Shown: piece after piece, positions 1 through 64,000 of the stretch
Layout of the letters: every line of letters starts with the position of its first letter
Position numbering within the stretch: the first letter of the stretch is position 1
Source: a phage
Strand: one strand, 5' to 3'
Assembly (NCBI GenBank): GCA_014685065.1
Contig: GCA_014685065.1_4092.1
Length of the DNA: 64,000 nt
Position numbers and translations under genes: made by a program
The notes under the pieces: generated by a model
Seen by the model: the letters and a program-made list of their open reading frames with translations, nothing else
What the model was told of the DNA's origin: nothing
Databases searched by the model: none

Positions 1-102
1 ATGGTATGTTTTTTGGTTTCTGGGCAGGTGAGATTATGCGTGGATTGGGGTTATACTCAATGTACCGTTTAAACACACCAAATCGTTTCCGTGATTTATA
101 AC

Positions 103-131
103 TTGACATAGAAAAAGTAATTATGTATAAT
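103..131 (+). promoter_or_regulatory. sigma70-type promoter TTGACA-N17-TATAAT
   Basis: TTGACA at 103-108, 17-nt spacer, TATAAT at 126-131; upstream of first ORF. Confidence 0.5.
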
Positions 132-132
132 T

Positions 133-163
133 AGAGAACTTCATATGGAGTTCTCTTTTTTTA
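133..163 (+). terminator. hairpin plus T-run (intrinsic terminator or leader hairpin)
   Basis: AGAGAACT / AGTTCTCT stem with 7-nt loop followed by TTTTTTT. Confidence 0.45.
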
Positions 164-175
164 TAAGGTGATAAA

Positions 176-595
176 ATGTTAAATGAACGTATTAAAAATG
201 CACTACATGTATTGAATCAAGAAGTCAATTCTATTCATAAAAGTACTGACCGTTATAAAGTAATGCATGAAATCAAACAAGAATTGGAATCTATTAATAA
301 GGGAGAGTGGTGGTATCTTCAGCCCGAATATCAAACTCGTGAATTAAACGATGTTGAAAAAGAAATTGTCAAATTCATCACTACTCGTTATTGTGATACA
401 TCAGAGAATGATGTATCAGCGAACTTCAATCTTACTAAATTGGAAGTCGAAGAAAAATTCCATTTTGATTGGCTTGATTGGATTGAAATGGTAATGGAAC
501 TAGAAGAAAAATTCAATGTTGAAGTTGATGAAAAGTTCGAGAATAATGAAACTAAGCTGTATGAACTAGTAGAACATATTCAAAAAATGTTGTAA
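176..595 (+). CDS. hypothetical protein with acyl-carrier-protein-like C-terminal helix motif (DWLDWIEMVMELEEKF), attachment Ser replaced by Trp
   Basis: ORF 139 aa, RBS AAGGTG; motif resembles ACP [16 protein letters not shown] from memory. Confidence 0.4.
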   Translation: MLNERIKNALHVLNQEVNSIHKSTDRYKVMHEIKQELESINKGEWWYLQPEYQTRELNDVEKEIVKFITTRYCDTSENDVSANFNLTKLEVEEKFHFDWLDWIEMVMELEEKFNVEVDEKFENNETKLYELVEHIQKML

Positions 596-648
596 AACTA
601 TACAATTGTATACTCTAAATAATATCATCAACTATAGGAGATATTATT

Positions 649-1023
649 ATGAGTATGTTAGAAATAATTGTTTCAAAAATTCTTATTCCATTTTGGAAAC
701 CAATTTCTTTTGTATTATTAATTGGCGGTTCAGCTTATGCTGGTTGGGAAGCTAATACTTATTACAGTGGATATCAACAAAGCATAGAGCAACAAATAGC
801 TAAAAAAGTTGATACCGCCTTGGATAAAATGCAACAAGAAAATGCAAAAAATTACCTTGAAACTAAAAAAATCATGGAAGATAATGCTAAAGTTATTGAA
901 ACAAAGGTTCCTTTTATTGTAGAACGTGAAGTTTATAAGAATGTATGTTTAGATGAAGATGGTGTAAAAGTACTAAATGAACTAAAACAAAATTCTCAAG
1001 CAGCGAGGAATAAATTCAAATGA
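649..1023 (+). CDS. i-spanin-like protein (N-terminal TM helix plus coiled-coil rich periplasmic part)
   Basis: hydrophobic segment ILIPFWKPISFVLLIGG then charged helical region; AGGAG RBS; stop overlaps next start. Confidence 0.4.
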   Translation: MSMLEIIVSKILIPFWKPISFVLLIGGSAYAGWEANTYYSGYQQSIEQQIAKKVDTALDKMQQENAKNYLETKKIMEDNAKVIETKVPFIVEREVYKNVCLDEDGVKVLNELKQNSQAARNKFK

Positions 1024-1328
1024 AAAAATTATTAGTTCCAATGATTTCTTTTTTAATTATAAGTGGGTGTGCCGAGCAAGTAAAACTACAATCCCCCGCA
1101 CCAATTAAACAAGAAATTCTGTTAGAAAGATGTGATGATGATACACCTCTACCACAAAAAATTATGATTGACAAAAATGGTTTTAAAGGTTATGATGGTG
1201 CAGAAATTCTTAAAGTACTTACTCGTTGGGATGCAGTATACAATGAATGTGCTTTAAAACATGACGCATTGATTAAAACTATTCGTGATTTACAAGGTAA
1301 AGATATTAAAATCAATATCAAGGAATAA
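1020..1328 (+). CDS. o-spanin-like lipoprotein
   Basis: signal peptide with lipobox LIISGC, ATGA overlap with upstream TM protein. Confidence 0.45.
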   Translation: MKKLLVPMISFLIISGCAEQVKLQSPAPIKQEILLERCDDDTPLPQKIMIDKNGFKGYDGAEILKVLTRWDAVYNECALKHDALIKTIRDLQGKDIKINIKE

Positions 1329-1329
1329 A

Positions 1330-1941
1330 ATGAACAAATATCATGTTTACTATACGACTAAATTATCACTTCTTGAAGAATTAAATCAACGAAGTACTAA
1401 GATGAAACGCTACACTTTAAATGGAATTACTTTTAGGTATTTCCCACAAAAAGTTCTTACATTTATTAAGAATCCAAAATGCGTGGCATGTGGGATTGAA
1501 GCCACTGAAGTACGCATTGAACGTTCATTTTGTTCTGATCCAGTATATGGTAAACCACATTTAAATATATATGCTGTATGTGGTCTTTATGAAGTGTTGA
1601 TGACAGTTGATCATAATCATCTGGCATCTAAGGGTGGACCTGATTTAGAGTCAAACTTTAATACTATGTGCTCCAGATGTAATCAACTACGTTCGAATAA
1701 AACTGAAACAGTTGATGAGTTTCTTGAGAAAGTTAAAGGTCGTAATCTTCTCCAAGAACATATGAATAATTTCTTTAATGTACAAAAAAAGAAAAATAAC
1801 ATTGACAAGTCGAAACTACTAGAAGAACGTAGGTTACGTCAAGAATTATGGGAAACTGATCATCTATGGCATGTTCGAGAGTTTGGTCGTCATATGAAAG
1901 CTTTGAAAAAAGAACAAAAGAAATTGAATAAACATGATTGA
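1330..1941 (+). CDS. HNH endonuclease
   Basis: CVAC ... DHNH ... N ... CSRCN zinc-finger/HNH motif; ATG at 1330 preferred over track start 1285. Confidence 0.6.
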   Translation: MNKYHVYYTTKLSLLEELNQRSTKMKRYTLNGITFRYFPQKVLTFIKNPKCVACGIEATEVRIERSFCSDPVYGKPHLNIYAVCGLYEVLMTVDHNHLASKGGPDLESNFNTMCSRCNQLRSNKTETVDEFLEKVKGRNLLQEHMNNFFNVQKKKNNIDKSKLLEERRLRQELWETDHLWHVREFGRHMKALKKEQKKLNKHD

Positions 1942-1954
1942 TATGATATTATAG

Positions 1955-1983
1955 GGACTTGAGTATTCAAGTCCTTTTTTTTT
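1955..1983 (+). terminator. intrinsic terminator
   Basis: GGACTTGA gtat TCAAGTCC hairpin then T9. Confidence 0.7.
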
Positions 1984-1994
1984 GGAGAAAATAT

Positions 1995-2267
1995 ATGAAA
2001 ACTAAATTATTTCCACAACAAATAATGATTGAACTGTGCGAACATCAGTCTGGTGAAGTTGTTACAATCAGTGGTGATACGTATTCCATCATTTTAAATG
2101 AACAACAATTTGATCATACAAATCATACGAATGAACTGTATAATCTTATGTTTATGGACGATAAGAGTGAAAAATACTATCATTGTACATATGAACGATG
2201 TATAGATACAACACCATTTTGTAATGAAATGGTTGGTGTTAAATGTTATGAATGTGAAGTGTTATGA
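1995..2267 (+). CDS. hypothetical protein, paralog family A (Cys-rich C-terminus)
   Basis: GGAG RBS; shares MKTKLF...ELCEH...VVTISG...EKYYHCTYER...TPFC...GVKCYE with next ORF. Confidence 0.6.
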   Translation: MKTKLFPQQIMIELCEHQSGEVVTISGDTYSIILNEQQFDHTNHTNELYNLMFMDDKSEKYYHCTYERCIDTTPFCNEMVGVKCYECEVL

Positions 2268-2287
2268 AGTTTTTTAGGTAAAAATAT

Positions 2288-2644
2288 ATGAAAACAAAAA
2301 TCTTTCTACCACAAACCATGATGGAACTGTGTGAACATGATGCAGGAGATGTTGTCACTATTAGTGGTTCCTGGAATGAGAGTACTGAAGACTTTATGCC
2401 AGATGAGGTATATTCTGTTGTTTTAAATGAACAGTACAATACAAGCCGTTGGAATGAACAGTACAATCTAGTTTTTCTTGACAATAACAATGAAAAGTAC
2501 TATCATTGTACGTATGAACGAGGTCTGACAGAACGTAACTACACAACTCCTTTCTGTGATGAAATGGATGGTGTAAAGTGCTATGAAGTTTCTGTTCGTC
2601 AGGTTCCAGTTGTTACTTACAAAACCGAGTGGGATTATCTGTAA
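2288..2644 (+). CDS. hypothetical protein, paralog family A
   Basis: tandem paralog of 1995-2267. Confidence 0.6.
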   Translation: MKTKIFLPQTMMELCEHDAGDVVTISGSWNESTEDFMPDEVYSVVLNEQYNTSRWNEQYNLVFLDNNNEKYYHCTYERGLTERNYTTPFCDEMDGVKCYEVSVRQVPVVTYKTEWDYL

Positions 2645-3042
2645 TGATTAAAGATTTAGATTTTTCAAATTTAGAGATCATCAGTGCAGTGAAGAATATT
2701 ACTGATATGGATGATGAAAAAGGTGTAATGGTAACTATCACTTTCGTAAAGGAAGAGGATAGCTATAAGCATCTTACTGGAATTGAAGAACTAATTCATA
2801 AAACCAATCTTGAGAATGATGGTAAACTCATCAAGCTTCAGGCTTCATATACGCAAAAAACGTCAAATTTTATAGACCTAAATAATGTAGTCAAGGTGGT
2901 ATACAATCATCCTGATCACACATATAGGAACACGACAAGAAATGAAAATGTTGCTAACGATTCGAATATTATCGAAGATGTTGAATTCATAAACACAATT
3001 TTTGATCGTTGTTCTAAGGATTTAAAAAAAGTATACATGTAA
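2644..3042 (+). CDS. hypothetical protein
   Basis: ORF, TAATG overlap start. Confidence 0.5.
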   Translation: MIKDLDFSNLEIISAVKNITDMDDEKGVMVTITFVKEEDSYKHLTGIEELIHKTNLENDGKLIKLQASYTQKTSNFIDLNNVVKVVYNHPDHTYRNTTRNENVANDSNIIEDVEFINTIFDRCSKDLKKVYM

Positions 3043-3043
3043 T

Positions 3044-3071
3044 GGGACATTATATGTTCCAATGATATAAT
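3044..3071 (+). promoter_or_regulatory. sigma70-type promoter GGGACA-N16-TGaTATAAT
   Basis: GGGACA 3044-3049, TATAAT 3066-3071 with TG extended -10; drives ORF-free region. Confidence 0.55.
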
Positions 3072-3344
3072 GTATATAGAAAATGACAACGGACATTGAA
3101 AAATGGACACTGAGAACCTACTTCTCTTGAAAATGTAAAGGATAGATGAGCTTTACCGTTGTAGCGAACAGCAGAAGAAACCTGTTAGAGTACTGGCATT
3201 TAAACAAACACGATGTAAGACCACGAATCACGGCGACACGGCTGTATAAAGAACTCCGATAAGCATACAGAGAGTTCCTAGATAGATGTATAAGGTTCGC
3301 ACCTTACCAGATTTGCTAAGGGAGTTTAAGAATAGCGGACGCAA

Positions 3345-3529
3345 TTTTACAAGAAAGTTGCGTCCAAAATTTGAGAACAGGTACTACTTTGATCGAATAG
3401 AGTTAGTACTGAGTGCTGTTGATGAAAAGACCAGCGACCGTTGCATATGACTGCGATAGAGAGAAACCGAGCAACCCGCTTTCGCTCTCTAAATTTTGGT
3501 ACAAGAAAGATCCGTCCAAAATTTGAGAA
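3345..3529 (+). repeat. duplicated ~33-nt element (two copies: 3345-3377 and 3496-3529) containing exact 17-mer CGTCCAAAATTTGAGAA
   Basis: exact 17-nt direct repeat at 3361-3377 and 3513-3529, each copy embedded in a hairpin. Confidence 0.7.
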
Positions 3530-3567
3530 ATTCGCAATTCGATAATATCCGATGCCATCATCGTCAA

Positions 3568-3592
3568 GAGAGACTTAATTGTCTCTTTTTTA
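3568..3592 (+). terminator. intrinsic terminator inside non-coding region
   Basis: AGAGAC ttaatt GTCTCT then TTTTTTATT. Confidence 0.5.
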
Positions 3593-3731
3593 TTACCTTC
3601 ATTCCCCTGCGGGGGGATGTAATAGTCCTCAACAAATCCCGTCAAGTTTTTAAAGTACATTATCATTTTCAGAAGGAACTAGTTTACGAAGTAAACGCAG
3701 TGACTTCTTGAGTTACGAGAGAACGAAGTGA

Positions 3732-4160
3732 ATGAGTAACACAACGAAAATATACGATAAATCTGAATTAACACAAATGTTATTCAAAGAATATTTTGAG
3801 TTTCAGATAAAAGACGAACATCAATTACCACAGCAATATTTGAAAAGAATTAAAGATCCGTCAGTAATTACTAAAGAAACTAATTTTTATAATAGTATTT
3901 TAGATTTCGTTAAATCAGTTCATACAACAAGACCTATTGTAGTTTTGTTTTTTGATAAATCTATTCCTTTAGTAGTTCCTGAAAATGTATTTTTTATCTC
4001 AGAAACTGATTTAAATAATCAAAGTACTGTAAGTAGATTAAGAAATTGCTTACTTGTAGTATGTGATTCTTCTTTGTATATTAATAGAATACTATGGGAT
4101 AGAAGTAAACGCAATGCAGTTTCGGAAATGAATCCTGAAATTACCTTTATTATTAACTAA
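3732..4160 (+). CDS. hypothetical protein
   Basis: ORF 142 aa. Confidence 0.5.
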   Translation: MSNTTKIYDKSELTQMLFKEYFEFQIKDEHQLPQQYLKRIKDPSVITKETNFYNSILDFVKSVHTTRPIVVLFFDKSIPLVVPENVFFISETDLNNQSTVSRLRNCLLVVCDSSLYINRILWDRSKRNAVSEMNPEITFIIN

Positions 4161-4192
4161 ATAATAAGAGAATAACTCTAAGGAGAGATATT

Positions 4193-4633
4193 ATGGAAGA
4201 TATTAATGATTTACGACACGTAATGGACTTTATCGGAAGTACTGAAGAAGATAATTCATATGATGAAGTACTATTAACTTTTATTGAAAATAGTTTGTTT
4301 TTAAGTTCTGCTGCACATAACTGGCACTTACAATGTCATTTTTATACAAAGCATTTACAATTAGATGAACTATATAAAGAATTACCAGAATATGTAGACG
4401 CATTTGTTGAAGGTATCATGAATAATCGTGGTGCTTTGCAAGTTGGGACTGGTAATAGTTATCGTTTTACACCAATTGAAGATTGTGTACCAATTCTTGA
4501 AGAATATGTTGAGCAATGCAGAGCAATTCATGATATGCTTGAAGAATCGGGTGATTACGGCAGTGTAAACACATTAGAAGATATTATGAGTTTTGTTGAA
4601 GGAACACTTTACAAACTTAAAGTTTTACAATAA
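4193..4633 (+). CDS. ferritin/Dps-like four-helix-bundle protein (tentative)
   Basis: AGGAG RBS; motif AAHNWHLQCHFYTKHLQLDELYKELPEYVDAFVE resembles Dps HWNV..F..LH..fde signature. Confidence 0.35.
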   Translation: MEDINDLRHVMDFIGSTEEDNSYDEVLLTFIENSLFLSSAAHNWHLQCHFYTKHLQLDELYKELPEYVDAFVEGIMNNRGALQVGTGNSYRFTPIEDCVPILEEYVEQCRAIHDMLEESGDYGSVNTLEDIMSFVEGTLYKLKVLQ

Positions 4634-4640
4634 AATATAC

Positions 4641-4670
4641 GGAGAGTCTTTTTGACTCTCCTTTTCTTTT
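4641..4670 (+). terminator. intrinsic terminator
   Basis: GGAGAGTC ttttt GACTCTCC then TTTTCTTTT. Confidence 0.7.
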
Positions 4671-4681
4671 GGAGAAATAAT

Positions 4682-5314
4682 ATGAAATCGCATGAATTAG
4701 CAAAATTACTACTGTCTCAACCGAATCTAGACATTTATCATTATGATGCAGAGAGTGACTTGCATTATCAGAATTTTGATAATAGATTAATGGTTACACC
4801 ATCTGGTATTTTCACCACAGTAAAAACCACATTAGATTATGAAAATGTACTTACTCCATACCATACACCACTCTTGGGTCACGTCCAAATTTTCTTTAAG
4901 GATGGTACTATTACTCCAAAATTGGAGGGTTCACATATCCAAACTGTTCTTAACTTAGAATATGGGTTGGTATTTAACATTCCTTATGAAAAGCCAATTA
5001 TTTTATTAGGTAAAAATCAATCAACACAATTCACTAATCAACATGCTGTTTGTTATACATCCGATGATATTGATTTCATTTCAGTACTGACAGAATATGA
5101 TCCTAATACTTGGCATGAAACATGGGAAAATATGTCATATGATGAAGCAATTGAATGTGGTAAAAATTTAGCCAAAATGTTATTTCCACCGAAAAAAGAA
5201 CTTTCACAAGAACAAAATGAATCATTTTCTAAAGATTTTCCTGATTCTGAATTCAATGTTAAAGCATCAACTACCAAAATTGGTGAATTTCTAAATGAAA
5301 ATCAAAAAGATTAA
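4682..5314 (+). CDS. hypothetical protein, paralog family B
   Basis: GGAG RBS; N-terminus HELAKLLLSQPNLDIYHYD similar to 5684-6268 KDLAALLMQNPEMEVYHEH. Confidence 0.55.
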   Translation: MKSHELAKLLLSQPNLDIYHYDAESDLHYQNFDNRLMVTPSGIFTTVKTTLDYENVLTPYHTPLLGHVQIFFKDGTITPKLEGSHIQTVLNLEYGLVFNIPYEKPIILLGKNQSTQFTNQHAVCYTSDDIDFISVLTEYDPNTWHETWENMSYDEAIECGKNLAKMLFPPKKELSQEQNESFSKDFPDSEFNVKASTTKIGEFLNENQKD

Positions 5315-5687
5315 ATTCCACCAGCATTGTTCTATACATGTCTGTGATGATTGTGGTATACAAATGAGTGATATTTATACAGTTTCCTGTAAAGGTTTCA
5401 AATTCACTCATGGTGAACCTGCTTACTGTTATGGCACAGAAGAAGGTGATATCGAGATAGTACTGAAAGAATTGTTCCAGTACTTGCAAAGTGTCGGTCA
5501 TGATGTTACAATACCCACATATTATGAAGATGATTATGATGCACATGTGGAAGAAAATACATATTATAATCAATTCGTTTATGGTAATGGTTTTATCACA
5601 TACCTACATGAGAATGGTATTGAGGTAAAAACTAAGTACACCAGTGATGATTATGATGATGATAATTCTATGGAGATTGAAGATTGA
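5295..5687 (+). CDS. hypothetical protein (Cys-rich N-terminus, acidic C-terminus)
   Basis: ORF 130 aa. Confidence 0.45.
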   Translation: MKIKKIKFHQHCSIHVCDDCGIQMSDIYTVSCKGFKFTHGEPAYCYGTEEGDIEIVLKELFQYLQSVGHDVTIPTYYEDDYDAHVEENTYYNQFVYGNGFITYLHENGIEVKTKYTSDDYDDDNSMEIED

Positions 5688-6268
5688 AAGCAAAAGACTT
5701 GGCAGCACTGTTGATGCAGAATCCTGAAATGGAAGTGTATCATGAGCACATGCACATTGATGACATGTGTGACGCTTACTATTCACCAGAAAATGTGTCT
5801 GGTATTGAAATCACCCCTAGTGGAGTATTCATCAGTACTGAACGTATTGATTATAATTCCCAGCAAGAAATCAAAACTCCACATAATAAACCTCGCATTG
5901 GTGCAATTGACCTAGTATTTCATCAGGACCGTTTGGTGGAATATGATGAAGACGATGGTACTACCCGAACTGATGTTGAGAATGTTGTTTTTCGTTTTTA
6001 TAATGCATACGAAGACCCAACTACTGGAGAAGATTTCTTCCGTGAGCTATTAGAGGATGGAGAAGTTTATGGTCAGGATGGTACGGTTTTTGTACTAGAC
6101 CCTAACTATGAGCCAGATCACAATACATGGCAATTCTATACACCAGAAGATGTAATGGAAGTTAAAGTACTTATGGATATTGACGATAAATGGAATCCTA
6201 TGTATACTTCAATGACATATGAAGAAGCCAAAGAATACTTCGTTTCTAAACTAAACATTACAAAATAA
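5684..6268 (+). CDS. hypothetical protein, paralog family B
   Basis: paralog of 4682-5314. Confidence 0.55.
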   Translation: MKAKDLAALLMQNPEMEVYHEHMHIDDMCDAYYSPENVSGIEITPSGVFISTERIDYNSQQEIKTPHNKPRIGAIDLVFHQDRLVEYDEDDGTTRTDVENVVFRFYNAYEDPTTGEDFFRELLEDGEVYGQDGTVFVLDPNYEPDHNTWQFYTPEDVMEVKVLMDIDDKWNPMYTSMTYEEAKEYFVSKLNITK

Positions 6269-6285
6269 TAAGGATTCACAAATTT

Positions 6286-6567
6286 ATGAAAATTGTTGCA
6301 AGTGCATGGATGAAACTACCAGATGGTACAACTGCTTTTGAAGAATATGGCTTTGTTGAAAGTGTCGATGAATTAAAGCGTTTCAAAAGTGAAAATGATG
6401 ATGATGTGTTTGATATTGTATTTGTATATCATCATATTCCTAATGATACTGATTATGAACATTATTATTATCATCCTGATTTGTTGGAAACACTTGTATG
6501 CGACAACTATCATGAAATTGATGAAAATACAGCTTTACTAATGTTGAGTACCGTATCTCCGGTATAA
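6286..6567 (+). CDS. hypothetical protein
   Basis: ORF with AAGGA RBS. Confidence 0.5.
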   Translation: MKIVASAWMKLPDGTTAFEEYGFVESVDELKRFKSENDDDVFDIVFVYHHIPNDTDYEHYYYHPDLLETLVCDNYHEIDENTALLMLSTVSPV

Positions 6568-6575
6568 GGAGTAAT

Positions 6576-7055
6576 ATGTATAATCTTATAATTATCCGCG
6601 AACCATATGAATCTGACAACAGTTCAACTGATGGTGAGGTTTTAGTATATCAAAGTTATGAACAAAGTGGTATTGAACATGAATTAAAAGATTATTTACG
6701 TCAACATATATATCTATATCGTACAGAACCACGTGAACAGTATGGAGATATAATGTTTATCGTAACTCATAATGGTGCAGTAATTGAACATGTAAATATG
6801 ACAAATAACATGTATTTTCATAATTACACTGACACGTCTAAAGAATTAGGAAACGATTTCAAGTCTGTTTTCGATGCATTGCGTATCAATTTTTTTAAAA
6901 ATGACAAATTCTGTACTGATATTAGATTAGAAGAAGCAAATACAAAAAAGAAACTTTCTCGAAAATACGAGAGTGATAGAAAAAAAGAACAAGAGATTCA
7001 GCGTTTACACGAATTGATGAAAAAATACCCTAATGAGGTACAGCATGGCTCTTAG
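6576..7055 (+). CDS. hypothetical protein
   Basis: ORF with AAGGAG RBS. Confidence 0.5.
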   Translation: MYNLIIIREPYESDNSSTDGEVLVYQSYEQSGIEHELKDYLRQHIYLYRTEPREQYGDIMFIVTHNGAVIEHVNMTNNMYFHNYTDTSKELGNDFKSVFDALRINFFKNDKFCTDIRLEEANTKKKLSRKYESDRKKEQEIQRLHELMKKYPNEVQHGS

Positions 7056-7383
7056 AGGTTCAAATCAATATAAATGTATTGCAGAGATCAGGAAGAAAGA
7101 TGGAACACTTGTAGACCGAGCATTGAAGCAAGAATATAAAGAACTACGTGATGTGGTGCATAATGATAGTTATGGCGGGATGCGTCGTCAAAAAATTTAT
7201 GAATATCTAAAGAAAGGTTTAGAAATTCAGGTTAATGGTCTTCATTGTATTCAAACAAAAAACGATCCTGATATTCTACGTTTGTTGAAAGAAGATAAGA
7301 TTGAAATGTTTAATGTTCCTATTTCATTCTATGGTAATAAACTAAAATGTAAGCATACTTTCTTGAGGATTAAAAATGGTTGA
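7045..7383 (+). CDS. hypothetical protein
   Basis: ORF; ATG 7045 with GAGG RBS preferred. Confidence 0.45.
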   Translation: MALRGSNQYKCIAEIRKKDGTLVDRALKQEYKELRDVVHNDSYGGMRRQKIYEYLKKGLEIQVNGLHCIQTKNDPDILRLLKEDKIEMFNVPISFYGNKLKCKHTFLRIKNG

Positions 7384-7600
7384 TTCATTTATGAAAAAAA
7401 TCTTTAAAAATTTACTATCTGGATTTGAAAAAGCAGTCCGTCTTATTTTCAGTTCAGTTGTAATGGTTATTACAGTACTGGCATTTTCTCTAGTACTGCA
7501 TTTTGTACCATTCTGGTTAGTCTTTATTGTACTTATTGCTCTGCTAGGTGCACATGTTTATTATGTTTACCGTGACGCATTGGATGATGATAACGATTAA
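7376..7600 (+). CDS. small membrane protein with two predicted TM helices (holin candidate, speculative)
   Basis: two long hydrophobic stretches, GAGGA RBS. Confidence 0.4.
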   Translation: MVDSFMKKIFKNLLSGFEKAVRLIFSSVVMVITVLAFSLVLHFVPFWLVFIVLIALLGAHVYYVYRDALDDDND

Positions 7601-7608
7601 ATGTATTT

Positions 7609-7633
7609 GACCTCACTATGTGGGGTCTTTTTT
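7609..7633 (+). terminator. intrinsic terminator
   Basis: 7-bp stem GACCTCA/TGGGGTC with G-U pair then TTTTTT. Confidence 0.45.
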
Positions 7634-7645
7634 AAGGAAAATTAT

Positions 7646-8098
7646 ATGCTTATAGAAACAGAAACATTTAAGCGTTTTATAGACGTATGTCGTGATACGT
7701 GTTTTTGTTTTCTTTCATCACAAGAACAGTTCGATGCAATGAGTGATGTGTTAGGATATCGCCGTTCGGTATTGATGAATTTTGATGGTCCTTTGATTGA
7801 AGTTCATGATGATGTGTATTCCCTCCAATATGTATCAATTAACAATGCGTTCATTTTTATTGCTGACTCGTACTCAATTGTAGTTGAGGAACGTGGTAAA
7901 GGTATACCAACAACACACTATATTGATTGTCAAAGAACTGATTGTGTTTATAGTTCTGGACTAATACAAACACCAATTCCATATCCTAGCATTTATATAA
8001 ACACACTCCATCGAGAAATTATTGAGTACTGTAATAGTATTTCTGATACAGATACACAGTATTTTCCTATTGTATTATTGAAAGGAGTTAGAATATGA
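7646..8098 (+). CDS. hypothetical protein
   Basis: ORF, AAGGA RBS, start after terminator. Confidence 0.5.
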   Translation: MLIETETFKRFIDVCRDTCFCFLSSQEQFDAMSDVLGYRRSVLMNFDGPLIEVHDDVYSLQYVSINNAFIFIADSYSIVVEERGKGIPTTHYIDCQRTDCVYSSGLIQTPIPYPSIYINTLHREIIEYCNSISDTDTQYFPIVLLKGVRI

Positions 8099-8484
8099 GA
8101 TGGAAGAAACGTCACATTAAGCGTTTTGAGAAAATAATTAAAAAATATTACTCACATAAGTTAGATCCAATGATTCTTCAGCTAAGGACCAGTATGTTTG
8201 ATAGACGTTATCCGCAGTGTTTAGAATCGTACAGTCGTAAGGGTTCCAAGAATGAATACCAGGTGTATCGTTATGATTTATCTGAATTGTTTTTGAATAC
8301 TCGTGTATCAGTACCAATCAAGCTGTACTCAAGGGTAAAACGAAGTAGGGTTCAAGATATTACATATGGATATCTTATGATTGAAATCGACGACCTCAAT
8401 GAAAAAACTGGCAGAAATTACAGTACTTTATGTCTGGAAAATCATGATTCAATAAAAAGAATCATAGAAGAGTTGGGAAAGTAA
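8095..8484 (+). CDS. hypothetical protein
   Basis: ORF, ATGA overlap. Confidence 0.5.
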   Translation: MRWKKRHIKRFEKIIKKYYSHKLDPMILQLRTSMFDRRYPQCLESYSRKGSKNEYQVYRYDLSELFLNTRVSVPIKLYSRVKRSRVQDITYGYLMIEIDDLNEKTGRNYSTLCLENHDSIKRIIEELGK

Positions 8485-8513
8485 GATTTTTAGTGCTATA
8501 ATTGGAGATGAGT

Positions 8514-8858
8514 ATGAAATACATCGATAAAGGTACAGTGGAGACACAGTACTGGAATATCCATATTGCTGGTGATATTCAAACAGCAAGAGAGTACACA
8601 AGAAAGTTTGCGTTTAAGCATGGCTTTTGTGTACAATTAATTCCCTGTGAATATATCTACACTGGCGGTCTTGAAAGTGGGATGTGTGCTCGTATTATTC
8701 AGTACCCACGCTTTCCAAAAGAAGAAGTATATCTCAACCGAGATGTATTAAACTATGCAAAGGGTTTAGCTGAAGAGTTGTGTCAAAAGAGCTTTACTAT
8801 AGAGCGAAATAATGATACAATTTATTATGAAAGTGATGAACCTTTACACAAGAAATAA
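8514..8858 (+). CDS. hypothetical protein
   Basis: ORF, GGAG RBS. Confidence 0.5.
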   Translation: MKYIDKGTVETQYWNIHIAGDIQTAREYTRKFAFKHGFCVQLIPCEYIYTGGLESGMCARIIQYPRFPKEEVYLNRDVLNYAKGLAEELCQKSFTIERNNDTIYYESDEPLHKK

Positions 8859-8869
8859 AAGGAAAATAT

Positions 8870-9001
8870 ATGAATGGACTAAAGAAATTTGGTAAAGATT
8901 TTCTAAAATGTATACGCTATACATATGATGCAAACCCAGAAATGACTGCTATTGTGGGTGTGTTTATTACACTCGTTGTATTAAGCTTTATTGTGGTGTA
9001 A
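8870..9001 (+). CDS. small C-terminally TM-anchored protein (43 aa)
   Basis: ORF below track cutoff, AGGA RBS, hydrophobic tail AIVGVFITLVVLSFIVV. Confidence 0.35.
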   Translation: MNGLKKFGKDFLKCIRYTYDANPEMTAIVGVFITLVVLSFIVV

Positions 9002-9004
9002 CAT

Positions 9005-17732: not shown

Positions 17733-18359
17733 ATGGGAAGACAAATAATTGCAATTAACGGAACTATTGGAAGTGGTAAAGATACATTTGGTGAATCTTT
17801 TATTAATAATGGTTACACACGAATGTCATTCGCAACCAATCTAAAAGATTCAGTTGCTGCTATCTTTGGATGGGACCGTGAAATGCTTGAGGGGTCAACT
17901 AAGGAAAGTCGTAAGATTCGTGAAGAACCGGATCAGTACTGGTGTGATAAGTTAGGTCGTAATGATGTATCCCCTCGATGGGTATTGCAGAATTATGGTA
18001 CTAATATTTTGCGTAAGTATTTTCATAATGATATTTGGGTATTCAGTTTAGAAAAATCAATGCAAGACATAGATGGAAATATCATCATCACTGATTGCCG
18101 TTTTCCAAATGAATTAAAAATGATTAGATCAAATAATGGGACTATTATTGAAGTTCAACGTGTTCTACCACATTGGTATGGTTTGGCTGCCTCTTATAAT
18201 AAAGGGGATATTAATATTAAACCAGTTGAACTAGAATCAGTGCACGAATCTGAGTGGGCTTGGATTGGAATAAACAATCCTGATATAATTGTACAGAATA
18301 ACAGTACTATTGATGATTTACATAAAAAAGCAATGGACATTATTTATTCTAATACATAA
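17733..18359 (+). CDS. deoxynucleoside monophosphate kinase-like (T4 gene 1-like)
   Basis: GTIGSGKDT P-loop and IKD...WG pattern as in T4 dNMP kinase (memory). Confidence 0.5.
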   Translation: MGRQIIAINGTIGSGKDTFGESFINNGYTRMSFATNLKDSVAAIFGWDREMLEGSTKESRKIREEPDQYWCDKLGRNDVSPRWVLQNYGTNILRKYFHNDIWVFSLEKSMQDIDGNIIITDCRFPNELKMIRSNNGTIIEVQRVLPHWYGLAASYNKGDINIKPVELESVHESEWAWIGINNPDIIVQNNSTIDDLHKKAMDIIYSNT

Positions 18360-18453
18360 ATTATAAACAATAAGGACTGGACAATTAAATCCTTCAATAA
18401 ATAAGACTATACGAATATATTTCGAATAACCAATTATTTTTGGAGGATTTAAT

Positions 18454-21117
18454 ATGGCAGGAGATCTACTCTCACCTGGCGTTTCCATTTCAGTAACTGA
18501 TGAAAGTATGAGTACCGCTGCTGCTCCTGGCACTGTACCACTATTTGTAATCGCTACTGCTGAAGACAAACTTGTCCCAGGAAGCAGTGCAATAGCTGCG
18601 GGAACTACTAAAGCAAACGCTGGAAAACTACAGCTTCTAACATCACAAAAAAGTTCACTTGATACCTATGGTACACCAATTTTTCAAATGAATAACGGTT
18701 CTGTTGTTCAAGGTGATGAACTAAACGAATATGGCCTACATGCAGTATATTCTTATCTAGGCATTACTAACCGTGCATATGTAATTCGTGCTGATATCGA
18801 TCTAGCACAACTAGCACCAAGTGCAGAAGCACCAACTGGCCCAGTATCCAATGGTACTTTGTGGTTTGATACCGCACAATCACAAGTAGAAGCGTATGTA
18901 GCGAAGAAAGATAGTCCAAGCAGTTTTTATGATTGGCAACTTAAGCCAGTAACTATTGTAAGTGCTGAAGAAGTTGAAGATGTAAGTCTAGTAGGTTTAA
19001 ATGTTGATGATTTAGTTCTACGTTACAAACCAAGCAATGGTCAGATGCTAATGTATAAACGTTCTGCTTCTGGGCTAGTGCAAATGGAAACTTACCTATC
19101 ACCAATTAACAAAGTTCCAGTTGGCTCAACTGTAGAAAAAGGTAACATTTGGATTCGTGATGGTTACACCCAAAATGGTTCAAACTATTTTGGTACTCGT
19201 TTTGTTATTAAACGTTATGCATCCCTAACTCAAGTTTGGAATATTGTACCAGCATATACTGGTAATTCATTCCAAGAAATTGAAGCGAAAAGTGGTGTAC
19301 TAAACAATAGTTATATCGCATCTCGTTTTGATGAAGATAGTAAGAGTTTCTCTTTCTATATTCAAAGTGCAAAACTAACAACAATTAGTGCTCCTGCTTT
19401 GCCACTTGGTGAAACTATTATTGAACAAGCAGGTGCTGATAGTTATATGACTTTTGTTTATTTGAATAAATCAGTTAAAGTACTAGCAGTTCCACAAGGC
19501 GGTGTTATTAATACCCAAACTATCATCAATAATCTAAATGCAAATGCTGAAATTATTAACGATGGTTTTAAATTTAAACGTGAAACTAATGGTGGTTTAG
19601 TTGTTTCCAATACAAAAGGTTACAGTTTCAAAATCACACAAAGTGGTGATGATATTTTTGCTGAATCTGAACTACAAAAACTAACTGTAGATAGTAACAA
19701 CTACTCTCTAATTAACGTTAATAACTTCCGTGTTAGTTATTCAGTACCACGTAGTGTAGCAAAAGAAGGAACTCTCTGGTATGATTTCGGAAACTCCGAT
19801 AATCTAACTGTAACTATGTATGTTGCTGATGTTGCTAATGATGAATGGGATCTAGTACAAGAAGAAAACAAATATGTACAAGTTGATGAACCAGCGGCTG
19901 ACCGTTTAATTTGGGTTTGTCCTTTGTCTCAAGGCATTGATGGTTATGATTTCTATCGTAACGTTGATGGTGAATGGGTTAAACTTGACAGTACTGACCA
20001 AAGTACACTAAATGGTATGATTTTCCAAGACTTTAATTTCCCAAGCCAAGTTCCTGCTGCGGCATTGTATCAAAATGGTATGCTTGCTGTTGACCTAGGT
20101 AACACTGAAGGTGTTGTTAAGAAAATGGTTAATGGTCAATGGGAAGTTGTTAGTGGTGTAAGTCTTGATGGTGCTGGTCTATTTGGTCGTGCTGCACAAC
20201 GTCAACTAGTAGTTGAAGCACTAGCTGCTGTTATTATTGGTAATGATGACATTCGTTCTGAATTTATTGATTTTAACCTAATTTGTGTACCTGGTTACGT
20301 TGAAACACTTGATGAATGTGTAACTTTAAACACTGATCGTAAAGAAACTGCATTTATTGTTACTGACGTTCCAGCACGTTTGAATCCAACCGGAAACGGT
20401 AGTGCTGTACAACAATGGGCTACTAATGCTAACAATGCACCAAGTAACGGTTCAGTTGGTCGTACAACTGCTTATGATTATGCTGCTCAGTATATGGGTT
20501 GGTGTCTAAGTACTAACGTTGATGGTGAAGAGGTTGCAGTTCCTGGTAGTACTATTGCAATGCGTACATATGCATATAGCGATAGTGTTAGTTATGTATG
20601 GTATCCACCTGCTGGTACAACTCGTGGTGTTGTAACAAACGCTGCAAGTACTGGTTTTATCAACAGCGAAGGTGAATATCAACCAGTAGTATATAACCAA
20701 GGTCAACGTGACGTTATGTATACTAACAACATTAACCCAATTGCAATGCGTCCTAACCGTGGTTTGCTTGTTTATGGAGATAAAACTCTATCTGCTAATC
20801 AAACTTCTGCACTAAGTCGTGTTAACGTTGCTCGTTTAGTTGTTTATATTCGTCGTCAACTAGAAATTATTTCCGAACCATTCCTATTCCGTTTGAATAC
20901 TCCAAGTACTCGTCAGGAATTTAGTGGTGTAGTTAATAGTTTCTTGGCTGAAATTGTTCAACAACAGGGTCTTTATAACTTCGCAGTAGTTTGTGATGAA
21001 AGTAACAATACCGCAGAGCGTATTGACCGTAATGAACTTTGGATGGATATTGCAATCCAACCAACTAAGAGTATTAACTTCATTTACGTACCAATCCGTA
21101 TCGAAAAAACTCAATAA
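18454..21117 (+). CDS. contractile tail sheath protein
   Basis: 887 aa; N-terminus LLSPGV as in T4 gp18; GGAGG RBS; terminator follows. Confidence 0.8.
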   Translation: MAGDLLSPGVSISVTDESMSTAAAPGTVPLFVIATAEDKLVPGSSAIAAGTTKANAGKLQLLTSQKSSLDTYGTPIFQMNNGSVVQGDELNEYGLHAVYSYLGITNRAYVIRADIDLAQLAPSAEAPTGPVSNGTLWFDTAQSQVEAYVAKKDSPSSFYDWQLKPVTIVSAEEVEDVSLVGLNVDDLVLRYKPSNGQMLMYKRSASGLVQMETYLSPINKVPVGSTVEKGNIWIRDGYTQNGSNYFGTRFVIKRYASLTQVWNIVPAYTGNSFQEIEAKSGVLNNSYIASRFDEDSKSFSFYIQSAKLTTISAPALPLGETIIEQAGADSYMTFVYLNKSVKVLAVPQGGVINTQTIINNLNANAEIINDGFKFKRETNGGLVVSNTKGYSFKITQSGDDIFAESELQKLTVDSNNYSLINVNNFRVSYSVPRSVAKEGTLWYDFGNSDNLTVTMYVADVANDEWDLVQEENKYVQVDEPAADRLIWVCPLSQGIDGYDFYRNVDGEWVKLDSTDQSTLNGMIFQDFNFPSQVPAAALYQNGMLAVDLGNTEGVVKKMVNGQWEVVSGVSLDGAGLFGRAAQRQLVVEALAAVIIGNDDIRSEFIDFNLICVPGYVETLDECVTLNTDRKETAFIVTDVPARLNPTGNGSAVQQWATNANNAPSNGSVGRTTAYDYAAQYMGWCLSTNVDGEEVAVPGSTIAMRTYAYSDSVSYVWYPPAGTTRGVVTNAASTGFINSEGEYQPVVYNQGQRDVMYTNNINPIAMRPNRGLLVYGDKTLSANQTSALSRVNVARLVVYIRRQLEIISEPFLFRLNTPSTRQEFSGVVNSFLAEIVQQQGLYNFAVVCDESNNTAERIDRNELWMDIAIQPTKSINFIYVPIRIEKTQ

Positions 21118-21125
21118 AACACTAA

Positions 21126-21150
21126 GGGAACCTTTTGGTTCCCTTTTTTA
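21126..21150 (+). terminator. intrinsic terminator
   Basis: GGGAACC tttt GGTTCCC then TTTTTT. Confidence 0.75.
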
Positions 21151-21512
21151 TTGTTTAAAATTAAATACCTTTATATTGATGTTATAAAGGGACATTATGG
21201 ATATGGAAGAAATACTAAAAAGAACAATACAAGATGTCAGTAAAATAGTTTTAACTCAGTTAGAATCAATACACATACTAAATATATTTTTAAAAAATTT
21301 AGAAGATTGTCGGTATAATTGAAAAATACGAAGTATACACAAATGGAAAATGGTCTATATCAGTAAACTATATTGACCACACTAAACGAAAAAGATACTT
21401 ATATTGTGTTAATATTAATTGGTTCCCTGTTGATGACACTTTAGTTAATTAAAAATATACTTCCAGATAGATAAATAATATAAAGATGTCATTCCATAAT
21501 AGGAGAATATAA

Positions 21513-22199
21513 ATGGCTACAATGCTTGATCGATATGGCGTACCGCTCGCTGGCGGTGGTCGTATCTCTATGAAACAACCAAAAGCAAAATACAAATTTC
21601 GTGTTATTTTCTTTGGTTTTGGTACTAATGATGATGGTAATATGATTACACTAGACACCAATACAGTTGGGGCAGTATCTGTATCACATGAAAACGTCAC
21701 TGTTCATAGTTACAACAGTTCTGCACACTACAAAGGGAAATACACTTGGGATACAATTGATGTTGCTTTCCGTGACTCAGTAGGTAATGCTTCCGCTAAA
21801 GCACTATACAACCAAATGCGTAAAGAATTTAACTACTACAGTCAAGAATCTCGCATGACAGATTCACAATTTAAATTTGAAATGTGGATTCAAGAGCTTG
21901 ATGGTTCTAATAGTGAAAATACAACAAACTTGTTTGAAGGAACATTGAGTACTTGGGTATGTCAAGGTTGCTTTATTGAATCCAGCAACTTTGGTGATTG
22001 GGATTATTCCTCAAGTGAAGCACAAGTTATTTCAATGACTGTTCAACCAGATGGTTGTGCTAAATTGGGTCCAAATGGCGAAGCGTTCGGTGATGAAGTT
22101 AGTGGCTTCGGTAATCCATCAACTGCTACCTCTATTTCTGGTGCACAAACTAATATTAGTAGTACTACTCTACCAGATAGTAACTTCTACGAAAATTAA
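21513..22199 (+). CDS. tail tube protein
   Basis: follows sheath; 228 aa; paralogous to next ORF. Confidence 0.55.
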   Translation: MATMLDRYGVPLAGGGRISMKQPKAKYKFRVIFFGFGTNDDGNMITLDTNTVGAVSVSHENVTVHSYNSSAHYKGKYTWDTIDVAFRDSVGNASAKALYNQMRKEFNYYSQESRMTDSQFKFEMWIQELDGSNSENTTNLFEGTLSTWVCQGCFIESSNFGDWDYSSSEAQVISMTVQPDGCAKLGPNGEAFGDEVSGFGNPSTATSISGAQTNISSTTLPDSNFYEN

Positions 22200-22220
22200 T
22201 TTTATTTAAACTTAATATAT

Positions 22221-22249
22221 AGCCTCGAATCTATTCGGGGCTTTTTTTA
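22221..22249 (+). terminator. intrinsic terminator
   Basis: AGCCTCG / CGGGGCT stem then TTTTTTT. Confidence 0.6.
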
Positions 22250-22293
22250 TGCTAAATAAAGTATAATGCCTTATAAAATAAAAAGAGGTTGCT

Positions 22294-23070
22294 ATGGCAA
22301 ATAACATGATTAATAAATATGGCGTTCCTTTACCATCGGGGCGTAATCGTTCAATGCTACAACCGAAAGCAAAATACAAGTTTCGTGTTATTGTGTATAA
22401 TTTCGGTACTGATATAGATGAACGTGATCACATCGCATTAGATGTTGATAAAATTGATAGACCTACTGTAACATTTAGTACTCATAAACTATATCAATTT
22501 ACTACTAATACTTCCTATATAGGTAGTCATGATTGGGAACCAATTACTATATCTATACGTGATTCAGTTGGAAATGCATCAGCAAAAGCATTATCACGCC
22601 AACTACAAAAACAACTTGACTTTCAACGCAGAATAACTTCAAGAAATGACCAAGATTATGGTTCTTATAAATTTGGTTTAGTTATACAGATGTTGAGTGG
22701 TCGTAACTCAGATGATACACTAGAAAATCTAGGAAGAGATACACTAGTAGATGCTGCAACTGCTGCAACAAATAATGCTGGCTTAGTAAATGCAGTAGAT
22801 CAATTTATTGGTGGTTCTTCTTATAACAGTGCTGGTGTTATGGAATACTTTGTTTTAACCGGATGTGTTATTCAAAACATATCATACGATTCATTAGACT
22901 ATAGTTCAAGTTCTCCAGTTGAAATGGTAGTGACTATCAAACCAGATAATTGTATACAATTTGATAACATTGAAGAAATGTATAGTACCAGAATTAATTC
23001 ACTTTTACCTGAAAATGTCAATCAAGGTTTAGATATCATTGATCGTGTTTTTGGTAGTGTAGGATTTTAA
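22294..23070 (+). CDS. tail tube protein paralog
   Basis: shares GVPL..G...SM.QPKAKYKFRVI and SVGNASAKAL with 21513-22199. Confidence 0.5.
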   Translation: MANNMINKYGVPLPSGRNRSMLQPKAKYKFRVIVYNFGTDIDERDHIALDVDKIDRPTVTFSTHKLYQFTTNTSYIGSHDWEPITISIRDSVGNASAKALSRQLQKQLDFQRRITSRNDQDYGSYKFGLVIQMLSGRNSDDTLENLGRDTLVDAATAATNNAGLVNAVDQFIGGSSYNSAGVMEYFVLTGCVIQNISYDSLDYSSSSPVEMVVTIKPDNCIQFDNIEEMYSTRINSLLPENVNQGLDIIDRVFGSVGF

Positions 23071-23081
23071 GGAGATAATGA

Positions 23082-25189
<2,108 letters not shown>

Positions 25190-25216
25190 CTTAAACGACC
25201 TTATGGAGTTATTAAA

Positions 25217-25753
25217 ATGAATAGATTACAACAAATCCTAACTGAAAAGAAACCAGTTTATGAATACCGAGTTAAGTTTGCAGTTGAACCATCACCGGAA
25301 CAACTTAGTAAAGTAACACAGCGACTAATGGACCGCTATGATGCATTTGAAATTGGTGCACTTAAGAAAACAATTTTTATGGAAAAACCATTAGATTTCT
25401 ATGAATTAGATTGTGGTGAAATTTGGATGTTTGATTTTAAATGTCATCGTGGTGTTCAATCAAACGTACTAATGTATGAAATCGGTAATTTACTAAGTAT
25501 GACCGAAGCACTGATTCGTGTACGCAGTAAAGATGAACCTCGTCAAATTGAAATGACTGACCTAGAAGATGATATCGATTTTGATGATGTTGATGAGCCA
25601 ATTATTGGTGTAGATTTTGGTAAACCAGAAGACAGTTATGATTTAGCTGGTCAACAACGTGCTGAAACAGCAGTTGATGATGCAATTGAAGCATCTAAAA
25701 AAGACAATAAATACTCTCAATATATGAGTGCTGGTTTTGGTAAAAAGGATTAA
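25217..25753 (+). CDS. hypothetical protein
   Basis: ORF. Confidence 0.45.
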   Translation: MNRLQQILTEKKPVYEYRVKFAVEPSPEQLSKVTQRLMDRYDAFEIGALKKTIFMEKPLDFYELDCGEIWMFDFKCHRGVQSNVLMYEIGNLLSMTEALIRVRSKDEPRQIEMTDLEDDIDFDDVDEPIIGVDFGKPEDSYDLAGQQRAETAVDDAIEASKKDNKYSQYMSAGFGKKD

Positions 25754-25756
25754 CAC

Positions 25757-26299
25757 ATGAGTATACTTAATGAAATGTTAGATTATGAAGACAATGAGTT
25801 AAATGAAGCTCGTCCTTATAGTCGTTCACAAAGTGCAGTTGATAGTGCAAAAGGAAAAGTAAAAGGCTTTTTTGGTAGTGGACAGATAGAACAAGGTGCA
25901 CAAGAGGTTGGTGCTGAAGCTAACCGATTGTGGGCCGAGTTTAAACGATATGTTGGACGTAAATATGGTAAAGCTCAACCATCAGTACCTTACGCTGATG
26001 TGGCACAGTTTTTTAAAGGTAACAATCTGGATATTAAACATTTAGGGAACAATCCTCGTCGTTCTTTTACACCAAAAGATGTAGGTACTGCTCTATTAAA
26101 TGCTGCTCGTGATATAATGAATGACTACCGTGACCAACAAGGCGGCGAAGAAAGTTCAGAATCACAACCATCACAATCGACCTCAACTGAGCAACCAGCA
26201 CAACAAGAACAACCAAAAGCACAAGGTTCCAGTATCCCTGATGCTCTACAAAAATTAAGTCCAGAGCAACGCGACCAACTGTTACGTATGCTTTCTTAA
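25757..26299 (+). CDS. hypothetical protein, Q/E/S-rich tail ending LLRMLS
   Basis: ORF 180 aa. Confidence 0.45.
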   Translation: MSILNEMLDYEDNELNEARPYSRSQSAVDSAKGKVKGFFGSGQIEQGAQEVGAEANRLWAEFKRYVGRKYGKAQPSVPYADVAQFFKGNNLDIKHLGNNPRRSFTPKDVGTALLNAARDIMNDYRDQQGGEESSESQPSQSTSTEQPAQQEQPKAQGSSIPDALQKLSPEQRDQLLRMLS

Positions 26300-26312
26300 G
26301 GAGAATCAACAC

Positions 26313-27830
26313 ATGGATAATTTTTTCAGTACTGAAACTACCACAGTTCCTAATGGATATGTATATACGTCACATACTGGTGCAAAATATGTATTTCTTG
26401 AAGGATTCTGGTTCAATGACAATAATATGTTAATGGTAGACCCTAGAAAATACCCATCCATGTACGCAAGTGCTCGACAACAGATTGTCGAGCACAATCT
26501 AGCTTCAAATGAATATAAGATTGGTAACAAATATATTGTTGAAGGTAAAGAGTGTACATTTATTGGTGAAAACCGTTTCAATTCAAAAGATGGAATTCTA
26601 TTAACTGAAAGTGAATTCATCACTGAATTAATGGCAGATGATCATCGAGTATATAATGTTTCTAAAGAAACACTACAAAAAGAATGGAATGCATTAAAAT
26701 TTTACATTCTTCCACCATATGCTGATGATATATCAATTCCAGCAGGTATGGAAGTAAGTGGTTTTAAATTTGTGCCAAAGAATCACCGTTTTGTTGATAT
26801 GAAATCAGGACGAGCAGTTGATCCAGCAATGACCCGTAAACTATCAGATGAAGGTATGCGTATTGCTCGTCAGTTAGCTTCTAAAAATAAACTAATTCCA
26901 ATCAAATCAACCTTAGTTCAAGGCAATACACGTTGTGAGTGGAATGGTAAAGAATTTTGTGATAATGATGGTAATGTAGTAATTCCAGAACAAAATGCAC
27001 ATGCAATTATTAATGCATATCAGCAATTTGTTAAGAATAACCCAAGTGATTTTCCAACATTAACGGGTGAACAAGAACATAGTGAGCAACGTTTTGGTTC
27101 AGGTGAAAAGCCACAACAAGCTTCACAACCTGCTAAACAGCCAGTATTTGCAACTAAAGAATCAATTAATGAAGCAGATGAAGAAATTGAAGAATTTGAA
27201 AGTATTACTGTTCCTGACGGTTATAGAATGACTTCTTCTAAAGGAAAAACATACGCTAAGAAAAATAACTTGTGGTATGATATCGAAAGTAAAAAGCAAC
27301 TTAACACAAGTGCTTCTAAAAGTGTTGAACGAGCAGCACAGCGTGATATTTTCCGTCATAACAATTCCGGTGCTATGAAAATCGGTACAAAAGTTAAATC
27401 CAAACAAGGCAAAGAATATTCGTATGTTGGTGGTGACAGATTCATTAGTGCTGATGGTAAGTTTATACCAAAAGCAACTGCTGCTAAATTACTTGCCAAA
27501 TATGAACAAGATAAAGAAGTTAAAAGTGATGAAACACCTGAAGTAGACTCTGGTACTGAGCAAATTCAATCAAAAGAAGAACCTAAGAAAGAACCAGAAT
27601 CTGAACAAAAACCAGACGAAGTTCCTGAACCAGAAACTAAATCTGAAACAATTGCTGGTGATGATGTACAATCATTAGCTTCTAAAATTAAAGAGTCACC
27701 TTATGCTAAAAAAATCACAGTACTACTAACTCGTGGTGATGAGGTTTCTCTACTTGCTGCTGACATTTTACTTTCAGGTAAAAAGGATGAAACAGTGCAA
27801 ATTTTAAAATCATTAAATAATAATGATTGA
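26313..27830 (+). CDS. hypothetical protein with internal repeats (PNGYVYTSHTGAKY / PDGYRMTSSKGKTY)
   Basis: ORF 505 aa. Confidence 0.5.
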   Translation: MDNFFSTETTTVPNGYVYTSHTGAKYVFLEGFWFNDNNMLMVDPRKYPSMYASARQQIVEHNLASNEYKIGNKYIVEGKECTFIGENRFNSKDGILLTESEFITELMADDHRVYNVSKETLQKEWNALKFYILPPYADDISIPAGMEVSGFKFVPKNHRFVDMKSGRAVDPAMTRKLSDEGMRIARQLASKNKLIPIKSTLVQGNTRCEWNGKEFCDNDGNVVIPEQNAHAIINAYQQFVKNNPSDFPTLTGEQEHSEQRFGSGEKPQQASQPAKQPVFATKESINEADEEIEEFESITVPDGYRMTSSKGKTYAKKNNLWYDIESKKQLNTSASKSVERAAQRDIFRHNNSGAMKIGTKVKSKQGKEYSYVGGDRFISADGKFIPKATAAKLLAKYEQDKEVKSDETPEVDSGTEQIQSKEEPKKEPESEQKPDEVPEPETKSETIAGDDVQSLASKIKESPYAKKITVLLTRGDEVSLLAADILLSGKKDETVQILKSLNNND

Positions 27831-27852
27831 TAACTAAAAGGATTTATTTAAA

Positions 27853-28833
27853 ATGGCTAAAAAAATTAATGAAGCACAAGTTAAAATCGATATCGCAGGT
27901 TTAGAATCTGATGATTTGGAAACACTATCACGTATGTTAGCACTTGCTGGTCAAGCTGAACGTCAAGACCCAGTTGTTGCTGCTCCAGTACCATCAATGG
28001 GGTCTATGACTCCATCTCTTCCACCTATTGCTCCACTAGATCTAGATTCTATTGGTGCTGAAGAAGAAATTGGTGGAATTGAAACTTCAGTTGAAGACCC
28101 ACTAGCAGCGGCAGTTGATGATCTTTCCGCTGATGTTGGTGATTTTGGTGCTGACTCAGATGAAGTTAGTATGGATGCTGAATTTTCAGAACCAGGTGTA
28201 GAAGGTGAAGAAGATTTTTCTCTTGACCTTAGTGGTCAACCTCAACTAGAATCAGTTGAAGAAGACGATGAGGAAGAAGAAGAAATTATTGAAGAAGAAT
28301 TCGATTTTAGTCGTATGCTATCCCTTGCTGGTATTAACGAAGAAGAAGACGAAGATTTTTCCGTAGAGGGTAATCCTGCCACCGATAAAGAAATGAAAGA
28401 TACCCAATTTCTACCAGATCTAAGTATCTCTGAAGATGAAGAACCATCTAACAGTACTGATTACGGTCCATATGGAACAGAAGCTGATGCAGTTCGTGAT
28501 GGTCAACTAAAGACTAATGGTGTTGAAGGTGACCATTTTGTTGTAATTGCAAAAGGCAATCAGTTTTATTGGAGACGTGTTGTAGATGAAGATCTTGACA
28601 ATCGTCCAGAACCTGAGTATTATGATAATGAAGGGAACGAAAATCGTGTTCATAAATTTGAACCAAAATTCCCAGGCACTGCATTAGGAGATAACCCACT
28701 AAATGTTAATGAAAGTGAAGAAGATGATTCACCTGAAGGTAACATTGACTTGGAAGATGATTCTGATGAAGAAGTAGAAGATATTTTTGAAAGTCTCCAA
28801 GAAAAATACAAGAAATTTTTAGGAGACAAATAA
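27853..28833 (+). CDS. highly acidic protein with duplicated SRML(A/S)LAG motif
   Basis: D/E-rich 326 aa, motif at two positions. Confidence 0.5.
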   Translation: MAKKINEAQVKIDIAGLESDDLETLSRMLALAGQAERQDPVVAAPVPSMGSMTPSLPPIAPLDLDSIGAEEEIGGIETSVEDPLAAAVDDLSADVGDFGADSDEVSMDAEFSEPGVEGEEDFSLDLSGQPQLESVEEDDEEEEEIIEEEFDFSRMLSLAGINEEEDEDFSVEGNPATDKEMKDTQFLPDLSISEDEEPSNSTDYGPYGTEADAVRDGQLKTNGVEGDHFVVIAKGNQFYWRRVVDEDLDNRPEPEYYDNEGNENRVHKFEPKFPGTALGDNPLNVNESEEDDSPEGNIDLEDDSDEEVEDIFESLQEKYKKFLGDK

Positions 28834-28834
28834 T

Positions 28835-29230
28835 ATGCAATATAATTATCGTGAACTAGTTGAAGCGTTAGACGAAATTACCGGAAGAGATGAAGACGAA
28901 AGTTTTTCAGTTGAAGTTGAATCCGATGTTGTAGCAGTTGATGTTCTTAAGGATATTACCAAATGTCTTATTAACATTGTTGATAAGATTAAATCTGGTG
29001 AAGACCAAAAAGAAATTGTAGATAAACTACAAAAAGCCTGTGACATTTTGTCTGATATTCGATATAATGATGAAAGTACTGAAGTTGCTGATGACGAAGT
29101 GTTGGAAGCCATTGCAGGTTGTTTTGGTACTGAAGGTATGGGACCAACAATTGACAAAGAAGGTGTACAACACTATAATGAACCTGGTGCACCATCTTAT
29201 GCTGCACGTCAAGGTTTTGTTGGAGACTAA
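28835..29230 (+). CDS. hypothetical acidic protein
   Basis: ORF, AGGAG RBS. Confidence 0.45.
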   Translation: MQYNYRELVEALDEITGRDEDESFSVEVESDVVAVDVLKDITKCLINIVDKIKSGEDQKEIVDKLQKACDILSDIRYNDESTEVADDEVLEAIAGCFGTEGMGPTIDKEGVQHYNEPGAPSYAARQGFVGD

Positions 29231-29233
29231 TAT

Positions 29234-29614
29234 ATGTTTCCAGAACCATCACATAACAGTACTGAATATCAAAATAATTTACTTTCCAAAGTTAGGGAAG
29301 TACATGAATCAGATTCAGAAATAACAGACCGTATGCTTCTGATGTCAATTTTTGAAAATTTCAGAACTGGCGGTGGTTTACGTCTTAGTAAGTTTGGGTA
29401 TGGAATTTGTAAAGAAAATAATCTTTATGAATTTACAAAAATCCCCTTGCAAAGAGAATTTAAAAGTTCTATAATGTTTACATCACTTGACAGAATATGT
29501 ACTTCACCTTACTATGTTGAAGGTCAGTACATATATCTGACAGATGCAATGATAATAACTGAATTAACATTGTGTTGTGATGATTTTAAACAGTTATTTT
29601 CTATTCATATGTAA
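29234..29614 (+). CDS. hypothetical protein
   Basis: ORF, GGAG RBS. Confidence 0.45.
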   Translation: MFPEPSHNSTEYQNNLLSKVREVHESDSEITDRMLLMSIFENFRTGGGLRLSKFGYGICKENNLYEFTKIPLQREFKSSIMFTSLDRICTSPYYVEGQYIYLTDAMIITELTLCCDDFKQLFSIHM

Positions 29615-29637
29615 GAAAAATGAATTAAAAATAAATG

Positions 29638-29665
29638 TTGACAAGATAGAATGATGTGATATAAT
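29638..29665 (+). promoter_or_regulatory. sigma70-type promoter TTGACA-N16-TGaTATAAT (P1 of tandem pair)
   Basis: TTGACA 29638-29643, TATAAT 29660-29665. Confidence 0.6.
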
Positions 29666-29732
29666 AAGCATCAGACATAAAGTTTTCAAGCGTCACAAGA
29701 TGTGAGTTTGAAAAAAAAAGAAAAAAAGTGAT

Positions 29733-29760
29733 TGACAAGTTGAAACGATGTGATATAATG
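29733..29760 (+). promoter_or_regulatory. sigma70-type promoter TTGACA-N16-TGaTATAAT (P2 of tandem pair)
   Basis: TTGACA 29733-29738, TATAAT 29755-29760; near-duplicate of P1. Confidence 0.6.
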
Positions 29761-29928
29761 TTCACATCAAGACAGCAAAGAGATTTACCTTTTAAACACA
29801 CGGATGATTCATGAAGTAACAAAGGAACTGATAAGTTAAATTATTTTAACACAGTTCCTTTACTTTTGCCCACGGATTGGCTATAATAGAAACTTAAACG
29901 ATTTTATCCAACAAAAGGAAATATATAC

Positions 29929-31254
29929 ATGACTACTCAAAACGATATCCTGAACGTTAAACTGACTCCAAAGAAAGCTAAAGAAGCAATGGCACTGGCT
30001 GACATGATTCAAGATAGCCTGATGATTTGGGGTAGCCCAGGTATCGGTAAGTCTGCTATCGCTCGTCAATATGCTGATGAAAATTACCCACTGCGTAAAG
30101 ATAACGTAGCTAAAATCGAGTTCATGAAACAACAAATCGAAGCTGACCCTGAAAATGCTGATCAGCTACGCCGTGAACTGGCTGCATTTGAAGCAAAACT
30201 AATCGACCAAGATACTAACTTTATCGATTTCCGTTTGTCTCAAATTGAACCAAGTGACCTTCGCGGTATCCCTGTACCAGAGAAGCTTTTCCGTAAAACT
30301 GACGGTTCTCTTCTCAAAGAATCTGAGCTTGCTGAAGCAAAAGATTATGTGGCTGAAACTGCTGTAGTATGGGCTGCACCTAAAGTACTGAAATTGTCCG
30401 AAGATTGGAAAGGTGTTATTCTGTTTGACGAAATTAACTCTGCAATGCCTATTGTTCAGGCAGCGTCTTATCAGCTAATCCTCGACCGTTGTGTTGGTGA
30501 GATGAAGCTACCTAAGACTGCACTGATTCTTGCAGCAGGTAACCGTGAAACTGATGGCGGTGTAACGTTCTCTCTTGCTACACCACTGCGTGACCGTATG
30601 ACTCACATTGAGATGATTCCTTATCATCAAGATTGGATTAACGATTATGCGATTGCAAAACGTTTGAACCCAGCAACTGTTGCGTTCATCAACAACACTG
30701 GTTCTAAGTACTTTAACACACTTAGCCCACAAGATCCTTCTCACAGCGGTGGTACTTCTCCACGTTCATGGGAAGCAGTAGCACGCTACGAAGATCTCAA
30801 GAAAAATAAGACAATTGATAAAGAAGTGTTCCGTGCAATGATTGCTGGTCGTGTTGGTGAAGGTGTTGCGACTGAATACATTGAGTACGTTGAGAACGTT
30901 GCTAAACTACCAGATACTATGTCTATTCTGTCTGGTGAAATCAAAGAAATCGACGCAACGCTGGATATTTCTGCGAACTACTTTATCACTCTGAACTTGG
31001 TTTATAAAATTATCGACCTGTTCAATGAGAAGCAAGAACAACGTCTACCAGTGGAAGAATGGGGTAAACTGTGTAACAACTTCATCACCTTCCTAGACCA
31101 TAACTTCTCTGCAACTCAAGCAGAACTGGCAGTACTGGCAATTCGTACCATCACGCTTCATAAGGTTGCGATTTCCATTAAAGATGTACCAGCGTTTAAA
31201 GATTTCATCGCTAAGTACTCTGAACTTGTACGTAAAGCACGCTCTCTTGGCTAA
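29929..31254 (+). CDS. MoxR/RavA-like AAA+ ATPase
   Basis: Walker A GSPGIGKS, Walker B ILFDEIN, AAGNRE sensor region; strong CTG/CGT/GGT codon bias. Confidence 0.7.
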   Translation: MTTQNDILNVKLTPKKAKEAMALADMIQDSLMIWGSPGIGKSAIARQYADENYPLRKDNVAKIEFMKQQIEADPENADQLRRELAAFEAKLIDQDTNFIDFRLSQIEPSDLRGIPVPEKLFRKTDGSLLKESELAEAKDYVAETAVVWAAPKVLKLSEDWKGVILFDEINSAMPIVQAASYQLILDRCVGEMKLPKTALILAAGNRETDGGVTFSLATPLRDRMTHIEMIPYHQDWINDYAIAKRLNPATVAFINNTGSKYFNTLSPQDPSHSGGTSPRSWEAVARYEDLKKNKTIDKEVFRAMIAGRVGEGVATEYIEYVENVAKLPDTMSILSGEIKEIDATLDISANYFITLNLVYKIIDLFNEKQEQRLPVEEWGKLCNNFITFLDHNFSATQAELAVLAIRTITLHKVAISIKDVPAFKDFIAKYSELVRKARSLG

Positions 31255-31274
31255 TTAACAAAGAGTTGTTGACA

Positions 31275-31306
31275 AGAAGGATGCCTAATGGTATCCTTCT
31301 TTTATC
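31275..31306 (+). terminator. intercistronic hairpin plus short T tract (attenuating terminator)
   Basis: 11-bp stem AGAAGGATGCC / GGTATCCTTCT then TTTTAT between the two cassette genes. Confidence 0.5.
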
Positions 31307-31328
31307 TTAACTAAACGAGGAAATATAC

Positions 31329-32753
31329 ATGTCAGATAACAAATCTACTTCCAGATTTAATGAAGTATCTCCGGCACTCCAGAAAGAATGTCAAGAACGT
31401 CTGGTTCTGGCTCGTACATCTTTGATGTTAACTGCACCATTCTTTGGTGTACTCGCTTCACGTTTACGTCCAGTTCCTAATAATACATGGTGTCGTACTC
31501 TAGCAGTGGATGGTAAACATCTATTCTACAACGTAGAATTTGTAATGGGTATTCAAGACCCATCTAAAAAGAAAGAATATGAAGAAGCTATTCGTGAAAA
31601 GCACCCTGAAGTTACAGACGAACAATTAAAAGAAATGACTGAAGGTTTGACTGATGAAAACCTTGTTGCAGTAATTTGTCATGAAATCCTACACTGTGCT
31701 TACGATCACTTCCTTCGTCGTGGTATGCGTGATCCACAACGTTATAACCGTGCAGCGGATTATGCCATTAACCAAATCATCGTTCGTGAGAAAATTGGAA
31801 AAATCCAAAGTTCATGGTTGTATGATAAAAAATATGAAGGTATGACCGCAGAAGAGATTTACATTCTTCTTGAAGAAGAAGAAGAAAAGCAAGATGGTGA
31901 AGGACAAGGACAACCACAAAGCGGTGGTGGTGAAGGTGAAGGTAAAAATCGTGGAACTTTTGGTGATATTAAAGATGGTAAGGGTAAACCAAAAGGTACT
32001 ACAATTGACCAACATGACGTTCCACAAGAAGGTCAAGAAGGTGGTTCTAGTGAACAACAAAAACGCGATTATATGGATGATTTCAAAACAGCAATGATGA
32101 ATGCTGCACGTGCAGGTGGTACACCAGCAGAAATCGCTCGTATGATTAACAACTTCAAAGAACCAAAGATTGACTGGCGTTCAAAACTTCAACGTACTCT
32201 TCGTAGTTGGTTGAAGTCTGATGCAACTTATCAAAATCCAAATCGCCGTTCATGGGGTGCTGGTTTTGGTTCTAATGGTTCATTCTATGGTAATCCAATT
32301 TACCCAGGGATGAAACCAGATGATGATATTGATATTGCGATTGCACTAGATGCTTCTGGGTCTATTTCTGAAGATATGCTTCGTGATTTCATTAGTGAAG
32401 TTCTTGGCATCACTAAACAATTCAAACAGTTTAAGATTCGTATCATGACTTTTGATACTGAAGTTTATACTGTAAAGGATTACAAAACTGGCGAAGAACG
32501 TAAGATTCTGGAATATCCAGTAAAAGGTGGTGGTGGTACTGACTTTGAAGCAGTATGGGTTCATATGAAGAACGACAACTACAAGCCTAAACAGCTTGTA
32601 ATGTTTACTGATGGTGAACCGTGGCAGTCATGGGGTGATCCAAACTACTGTAAAACATTGTTCGTGATTCACAGTAACCCAAATAAAGTTGCACCATTTG
32701 GTGAGACTGTACACTACGAATATGAAGCTGATAAAAAGCGTCAACGTAGTTAA
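31329..32753 (+). CDS. vWA (MIDAS) domain protein with N-terminal HExxH metallopeptidase-like motif
   Basis: HEILH at N-terminal third; DASGS ... TDGE MIDAS residues in C-terminal half; Gly/Glu-rich linker. Confidence 0.65.
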   Translation: MSDNKSTSRFNEVSPALQKECQERLVLARTSLMLTAPFFGVLASRLRPVPNNTWCRTLAVDGKHLFYNVEFVMGIQDPSKKKEYEEAIREKHPEVTDEQLKEMTEGLTDENLVAVICHEILHCAYDHFLRRGMRDPQRYNRAADYAINQIIVREKIGKIQSSWLYDKKYEGMTAEEIYILLEEEEEKQDGEGQGQPQSGGGEGEGKNRGTFGDIKDGKGKPKGTTIDQHDVPQEGQEGGSSEQQKRDYMDDFKTAMMNAARAGGTPAEIARMINNFKEPKIDWRSKLQRTLRSWLKSDATYQNPNRRSWGAGFGSNGSFYGNPIYPGMKPDDDIDIAIALDASGSISEDMLRDFISEVLGITKQFKQFKIRIMTFDTEVYTVKDYKTGEERKILEYPVKGGGGTDFEAVWVHMKNDNYKPKQLVMFTDGEPWQSWGDPNYCKTLFVIHSNPNKVAPFGETVHYEYEADKKRQRS

Positions 32754-32765
32754 GTACTAAATAAT

Positions 32766-32796
32766 GAGAACGGAATTTTCCGTTCTCTTCTTTTAT
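32766..32796 (+). terminator. intrinsic terminator
   Basis: GAGAACGG aatttt CCGTTCTC then TTCTTTTAT. Confidence 0.65.
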
Positions 32797-32800
32797 AAGT

Positions 32801-32828
32801 GGGACAACTTATAAAAATATGATATAAT
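32801..32828 (+). promoter_or_regulatory. sigma70-type promoter GGGACA-N16-TGaTATAAT
   Basis: same GTGGGACAA -35 context as promoters at 3044 and 13790. Confidence 0.5.
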
Positions 32829-32862
32829 AGTTAATGTACCAATATACATGGAGAGTATTAAA

Positions 32863-33108
32863 ATGGAACAAGAAAATAATCAAATTCAACTAACCCTTCT
32901 AGACCTAATCAATGCTGCAAAAATCATGGAAGCTGCTGTTGCACGAAACACCTTTAAAGTTGAAGAACTCGTTGAGGTTGCTCCAGTTGTATCTAAATTT
33001 GTTTCTTTTGCAAATGTAGCTCTTGAAGATATTAAAGCACAAGAAGATGCAGCTAAAGAAGAAGCTGAATCACAAGATAGTGAAACTCAAGAAGATAAAG
33101 GAGAATAA
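32863..33108 (+). CDS. small acidic protein
   Basis: ORF, GAGAG RBS. Confidence 0.45.
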   Translation: MEQENNQIQLTLLDLINAAKIMEAAVARNTFKVEELVEVAPVVSKFVSFANVALEDIKAQEDAAKEEAESQDSETQEDKGE

Positions 33109-33110
33109 TT

Positions 33111-33767
33111 ATGGCAGCTATTCGTCATGTTGGTGTAATGCGTAATACAGGTTCTCGTGTTTTTGTTGTTTGGCGTTCACTACCAGATGATCCTGAACAC
33201 TGCCTTATTGTTTATCGTGATTCACTACCAGAAGCATATGTTCACGCAGTAACTGATATTGTTATGGGTCATGGTCAATCTAATATTGATTTGTGGGAAG
33301 TAATGCATAAAATTGGTTATCTCGATGGACGCAAAATGCTAGATGTTCTACACAATATGCAGCATCTACGTCGCGTTCGTACTTGTGACATTGATATGCA
33401 CACTGGTGGTAATAATAAAATTTCTCTTGATGTTCTAAACAAAGCATTAGATGAAAATCAAGCAAAAGTACAAGAAGATGGTAAAGTAAAAGACTTTAAC
33501 CCATTCAATCCACAAGAAGCGGACACTAAAGTAGAAGAAGCTACTATTGTAGAACAACTTCTCACTGATGCACAAAAATATGAAAAACTGGCTAAAGAAC
33601 ATTATGAACGTGCATATAATTTAGAGCCAAGTTTGCGTCCACAAACACAAGTTGTTGAACAACCGAAAGATAGTAAAACAATTTATCTAGAAATTCCAGA
33701 AGGTATTTCACAGACTAAAGCTATTGAGAAAGTAAAACAACTATTTGCAGAACGTAAAGCAAAATAA
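33111..33767 (+). CDS. hypothetical protein
   Basis: ORF, AAGGAG RBS. Confidence 0.5.
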   Translation: MAAIRHVGVMRNTGSRVFVVWRSLPDDPEHCLIVYRDSLPEAYVHAVTDIVMGHGQSNIDLWEVMHKIGYLDGRKMLDVLHNMQHLRRVRTCDIDMHTGGNNKISLDVLNKALDENQAKVQEDGKVKDFNPFNPQEADTKVEEATIVEQLLTDAQKYEKLAKEHYERAYNLEPSLRPQTQVVEQPKDSKTIYLEIPEGISQTKAIEKVKQLFAERKAK

Positions 33768-33770
33768 AAT

Positions 33771-34364
33771 ATGAAAAAGAATGAATTAGATGAAGCAATA
33801 AAAGGTTTATCTAATGTATGTTTTAGTGGCGGGGCAGCAGGTGCTGACCGCCTTTTTTCTATCTATGCAAAAAATAATGGATTTGAAGTTATTAATTTTT
33901 CATTCAAAGGTCATGAGCATAGTGTAGATGAAAGTACTATATTAGAAATACCATCCAATATTCTATCTGATATTTCTATATTAAATCAACTAAACATTGC
34001 ATGTTACTCGTTACAGCGAAAAGTACCGAAGCCTGGTTCTTATGTTTACAACTTACTTGCAAGGAATAGTTATCAGATACTTAATACAGAAAGAATATAT
34101 TGTATTGCAAATATCACATCACCAACTAAGGTAAGTGGTGGTACTGCATGGGCAGTACAGATGTATATGGATTCAGTTGAAAATCCTGAAATTTATTGTT
34201 ATGATATGAATTCACGTTCAGTATTTTATTTCGATACAGTACTGAAAGAGTTCACACAAACATTCGTCGTTCCAGCACCACATGGTAACTGGACTGGTAT
34301 TGGTTCACGCAATGCCACCGAAAAACATATGGAACATTTTATTACATTTTTCAAGGAAGAATAA
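33771..34364 (+). CDS. SLOG/DprA-like Rossmann-fold protein (SGGAAGAD motif), putative nucleotide-binding
   Basis: VCFSGGAAGADRLFS glycine-rich loop after a beta strand. Confidence 0.3.
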   Translation: MKKNELDEAIKGLSNVCFSGGAAGADRLFSIYAKNNGFEVINFSFKGHEHSVDESTILEIPSNILSDISILNQLNIACYSLQRKVPKPGSYVYNLLARNSYQILNTERIYCIANITSPTKVSGGTAWAVQMYMDSVENPEIYCYDMNSRSVFYFDTVLKEFTQTFVVPAPHGNWTGIGSRNATEKHMEHFITFFKEE

Positions 34365-35293
34365 TGAAACAACTACAAGAACTATATCAAAAAATTCTAG
34401 ATGAAGGCGTAGAAAGCGTTGACCGTACTGGTGTTGGGACAATCAAACTTATCGGTCAACAAATGCGTTTCGACCTTAACGATGGTTTCCCAGCAGTGAC
34501 GACAAAACGTCTAGCTTGGAAAGCAATGACTTCAGAATTACTATGGTTTATTGAAGGTTCCCATGATGAGCGTCGCCTTTGTGAAATTTTGCATGGAACT
34601 CGTGATACCGAAAAGAAAACAATTTGGACAGATAATTACCTAAATCAAGGCGTTGCTCTTGGTTATACTGGTGGTGAATTGGGTCCAGTGTATGGTAAGC
34701 AATGGCGTGAATGGGAAGATTATAAATTTAGTTCCAGTACTGAAGAAATTCAAGAATTAAAAGATAAAGGATACAAAGTTATCGATTATACTGGTTCACA
34801 TGGTGTTGTTATGAAACGTACAACTGACCAATTACAAGAACTAATCAAAGGTATAAAGTCCGATCCATATGGTCGTCGCCACATTCTAAGTGCATGGAAC
34901 GTTGGTGAGCTTGATGATATGACGTTGCCACCTTGTCATAGCTTTGTGCAATTTTGTGTAGTACAAGGGAAACTAAGCTGCATTCTACATCAAAGATCCG
35001 CTGATCTATTTTTGGGAGTTCCATTTAATATCAGTAGTTATTCACTACTAACTCATATGATTGCACAAATTACTGGTTTAGATGTTGGTGAATTTATTTG
35101 GAATGGTGGTGATTGTCACATTTATAAAAACCACGTTGAACAAGTAAAAGAACAACTACAGCGAAAACCTCGTGAATTACCTGAATTGTGGCTTGATCCT
35201 ACAATTACTAATATTGAAGATTTCACAATGGATTCTTTCAAATTAGTGAATTACAACCCAATGCCTACAATTAAAGCACCGATGGCTGTATAA
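34364..35293 (+). CDS. thyA: thymidylate synthase (T4 td-like, uninterrupted)
   Basis: DRTGVGT, TKRLAWK, GPVYGKQWR, SAWNVGEL, PPCH catalytic Cys, near-colinear with ThyA/T4 Td. Confidence 0.9.
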   Translation: MKQLQELYQKILDEGVESVDRTGVGTIKLIGQQMRFDLNDGFPAVTTKRLAWKAMTSELLWFIEGSHDERRLCEILHGTRDTEKKTIWTDNYLNQGVALGYTGGELGPVYGKQWREWEDYKFSSSTEEIQELKDKGYKVIDYTGSHGVVMKRTTDQLQELIKGIKSDPYGRRHILSAWNVGELDDMTLPPCHSFVQFCVVQGKLSCILHQRSADLFLGVPFNISSYSLLTHMIAQITGLDVGEFIWNGGDCHIYKNHVEQVKEQLQRKPRELPELWLDPTITNIEDFTMDSFKLVNYNPMPTIKAPMAV

Positions 35294-35300
35294 ACGAAAA

Positions 35301-35327
35301 GGGAGAACTAATGTTCTCCCTTTTTTT
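35301..35327. terminator. bidirectional intrinsic terminator between converging genes
   Basis: GGGAGAAC taat GTTCTCCC flanked by T-run on plus and A-run upstream. Confidence 0.7.
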
Positions 35328-35328
35328 A

Positions 35329-37293
35329 TTATCTAATTGTTACCAATGTTCTTCCGTCGAAACGTACATCAGGAGTTGAAGGTATACTAAACACTACGTT
35401 AGTGCCGTTAAACGTAACGCTATCGACCTCAACACGAGTATAGACACCAGGACTAACCTGTTCCTGTATCTCTGCTGTGACGATGTTTGAGGCTGTTACA
35501 GTAAGGGTGTAGTAGTTACCACTTAATACCCAAGATGAAATGGTAAAAGCATCGGTTCTCACTGAACCTGAACCAATCGGAACCCATTGACCTTGAACTT
35601 TTTGCATTGAAGTACGCTCGGTATTTGAGTATGCAATCATACCATCAACGCCAACAGAGTTATCAATAGTTGCTAGTACTGGTAATTGGATACCATATCT
35701 ATTAAAACGTGTTCTTATAGTTCCATTATCATAGATACTTACATCAGCATAATTACCCATTGATAGTTTTAAATCAGAACTAACTAATTGGATTGTACTT
35801 TGATTAGTAGTACTTTCTAATGTAATTATACCATTAGCTAATAGATTTATATTTTTAAATTTATTAGTTGTTCCATTGAAATTAGTGTTTGCTGTAAACG
35901 TACTAACTCCATTAACTGTAATTGTATCTGATGCAGCATCGCCTAATATGGTATTACCTTGAATGTTCAAATTACCACTAGCAGTGATATTACTAGCTGA
36001 TGTATCACCAGTCAATGTGCTTGTACCATCAACCACAATATTACCATGAAACGCACTTTCACCATTTTTAAATTCAACTTGTACTTTATTCATTGAACTA
36101 AATGAAATAATATTACTACTAGCACTTAGTCCAACATTAGTATTGGTTGCATTATCAAATCTTAGTACTGGGGTTGATGCTGGGGTTGAAGTTGTTTGGT
36201 ATAATGTTAATGTTGAATTATTAATTCTAATACGTTCAGTTCCCGCAGTACTGAAACCAATTGCATCATCTGCTGGATGAAACATACCAGTATTAGCGTC
36301 TGACCATTTTGCAGGATCATTACCTGGGTTATTGGTTGGATCAAATGGATTGTTATTAAATGTCAATGCTGGTGCTGCTGCACTACCATACACCACACCA
36401 AAACGCCCTGAGCCGCTTGTTCCATCATTATACATGGAATCACCAGTTCTACGTAAACATTCAATCACAACGTTATCTATGGATGTTTGTACGGTTCCTG
36501 CGTTCGTTCTAAATTGACGATGGTTTGCAATCATTACTGTATTGTCATATAATACAGAAGCAGCAGAAATGCTTGTTCTTGACTGGCGTAGACGTATGTT
36601 TTTATCTTCAGTTATAATGATCCAATCACCATCTGATAGTGCGGTTTGGTTCATTGGAACGCCTGAAGCAAATGGTTTGGTTAAGTCAGCATCTGTTGCT
36701 AAATTTTTAAGACCATCATGACCAGTACTAGGAATAGATGCAGTAATAATTCTTGCAAAAGCGTATGTTACAAGTTTAGCACCAGATATATTTGGATTGG
36801 AGTCAACATAATATAAAATTTCAATCCAATTACCTTGACCAGTTGGGTTCGTAGGTGTAAATGTAACCGGACTTGTTTGTGGGTTATTTGCTTCAAAGTG
36901 TGCTTGTGCTGCATCCATAATACCACGAACAACATAATAATCACCATTTAGTGATGCTGCTGGTGCTGGTAGTGGCGTTTGTGCTAAAGGTGGGTCAATA
37001 TCATCTGGAATAGGATTATATGTACCAACAAACTGCAAACCACTAGTTACTGAATCTGGTAATTGGGAAGTAAGAAGTTTACCATTTGCATCTAAGTTTG
37101 CAAAGCGGCGATATGCCATAGTACCATCTTCAAAATCCAGAACACCTTCAAATGATTTCCATTCCTTATTGTATCTAATCATCCCTGATCTTATTACATC
37201 AGCGGTTTCTTTTGATGGTGCTTTCGGTAACTCTAAAAAAGATTTACTATCAATAATTACACCACCATCACCTCTAATTCGATTTATACTCAT
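35329..37293 (-). CDS. tail fibre protein
   Basis: 654 aa, N/T/S/G-rich beta-type composition, GAGGA RBS. Confidence 0.55.
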   Translation of the reverse strand: MSINRIRGDGGVIIDSKSFLELPKAPSKETADVIRSGMIRYNKEWKSFEGVLDFEDGTMAYRRFANLDANGKLLTSQLPDSVTSGLQFVGTYNPIPDDIDPPLAQTPLPAPAASLNGDYYVVRGIMDAAQAHFEANNPQTSPVTFTPTNPTGQGNWIEILYYVDSNPNISGAKLVTYAFARIITASIPSTGHDGLKNLATDADLTKPFASGVPMNQTALSDGDWIIITEDKNIRLRQSRTSISAASVLYDNTVMIANHRQFRTNAGTVQTSIDNVVIECLRRTGDSMYNDGTSGSGRFGVVYGSAAAPALTFNNNPFDPTNNPGNDPAKWSDANTGMFHPADDAIGFSTAGTERIRINNSTLTLYQTTSTPASTPVLRFDNATNTNVGLSASSNIISFSSMNKVQVEFKNGESAFHGNIVVDGTSTLTGDTSASNITASGNLNIQGNTILGDAASDTITVNGVSTFTANTNFNGTTNKFKNINLLANGIITLESTTNQSTIQLVSSDLKLSMGNYADVSIYDNGTIRTRFNRYGIQLPVLATIDNSVGVDGMIAYSNTERTSMQKVQGQWVPIGSGSVRTDAFTISSWVLSGNYYTLTVTASNIVTAEIQEQVSPGVYTRVEVDSVTFNGTNVVFSIPSTPDVRFDGRTLVTIR

Positions 37294-37340
37294 TTAAATA
37301 TTTCCTCAGAATAGATTTATATGATGTATTTATTTTAGTT

Positions 37341-37371
37341 AAAAGAAAAGGCCAAGCATAGACTTGACCTT
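37341..37371 (-). terminator. intrinsic terminator (minus strand)
   Basis: AAGGUCAAG / CUUGGCCUU hairpin then TTCTTTT on minus strand. Confidence 0.55.
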
Positions 37372-37380
37372 AATATGTTA

Positions 37381-38871
37381 TTAAACTACAGAAACCCCAC
37401 TCATTGAAGGTGGAACGATTTGCTCAGCAATTAATAATAAATTAGTGACTGTAAACTTGCCACCATGTGACATTAACGTAATAGGTGTTCCATTAGTTAC
37501 TAGGTTACCATTTTCATCAACACTTAAAAATGTATTAAATGAAATAGTATCAACTGTGATTGTTGGTGTTCTAACTTGGTTAATATTATTAAATTGAGTA
37601 TTTGTAAAATTAATAGCAAAACTCATATTAGATGAACTAGTAGTCCATGTACCGTATATATTTAATTTGAAATTTAGAGATGAATTGAAATTATAAACAT
37701 TTAGCTTATTACTTGTTGTATTGAAGAAACTATCTAGTGTTCCACTAGTGGGGGTCAATGATTTAAGTATTTGAATTAAATTCTGTTCAATACCATCTGT
37801 GAATTGTATATTTAAGTTTGAATAATATAATTCTCTTTTTCTACGAACTAGGTTAGTAGTATTATTACCATTAACAAATAATCCAGAACTATCTGATGTT
37901 AATATATTACCAGAGGTATTACTTATTTTAGACGAAATAACATTACTGTCAATAGTTATACCATTTCCAGCAGTATATGAGGATGGTCCAGTCGGTACAT
38001 ATAACCCATTTACGTCAGTTGTTAAAGTATTTCCTGGTGTTGTGCTTATTTTGGTTGAAATTGTTTCTGAACTAATTGATATACCAGTACCACCAACGTA
38101 ATTTATTCTTGTATTAGGCACAAACAATCCAGTACTGTCAGTAGATAGTATATTACCAGAAGTAGAACTAATTTTAGCACTTATTATATCAGAATTAATT
38201 GAAATTCCGTTACCAGCATTATAAGTTACAGTATTGTTAGGAACAAATAAACCATTGCTAGTAGAAGATAATATATTTTCTGGCGTAGGGTCAACCTCAA
38301 CACTAATCACTTCATCACTAATTACAATCCCATTACCCGCATTGTACGTTATCGAATTATCAGGTACGAATAGACCCGTACTATCAGTTGTAAGGATATT
38401 TCCTAAAGATGTGCTTACTTTTGATGATATAATATTATTATCTATTTTAATACTGTCACTACCTGTATATGTTACTGTATTATCAGGTACATATAAACCA
38501 TCTTCGGCAATAGTAAGGATGTTATTAGGTGATGTACTTATTTTAGTTGAGATAGTATTATCACTTATTGTCACACCAGTGCCACCAGAATACACAATTG
38601 ATGTATTAGGAACATATAAACCATTAGAATCATTACTAAGAATATTTCCTTGTGTTGAACTGATTTTTGTTGATATTAAATTAGAGGTTATTGATATACC
38701 AGTACCACCTTGATAGTTAATAGTGTTATCTGGAACATATAAACCATCACTTTCATGAATTAAAATATTTTTATTTTTAGAACTAATATCAGGTACTGGA
38801 ATCTTACCTATTAGAACACCGTCATAACTGATATCACCATTTACAATAATATCTGTTCTTATATTATACAT
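37381..38871 (-). CDS. tail fibre protein with ~35-aa tandem repeats
   Basis: repeating unit GNIL..D..GL(Y/F)VP(D/N)N...Y.(A/G)G.GI.I....IS.K(I/V)S at least eight times. Confidence 0.55.
   Translation of the reverse strand: MYNIRTDIIVNGDISYDGVLIGKIPVPDISSKNKNILIHESDGLYVPDNTINYQGGTGISITSNLISTKISSTQGNILSNDSNGLYVPNTSIVYSGGTGVTISDNTISTKISTSPNNILTIAEDGLYVPDNTVTYTGSDSIKIDNNIISSKVSTSLGNILTTDSTGLFVPDNSITYNAGNGIVISDEVISVEVDPTPENILSSTSNGLFVPNNTVTYNAGNGISINSDIISAKISSTSGNILSTDSTGLFVPNTRINYVGGTGISISSETISTKISTTPGNTLTTDVNGLYVPTGPSSYTAGNGITIDSNVISSKISNTSGNILTSDSSGLFVNGNNTTNLVRRKRELYYSNLNIQFTDGIEQNLIQILKSLTPTSGTLDSFFNTTSNKLNVYNFNSSLNFKLNIYGTWTTSSSNMSFAINFTNTQFNNINQVRTPTITVDTISFNTFLSVDENGNLVTNGTPITLMSHGGKFTVTNLLLIAEQIVPPSMSGVSVV
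37880..38810 (-). repeat. tandem ~105-nt coding repeats inside fibre gene
   Basis: periodic amino-acid motif in translation. Confidence 0.5.
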
Positions 38872-38887
38872 ATATTTTCCTTATATT

Positions 38888-38920
38888 GAAACAAATAAAG
38901 GCCAACCATAGTTGACCTTT
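38888..38920 (-). terminator. intrinsic terminator (minus strand)
   Basis: AAAGGUCAAC / GUUGGCCUUU hairpin then ATTTGTTTC; near-copy of hairpin at 37341-37371. Confidence 0.5.
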
Positions 38921-38928
38921 ATTATTAA

Positions 38929-39708
38929 TTAACGTATACGTTCAGGAATATCAATACCTTCATATACCCAAGTTGCAGCTTGTTGTGCTTTATAAATTGC
39001 ATCAGGATCTAAATCATTAACTGCATCAATTGCAGCACACTGACGATCACATTCAGCAAACAACTGTTCTACCATCGCAAATGCTTCAGTATATAGTTGT
39101 GTCATTTCAGCAGCAGATAGTTTAACTATTGCATCATCGAGAAATATAGAGACAGTTTCAGCACCAGAAGTTACTTGAGTATAATAATTAAGTAACATTT
39201 GACGACCAGCTAGATCAGTACTATAACGTTGTCCTTTAAACAAATAACCACGATTAATACGTTCACCACGTTCTGCTACAGTTCTGGATTTTAAATCATA
39301 TTTCACATCAGTGATATTCATATCAACGTAATGGTATGTTTTCAGTACTGTTAATGCTTTATACTCTGATGTAGCTTCTTCAATAAATTCAACAACTGGT
39401 TGATTATCATCTTTTAACTTAATAAACTCCAATGGTTGTTCAATAGCATTAACATTGCCAATATTTTTATACACTAACCACCAAAAACCTTCTTCTTTTC
39501 TAACAGCATCATTAGGTTCCACTGGAGAACCATCTTTACTTGAAATACCATAAAGAGTTCTAATATCACTATAAAGATAACGATAGGTTTGTGGATCTTC
39601 TGGTGTAGCACCTGGACGTTCTTTCAATCCTTTTACACCAATTGGGTTAGAAATAATGCTACCCAATTCATAATTTTCTTTTGAATTTCCTTTCACATAT
39701 GTGAACAT
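38929..39708 (-). CDS. hypothetical protein downstream of long fibre gene (possible fibre assembly factor, position only)
   Basis: ORF 259 aa, GAGG RBS. Confidence 0.3.
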   Translation of the reverse strand: MFTYVKGNSKENYELGSIISNPIGVKGLKERPGATPEDPQTYRYLYSDIRTLYGISSKDGSPVEPNDAVRKEEGFWWLVYKNIGNVNAIEQPLEFIKLKDDNQPVVEFIEEATSEYKALTVLKTYHYVDMNITDVKYDLKSRTVAERGERINRGYLFKGQRYSTDLAGRQMLLNYYTQVTSGAETVSIFLDDAIVKLSAAEMTQLYTEAFAMVEQLFAECDRQCAAIDAVNDLDPDAIYKAQQAATWVYEGIDIPERIR

Positions 39709-39771
39709 ATAACTACCTCACTTGTTATGATGGTGTCACCCAAAAGAGTGACACCTTTATTATTATAATTA

Positions 39772-42700
39772 TTAAGCTGTACGTTGTGCAATAAACATAT
39801 CTACAACTGGACTTACACCATCATAAATGACTTGGTAAATGGTCACAGAGTTTGCAGTTTTGTTTAGAGTGCCATCAACAACCGCATAAGTACCATCAGT
39901 AGTAAAGTTTCTGTTACCAGTTGCATCTTGTTTCACATAAATGTATACTGAAGATGCTTTACCACCACCGATTAGACCAGTGATTGGTGCTAGAGTTGTA
40001 TCTTGATCAAGGGTGATAAAGTATACGTTGCTAGTACCATCAGGAGTCCAAGTACCAGTTGGTGCAATAACAGAAGAAGTTACTTGATTAGGAATAACAT
40101 CATATTTTTTAGTAGTTACAGTAGTAGTAGTTAAATCAGCATTAGTTGTTGTTAGTTGACCAGTAACTGTTACATTTTTGTCAAACACAGCATTTTCTTT
40201 GAAAGAAGATGTTGCATTAACAGTTAATGTATCAGCAGCAGCGTCACCTAGAACAACACTACCATTTGCAGTCATTAAACCAGTAACAGTTAAAGTACCA
40301 CCTACGGTTGCTGCACCAGTTACAGATGCACTAGCAAGAGTAGCTGCACCAGAAGTAGTAATTGTAGTTACAGAAGTAGCACCAAGGGTAGCAGTACCAG
40401 TTGCAGAAATATCACCACCGACAGTTAGGTTACCAGAAGTAATACCAACAGTTCCTGTGATATTCGCACCACTTGACATAGTAACTGCACCACCGAATGA
40501 ACCAGTAGTAGTTACTTCAAGAGTGTTACCTTTTAGTAAACCAGTTGCAGTAATGCTTGTTCCTGCGGTAATACTAGTACCAGCAGCAACACTGTTAGTT
40601 GCAGTTAAAGATTTAACAGCCACATCAGAGTTAGCTTGGTTTAGCGTTGCGTTTAGAACACCCGTTACTGTAAAGTTACCATTGTTAACTACGTTACCAT
40701 TGATGGTTAAGTTGTTGTTTTGTGAACCAACATCACCAATAGTTGCAGATTTAGAAATCAATTCTGCACCAGATGTGATATTACCTGCTGCACTAATAGT
40801 ATCAGCAGCAACAACAGCATATGGTTCGATAGTTTGACCACTAACATCGATATCAGCGTTGATACCACCGTCTACACGCAAGGAACCTGCGATGTAAGTG
40901 TTAGGGAAAATCTGAACTGTTTCTGGTTGATCACCAATTTTTGTACCAATTACAACGTTCGCACCAGTTTTAACTGCACCAGATGTTGTTAGTGAACCTA
41001 AAGTTGCTTCACCAACTACACCTAATGTACCACCTACGGTTGCGTTATTAGTAACTGCCAAAGCTGTTCCTTCACCGTTAAGGGTGATAGATGGAGCAGT
41101 CGCTGCACCAGTTACGCCCAATGTACCACCTACGGTTGCGTTGCCATCAGAATGTAGTGTAGTAGCTACAGAAAGACTGTTTGCAACTACATCAGTACTT
41201 GCAAGATCCAATGCACCTGGTGTTAATGTACCAGTAATGTTAACATTATTACCAAAGGTTGCTGCACCAGTAACATCTAGAGTTGTACTAAATGTACCAG
41301 AAGTTGCAGAAACAGCACCAGAATCTAGTGAACCGACAGTTGCTTTTCCAGTTACACCTAGTGTACCACCTACAGTTGCGTCGGTTGTTACACCTAATGT
41401 ACCAGTACTAACTTCTTGAGCGGTTGCTTTACCAGATGCAGTAATAGTTGAAGTAGATACTCCCCCAGTTAATGTGCTTGCACCAGTTACTGCTAAAGTT
41501 GTTGCTGCTGTTACGCTGTTCACGTTAAGGTCAGCACCAGCTAGGTTCAAACCACCTTCAGGAATAAATTCACCCTTCACTGTTAGTTTTTGTACTGTAC
41601 TATCACCAGTGACTGCTAGTGTAGATGCAGTTAAACCACCATTCATACTAGCTGCACCAGTTACACCGAGTGTAGTGGTTACAACAGCACTATTAAGAGT
41701 AGCAGTGTCGGAAATATTAGCACTTGGTGCAGCAATAGTCCCAGCATCAACTTGAATACCACCAGTAACAACTTGGATACCACCAGCATTAACAGTGAGT
41801 TTACCAGCAGTGTTTAAGGTATTTGATACAGTTGTAGCACCAGATAGTGTACTTGTACCAGTAACACTTAGATTACCAGAAATTATTGGGCTACCAGTTA
41901 CATTACCAGTTGTTAGAATTAAATCAGTACCTACAGTTGTAGAACCAGTACTTTCTAATGTTACACCAACAATGTTAGAAGAACTTAGGTTAATTGAACC
42001 TGTTACAGTCAAGTCACCATTAACAGTTGCGTTACCTAGTGAATTTAATGATTTCACTGAAACATCAGTAGTGCTAAGGTCAATTACACCCGCAGTTAAT
42101 GTACCAGATACAGCCAAATCACCAGTGATTGCAGTGTTTTTAGTAATAGAAACACTTTCAGCAGCAGAAGTTAGAGAACCAACAGTCAAAGCACCGCCGA
42201 CAGTGGCGTTATTAGTAACGTTAAGTGCAGTACCAACACCAGATAGTGTTGCAGACGCACCATTAACAGCACCAGAGATATTTGCATTTGCAGCAGATAC
42301 ATCACCTGAAACAGCCGCAGTTGTTGCATTTACTGTAGTTGCGGTAATATCAGTACTTTGTACTTTTGGTAGTAGGTTAACACCTTCAGCACTACTAACA
42401 GTGATGATTCCAGCACTTGTTAGAGATTTTACTGATACATCAGCAGCAGATAGGTCTACAGTACCAGAAACAACAAGGTCACCACCAATATTTGCACCAG
42501 CAGTTGTTGTGATTGATTTAGCATTAACATCAGTTGTTGTTAAATCAATAGCACCTGGTGTTACTGTACCAGAAACTGTTAGGTCACCAGTAATAGATGT
42601 ATTATTAGCAATAGATACACCCGCAGTATTACCAATGGTTGGAACTTCAATAGAAACTGCTGTAACTTTACCAGAAGATGTTACATCAGCAACAGAAGTT

Positions 42701-45297
42701 GCACCAGTTACATTCAAATTAGTAATATTCGCAGTAGTAGAACCTAGAGTTGCAATTGTCGCATCAGTACTTTGTAGTTTAGGTAGAACACTACTAATAG
42801 TTGATTCATTACTAACGATTGCACCAGTACTGGTTAGAGATTTAACTGTTACATCAGCAGCAGTTAGGTCTACTGTACCGTTAACGGTTAAGTTTCCACC
42901 AATTGTTGCACCAGCAGTTGTTGTGATTGATTTAGCGTTAACATCAGTTGATGCTAGGTCGATAGATCCAGGAATCACAGCACCACTAACAGTTAAGTCA
43001 CCAGTGATAGAAGTATTATTACCAATTGTAACACCAGTTACATTGGAAATAGATGGAGTAACTAGAGATGCAGTTGTTGTTTCACCACTTACATTTAAAG
43101 TTGTTCCGACTACAACATCAGCACTTGTACGAACAGATGCTAGATTAGATGGACCTGTTACCGCAAGTTCAGTTGCATTAACAGTATTAATTGTTGCAGT
43201 AGTACTATTAAGTACTGGTAAAACGTTGGCGTTAACCAAATCATTACTTTTAACAATACCAGAAGTTGTTACAGATTTAACGTTAAGGTCAGCGGCTGAT
43301 AAATCAAATGACCCTTGAACAACTAAATCACCACCAATTGTTGCACCAGCAGTTGTTGTAATAGAGTTTGCATTAATATCAGTAGTGCTTAGATCTAAAG
43401 AACCTACAGTTAAACTACCAGTAATATCAACGTTTTCAGTAAAGTTAGTATTTCCAGTAATAGTTGGAGCAGAAAGACTTGTAGCACTAATAGTTGTACC
43501 ATTAATAGTTCCACCACTTAGTATACCACTTGCAGTAATAGTTGGAGCACTTACTTCAGTGGATGCAGTAATAGATGGTGCAGATACAGATGTTGTACCA
43601 GTAATAACACCAGCATTAATAGAACCAGCAGATAATGCACCAGATAGATTTGCAGTAGTACCTGCAATATCACCTGTAACGGTTAGTTTAGCACCTACAG
43701 TAGTATTTCCAGTACTTTCAAGAGTTGCACCTTTCACGTTTGCAGCAGCTACAACAGAGTTAGGAGTTAAGTTTTGACCACTAACATCAACAGTTAGGCC
43801 AGTAACAGTACCAGTGAAATCAACATCATTAAGAATAGTTTTACCACCAACTTGTAGGAATGGTGTACCTGGGGCTTGTGTTTCATTACCAGTGATAGTT
43901 AGGTAATCTAGTTTGTTAAGACCGTTACCAGTAATACCATAGGTAGATAGTGAAGCATTACCAAAAGTTGCGGTTTTTAGAACATTCAATGTTGCAGGTG
44001 AAACAACTTCTGATTGAACTTCGTTAGGTAAAATAACAGTTGGGCGTTGGCCTGGTGCTGTATATCCAAATCCTAATTTAACTGCTGCATCTTGACTGTT
44101 TTGACCCAAGCTAATGGATTTGAAAGAAGCAGTACTATTAAAGCCAGTGATATTTGAACCTAAAGTTACTGCACCAGTTAGTGAAGATGTACCAGTAACA
44201 TTCAATGAAACTGCATTAATATCGTCAAGTTGGAATGTACCACCTAGTAGACCAGAAACGTTAATGTTATTAAAGTTTGCGGTTCCTGTACTTTCAATAT
44301 TTGGAATAGTTGCTGTACCAGTAACTTCAAAGTCAGCAACTTTGGTTTTACCCTTTTGAACTTCCAATAGTGGGGTGTCTGGTGATTGAGTATTGTTACC
44401 AGATACAGTTAGGTAATCTAGTTTGTTAAGACCGTTACCAGTAATACCATAAGAAGAAAGAGAAGCGTTACCAAATGTTGCAGATGTCAAAACTGTTAAA
44501 TTTGCAGGTGACATTAATTCAGATTGAATTTCGTTTTGAAGAACTACAGTAGGACGTTTACCCGGAGCACTGTAAGGGAAGCTTAGTCTGAAGGTTTGAG
44601 ATTCAGAGTTGGAACCAATACGAATGTCTTTAAAAGTAGCAGTACTGTTAATACCAGTTACGTTAGCACCGAAAGTCACTGCACCTTGTTGGTTAGATGC
44701 ACCAGAAACGTTCAATGTTACTGCATTTAAGTCAGAAAGATTAAACTGACCACCTAATGTACCACTAATGGTTACATCTTTAAAAGTAGCAGTTCCAGTA
44801 CTACTAATATCGGTTGTACTTACATTAGTAATTTCTGCGGTATTAGCAGTAATTTTATCAAATGCAGCAGTAGTACCAACATCAGCAGTAATATTACCTT
44901 TAAATGCTGTTGTTTCAGCAACTTCTAAGTTTTTAACTTTAGTTGCTTGTAGAGTGGTTGTACCAGCAGTTTGTGTAAAATCAGAACCAACTGATACAGT
45001 ACCGTTAAAGGTAGCGTTTGAATTAATTGTTGCTGTATCAGACCCGACAACTGCACTACCGATTGTAGTATTACCCTCAACACCAAGACCACCAGAAAGT
45101 GTTGCTTTGCCACCAACATCTAAAGTAGATGTAATGTTGGCAGTTGATGATTCAATGGCAGTAAAAGTTGCATTTGCAAAAGTTACAGTACCATTTACAG
45201 TTAGGTTATTATTGAAAACAGCATTTCCTTTGACTAAAAGATCCTTACCAACCGTACCAGCACCAGTAATATCTAAGTCAGTTTTTATTGAGTACAT
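39772..45297 (-). CDS. long tail fibre protein (1841 aa) with extensive T/G/S/A/V-rich repeats
   Basis: continuous ORF, GGAGGG RBS, low-complexity beta-strand-like repeats. Confidence 0.6.
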   Translation of the reverse strand: MYSIKTDLDITGAGTVGKDLLVKGNAVFNNNLTVNGTVTFANATFTAIESSTANITSTLDVGGKATLSGGLGVEGNTTIGSAVVGSDTATINSNATFNGTVSVGSDFTQTAGTTTLQATKVKNLEVAETTAFKGNITADVGTTAAFDKITANTAEITNVSTTDISSTGTATFKDVTISGTLGGQFNLSDLNAVTLNVSGASNQQGAVTFGANVTGINSTATFKDIRIGSNSESQTFRLSFPYSAPGKRPTVVLQNEIQSELMSPANLTVLTSATFGNASLSSYGITGNGLNKLDYLTVSGNNTQSPDTPLLEVQKGKTKVADFEVTGTATIPNIESTGTANFNNINVSGLLGGTFQLDDINAVSLNVTGTSSLTGAVTLGSNITGFNSTASFKSISLGQNSQDAAVKLGFGYTAPGQRPTVILPNEVQSEVVSPATLNVLKTATFGNASLSTYGITGNGLNKLDYLTITGNETQAPGTPFLQVGGKTILNDVDFTGTVTGLTVDVSGQNLTPNSVVAAANVKGATLESTGNTTVGAKLTVTGDIAGTTANLSGALSAGSINAGVITGTTSVSAPSITASTEVSAPTITASGILSGGTINGTTISATSLSAPTITGNTNFTENVDITGSLTVGSLDLSTTDINANSITTTAGATIGGDLVVQGSFDLSAADLNVKSVTTSGIVKSNDLVNANVLPVLNSTTATINTVNATELAVTGPSNLASVRTSADVVVGTTLNVSGETTTASLVTPSISNVTGVTIGNNTSITGDLTVSGAVIPGSIDLASTDVNAKSITTTAGATIGGNLTVNGTVDLTAADVTVKSLTSTGAIVSNESTISSVLPKLQSTDATIATLGSTTANITNLNVTGATSVADVTSSGKVTAVSIEVPTIGNTAGVSIANNTSITGDLTVSGTVTPGAIDLTTTDVNAKSITTTAGANIGGDLVVSGTVDLSAADVSVKSLTSAGIITVSSAEGVNLLPKVQSTDITATTVNATTAAVSGDVSAANANISGAVNGASATLSGVGTALNVTNNATVGGALTVGSLTSAAESVSITKNTAITGDLAVSGTLTAGVIDLSTTDVSVKSLNSLGNATVNGDLTVTGSINLSSSNIVGVTLESTGSTTVGTDLILTTGNVTGSPIISGNLSVTGTSTLSGATTVSNTLNTAGKLTVNAGGIQVVTGGIQVDAGTIAAPSANISDTATLNSAVVTTTLGVTGAASMNGGLTASTLAVTGDSTVQKLTVKGEFIPEGGLNLAGADLNVNSVTAATTLAVTGASTLTGGVSTSTITASGKATAQEVSTGTLGVTTDATVGGTLGVTGKATVGSLDSGAVSATSGTFSTTLDVTGAATFGNNVNITGTLTPGALDLASTDVVANSLSVATTLHSDGNATVGGTLGVTGAATAPSITLNGEGTALAVTNNATVGGTLGVVGEATLGSLTTSGAVKTGANVVIGTKIGDQPETVQIFPNTYIAGSLRVDGGINADIDVSGQTIEPYAVVAADTISAAGNITSGAELISKSATIGDVGSQNNNLTINGNVVNNGNFTVTGVLNATLNQANSDVAVKSLTATNSVAAGTSITAGTSITATGLLKGNTLEVTTTGSFGGAVTMSSGANITGTVGITSGNLTVGGDISATGTATLGATSVTTITTSGAATLASASVTGAATVGGTLTVTGLMTANGSVVLGDAAADTLTVNATSSFKENAVFDKNVTVTGQLTTTNADLTTTTVTTKKYDVIPNQVTSSVIAPTGTWTPDGTSNVYFITLDQDTTLAPITGLIGGGKASSVYIYVKQDATGNRNFTTDGTYAVVDGTLNKTANSVTIYQVIYDGVSPVVDMFIAQRTA

Positions 45298-45390
45298 TTA
45301 TACCCTCCATTATAACCTTGTTAATATGTATATATTTAGTTTTATTATGCTGTTATCCAACAATTAATACATTATTTGACAAAAGCAAAT

Positions 45391-45428
45391 ATAATAAAAA
45401 ACCAGACTTATTTAGAACAAGTCTGGTT
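45391..45428 (-). terminator. intrinsic terminator (minus strand)
   Basis: AACCAGACTT / AAGTCTGGTT hairpin then TTTTATTAT on minus strand. Confidence 0.6.
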
Positions 45429-45434
45429 AATTTT

Positions 45435-46331
45435 TTACTTACCGGAGATGACAATCTTACCACTGAAAGAAATATCAGAAGTGAAGATTACATCACCAGT
45501 ACTACTAATTTGTGTATCAGTCACTACCAACTCGAATGGAGATGACGCAACACTTCCAGGTGTTTTATTTGCATAAATTGAAATATACAAATTATCTGGG
45601 GTTTGATTGTGTTCGGATGCTGGAATAGTGATTGTGAAATCACCAGCACTAGAAACCCAATCTGCTTGGTTTACTAATTTACTATAAGGTACTGTCATTG
45701 TGGTTGCTCCTATAATGTTTACTTTAACACTTGCATAATCTGTGATTTGACCAATCACATCAATTGTTATATCCCCAATACCACTAACTGTTACTGTGGT
45801 TTGGAATACTGATTCCAATGCAACATTACCTGGGTCACCTTGTAGTTGAATCATAATATCAGAACCTCTACCATGAACTGATTCTGGTAGTGTGTAAGTA
45901 TAATGATCAGTAGTATCTGGTACTAATGTAAATGCAGAAACAGGAACTATTTCAGTAGTTACATATGAGCTATCAGTTCCAGGTGAGCTACCTTTAAATG
46001 GTTTCCAAATACCAAGATCTTTAATATAAATTTGAAGAACATTAGTACTATCAACCAAAAAGTAAACGTCACCATCTAGACCAATAGAATCGGATGGTGC
46101 TGTTGTTCCACGTAAGATACCAGAACTACCACCACCACTGTGTGCGTTTAAATATCCCAATGTAACCAAGTGTGTGTTTGCAGTTGGTTCACCTGCTGAA
46201 ATTGGAAGAAGTTGTGTTCCTGAGTAGTTTTGAATTTGCACAACACTACCATTTGTGGTAATCTGTGCACCATTCTTCCCAAGAATGAAGGACTTCTTCA
46301 TGGTTCCTTCTAAATTAGAAAAAACTGCCAT
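45435..46331 (-). CDS. short tail fibre / receptor-binding protein with conserved N-terminal anchor
   Basis: N-terminus MAVFSNLEGTMKKSFILGKNGAQI shared with next gene; AAGGAG RBS. Confidence 0.5.
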   Translation of the reverse strand: MAVFSNLEGTMKKSFILGKNGAQITTNGSVVQIQNYSGTQLLPISAGEPTANTHLVTLGYLNAHSGGGSSGILRGTTAPSDSIGLDGDVYFLVDSTNVLQIYIKDLGIWKPFKGSSPGTDSSYVTTEIVPVSAFTLVPDTTDHYTYTLPESVHGRGSDIMIQLQGDPGNVALESVFQTTVTVSGIGDITIDVIGQITDYASVKVNIIGATTMTVPYSKLVNQADWVSSAGDFTITIPASEHNQTPDNLYISIYANKTPGSVASSPFELVVTDTQISSTGDVIFTSDISFSGKIVISGK

Positions 46332-46347
46332 TTTAATATAATCTCCT

Positions 46348-48489
46348 TTATGGTAGGGTTATGTAAGTTACGGGTTGGGCGGCTTTTAATGCTGCACCAG
46401 CGGCAGTTGCTGTTATGATAGGATCTGCAATATCAATTCTATATACGTTGTTTACAACATACACTGCACGAGTTATATACGTTCTCAAATCACCACCATT
46501 TTCACCAGCACCAGATATAATAATCTCAGTACCAGCAGCTTTTGCATATTGGTTTTCACCCCATGACACACCCAATGCTTCTATATATGTTTGTCCTACT
46601 ACGGTTTGTCTAATAGTGTCGTATTTTCCGAAAAAAGAACCACCAACGGTCACAATATATTTTCCACCAGATTGCTTATGTATAATAGTACCTTCTGGGA
46701 AATAACGACCACCCGGAAAAGTGTCGTAGGGAATATAATATTGTTCAACTACTGGTATCAGTACTGGGCCACGGTGACCTGTACCATCGATTGCAGTTGT
46801 AACTTTAAAGTTATTAGATGATTGGTCTATTCTGTCTACATACATTTTAGAAAAACTATATTTTGAAACATTACAATCATCTTGAACAACACAGTTAGTC
46901 CAATTAGTATAAGTATATTTAGAGCGAGTATAGATACCACCACCTTCGCCTTCTGTAGAGAGATGTTGACCAATTACGTCTAATTCTTTAGTTCTAATAT
47001 CACTAAATTTAGATGATGATGGTAAACCACGCCAAAGAATTTTAGAACAGGTGATATTGCTCAATTCTGTATTATTTAACCAATTGTCAGAACCGGAAGT
47101 ATAAACAAGTATAGAAGACTCTGGAATATAGAGATTAGAAATTTTAAAGTTTCTAGGTGGTCCAGCAAAACGACCAGAAGTTACACCCCAGTTTATTGAA
47201 ACCATTCTATTTGTGATAGAAGGATCATTAAGCAAATGACCAGTCAACCCATCAATAATGAATTCTTTAGAACCATAAGTTATAACACCAGCAGTGGTTA
47301 ATCCAGTACCGACAGAAACTAAAGATGATGGATAAACTTCATTATTAAGTATTTTAAAGTCCATGCCTAATTCAACGTGGATACATTGTCTAACATTATA
47401 TAGTCTGTTATTTTTAATAACAAAGTTTCTGACATATTGTGTATCTGGTGCATCTAAACCATAAGGACCAGAACCAGCAACACCAATACCAATACCCCAG
47501 TTTGAAAGTGGGATTGGAGCGTTAGAACCATCAACGTTTTCAATTATGTTCCCTTCAATAACAAAACCATCAGGATAGTGTGAGTTAATTACGTTTAGTT
47601 CAATTGCATCACCATATATATCATGTATGTGGTTATATGAATATCTACCAACCTTCATTTTCTCACCAGTACCTTGTTGAAGAACACCATACTTACATTG
47701 GGTCATTTCATTAAAGCAAAAATCTATTGTACCTGGTTGTGTCATGCCTTGCATTAAAAATGCAGCAGTACTTGTGATGTTTATAAATTTATTAAAATAA
47801 AACTTACCATCGCCACCGAAGAATTTTAAATAACATCCAGTAAGTGTTGCAAATTGTATTTGGGAATTAATAACGGATACCATAGTACCACCGTTACCAG
47901 TAATAGTTCCCCCAAACCAAGTTACATCTTCCAGATATATTGCCGTTTTGATACGGTAATTACCACCAGCCTGAATTTGTATTTTATTTTCTTTAGCATA
48001 CGCAGCACATAAATTTACAGCAGCAGTGTCATCAGTTTCGCCATCACCTTTAGCACCAAATTCTTCTGGTGTTATATAAAACTGTGCCTGTTGAACTGTA
48101 CCTCCAGTAATAAGTCCGATGAAATCTCCACCATTTTTACTGGATAGAACTTTTTTATTAATGTATAATGATTTTACCCATGTACCATTGCTTTTTGCAA
48201 AAATATCAACAATACCATCTTCATCAATTTGAAAATACGTATTATTGTTCTTTCCTATATCATCGGTAGGTGGTACAACACCAAATAATGCATTAGGGTT
48301 ATCTTCAAGATATTTTACGTTAACTGCTGAATTAGGATCAGATGAAGTTCCTACCTTCAGTGGTAGGAACTGTTCTCCTAGATAATCTTTTATAGAAACT
48401 GAATCATTGATAAAATTTATTGAAGCACCTTTTTTCCCCAATATGAATTTGGGCTGCATAGTTCCTTCAAAATTAGAAAATACTGCCAT
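46348..48489 (-). CDS. tailspike with right-handed beta-helix (pectate-lyase-like) domain, probable polysaccharide depolymerase
   Basis: N-terminal anchor MAVFSNFEGTMQPKFILGKKGASI; beta-helix-like repeats with GDAIEL, NNRLYN motifs; GGGAGGA RBS. Confidence 0.55.
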   Translation of the reverse strand: MAVFSNFEGTMQPKFILGKKGASINFINDSVSIKDYLGEQFLPLKVGTSSDPNSAVNVKYLEDNPNALFGVVPPTDDIGKNNNTYFQIDEDGIVDIFAKSNGTWVKSLYINKKVLSSKNGGDFIGLITGGTVQQAQFYITPEEFGAKGDGETDDTAAVNLCAAYAKENKIQIQAGGNYRIKTAIYLEDVTWFGGTITGNGGTMVSVINSQIQFATLTGCYLKFFGGDGKFYFNKFINITSTAAFLMQGMTQPGTIDFCFNEMTQCKYGVLQQGTGEKMKVGRYSYNHIHDIYGDAIELNVINSHYPDGFVIEGNIIENVDGSNAPIPLSNWGIGIGVAGSGPYGLDAPDTQYVRNFVIKNNRLYNVRQCIHVELGMDFKILNNEVYPSSLVSVGTGLTTAGVITYGSKEFIIDGLTGHLLNDPSITNRMVSINWGVTSGRFAGPPRNFKISNLYIPESSILVYTSGSDNWLNNTELSNITCSKILWRGLPSSSKFSDIRTKELDVIGQHLSTEGEGGGIYTRSKYTYTNWTNCVVQDDCNVSKYSFSKMYVDRIDQSSNNFKVTTAIDGTGHRGPVLIPVVEQYYIPYDTFPGGRYFPEGTIIHKQSGGKYIVTVGGSFFGKYDTIRQTVVGQTYIEALGVSWGENQYAKAAGTEIIISGAGENGGDLRTYITRAVYVVNNVYRIDIADPIITATAAGAALKAAQPVTYITLP

Positions 48490-48503
48490 TATGACATCCT
48501 CCC

Positions 48504-49619
48504 TTAAATATTATCTTGAATCGGTTGGATAGGAGCTTGCCATGAAAGAGTACAAATAATTTCCATTTTTCCATAAGGACTGTTGTTAACAGAATCGTTG
48601 AATACACATGAAATAATTTCATCAACATCGGATGCTGCATGATTAGTTTCATTAACAATAAAACGCATCTGACGATTGATATCAAAGTAGGAAGTTGGTG
48701 CAATTACAGTCCCACCAATATCTTCTTGTGCTTCACCACCAAAACGTACAAACATATCAGTTACAGGAAGAGAATAAGGTTGTATAACGTTTACATCAAT
48801 ATTAGAAACTACATATCCAGCAGGACACGTACCAATAACTAATAGTGCGTTAGTCCATGAGCTATCTATTGTATTTCTAATAGAAATTGTATCTTTACCT
48901 GGTGCACCTGGTTCGCCTTGTATACCTTGAATACCTTGCTGACCTTCTTTACCACGGAATAGAATACCATCACTCCACTCTTTTGAAGGAGGGGTAGTTG
49001 TAGTTACTTCATCAACATAATATAGTTTTCCATCAGTGTTGTTATAAAAACAATAATCAACTGGAAGATTTTCAATACTTGGAAATTGATCACCACTGCT
49101 ATCAATATGGAAACGACCACGCGGACCTTGTTCACCACGGAAAGGGATACCATCACTCCAAGTGGCAGTTACACTTTGATAGAAATAAAGCTTACCATCT
49201 TGAGTATTATAAAATGTATAGTTATTAAAAAGACCAGTTGTTGGGAAAGAAGTCCCAGCACTATCAATGTGGAACGGCTTACCCGCTTCACCAGTATCAC
49301 CTTTACCAAACTCAACACTAATCCATGTACTTGTCGGATCTTGTGCATCGTTTGATTTAAAGTATAGAGTACTGGTATTGTTAGCCAAGCTTAAGTAGCA
49401 CCACCCAAGTGGTTCACCAACTTTAAATTGTTCGGAAGGAATTTCAAAACCAATCTCATTAGGATAAAAGTTTTTACCATTCTCGCCATTCTGTCCTACA
49501 ACAAGACCTAAATCTTGAATTGTGTTATCTGCATAGGTTACAATTAAATGCCCAGCACCATTAATAACTAGACTTTTGATGCCGGAGTTATTACATGAAC
49601 CATTAAATGAAATTGTCAT
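48504..49619 (-). CDS. fibre protein with collagen-like Gly-X-Y tracts and triplicated module
   Basis: GEQGPRGRF and GKEGQQGIQGIQGEPGAPGKD; ATG 49619 with AAGGGA RBS preferred over TTG at 49655. Confidence 0.5.
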   Translation of the reverse strand: MTISFNGSCNNSGIKSLVINGAGHLIVTYADNTIQDLGLVVGQNGENGKNFYPNEIGFEIPSEQFKVGEPLGWCYLSLANNTSTLYFKSNDAQDPTSTWISVEFGKGDTGEAGKPFHIDSAGTSFPTTGLFNNYTFYNTQDGKLYFYQSVTATWSDGIPFRGEQGPRGRFHIDSSGDQFPSIENLPVDYCFYNNTDGKLYYVDEVTTTTPPSKEWSDGILFRGKEGQQGIQGIQGEPGAPGKDTISIRNTIDSSWTNALLVIGTCPAGYVVSNIDVNVIQPYSLPVTDMFVRFGGEAQEDIGGTVIAPTSYFDINRQMRFIVNETNHAASDVDEIISCVFNDSVNNSPYGKMEIICTLSWQAPIQPIQDNI

Positions 49620-49729
49620 AATATTTCCCTTGTATGAGTTAATGTCATATACCAATATTTATCAGTACAAAATACATTTCGTTATCATTAATAAATAAAT
49701 GAAAGTTCACTACTAAAAGGGCTTAAACA

Positions 49730-50227
49730 ATGGCATTAAGATCAAAAGACTTTCTCTTCAGAAGAAAAACAAAAGATGGTTCATGGCAAGATTTTCCTGA
49801 ATCTGATAGCTGGTATCCAGCTAACTTGGATTATCACTGGAATGAACAAACGTTACCACTAGCAAGTGGTGGCTACTATGGCTGTACTACAGGTTTACAT
49901 ACGATTTCATTTACACTACGTAATTTTATTGGTAGAATTTATGTGTTAGCTACATTAGCTAGTAATCCTACTGATGATGATTGGTTTCCAATTAAATTCA
50001 CTGAAAGTTGTAATTATTATCTTGAATTTACTGATATGGTTATTTTAAATCCAAATGGTGGGGATTTAATTAGACAACAAGGAACAACCGGAACATTTGC
50101 TGAAACAGTAACTGGTAATTTTACTTACCTTAAAGTTGGTATAGACCGTGATTATATTAGTAAGTATCCATCAGATGTCCAAAAAAGTTTAGCTGGGAAG
50201 TTAGAACAAATTTTAATTAACTACTAA
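49730..50227 (+). CDS. hypothetical tail-associated protein
   Basis: ORF 165 aa. Confidence 0.45.
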   Translation: MALRSKDFLFRRKTKDGSWQDFPESDSWYPANLDYHWNEQTLPLASGGYYGCTTGLHTISFTLRNFIGRIYVLATLASNPTDDDWFPIKFTESCNYYLEFTDMVILNPNGGDLIRQQGTTGTFAETVTGNFTYLKVGIDRDYISKYPSDVQKSLAGKLEQILINY

Positions 50228-50236
50228 GGATTAGAA

Positions 50237-50845
50237 ATGAAATTAGAAACAGAACAACCAAAACTATTTGTTAAAGGTCATGTCCTAATTACTGACGTTA
50301 CTGATCCATCAAATCAAAAAATCGTTTTAGATAAATCTAACGCTATTCACCCTGAAAATATGAGTACTGCCATTGCTAATGCGTTAGCATATAATCAAGA
50401 CAGTACTGGTATTCCTATTGGTTCTATTAGCGAGATGCGTTTTGGTAATGGTGGTACAGTAGTTTTAAGTACTGGGCGTGTTACTTATAAAAAACCACGT
50501 GTTACATCATTTGGTGGTTTGTATTCACAAACATATTTGAAAAAAATCAACCCAAGAATTACGGCTGGTATCGATTCACAATATAATAATATTACGACTG
50601 TTCATATTCCAGGACAATCCTATACTGACATCGTGTGTATTTGTACTTTAGGCTTAGGTGAACCATCAGATCAAGGTGTGAGTTCAGGGACAAGCATGGA
50701 CGGAACATATGTGTTTGATGAATTGGGATTATACACCGATGGTGATAGTGGTATTCCTTTAACACATATTATTTTCCACCCAGTTGAAAAAAGTGCAAAC
50801 CGTGTTTTGCAAATTAAATACACTGTGCGTGTACAACTACAATAA
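50237..50845 (+). CDS. hypothetical tail-associated protein
   Basis: ORF, AAGGA RBS. Confidence 0.45.
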   Translation: MKLETEQPKLFVKGHVLITDVTDPSNQKIVLDKSNAIHPENMSTAIANALAYNQDSTGIPIGSISEMRFGNGGTVVLSTGRVTYKKPRVTSFGGLYSQTYLKKINPRITAGIDSQYNNITTVHIPGQSYTDIVCICTLGLGEPSDQGVSSGTSMDGTYVFDELGLYTDGDSGIPLTHIIFHPVEKSANRVLQIKYTVRVQLQ

Positions 50846-50857
50846 TGGGGTCATATA

Positions 50858-51958
50858 ATGAGTGTTAACTATACAATTTATCGAAGTAATGGTAGTGTTT
50901 ATGCTACCATTCCAAATAACGTTATTTTAGGTCCAAATCAGCCAGGTAGTAACCCAGTTCCATTAAATTTAGTTGGTAGAAACAAAGTAAGTTATGGTCA
51001 AGCATGGAATGAAAACTTTTTACATTTAGTTGAAAACTTCAGTTCAGCTTCAGCACCACGTGGTAACGTAAATGGTCAACTTTGGTATCGAAATACTGGA
51101 AGTACTGGTGAGTTATTAATATCATTAGTGGATAATGCTAGACAACCAGCAGATATGGTAAGTGAAGCGGAATGGGCTTCTATTCCAATGATAACTGTAT
51201 TCAACACTGTACCAGATGGTGAAAACAGTGTTATGGGTCGTATGGTATTAACCAGCAATGGTGATTCACTTCGTGTTTTGATGAAAAACAAAGAATGGCG
51301 TGAAATTCAAACATCTCGACCAGAAAACAAAGAATATACATCATTATTAGATATTAACTATGATAATGGAAAAAAATACATAGAGTTTACACAAAGTAAC
51401 AGTACTAAACCAATTGCGTATTTTAACTTAGGTGGTACTTCACAAGTAGATACAAATAACTGGACAACATTAACTAATGGTACTGGTGTCTTTGAATTTG
51501 GTAGCAACTATTTCTATGAATTAAAAATTATGATTAGAGAAGTAAATGATTCTTCTGGTGAGATAGTTTCTCTTCCCTATAATTCAAAAACCTTTTTTAT
51601 AAAAGGGCAATTCTATGTAGATAATCAAGGAACTTTTGTTCCTGGTTCGGTTGGGGCAAGTCAAATGCCAGACCCACGTAGGATTACACAATTAGAATCC
51701 ATAAAAGATGTTATTACCAGTAGTCGCCCAAACTGGGACGTAAATATTGTTATTAATGGTGTAGATCCATCTATCCCAAATCCTAATGGAACATCTAAAG
51801 CTGATTATGAAAATTGGGTTATCAATTCTCTAAACTCAAATAAAAATTTAGGTTTTCGAGTTGATGGTAGCATTAGTAATCTAACTGCTGGTGAATCCGT
51901 TAAACTACAAGCATCCGTGTTGTTAAATATCACAGGTATTCCGATTATTGGAGTATAA
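50858..51958 (+). CDS. hypothetical tail/baseplate protein
   Basis: ORF 366 aa. Confidence 0.45.
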   Translation: MSVNYTIYRSNGSVYATIPNNVILGPNQPGSNPVPLNLVGRNKVSYGQAWNENFLHLVENFSSASAPRGNVNGQLWYRNTGSTGELLISLVDNARQPADMVSEAEWASIPMITVFNTVPDGENSVMGRMVLTSNGDSLRVLMKNKEWREIQTSRPENKEYTSLLDINYDNGKKYIEFTQSNSTKPIAYFNLGGTSQVDTNNWTTLTNGTGVFEFGSNYFYELKIMIREVNDSSGEIVSLPYNSKTFFIKGQFYVDNQGTFVPGSVGASQMPDPRRITQLESIKDVITSSRPNWDVNIVINGVDPSIPNPNGTSKADYENWVINSLNSNKNLGFRVDGSISNLTAGESVKLQASVLLNITGIPIIGV

Positions 51959-51961
51959 AAA

Positions 51962-51989
51962 AAGGAGCCACACGGCTCCTTTTTGTTTT
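51962..51989. terminator. bidirectional intrinsic terminator
   Basis: AGGAGCC acac GGCTCCT then TTTTTGTTTT; converging genes. Confidence 0.65.
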
Positions 51990-52452
51990 AATATCTATAT
52001 GGTAAACTGTTGACAAACTGTGTACCTTCACGTATACTTTCCCATAGTGAGTAAAAATCTTTCATTAAGTTTGTGTTAAGTAAAGTATTTTTAGCACCAG
52101 GGTGTAATGGTTTAGGCCAAGAACCAATTCTAACCCAAGCATAACCAGAGCTTTCATGATTTAAAGTTGGTACAAATTCATTCTCAACTACAATAACAAA
52201 TGAATAATATTTAAATTTACCATTTTTTGTACAAAATACATCAAACGGTATAATATCAATAATGTTAGGTATTGAGTTGCCCAACTCTTCTTTAATTTCT
52301 CTCATCAGACCTTGTAATGGTGTTTCGTTATGTTCAAGCTTTCCACCAACAAATGCCCAGTTGTTAGAATAGGTACTTCTTTCAGAACGCAAGTTTAACA
52401 TCATATGTCCAGTACTTTTTGATAAAAATATAGCACCAACCGCTTCATTCAT
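51988..52452 (-). CDS. NUDIX hydrolase
   Basis: NUDIX box GGKLEHNETPLQGLMREIKEELG; AAGGAGG RBS. Confidence 0.7.
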   Translation of the reverse strand: MNEAVGAIFLSKSTGHMMLNLRSERSTYSNNWAFVGGKLEHNETPLQGLMREIKEELGNSIPNIIDIIPFDVFCTKNGKFKYYSFVIVVENEFVPTLNHESSGYAWVRIGSWPKPLHPGAKNTLLNTNLMKDFYSLWESIREGTQFVNSLPYRY

Positions 52453-52465
52453 AACAACACCTCCT

Positions 52466-53809
52466 TTATTTGTCAGTGAAAGTTATTTTCCAATATCCCT
52501 GACGATACACAGGCATGATACTTTTATGCCATTTAAATTTGTCATTATATCTATAATAACCATTGTCTTCTTTATTATAAATGTAATTTCGTACAGTAGA
52601 TGGTTCAATTAATTGTGCACCATCATTTGTAATTTTAAACAAATAATTTGATGGGATTTCGGTTTCTTTATAAATGATGTTATGTATACTGTTATTTACA
52701 TAATATTGTTCAGGTAATGCATTTGAAAGTACTGAATCTTTCTGCACAAACCCATGTATAGTGTAATCAACAGTATAATTTGTATTATCAAGCTGTACTA
52801 TAATTTTGTTGGCATCTTCATTTTCACCATACGACGCTATATGACCTTTTAGTGGGTTGTCTTCTTCAATAGATTGTTGAAATTTAATCCCTACTTTTTT
52901 ATCATCAAAATTTGGTTCTAGATATTTAAGATATTTTTCCCATGAATATATTCCACCGTTGGGAGAAACCGCAGATAGCGATTGGCTAACCAAGGTAAGT
53001 TGGTATGTATCAGGTAAATTATACTTGGAATTAGTAATTTCTTCAACTTTAATACATAAGTTCTTTGGTGTAAAAACATCTGTTATTATATCTGAATAAT
53101 TTCCCATTTCAAAATCAAATTCGTCACGAGCACCTTTAATATTTGTAGTAATCTGTTGAATTAATTTTGGTTTTTCAACAATAGCTGGTAAAGAAAACCA
53201 TATTGTCGTTTCAAATGTTAAAACCATTATATCCAAATCTGGGTCAGTTCCTTGTGGAAAACCACGAGTAGAAAACTGACAATCTATTAGTTCAACATCA
53301 CTAAGCGATGTCCAATCTAACGGGTTATCAGATAATTGAAGTTGTATACTAGGTGCAAACAAAGTTGAGATTTGTTCGAATAATTCCATTTTAGTTTGAG
53401 TTTGAGTTACCCAAATATTCAAATCAAACGTAAAAGTCCAAGGTACTGGGTTATGTCTTACAATTTTGTATTGTGTGTCAAGATCTTTTGTGTACTCATT
53501 AATAGCAGGGGACTTGTTAGACCCCATTACTATAGTTTCGTTGGCATTAGAACGAATATTTTTACGATCCAACTTTAGTTGATTAACACTTATGGTCATT
53601 ATAGGTGCTGATGGGAGAACATTTTCACTATTCCCATTTATAATTGCTGCTGCCATTCTTGAAATATCGGCATAGCGACATGGAACCTTTTTGTATTTTG
53701 GGTTTCCATTAGCATCAACACCATTTTGTACTTGAAATTCACCAAAAACTCTGATAAGATGTTTCAGTACTCTGCGAAATTGACCGTCATAATAATAATC
53801 TATTTTCAT
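52466..53809 (-). CDS. hypothetical virion protein (baseplate candidate)
   Basis: ORF 447 aa, ATGA overlap with upstream gene. Confidence 0.45.
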   Translation of the reverse strand: MKIDYYYDGQFRRVLKHLIRVFGEFQVQNGVDANGNPKYKKVPCRYADISRMAAAIINGNSENVLPSAPIMTISVNQLKLDRKNIRSNANETIVMGSNKSPAINEYTKDLDTQYKIVRHNPVPWTFTFDLNIWVTQTQTKMELFEQISTLFAPSIQLQLSDNPLDWTSLSDVELIDCQFSTRGFPQGTDPDLDIMVLTFETTIWFSLPAIVEKPKLIQQITTNIKGARDEFDFEMGNYSDIITDVFTPKNLCIKVEEITNSKYNLPDTYQLTLVSQSLSAVSPNGGIYSWEKYLKYLEPNFDDKKVGIKFQQSIEEDNPLKGHIASYGENEDANKIIVQLDNTNYTVDYTIHGFVQKDSVLSNALPEQYYVNNSIHNIIYKETEIPSNYLFKITNDGAQLIEPSTVRNYIYNKEDNGYYRYNDKFKWHKSIMPVYRQGYWKITFTDK

Positions 53810-55299
53810 TCTGTGTCCTTATGTATGCGATAAACAGTATTAGGTTTAACTGCGTCATGTAATGGAACTTTGTTATCACTATTTACAAACTGTGTAAGTG
53901 CTAAGTCTGCACCTTCCCACGGTTTTCTTCCACCATAATCAAAAATAACCCATGAATTCTTAGTTGCATTGAATTCCCATAACGTAACTGGAGTATAATC
54001 GGTGCGATAGAAATAGTCACCATCTACTGCATCAGTTGGGAACATATTTCCTTCAGGGACTGTACCTCGTGCTGGTGGAATTTTAGGACGATAATCTTGT
54101 TGCGAATCAATATTACCATATACACAATTGGACGTGAATGGTTCATTGACATAAGTTACCTTTGGTTCCCCCCACTTGTCATCATTATACTGATAAATGT
54201 GTGGTTCTTTATAAAAAATACAAAAATCTTCCACATCTTCTGGTGGAACATCACTGGTAGTATATTCTACATCACAATTTAACCATTTTTTAGCACTTTT
54301 ATCATATTGATACAACGTATAACCTGTCACATCTGCGTCATTTTCTTTAAAGAAGAAGTCACCATCCATTGGTTTTCTGGGAAAGATGGTTCCACGCTTG
54401 ACTTCCACAGAAATCCATGTATCATTAACAAACTCTTTGAGTACTGGGTATGTTTTTTTCAAAAAATACATTCCATCGGCAGGTTCTTCTGGAAAATCAT
54501 AACCGTTAAGCATATATTTTGATAAATCTACTGTATCAGGTCGATCATCATACAAATGTTCATTTGTATAATGAATATAGGGTACTTCATCATCAGCTTG
54601 CATGATGATACGGTTCATGATATCCATTTCATTGCCATAGTTACTGTTTTCCGACGAACCATCATCGGTATTTCCATTACCATTATTAGGGTCATCTGGA
54701 TTATCAGGATAATTATTGTTACCGAGTAAATCGGAGTACTCAGGTGAGTCGGTTAGCGGTTTAACTCTAAGTTTATAAATGTGATGTTGCCACGTAACCG
54801 AGTATCCCTCAGATGTACGAAATGCATCTTGGACGACATAGAAGCGGTTTAGACCTGTATCTTTACCCAATACATCAAAATCACGTAAATTTGGTAGTTC
54901 TATCACATCCCCTGGCATGATTTTTCTACCTAAACGCTGCATCATTGTATTATAATGGATTGTGATGTCCATAGTGTTGAAATTAAAGAACAATCCTGGG
55001 ATTTTCAAGTCTGGAGTTGCTTCTTGAACTTGATAGACACAACTAAGTGTGATAGCTTCAAGGTTGTAGTTTCTGTTTGGTGTGTCACCAAAAATTAAAT
55101 CGCCAATACTTGACACAACTGATCCTGAAGATGTATAATCACCTCCATAGGATAAGTCAGTGTTGTCAGCAACTTGTTTTGGACCGACATATGCATAAAG
55201 CCACATGTCAACTCCACCAATGTTGTATTGTTCAGCAATGGCAGAATCAATGAACTTGTAATCATTGGTTCTCCCTTTTTTCCACATTCTATATGTCAT
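53806..55299 (-). CDS. hypothetical virion protein (baseplate candidate)
   Basis: ORF; ATG 55299 with GGAGA RBS preferred over TTG 55311. Confidence 0.45.
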   Translation of the reverse strand: MTYRMWKKGRTNDYKFIDSAIAEQYNIGGVDMWLYAYVGPKQVADNTDLSYGGDYTSSGSVVSSIGDLIFGDTPNRNYNLEAITLSCVYQVQEATPDLKIPGLFFNFNTMDITIHYNTMMQRLGRKIMPGDVIELPNLRDFDVLGKDTGLNRFYVVQDAFRTSEGYSVTWQHHIYKLRVKPLTDSPEYSDLLGNNNYPDNPDDPNNGNGNTDDGSSENSNYGNEMDIMNRIIMQADDEVPYIHYTNEHLYDDRPDTVDLSKYMLNGYDFPEEPADGMYFLKKTYPVLKEFVNDTWISVEVKRGTIFPRKPMDGDFFFKENDADVTGYTLYQYDKSAKKWLNCDVEYTTSDVPPEDVEDFCIFYKEPHIYQYNDDKWGEPKVTYVNEPFTSNCVYGNIDSQQDYRPKIPPARGTVPEGNMFPTDAVDGDYFYRTDYTPVTLWEFNATKNSWVIFDYGGRKPWEGADLALTQFVNSDNKVPLHDAVKPNTVYRIHKDTE

Positions 55300-55342
55300 G
55301 TTTGTCTCCAAAATAAATCGGGTATATCTTTATTTACCTTGT

Positions 55343-55370
55343 AGACAAACCGTAAGAATGTGATATAATG
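55343..55370 (+). promoter_or_regulatory. sigma70-type promoter TAGACA-N16-TGaTATAAT
   Basis: TATAAT 55365-55370 with TG extension. Confidence 0.55.
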
Positions 55371-55409
55371 TTTATTAATTAGAGTGACGTGAATCACATA
55401 GGAGAATAC

Positions 55410-57698
55410 ATGAATCTTACTCAATTGTTCAAAAAAAGCGACGAACTGGCAACATCTCTAGGTCATACATTCTTGACTATTGACCACGTAAGTGCCACAG
55501 TACTGACTATTGATAGCATCAAGAACGTATTTGAAGATATGAACATTGATGCAGACAAACTGCACAACCGCCTGATGAACTATCTTAAAAATACAACAGT
55601 TCCACATGCACCAAAAAGTGTTAAAGATGAAGACGCGAATCGCACTTCACTTCTAGTGAATCGCGTTGTACATGAGCTTTCTAAAAAATCAGTTATTGAA
55701 CAACTAAAAAGTGATGATTTTTCGATTGATGCATATTTTGTTCTATTCGAATGTCTGTCTTTCCCTAACACAGCACTAGAAGCTGCGTTGAAAGAAGAAG
55801 GTGTTAGCTGTACTGAAGCTGCACGTGCATTGCAAAAACACGTTGAGTCACTTGATAAGGGTATCAACTTACAAAGTATTAATGACGAACCGATTGGAGA
55901 TAAAAAAGTGGCCCAACAGCAGCAATCATCTAAACAAAAAGGTTTGGAAGACTATACAACGAATCTAACTGCTCTTGCAAAAGAAGGCAAACTAGATCCT
56001 ATGATTGGTCGCCAGAAAGAATTGTCTGCATTGATTGAGACTCTTGCTCGCAAAACCAAAAAGAATGCTATTCTTACTGGTGAAGCTGGTGTAGGTAAAA
56101 CACAAATCATCGACGGTCTTGCACAAGCTATTGCTGACGGCAACGTACCTGAACACCTGAAAGACGTTGAAATTCTTTCACTAAATGTTGGTGCATTGAC
56201 TGCTGGTACTAAGTATCGTGGTGAGTTTGAAGAACGCATCGACAATTTGCTAAAAGAACTAAAGAAACGTGAAAATACTATTGTTTTCATTGATGAAATT
56301 CATATTATGGTTGGGGCTGGTTCCGCAAGTAATGGTTCTATGGACATGAGCAATATGCTTAAGCCAGCACTTTCACGTGGTGAGATTCGTGTAATTGGTG
56401 CAACAACATATGATGAATATCGTAAAAATATCGAGAAAGATAGTGCATTAACTCGTCGTTTTATGAAAATTGATGTAGTTGAGCCGTCAATTGATGAAAC
56501 TCGTGCAATTGTTAATGGTTTGAAACCAACTTATGAAAAATTCCATAATGTTGAGTTCACAACTGATGCAATGGATGCTGTAATTTCTCTCAGTGATAAA
56601 TTCCTGAAGAATAAGCACTTCCCAGATAAAGCAATTGATCTAATGGACGCTGCTGCTGCAAAAGTTCGTTCACGTGACAACAATAGTAAGCTTATTACTG
56701 CCAATTTGATTCAAGAAGTTGTTGCTGGTATTGCCAATTTGGATATCAACGTGGTTGCATGTACTGAAAGTGATCGTATGCGTAATCTACCAGATGCACT
56801 ACGCTCACGTGTATACGGTCAAGAGGAAGCTATTCAAAAATTAGTTGATAACGTGATGGTAGCTCGTGCAGGACTGCGTGACAAATCTAGTGTTCAGGGT
56901 GCATTTATGTTTGTTGGACCATCTGGTACTGGTAAAACAGAAATTACCAAAGCATTAGCAGATGCAACTGGTGCGGAACTGATTCGCTTTGATATGTCAG
57001 AATTTTCTCAAGAACATACTGTTTCTAAACTAATTGGTTCACCTCCAGGTTATGTTGGTCATGATTCTGGTAACGGTTTACTGTTGGATAAAATTGAGCA
57101 GTTCCCTAATGCAGTACTGTTACTTGATGAAATTGAAAAAGCAGATCGTAAAGTACTACTAACCTTCCTACAGGTTTTGGATGAAGGTCGCCTGACTGGT
57201 TCACAAGGTAAAACTGTATATTTTAATAACGTAACTGTTATTATGACTACAAACCTTGGTGCGGCAGATTCAACGAAGCGTAGCATTGGTATGAGCGGTA
57301 GTGATACTGCACAAGACAAGGCAATTAAAGCATTCTTGCCACCAGAGTTTATTAACCGTATTGATAGTATCGTTACGTTTAAAGACCTAAGCAGTGAAGC
57401 TATTGACAGCATCATTGATAAGTTCATGGGCAGTTTGAATGAACAAGTCAAAGACCGCAATGTTAAAGTTACATTGACAAAAGCTGCACGTGAATGGCTT
57501 GCGAAAAATGGGGTAAAAGTTGGCATGGGTGCACGTCCAATGAAACGTACCATTGAACAAAACATTCGTGTACCACTAGCTAAAGAAATGTTGTGTGGTT
57601 CACTTGTGAATGGTGGTAACATTACATTTGATGTTATTGATGGTAAAATCGGTATTAAACCGAAACGTACCAAAGCTGTAGATAAAGCACTGGCATAA
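55410..57698 (+). CDS. clpA: ClpA-like two-ring AAA+ unfoldase (ClpA/B N-domain, D1, D2, no ClpB-type middle domain, IGM loop)
   Basis: two Walker A ([16 protein letters not shown]), Walker B ([15 protein letters not shown]), [22 protein letters not shown] tripeptide loop; near-colinear with E. coli ClpA from memory; AGGAG RBS. Confidence 0.85.
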
Positions 57699-57708
57699 AA
57701 AAAGAAAA

Positions 57709-57733
57709 GGAGAGCAATATGCTCTCCTTTTTT
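57709..57733. terminator. bidirectional intrinsic terminator
   Basis: GGAGAGC aatat GCTCTCC then TTTTTT, A-run upstream. Confidence 0.7.
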
Positions 57734-57734
57734 A

Positions 57735-60700
57735 TTACTTAACTAATAATATATTTTTAATATCATTACCACTAACTTGTAGACTATCAGTGTATACTGA
57801 AAGATCTATAGTGTAACTATTTTGTGTGTAACGTTTTAACATATCATAATTACCTAAATTAATTCCATTGAATGAATATGTAGTATTAAGTTTAAAATCA
57901 TGTTCTGCACTATACATTACTCCACGGAGTAAATTATTTGCATTTCTAACTTCAACTTTTTCATATCCAATCGATATAATATCATTCATGTTCGCGGCAG
58001 AACCGGATAAAACATTATTTCTAATACTATAAGGACTTATTGATTTAGGTTGAGAAACATAGGTTGTATTTTCTTCACTAATGGTTGTGATGTTAGTAAC
58101 CGTGCCACCAACAACACCGATGTACATACCGTCAACCATTGGATATCCATAAACCCATATACCTTCATTATTTCTAAACGGTTGAATAACACTTGAATCA
58201 TATTCAATAACGTTGATTTCTAAACTATCAGTCATTTTAGTTCTTGCTAATTCACTAAGAACTCCCGCACCAGTAATTGGTAGGTTATAACCGTTGTCGA
58301 TAGTAATTCCATCAACATCAAATATTTCGTTAGAGATTATCCAAACGTCAACGTCATCTGGTGTTATTCCGTCATTGTACTTACCACCATTTAAAGTAGT
58401 ATCGTAGAAAACATCATAATTAATTACATCAATTGTGTAATTTCTATTTTGTTCGTACAATTTGATACCATTCTTCACAAATTCTGGGTCAGCAAATGTT
58501 CTAACACGAACAATGTTCAATGCAAGAGGCTGTACTGGCTCATTTTGTTGTGCAAGAGTGATATTATCATAACGGAGAACTGCACCAGTACTCTCATCAA
58601 TCAATTCAATCGTTTCTTTACCTGTATTTCTTACAGTGAATAGGATCGGAGTTGTATTGTTTTTGATGTTAGATACACGCAAGATTGTTTCCCATGTGTG
58701 ATTTTGATATCTCACGAAATCTTCACCATCAGGAGTGAAAATCATCACCTTATCACCATCAGATAGGTCATTGTCAACTATTTCTGCTTCAGTTAAGCTA
58801 TTAATAGATCTCACACGATAGAAATATTTTTCATCAAACTTCGATGTTGTTTTATTAATATCATTTTCAATCTTAGCATATGAAGGAATACTAACAATTG
58901 CTTCTGTATGTTTATATGGATTGATAATTGCCATACCTTCAGTTTGATATCTGCTGTTATCACGTAATTGTACAAGAGATACATTGTCAAACCCATATCC
59001 ATCAACTGTAAATCTAATTTGACCAACATCACGCCCAGAAGGGTTTATGTCAGATATATCCACAATATAAGGATCAACCTCATCATCTTTAACTTCCCAT
59101 TTTATTGAAGAAGTTTGAGATTCTAATGCTAGGTTATCAAATGCATTCATATCATTGAAGTACTTAGCTTCAGTAATACTATCAAGTATATATTGATAAT
59201 CTGAATACATTGGGTTATTTTGATCTAGTGGTAAATCATCTAGATTTATTTCAGCTAGTTCAATCATTTCACCATTTGTGATAAAATAATCTTCCATGAA
59301 ATCATCAATACTTTGTTCATCAGGTATACTTTGATATACACCGTTAACATTTAAGTAAACATATTTTCGTGGAATCATTGTAATTGCATAGATATCAATT
59401 GGGGTTTTACTAAGAATCTCTTCAGCTTTTTCGTACTTATCAGTAGCGTCTTTGTCGAATAACCCTCTCATACCTGCTAATACGTGAATAGCATCAGTAT
59501 AGAAACGGGTATCACCACCGACTTCATCATAACGATAAACATATACACCATACTCAACTTCAAGTTTAACTTTTACTTCATAGTCTGATGCGTCAGGATT
59601 TTTATCTTTAATTAATGAAATATATTTTTGATACAGTTCACTGCTTATTTCAAAATATCCATAGTTATAATCATTACTAGAAGAAAAGCCTAATGGAAGT
59701 CTAGTACTAGGATTGTCATTATAAGTAAGTCCACTAAATCCACAACCAACTTCATCGTGAATTTTCTCATCACTTATATCTTTATAAAGTTTCAAACGGT
59801 TTGCCAATGTGTTATACTGAACATATTGTCTAAGGTCAGTAAACATATCGTTCTGCGTTGATTCTTTATAAACACGCTCCAATGTAGCAGTAAATTCATC
59901 TGTTGCTTCTAAATCTTCCGCATGGTCTTTATACCACTGGTTAACACCATATGCTGTTCCTAATGTTACATCCAATTCTGGATAGTAGATTTGCATTTGA
60001 TAAGCAATAAGAAGATCGAAAGTTTCTTCACTATATTCTGGGAAAGAATATATATAACGTTGTAATTCATAGTTACTAACAGCATCCTTTTCATTGGATT
60101 GATATTTGTTATTAACACTTACTAATTCATTTATGCTTGCCAAATCTGCATTTGGTTTACATTGAATGTTATCGTAATGCATAATAATATCAATTTCTTG
60201 GAATCTTCTATTTGGTGTAATGAAATCACTTGGTAGTGAACCTACCTGTTCCCATTTTTGGGTAATTTCATTAAATTGAGCGTACTCATAATCCCAAATA
60301 TCTTTTTCAGTTTTGACCCAAGAACCGTCAACGAAAATATATCCATTAGGATCTAAATCATTACACAGACCTTTTATTAAATCATCATCAGATGTCTTTT
60401 GCTCTATTTGTGAACGAATTTTAGTTCTATAAGGTTTAACTTCTTCAAAATATTCAACAATTTGATTAATCAAATTATCGTTTGAATAGTTTTGAACTAA
60501 TGATTGTTCCAAACCAACAATATAGATATATGATGTTTTAAATACCCAATCCACAACACTTTGTTCAACATGTACATATTTGACCATATCAAAAACAATT
60601 TCGCTTTGATGTAAATCGAAAGAATTTTTGAGTAAAGCTAGTGCTTTACGAACGTTGATTTCACGATTGCTTAGTGAACCATTATCATTATGAACACTAT

Positions 60701-63700
60701 AATCTGCGTAAAGCATATCATTGAGTTCAACTGTACTGTTTTCACGACCAATCGCTTTCCAATAAATTGAATCGCGTGATTGTGATTTAATATACAATGT
60801 CCAAATGTTTTCACTATCGGTAACTCTGATAATATCGCCAACTTGGTAGTTTTTAGTATTAGCATCTTCTAAGCTTGACTCTTGAGTATAAGTCGTGTTA
60901 CTATCATACCCAACATCATACCAATCAGCATATGACCAGTACTGAGTCATGTCCAATGAAGTTCCCAGTGATTCAACATAATCAGATTGTTTAATCATTT
61001 TATGTTGACCCTCACCTTTGTTCTCTAACGTTATAGTAACAACACTACCCGCGTTTGCTGGACTATTCATTAACTGAATATATCCATTTTCGTCGAAGTG
61101 AATAAAATAAACAGCACTAGAAGTTAATGGATTTGGTAGATATCCACTAGTACTTAAAATAACAGCGTCATTTTCTTTAAATTTATCACTTTCAACTGCA
61201 ATAACTAATTCATTATTGTAAGACAATACACGGAAAGAAACTTCATTCGGATTAACTTCAGTGGTTTTAACATTAAACACATCTTCCATAACAACACTAT
61301 TAGTGGTTATGTTTTGTGACCTATAATAATTATTAGCACTTTCTACAAAGTTTCTACGAGCTTCTATAACATTTTGGAACCAAGTTTTGTTTGAACCTAA
61401 ACCGTTATCAACATCTGGATATAATAAATTAATCACAGAACCTGATTCAGTTGTTTCTTGACCAATTAGTGAGTTCCACATTGAATCCCAAATTAGTGGG
61501 TTAAAGTTATAGCTGTCACCTTCTTTACATAGTTGATACTGGTCATGTTTAACAACTTCAGTACTATCCATATAATAAGAAACAGTTAAAATACTGGTAT
61601 CATCATTCACTTTAAATTGCATATTACTAAGAATAAACGAGTTTTCATTGATTGGAGCGAACCAAGGAATGTTTAGCTGTGTTGGATCTTTAATAATACG
61701 AGCAATGTCAGTACATGATTTTGTTCTGGTATGTAGTGGTGGTACATAAATTGTATCACGTACCCAGAAATAGTATTTTGTCACATAACTATCAGTTGAA
61801 CTATCATATTCCAAAAATGTACTATAATTATCTTCAAGTGCAGTTCCACTTGGTAGATACATAGTATTATTTTTGTTTTTCTTAGCAACATCTTTACAGT
61901 ATTTGTCCCAGTTATATGGCTCAACTGGTGAACAAACCCACTCTAACACATCAATTGTACTATGTGGTAATAAACGACCCCAGTTGTAACGTTTGTATTC
62001 ATTGGTTGCATCAATGTCAACATTACCGTCTGCGTCATAAATTGCACGAGTATAATCCAAATAAAATGCAGTGCTAGTGTTCCACCATACTTGACCAACT
62101 TTATCAGCACCCCAAGCCTGGATTAACTCTCCATTACTATTATACTGTGCAGGATCAACTGGTGAAGTATATGTTACGTTTTGCATAGCCGCACCTGGAA
62201 TAACACCATTAATTGGGTCATAAACGTTTAGATATAGCTCAGTAATGTTAGTACGTTCATCATATGTCGTTGGACGATCAAATAAAGTACTTTGTGGTGC
62301 TTTAAAACTATATTTCTTGTCAATGTAAGCTTGACGTTCATCAGTACTGGCAAAACGTGATACATAACGATACAAACGTGGACGTGTATCTGGATCAGTA
62401 AATTCAATATCAATAGAAGTATCAAATGGAACTACCATAACTTTAGGATCAGAACCAGCAGTATAATATTGACTTTCTACTGTTAAAGTATCTGGCATAA
62501 AGTTAGTTTCATCAACAAAATAATAATAATCACCATCTTCAAGTGGTACATTATCAGTTAAAGTTACTTTACAAAATTGTTCAGCATACACATCGGTATT
62601 TTCAATAGGTGTTATAGAAACCATTTGCACATTAGTATCAACCAATTCAAAAATGTTCCACAAACCATTACCGTCTTTAAACATCCACACAGATTCAGGA
62701 TTTTCACCTTTACCATTAGTATAAGTTATGCGGTCATTATATGCAGTACTGAAATCTTTTGTTGTGTACGATACTTCATCCAATGTTACTGGACCAATAT
62801 CTGGAAGTTGGATATTTTCACTTCTTCCACTACGCATTGGGAATGAGAACTTACCATTTGGACGTGTAATCCAACGAGGATCTTTACCCTGCTCACCGAA
62901 GTATACAATATGATTACCATTACCATTTGAAGTTGCATTTACATCAAAAGAAACCATTTGAGGTTGTTGTTTAAATTGGTCATTGATTAGTTTAAATTGA
63001 AGGTTTTTCTTACCATCAATATTACCATATGTACCAATTTTAAATGCCCATTCTTGTAATGCTTTATATTCATCAGTGTCATATGATTTAGAAACACGAA
63101 GTACACGTTCTAAAACTTGGTTAGTACCTTTATCGTGAATGAATCCTTTATAGAAATCAACACGACTAACATCACTACTAATCATACGCTGTAGATAATC
63201 ACGAGATTGATAACCAATCAAATGGTTTGACAACTCTTGTAATTGTACATCACTTACTGGAGTTTCACTATCATAATAATGTTGGAAATCCGACACTAAT
63301 TTTTCAAATGATGGTAGTGTTCCAGCTTCCAAGATAATAAATCCAGGAGCTTGTAGGCGACCAGTCCATGAACCAGTAATATATCCATACATTTTAATTA
63401 GTTCTTGAATAGAACCATATGTTGGCTGATAAATGTAATCACCAAAAATAGTTTTATCATCAAAAATAACAGCATGTTCATATGAACACAAACTTAAACG
63501 AATCAATGCAATGCGTTTATTAGATTCTAAAGTTCTAACAGTGAAGATATTTCCAATACGAGAAGTTTCAATTTCATATTGGCGAATACCTTGGTTATTA
63601 TCATCAAGTAATGACCATACACCACCATTATTTTGCGTAATAGATTGTACTGAACCAAAGTCTGCCCCAAATTTAGCGTTTGCAGCACTTGGGGTACAAG

Positions 63701-64000
63701 AAATAAATTCACCAGTTACTAGAGAATTCTGACTCCAGATCACGAAATCTTTAGCAATAGTGTTCCAATCTTGTTGAGCACCACTATCATTTACATCTTC
63801 AAAAATCCAACCATGTTCTTTAAGATATTCACCATATCCACAAATAAAAGTATAAACTTCTTGGTAACTATTGAAAACTTTACCATATTCAATTGAAGCT
63901 TCAGACTTCCATTCATTATAATGAACAACATTACGGTTTTCCAATTTAAGAGTTACTTTTCTACCATTTTTTACGGGAAGTTTATATTTAAATTTAGCAC
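57735..64000 (-). CDS. giant virion-associated protein, 5-prime partial (>2088 aa, N-terminus beyond window)
   Basis: reading frame stays open to position 64000; track start is only an in-frame TTG. Confidence 0.6.
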   Translation of the reverse strand, partial: AKFKYKLPVKNGRKVTLKLENRNVVHYNEWKSEASIEYGKVFNSYQEVYTFICGYGEYLKEHGWIFEDVNDSGAQQDWNTIAKDFVIWSQNSLVTGEFISCTPSAANAKFGADFGSVQSITQNNGGVWSLLDDNNQGIRQYEIETSRIGNIFTVRTLESNKRIALIRLSLCSYEHAVIFDDKTIFGDYIYQPTYGSIQELIKMYGYITGSWTGRLQAPGFIILEAGTLPSFEKLVSDFQHYYDSETPVSDVQLQELSNHLIGYQSRDYLQRMISSDVSRVDFYKGFIHDKGTNQVLERVLRVSKSYDTDEYKALQEWAFKIGTYGNIDGKKNLQFKLINDQFKQQPQMVSFDVNATSNGNGNHIVYFGEQGKDPRWITRPNGKFSFPMRSGRSENIQLPDIGPVTLDEVSYTTKDFSTAYNDRITYTNGKGENPESVWMFKDGNGLWNIFELVDTNVQMVSITPIENTDVYAEQFCKVTLTDNVPLEDGDYYYFVDETNFMPDTLTVESQYYTAGSDPKVMVVPFDTSIDIEFTDPDTRPRLYRYVSRFASTDERQAYIDKKYSFKAPQSTLFDRPTTYDERTNITELYLNVYDPINGVIPGAAMQNVTYTSPVDPAQYNSNGELIQAWGADKVGQVWWNTSTAFYLDYTRAIYDADGNVDIDATNEYKRYNWGRLLPHSTIDVLEWVCSPVEPYNWDKYCKDVAKKNKNNTMYLPSGTALEDNYSTFLEYDSSTDSYVTKYYFWVRDTIYVPPLHTRTKSCTDIARIIKDPTQLNIPWFAPINENSFILSNMQFKVNDDTSILTVSYYMDSTEVVKHDQYQLCKEGDSYNFNPLIWDSMWNSLIGQETTESGSVINLLYPDVDNGLGSNKTWFQNVIEARRNFVESANNYYRSQNITTNSVVMEDVFNVKTTEVNPNEVSFRVLSYNNELVIAVESDKFKENDAVILSTSGYLPNPLTSSAVYFIHFDENGYIQLMNSPANAGSVVTITLENKGEGQHKMIKQSDYVESLGTSLDMTQYWSYADWYDVGYDSNTTYTQESSLEDANTKNYQVGDIIRVTDSENIWTLYIKSQSRDSIYWKAIGRENSTVELNDMLYADYSVHNDNGSLSNREINVRKALALLKNSFDLHQSEIVFDMVKYVHVEQSVVDWVFKTSYIYIVGLEQSLVQNYSNDNLINQIVEYFEEVKPYRTKIRSQIEQKTSDDDLIKGLCNDLDPNGYIFVDGSWVKTEKDIWDYEYAQFNEITQKWEQVGSLPSDFITPNRRFQEIDIIMHYDNIQCKPNADLASINELVSVNNKYQSNEKDAVSNYELQRYIYSFPEYSEETFDLLIAYQMQIYYPELDVTLGTAYGVNQWYKDHAEDLEATDEFTATLERVYKESTQNDMFTDLRQYVQYNTLANRLKLYKDISDEKIHDEVGCGFSGLTYNDNPSTRLPLGFSSSNDYNYGYFEISSELYQKYISLIKDKNPDASDYEVKVKLEVEYGVYVYRYDEVGGDTRFYTDAIHVLAGMRGLFDKDATDKYEKAEEILSKTPIDIYAITMIPRKYVYLNVNGVYQSIPDEQSIDDFMEDYFITNGEMIELAEINLDDLPLDQNNPMYSDYQYILDSITEAKYFNDMNAFDNLALESQTSSIKWEVKDDEVDPYIVDISDINPSGRDVGQIRFTVDGYGFDNVSLVQLRDNSRYQTEGMAIINPYKHTEAIVSIPSYAKIENDINKTTSKFDEKYFYRVRSINSLTEAEIVDNDLSDGDKVMIFTPDGEDFVRYQNHTWETILRVSNIKNNTTPILFTVRNTGKETIELIDESTGAVLRYDNITLAQQNEPVQPLALNIVRVRTFADPEFVKNGIKLYEQNRNYTIDVINYDVFYDTTLNGGKYNDGITPDDVDVWIISNEIFDVDGITIDNGYNLPITGAGVLSELARTKMTDSLEINVIEYDSSVIQPFRNNEGIWVYGYPMVDGMYIGVVGGTVTNITTISEENTTYVSQPKSISPYSIRNNVLSGSAANMNDIISIGYEKVEVRNANNLLRGVMYSAEHDFKLNTTYSFNGINLGNYDMLKRYTQNSYTIDLSVYTDSLQVSGNDIKNILLVK

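Follow-up and report, generated by a model that had tools for sequence, protein, structure and literature searches.

The giant virion structural protein of Rak2-like jumbo myophages, a candidate outer subunit of the baseplate wedge

The long minus-strand reading frame that runs off the end of the window (the whole 64,000-nucleotide stretch of phage DNA analysed here) encodes residues 1237–3323 of a 3,323-aa, 382-kDa virion structural protein. This giant is the "largest ORF" hallmark of the Rak2-like jumbo myophages, known as gp582 in 121Q, ORF070 (ORF070w) in RaK2, CBB_236 in CBB, gp245 in phAPEC6 and the PA5oct giant; all are the same gene with the same neighbours, with no difference in kind. 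The gene is real, intact and already catalogued, as "virion structural protein" in the PHROG 10938 family and as "hypothetical" in other records, and no role, location or structure for its product was found published in the literature searched. What we propose is a location: we judge it somewhat probable that the giant is a baseplate protein in the place of T4 gene 7 (BW3), namely a peripheral subunit joining the two gp6-like copies of each of six wedges. It is a positional and probably a functional analogue of gp7, with no sequence, profile or fold similarity between the two found in the searches described below.

One Open Frame, One Gene

When translated in the correct register, the minus-strand frame at 57735–63998 contains 2087 sense codons followed by a single stop codon, while the register begun at position 64000 is the wrong frame and contains many stops. 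The program's ORF call (57735..63944, 2069 aa) opens on a TTG because the ORF program requires a start codon within the window; the frame itself is open to the window edge, as the first-pass annotation had seen. At the base composition of this region the probability of a stop is 0.081 per codon, which puts the probability of 2087 codons without one at about 1e-77. The remaining two frames of the same strand hold 109 and 385 stops, and the longest open stretch in 200 shuffles averaged 68 codons and never exceeded 111. An origin by chance is excluded.

The window stretch is 99.1% identical to phage 121Q across 6266 bases, and the protein fragment differs from its 121Q counterpart at 6 of 2087 residues. 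The 121Q ORF runs 1236 codons further before it reaches an ATG, and it carries the annotation gp582 (3,323 aa), so the earlier reading of the TTG as a mere in-frame codon, with the true start beyond the window, was correct. The same annotation had allowed that a frameshift or stop in the extended sequence might split the frame into several genes. Instead, the ORF is one annotated CDS in both 121Q and SHEFM2K, for which reason we reject an assembly or frameshift artefact as its origin; in addition, 33 phage records contain one match spanning at least 80% of the query, and the metagenome homologues are single-piece proteins of 2,278–5,638 aa among the matches listed. The window fragment matches positions 1238–3324 of the 3324 in phrog_10938 (E = 0, 3475 bits), and a full-length homologue (P0001) matches positions 1–3324. 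Members of the family occur in jumbo phages of enterobacteria, Pseudomonas, Vibrio, Agrobacterium and Ralstonia, as well as on large ocean (TARA) and other metagenome contigs. The features located in the window are collected in Table 1; the terminator hairpin sits between the giant gene and a convergent ClpA-like gene.

Table 1. Location of the giant gene, its subdivisions and associated features, in window coordinates
Feature	Coordinates	Strand	Basis or character
202-aa (21.95 kDa) virion protein	50237..50845	+	tblastn, gene order, mass equal to MS-detected phAPEC6 gp251c
366-aa (40.34 kDa) virion protein	50858..51958	+	tblastn of N-termini, mass match to phAPEC6 gp250c
Intrinsic terminator hairpin, 12-bp stem and T run	57705..57731	-	3 bases past the giant stop
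Stop codon of the giant ORF	57735..57737	-	Translation
Giant gene, C-terminal 2087 codons (residues 1237-3323; first 1236 codons beyond window edge)	57738..63998	-	Open frame, 121Q gene 582 identity, phrog_10938 match
Fast-evolving, lineage-specific C-terminal module (residues 2451-3323, ~100 kDa, pI 4.3)	57738..60356	-	Identity drop, phmmer
Conserved body, in-window part (residues 1237-2450)	60357..63998	-	Mixed alpha/beta, mostly small beta-rich domains
Variable segment / insertion hot spot (residues ~1650-1800)	62307..62759	-	Alignment insertions, relatives' inserts
Block of highest conservation in the family (residues ~1400-1560)	63027..63509	-	Identity per bin, invariant columns

A Virion Protein Encoded Next to the Wedge Genes

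The presence of the giant in virions is taken from its homologues in phAPEC6, CBB and PA5oct. Purified phAPEC6 virions yielded 17 peptides of gp245 (381.88 kDa) and 21 of the gp6-like protein, the published mass spectrometry giving peptide counts only, and gp245 is listed there beside gp244, "baseplate wedge" (PMC7247149); the mass computed for the giant is 381.9 kDa. CBB virions contained 21 peptides of CBB_236, which adjoins the gp6-like protein CBB_237 (PMC5259590), and the database record of the PA5oct homologue carries an ESI-MS/MS note. These data bear out the first half of the initial suggestion of "a virion or injected protein"; the second half is taken up below.

The first-pass annotation was also right that baseplate-like genes adjoin the giant, except that most of them lie outside the window: the gp6-, gp25- and gp5-like genes are found just past position 64000, and inside the window its neighbours encode a ClpA-like ATPase, a gp15-like tail completion protein and fibres. 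The order in 121Q is gp53-like, gp5-like hub/lysozyme, gp25-like, gp6-like and then the giant, which resembles the T4 order 53-5-6-7, and the gp6-like product (gp583, 1,153 aa) matches phrog_219, "baseplate wedge", at 1e-20. The same pair of gp6-like gene and giant is present in RaK2, PA5oct and SHEFM2K and extends to two environmental sequences, a JGI contig of 335 kb and a TARA scaffold of 233 kb, whose giants are only 21–24% identical. On both environmental contigs the gene upstream of the giant is a gp583 homologue (33–38% identity) with a GPW_gp25 gene before it, and the start of the giant overlaps the upstream stop (ATGA / TAATG). The giant gene is locked to the gp25-like/gp6-like pair across very large evolutionary distances, and in 121Q, SHEFM2K, RaK2, PA5oct and the two environmental contigs it lies directly downstream of the gp6-like (BW2) gene, as expected from the order gp25-gp6-gp7. 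In contractile systems generally, wedge genes are ordered gp25-like, gp6-like, gp7-like, and the gp7-like part is a hot spot for fibre docking (PMC9942802, PMC10457771, PMC8894135).

The resemblance continues on the far side of the giant. In PA5oct a small ORF comes next, then a 201-aa protein and then a fibre protein bearing a T4 Gp10_C domain (Pfam Gp10_C, 9.8e-24), just as gp10 lies downstream of gp7 in T4. An orthologue of the 202-aa protein of the window (33–41% identity, E 1e-27 to 1e-33 by tblastn) is the first sizeable gene past the giant in PA5oct and in the two environmental jumbo-phage contigs, with a tiny ORF of 29 or 41 aa intervening in two of those three; its mass equals that of phAPEC6 gp251c (21.95 kDa), which was detected by virion MS (PMC7247149). 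Examined as a possible BW3, the 202-aa protein gave no Pfam or PDB match, and it is likely either a partner of the giant or an alternative candidate for the small wedge subunit. The 366-aa protein shares its first ~70 residues with PA5oct fibre-like proteins encoded past the giant (tblastn, E 3e-5 to 1e-10), one of which bears the Gp10_C domain, and it matches in mass phAPEC6 gp250c (40.33 kDa), also detected by virion MS (PMC7247149). We regard it as a candidate appendage that may dock at the baseplate periphery.

A Conserved Body and a Changeable End

Residues 1–2450 of the giant are conserved family-wide and the last ~870 are lineage-specific. Conservation peaks in the block at residues ~1400–1560, where identity reaches 0.52–0.54 per 50-residue bin, the highest in the protein, and where G1449 and G1455 are invariant. 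This block is predicted to be mostly helical with low monomer confidence (model residues 157–313, pLDDT 28–57), and it is a candidate inter-subunit interface. The largest alignment insertions fall at residues 1690–1803, and the inserts of distant relatives run to roughly 900 residues; those of P0083, P0085 and P0093 contain FG-GAP repeats (E 1e-15 to 3e-21), accompanied in P0085 and P0093 by CBM_5_12. The surface-type inserts found among relatives comprise CBM_5_12, FG-GAP, TIG and Laminin_G_3. The C-terminal module evolves fast: against a 73%-identical relative, identity drops there from ~80% to 50–60%, and in the group at 35–40% the module is replaced. A phmmer search of the C-terminal 887 aa against 1.84 billion representatives returned 7 proteins only, two of them full-length family members and the rest matches of 60–343 aa, with no evident occurrence of the module outside the giant family. 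The protein as a whole is acidic, and neither a hydrophobic (TM) segment nor an internal repeat was found in it.

Models of pieces of the giant predict a mixed alpha/beta, mostly beta protein. Its N-terminal 1,200 residues are predicted to form a compact multi-domain body (pLDDT 85, pTM 0.80), an architecture that recurs in family members of 13–34% identity (TM 0.44–0.82). Two conserved helical segments, at residues 13–47 and ~1467–1538, are of low confidence in monomer predictions; they are candidates for helices that would link two gp6 chains in the core bundle and trifurcation unit.

The observation that no motif can be recognised still holds after Pfam, NCBIfam, PDB profile and fold searches. 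Neither the fragment, nor the N-terminal third, nor a full homologue matched an informative family in Pfam, NCBIfam or PHROGs beyond the giant's own, and the one other match, to Gp5_OB and below threshold (E 0.2), was disregarded. Queried with the fragment, with the N-terminus and with a profile of 32 sequences, the PDB sequences produced zero matches up to E = 10; T4 gp7 is present in the PDB and hence was covered by the family-profile search. By hhalign, the family profile and five sub-profiles gave nothing against T4 gp7, T4 gp6 or the gp583 family, the probability for T4 gp7, represented by a single sequence and not a profile, being at most 0.7%. In fold searches the giant resembled no solved gp7/BW3 chain. 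The Foldseek matches in BFVD were N-terminal chunks of the family itself and weak fibre N-domains, with gp7 absent, and a profile-based search for named or shorter relatives found unnamed giants only among the 120 matches listed.

Which Place in the Virion?

Like T4 gp7 and the other BW3 proteins (P2 gpI, P1 BplA, XM1 gp17, Pam3 gp23, phiKZ gp128, T6SS TssG), the giant is encoded directly after a gp6-like gene; it is a virion protein and has a variable periphery expected to carry fibres. Unlike them it is 3–18 times larger (3,323 aa vs 1,032 for T4 gp7 and 176–242 for minimal BW3s). Long multi-domain wedge proteins do have precedents in the fused gp6/gp7 proteins of extracellular contractile injection systems (Alg12, Afp12 and Pvc12). 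The outer domains of their gp7-like part form an evolutionary hot spot at which different fibres bind (PMC8894135) and are comparable to the variable C-terminus and insertion hot spot of the giant. Those proteins, however, hold a recognisable gp6-like part in the same chain, whereas the gp6-like protein of the present family is a product of its own with 1,153 aa, and no fold match was found for the giant. A large fibre-attachment platform around a conserved wedge core, as proposed here, is also found in other large myophages, built by gp27, gp26, gp139, gp130 and gp157 in phiKZ and by gp7-gp8-gp9-gp10-gp11 in T4 (PMC13250141).

As a wedge subunit, the giant would be present in about six copies per virion. 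Its conserved part may anchor it to the gp6-like dimer, with the N-terminal helices at 13–47 and the helical block at 1400–1560 as candidate contacts, and the conserved multi-domain body would make up the baseplate's outer ring or platform. The insertion hot spot and the C-terminal module, both variable, would face outward or downward, where they could dock lineage-specific fibres or touch the cell surface, and the giant would thereby link receptor binding with the rearrangement of the wedges that sets off contraction of the sheath. A bolder version, which we hold to be possible but doubtful, is that a single chain of 380–640 kDa, with folds that have no solved counterpart, replaces the whole multi-protein periphery (T4 gp7 to gp11; phiKZ gp26/27/139/130/157) and is at once wedge subunit, fibre platform and, through its C-terminus and sugar-binding inserts, host-surface sensor.

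It is unlikely, in our estimate, that the giant is instead an extra scaffold of the outer periphery, like phiKZ gp27, gp26 and gp139, added to a conventional wedge whose small BW3 is another protein, with the ~200-aa product of 50237–50845 as one candidate. Minimal BW3 proteins are indeed small (XM1 gp17 has 242 aa), and the ~200-aa protein is conserved, present in virions and followed by fibre-like genes as in P2 I-H; however, it is the giant's gene and not this one that borders directly on the gp6-like gene, or overlaps it, in all lineages examined, the smaller gene being ~7 kb away on the other strand in 121Q-like phages. The failure of the giant to match gp7 in fold is in keeping with a scaffold, as is the example of phiKZ, which shows jumbo phages building an outer periphery that is large and separate (PMC13250141). 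Yet the ~200-aa protein is likewise free of Pfam and PDB matches, and its N-terminus, when an alignment is read by eye rather than computationally, looks beta-strand-like and not helix-turn-helix.

Improbable, by comparison with the wedge subunit, is a trimeric fibre- or tailspike-like adhesin that hangs on the baseplate by an N-terminal anchor of the T7 gp17/TSP4 type and serves as a receptor-binding protein, not a building block. The likeness to such podophage anchors (the T7 gp17 N-domain and residues 1–250 of CBA120 TSP4) takes up under 10% of the modelled piece, falls beyond the window and scores below the level that shows homology; the rest of the giant is not fibrous, and no trimeric fibrous or beta-helical shaft, repeats or recognised fibre/depolymerase domain was found in it.

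The N4 virion RNA polymerase, at 3,500 aa, is of similar length, and the giant is likewise very large and virion-associated and has no recognised motif, but an internal protein ejected with the DNA, like that polymerase or head/inner-body proteins, is very improbable indeed: Pfam, NCBIfam and PHROGs disclose no polymerase, enzyme or membrane motif and there is no hydrophobic segment, the gene keeps a constant place between the wedge and the fibre genes and in distant relatives shows translational coupling with the gp6-like gene, inserts of the CBM, FG-GAP, TIG and LamG kinds typify proteins exposed at a surface, and the predicted fold is compact, beta-rich and multi-domain. The earlier idea of an injected protein is accordingly left without support, and an N4-type virion enzyme is rejected for want of a catalytic motif and of any family match but its own. 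We also reject a tape measure protein: such proteins are almost entirely alpha-helical, are encoded beside the tube and chaperone genes and match the tail in length, but the models of the giant are mixed and mostly beta, its gene lies between wedge and fibre genes, and by our own estimate 3,323 aa would span several times the reported 123–128 nm tail.

Implications for the Rak2-like Phages

The giant is the largest gene of these 350-kb phages, its family counts among its members some of the longest of the phage proteins listed (up to 5,638 aa), and no solved structural relative was found for its ~2,400 confidently modelled residues. If it is merely an ordinary structural protein, as the records already say, the present finding adds little beyond a better-argued location. 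Therapeutic use is being developed for several of these phages, and it is the baseplate that sets host range. Should the giant be the outer wedge subunit, host contact or fibre docking would be encoded in its fast-evolving C-terminus and its insertion hot spot, and engineering would therefore act there. It would also illustrate the extent to which the gp7 position can grow and, should one chain prove to form the whole periphery, would be an architecturally distinct way of triggering a contractile tail.

An intact reading frame extending beyond the window

The minus-strand reading frame of the giant protein is open from position 63998 down to 57738, giving 2087 sense codons ahead of a stop at 57735-57737. 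Given the base composition here, stops should occur once per 12 codons, and a run of 2087 codons free of them has a probability of about 1e-77; in 200 shuffles no open stretch exceeded 111 codons, and the remaining two frames of the same strand hold 109 and 385 stops. The first-pass annotation's reading of a frame open to the window edge is thus confirmed. Over this 6.3-kb stretch the nucleotide identity is 99.1% to Escherichia phage 121Q and 97-99% to some 20 further Asteriusvirus genomes. The 121Q counterpart is gene 582 (9,972 nt, 3,323 aa, ATG start), from whose product the window fragment differs at 6 residues. Its ATG lies 1,236 codons past the window edge, so that the true start is indeed outside, and the TTG at 63944 is merely the first start-like codon in the ORF listing. 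A stop or frameshift splitting the ORF in extended sequence, named beforehand as what would refute a single giant gene, was not seen: the ORF is a single annotated CDS in 121Q and likewise in SHEFM2K, RaK2 (ORF070w) and PA5oct (3,857 aa), and its division into 2-4 CDS in two Salmonella phage records most likely reflects sequence errors. An artefact as the origin of the ORF is excluded. After the stop, a hairpin with a T run, likely a terminator, separates the gene from a convergent ClpA-like gene.

Features of the giant gene and its surroundings in the window
Feature	Position	Strand	Description
Fibre module	39772-49655	-	downstream of giant
Orthologue of ~200-aa protein	50237-50845	+	202 aa, 21.95 kDa
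Adaptor-bearing virion protein	50858-51958	+	366 aa, 40.34 kDa
ClpA/ClpB-like double AAA+ protein	55389-57698	+	769 aa; Clp_N, AAA, AAA_lid_9, AAA_2, ClpB_D2-small
Strong hairpin and T run	57705-57731		12-bp stem, 5 G-C pairs; between convergent giant and ClpA-like genes
Top conserved block of giant family	63027-63509		residues ~1400-1560

A virion protein with a conserved body and a variable tail

The full-length protein has a computed mass of 381.9 kDa and a pI of 4.6, and neither a hydrophobic segment nor an internal repeat was found in it. The earlier remark that no motif could be recognised holds in Pfam, NCBIfam and PDB sequences, each with zero matches (for PDB, also when queried with a profile of 32 sequences at E<=10); only its own family, PHROG 10938 “virion structural protein”, matches, from end to end. 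Solved structures include no relative of some 2,400 well-modelled residues. That homologues are virion proteins, as had been suspected, is supported by mass spectrometry: purified phAPEC6 virions contain gp245 (381.88 kDa, 17 peptides), listed beside gp244 “baseplate wedge” (PMC7247149), CBB virions contain CBB_236 (21 peptides), the neighbour of the gp6-like CBB_237 (PMC5259590), and the database record of the PA5oct giant carries an ESI-MS/MS note. PA5oct gp128 has been named among the two largest proteins (PMC7318152); the literature searched assigns no role to the giant homologues.

Relatives numbered 95 in a word-indexed search, almost all between 2,800 and 3,600 aa long, and 215 in a profile search; the 120 of these 215 that were listed are all giants (2,779-5,638 aa) on contigs of up to 512 kb, none with an informative name. 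Members from isolated phages include Asteriusvirus, Alcyoneusvirus (RaK2, K64-1), GAP32, CBB, Erwinia and Yersinia jumbo phages, a Vibrio phage, the PA5oct group, Atu_ph07 and RsoM2USA. Family-wide conservation covers residues 1-2450 and does not extend to the last ~870: in a relative with 73% identity overall, the core retains ~80% and the C-terminus 50-60%, and in the group with 35-40% identity the C-terminus is replaced. The C-terminal 887 residues, used as query in an exhaustive HMMER search of 1.84 billion representatives, matched only 7 proteins (two full-length members, the others short matches of 60-343 aa), none evidently outside the giant family. Insertions fall mostly at residues ~150 and ~1690-1800; at the latter site distant members carry ~900 extra residues with FG-GAP repeats, joined in two of the three examined by CBM_5_12 modules, and further relatives carry TIG, Laminin_G_3 and SGL domains. 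The giant combines a body of 2,450 conserved residues with a lineage-specific tail and an insertion site of the surface type. The block at residues ~1400-1560 is the best conserved in the family yet the worst predicted in the monomer model (pLDDT 28-57), a pattern to be expected if the segment needs a partner in order to fold. Public annotation of homologues is inconsistent (EJP2 OQ411014, PAC2 PP408249, SD-1_S14, SD-2_S15): “chitin-binding type-3 domain protein” in PAC2 agrees with the CBM_5_12 inserts, and no domain matching “D-alanyl-D-alanine carboxypeptidase” in EJP2 was found in this analysis.

Position among the wedge genes

The 121Q order is gp53-like (589), 588, gp5-like hub/lysozyme (587/586), gp25-like (585), an HNH gene, gp6-like (583) and the giant (582), comparable to 53-5-6-7 in T4; gp583 (1,153 aa) matches phrog_219 “baseplate wedge” at 1e-20. 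The proximity to baseplate-like genes noted at first reading recurs, with the gp6-like gene directly upstream of the giant and a gp25-like gene before the pair, in RaK2, PA5oct and two environmental jumbo-phage contigs, whose giants share just 21-24% identity with that of the window. Both contigs encode a clear gp583 homologue there, whose stop codon overlaps the start of the giant (ATGA, TAATG), an arrangement suggestive of translational coupling. Intact and real, the gene encodes a virion protein and is conserved together with the wedge genes as one unit. Outside the window, HNH endonuclease gene 584 lies between the gp25-like and gp6-like genes of 121Q (L001 28518-29282). SHEFM2K has none at that place, and in both environmental contigs HNH genes adjoin the gp25-like gene, suggesting that the wedge cluster holds a recurrent homing-endonuclease site.

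Contractile systems encode their wedge proteins in the order gp25-like, gp6-like, gp7-like, the last being a peripheral fibre carrier (Pam3, PMC9942802; XM1, PMC10457771; AlgoCIS, PMC8894135; phiKZ, PMC13250141). On balance we favour the giant as a baseplate protein at the gp7 position, that of the third wedge subunit (BW3). The likeness to the T4 gp7 family is positional only; because similarity in sequence and fold was tested and not found, membership is not claimed.

Neighbouring proteins and alternative readings

Downstream of the PA5oct giant come a 41-aa ORF, a virion protein of 201 aa and then fibre-like proteins, of which one has a T4 Gp10_C domain (E 9.8e-24); in both environmental contigs a ~200-aa homologue of the 201-aa protein follows. 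The window orthologue, without a family match, and the adjacent adaptor-bearing protein equal in mass phAPEC6 gp251c and gp250c, respectively, virion proteins detected by mass spectrometry (PMC7247149). The main alternative, tentative and rather doubtful, takes this small conserved protein as the true BW3 and the giant as an additional outer-periphery scaffold; the 202-aa protein is possibly a partner of the giant or the real small wedge subunit. The first ~70 residues of the 366-aa protein are common to the PA5oct fibre-like proteins and a 313-aa protein of contig L005, and resemble a shared N-terminal adaptor for docking that is joined to differing distal domains. The ClpA-like gene also neighbours the giant in RaK2 (ORF069) and is absent beside it in PA5oct and the environmental contigs; its product might be a chaperone or unfoldase of the 382-kDa protein. 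Within the fibre module lie genes for a protein of 1,841 aa that matches a tail-fibre PHROG and is annotated “long tail fiber proximal subunit” in 121Q, a virion protein of 298 aa, a tailspike-like “colanic acid degradation” protein of 713 aa and a tail protein of 383 aa. These appendages would need to be borne by a protein of the baseplate periphery. No tRNA or tmRNA genes were found in window 1-64000.

A trimeric adhesin is improbable: weak anchor-domain matches are the sole hint, but the compact monomer model disfavours it and fibre features are absent. That the giant is ejected, as the first-pass annotation had also offered, is most improbable, with nothing positive in its support.

A model for the baseplate periphery

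At the gp7 position the giant would be present in one copy per wedge, and a conserved segment that does not fold in the monomer (with helices 13-47 or the helical block 1400-1560 as candidates) may engage the dimer of the gp6-like protein. From the conserved body the outer platform of the baseplate would be built, and the variable C-terminus and insertion hot spot would dock fibres, for example the 366-aa protein, or contact the cell surface, relaying a binding signal to the wedge. The giant was already in databases as a virion structural protein and, as the “largest ORF”, has been a landmark in the alignment of Rak2-like genomes (PMC5259590). New here are an argued gp7-position placement that holds across very distant relatives, the division into conserved body, insertion hot spot and variable tail, the link to the 202-aa and adaptor-bearing proteins, and the recognition of ~2,400 well-modelled residues lacking a solved structural relative. 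The giant stands out for its size and structural isolation, and its probable role as a kind of baseplate periphery protein is inferred from context.
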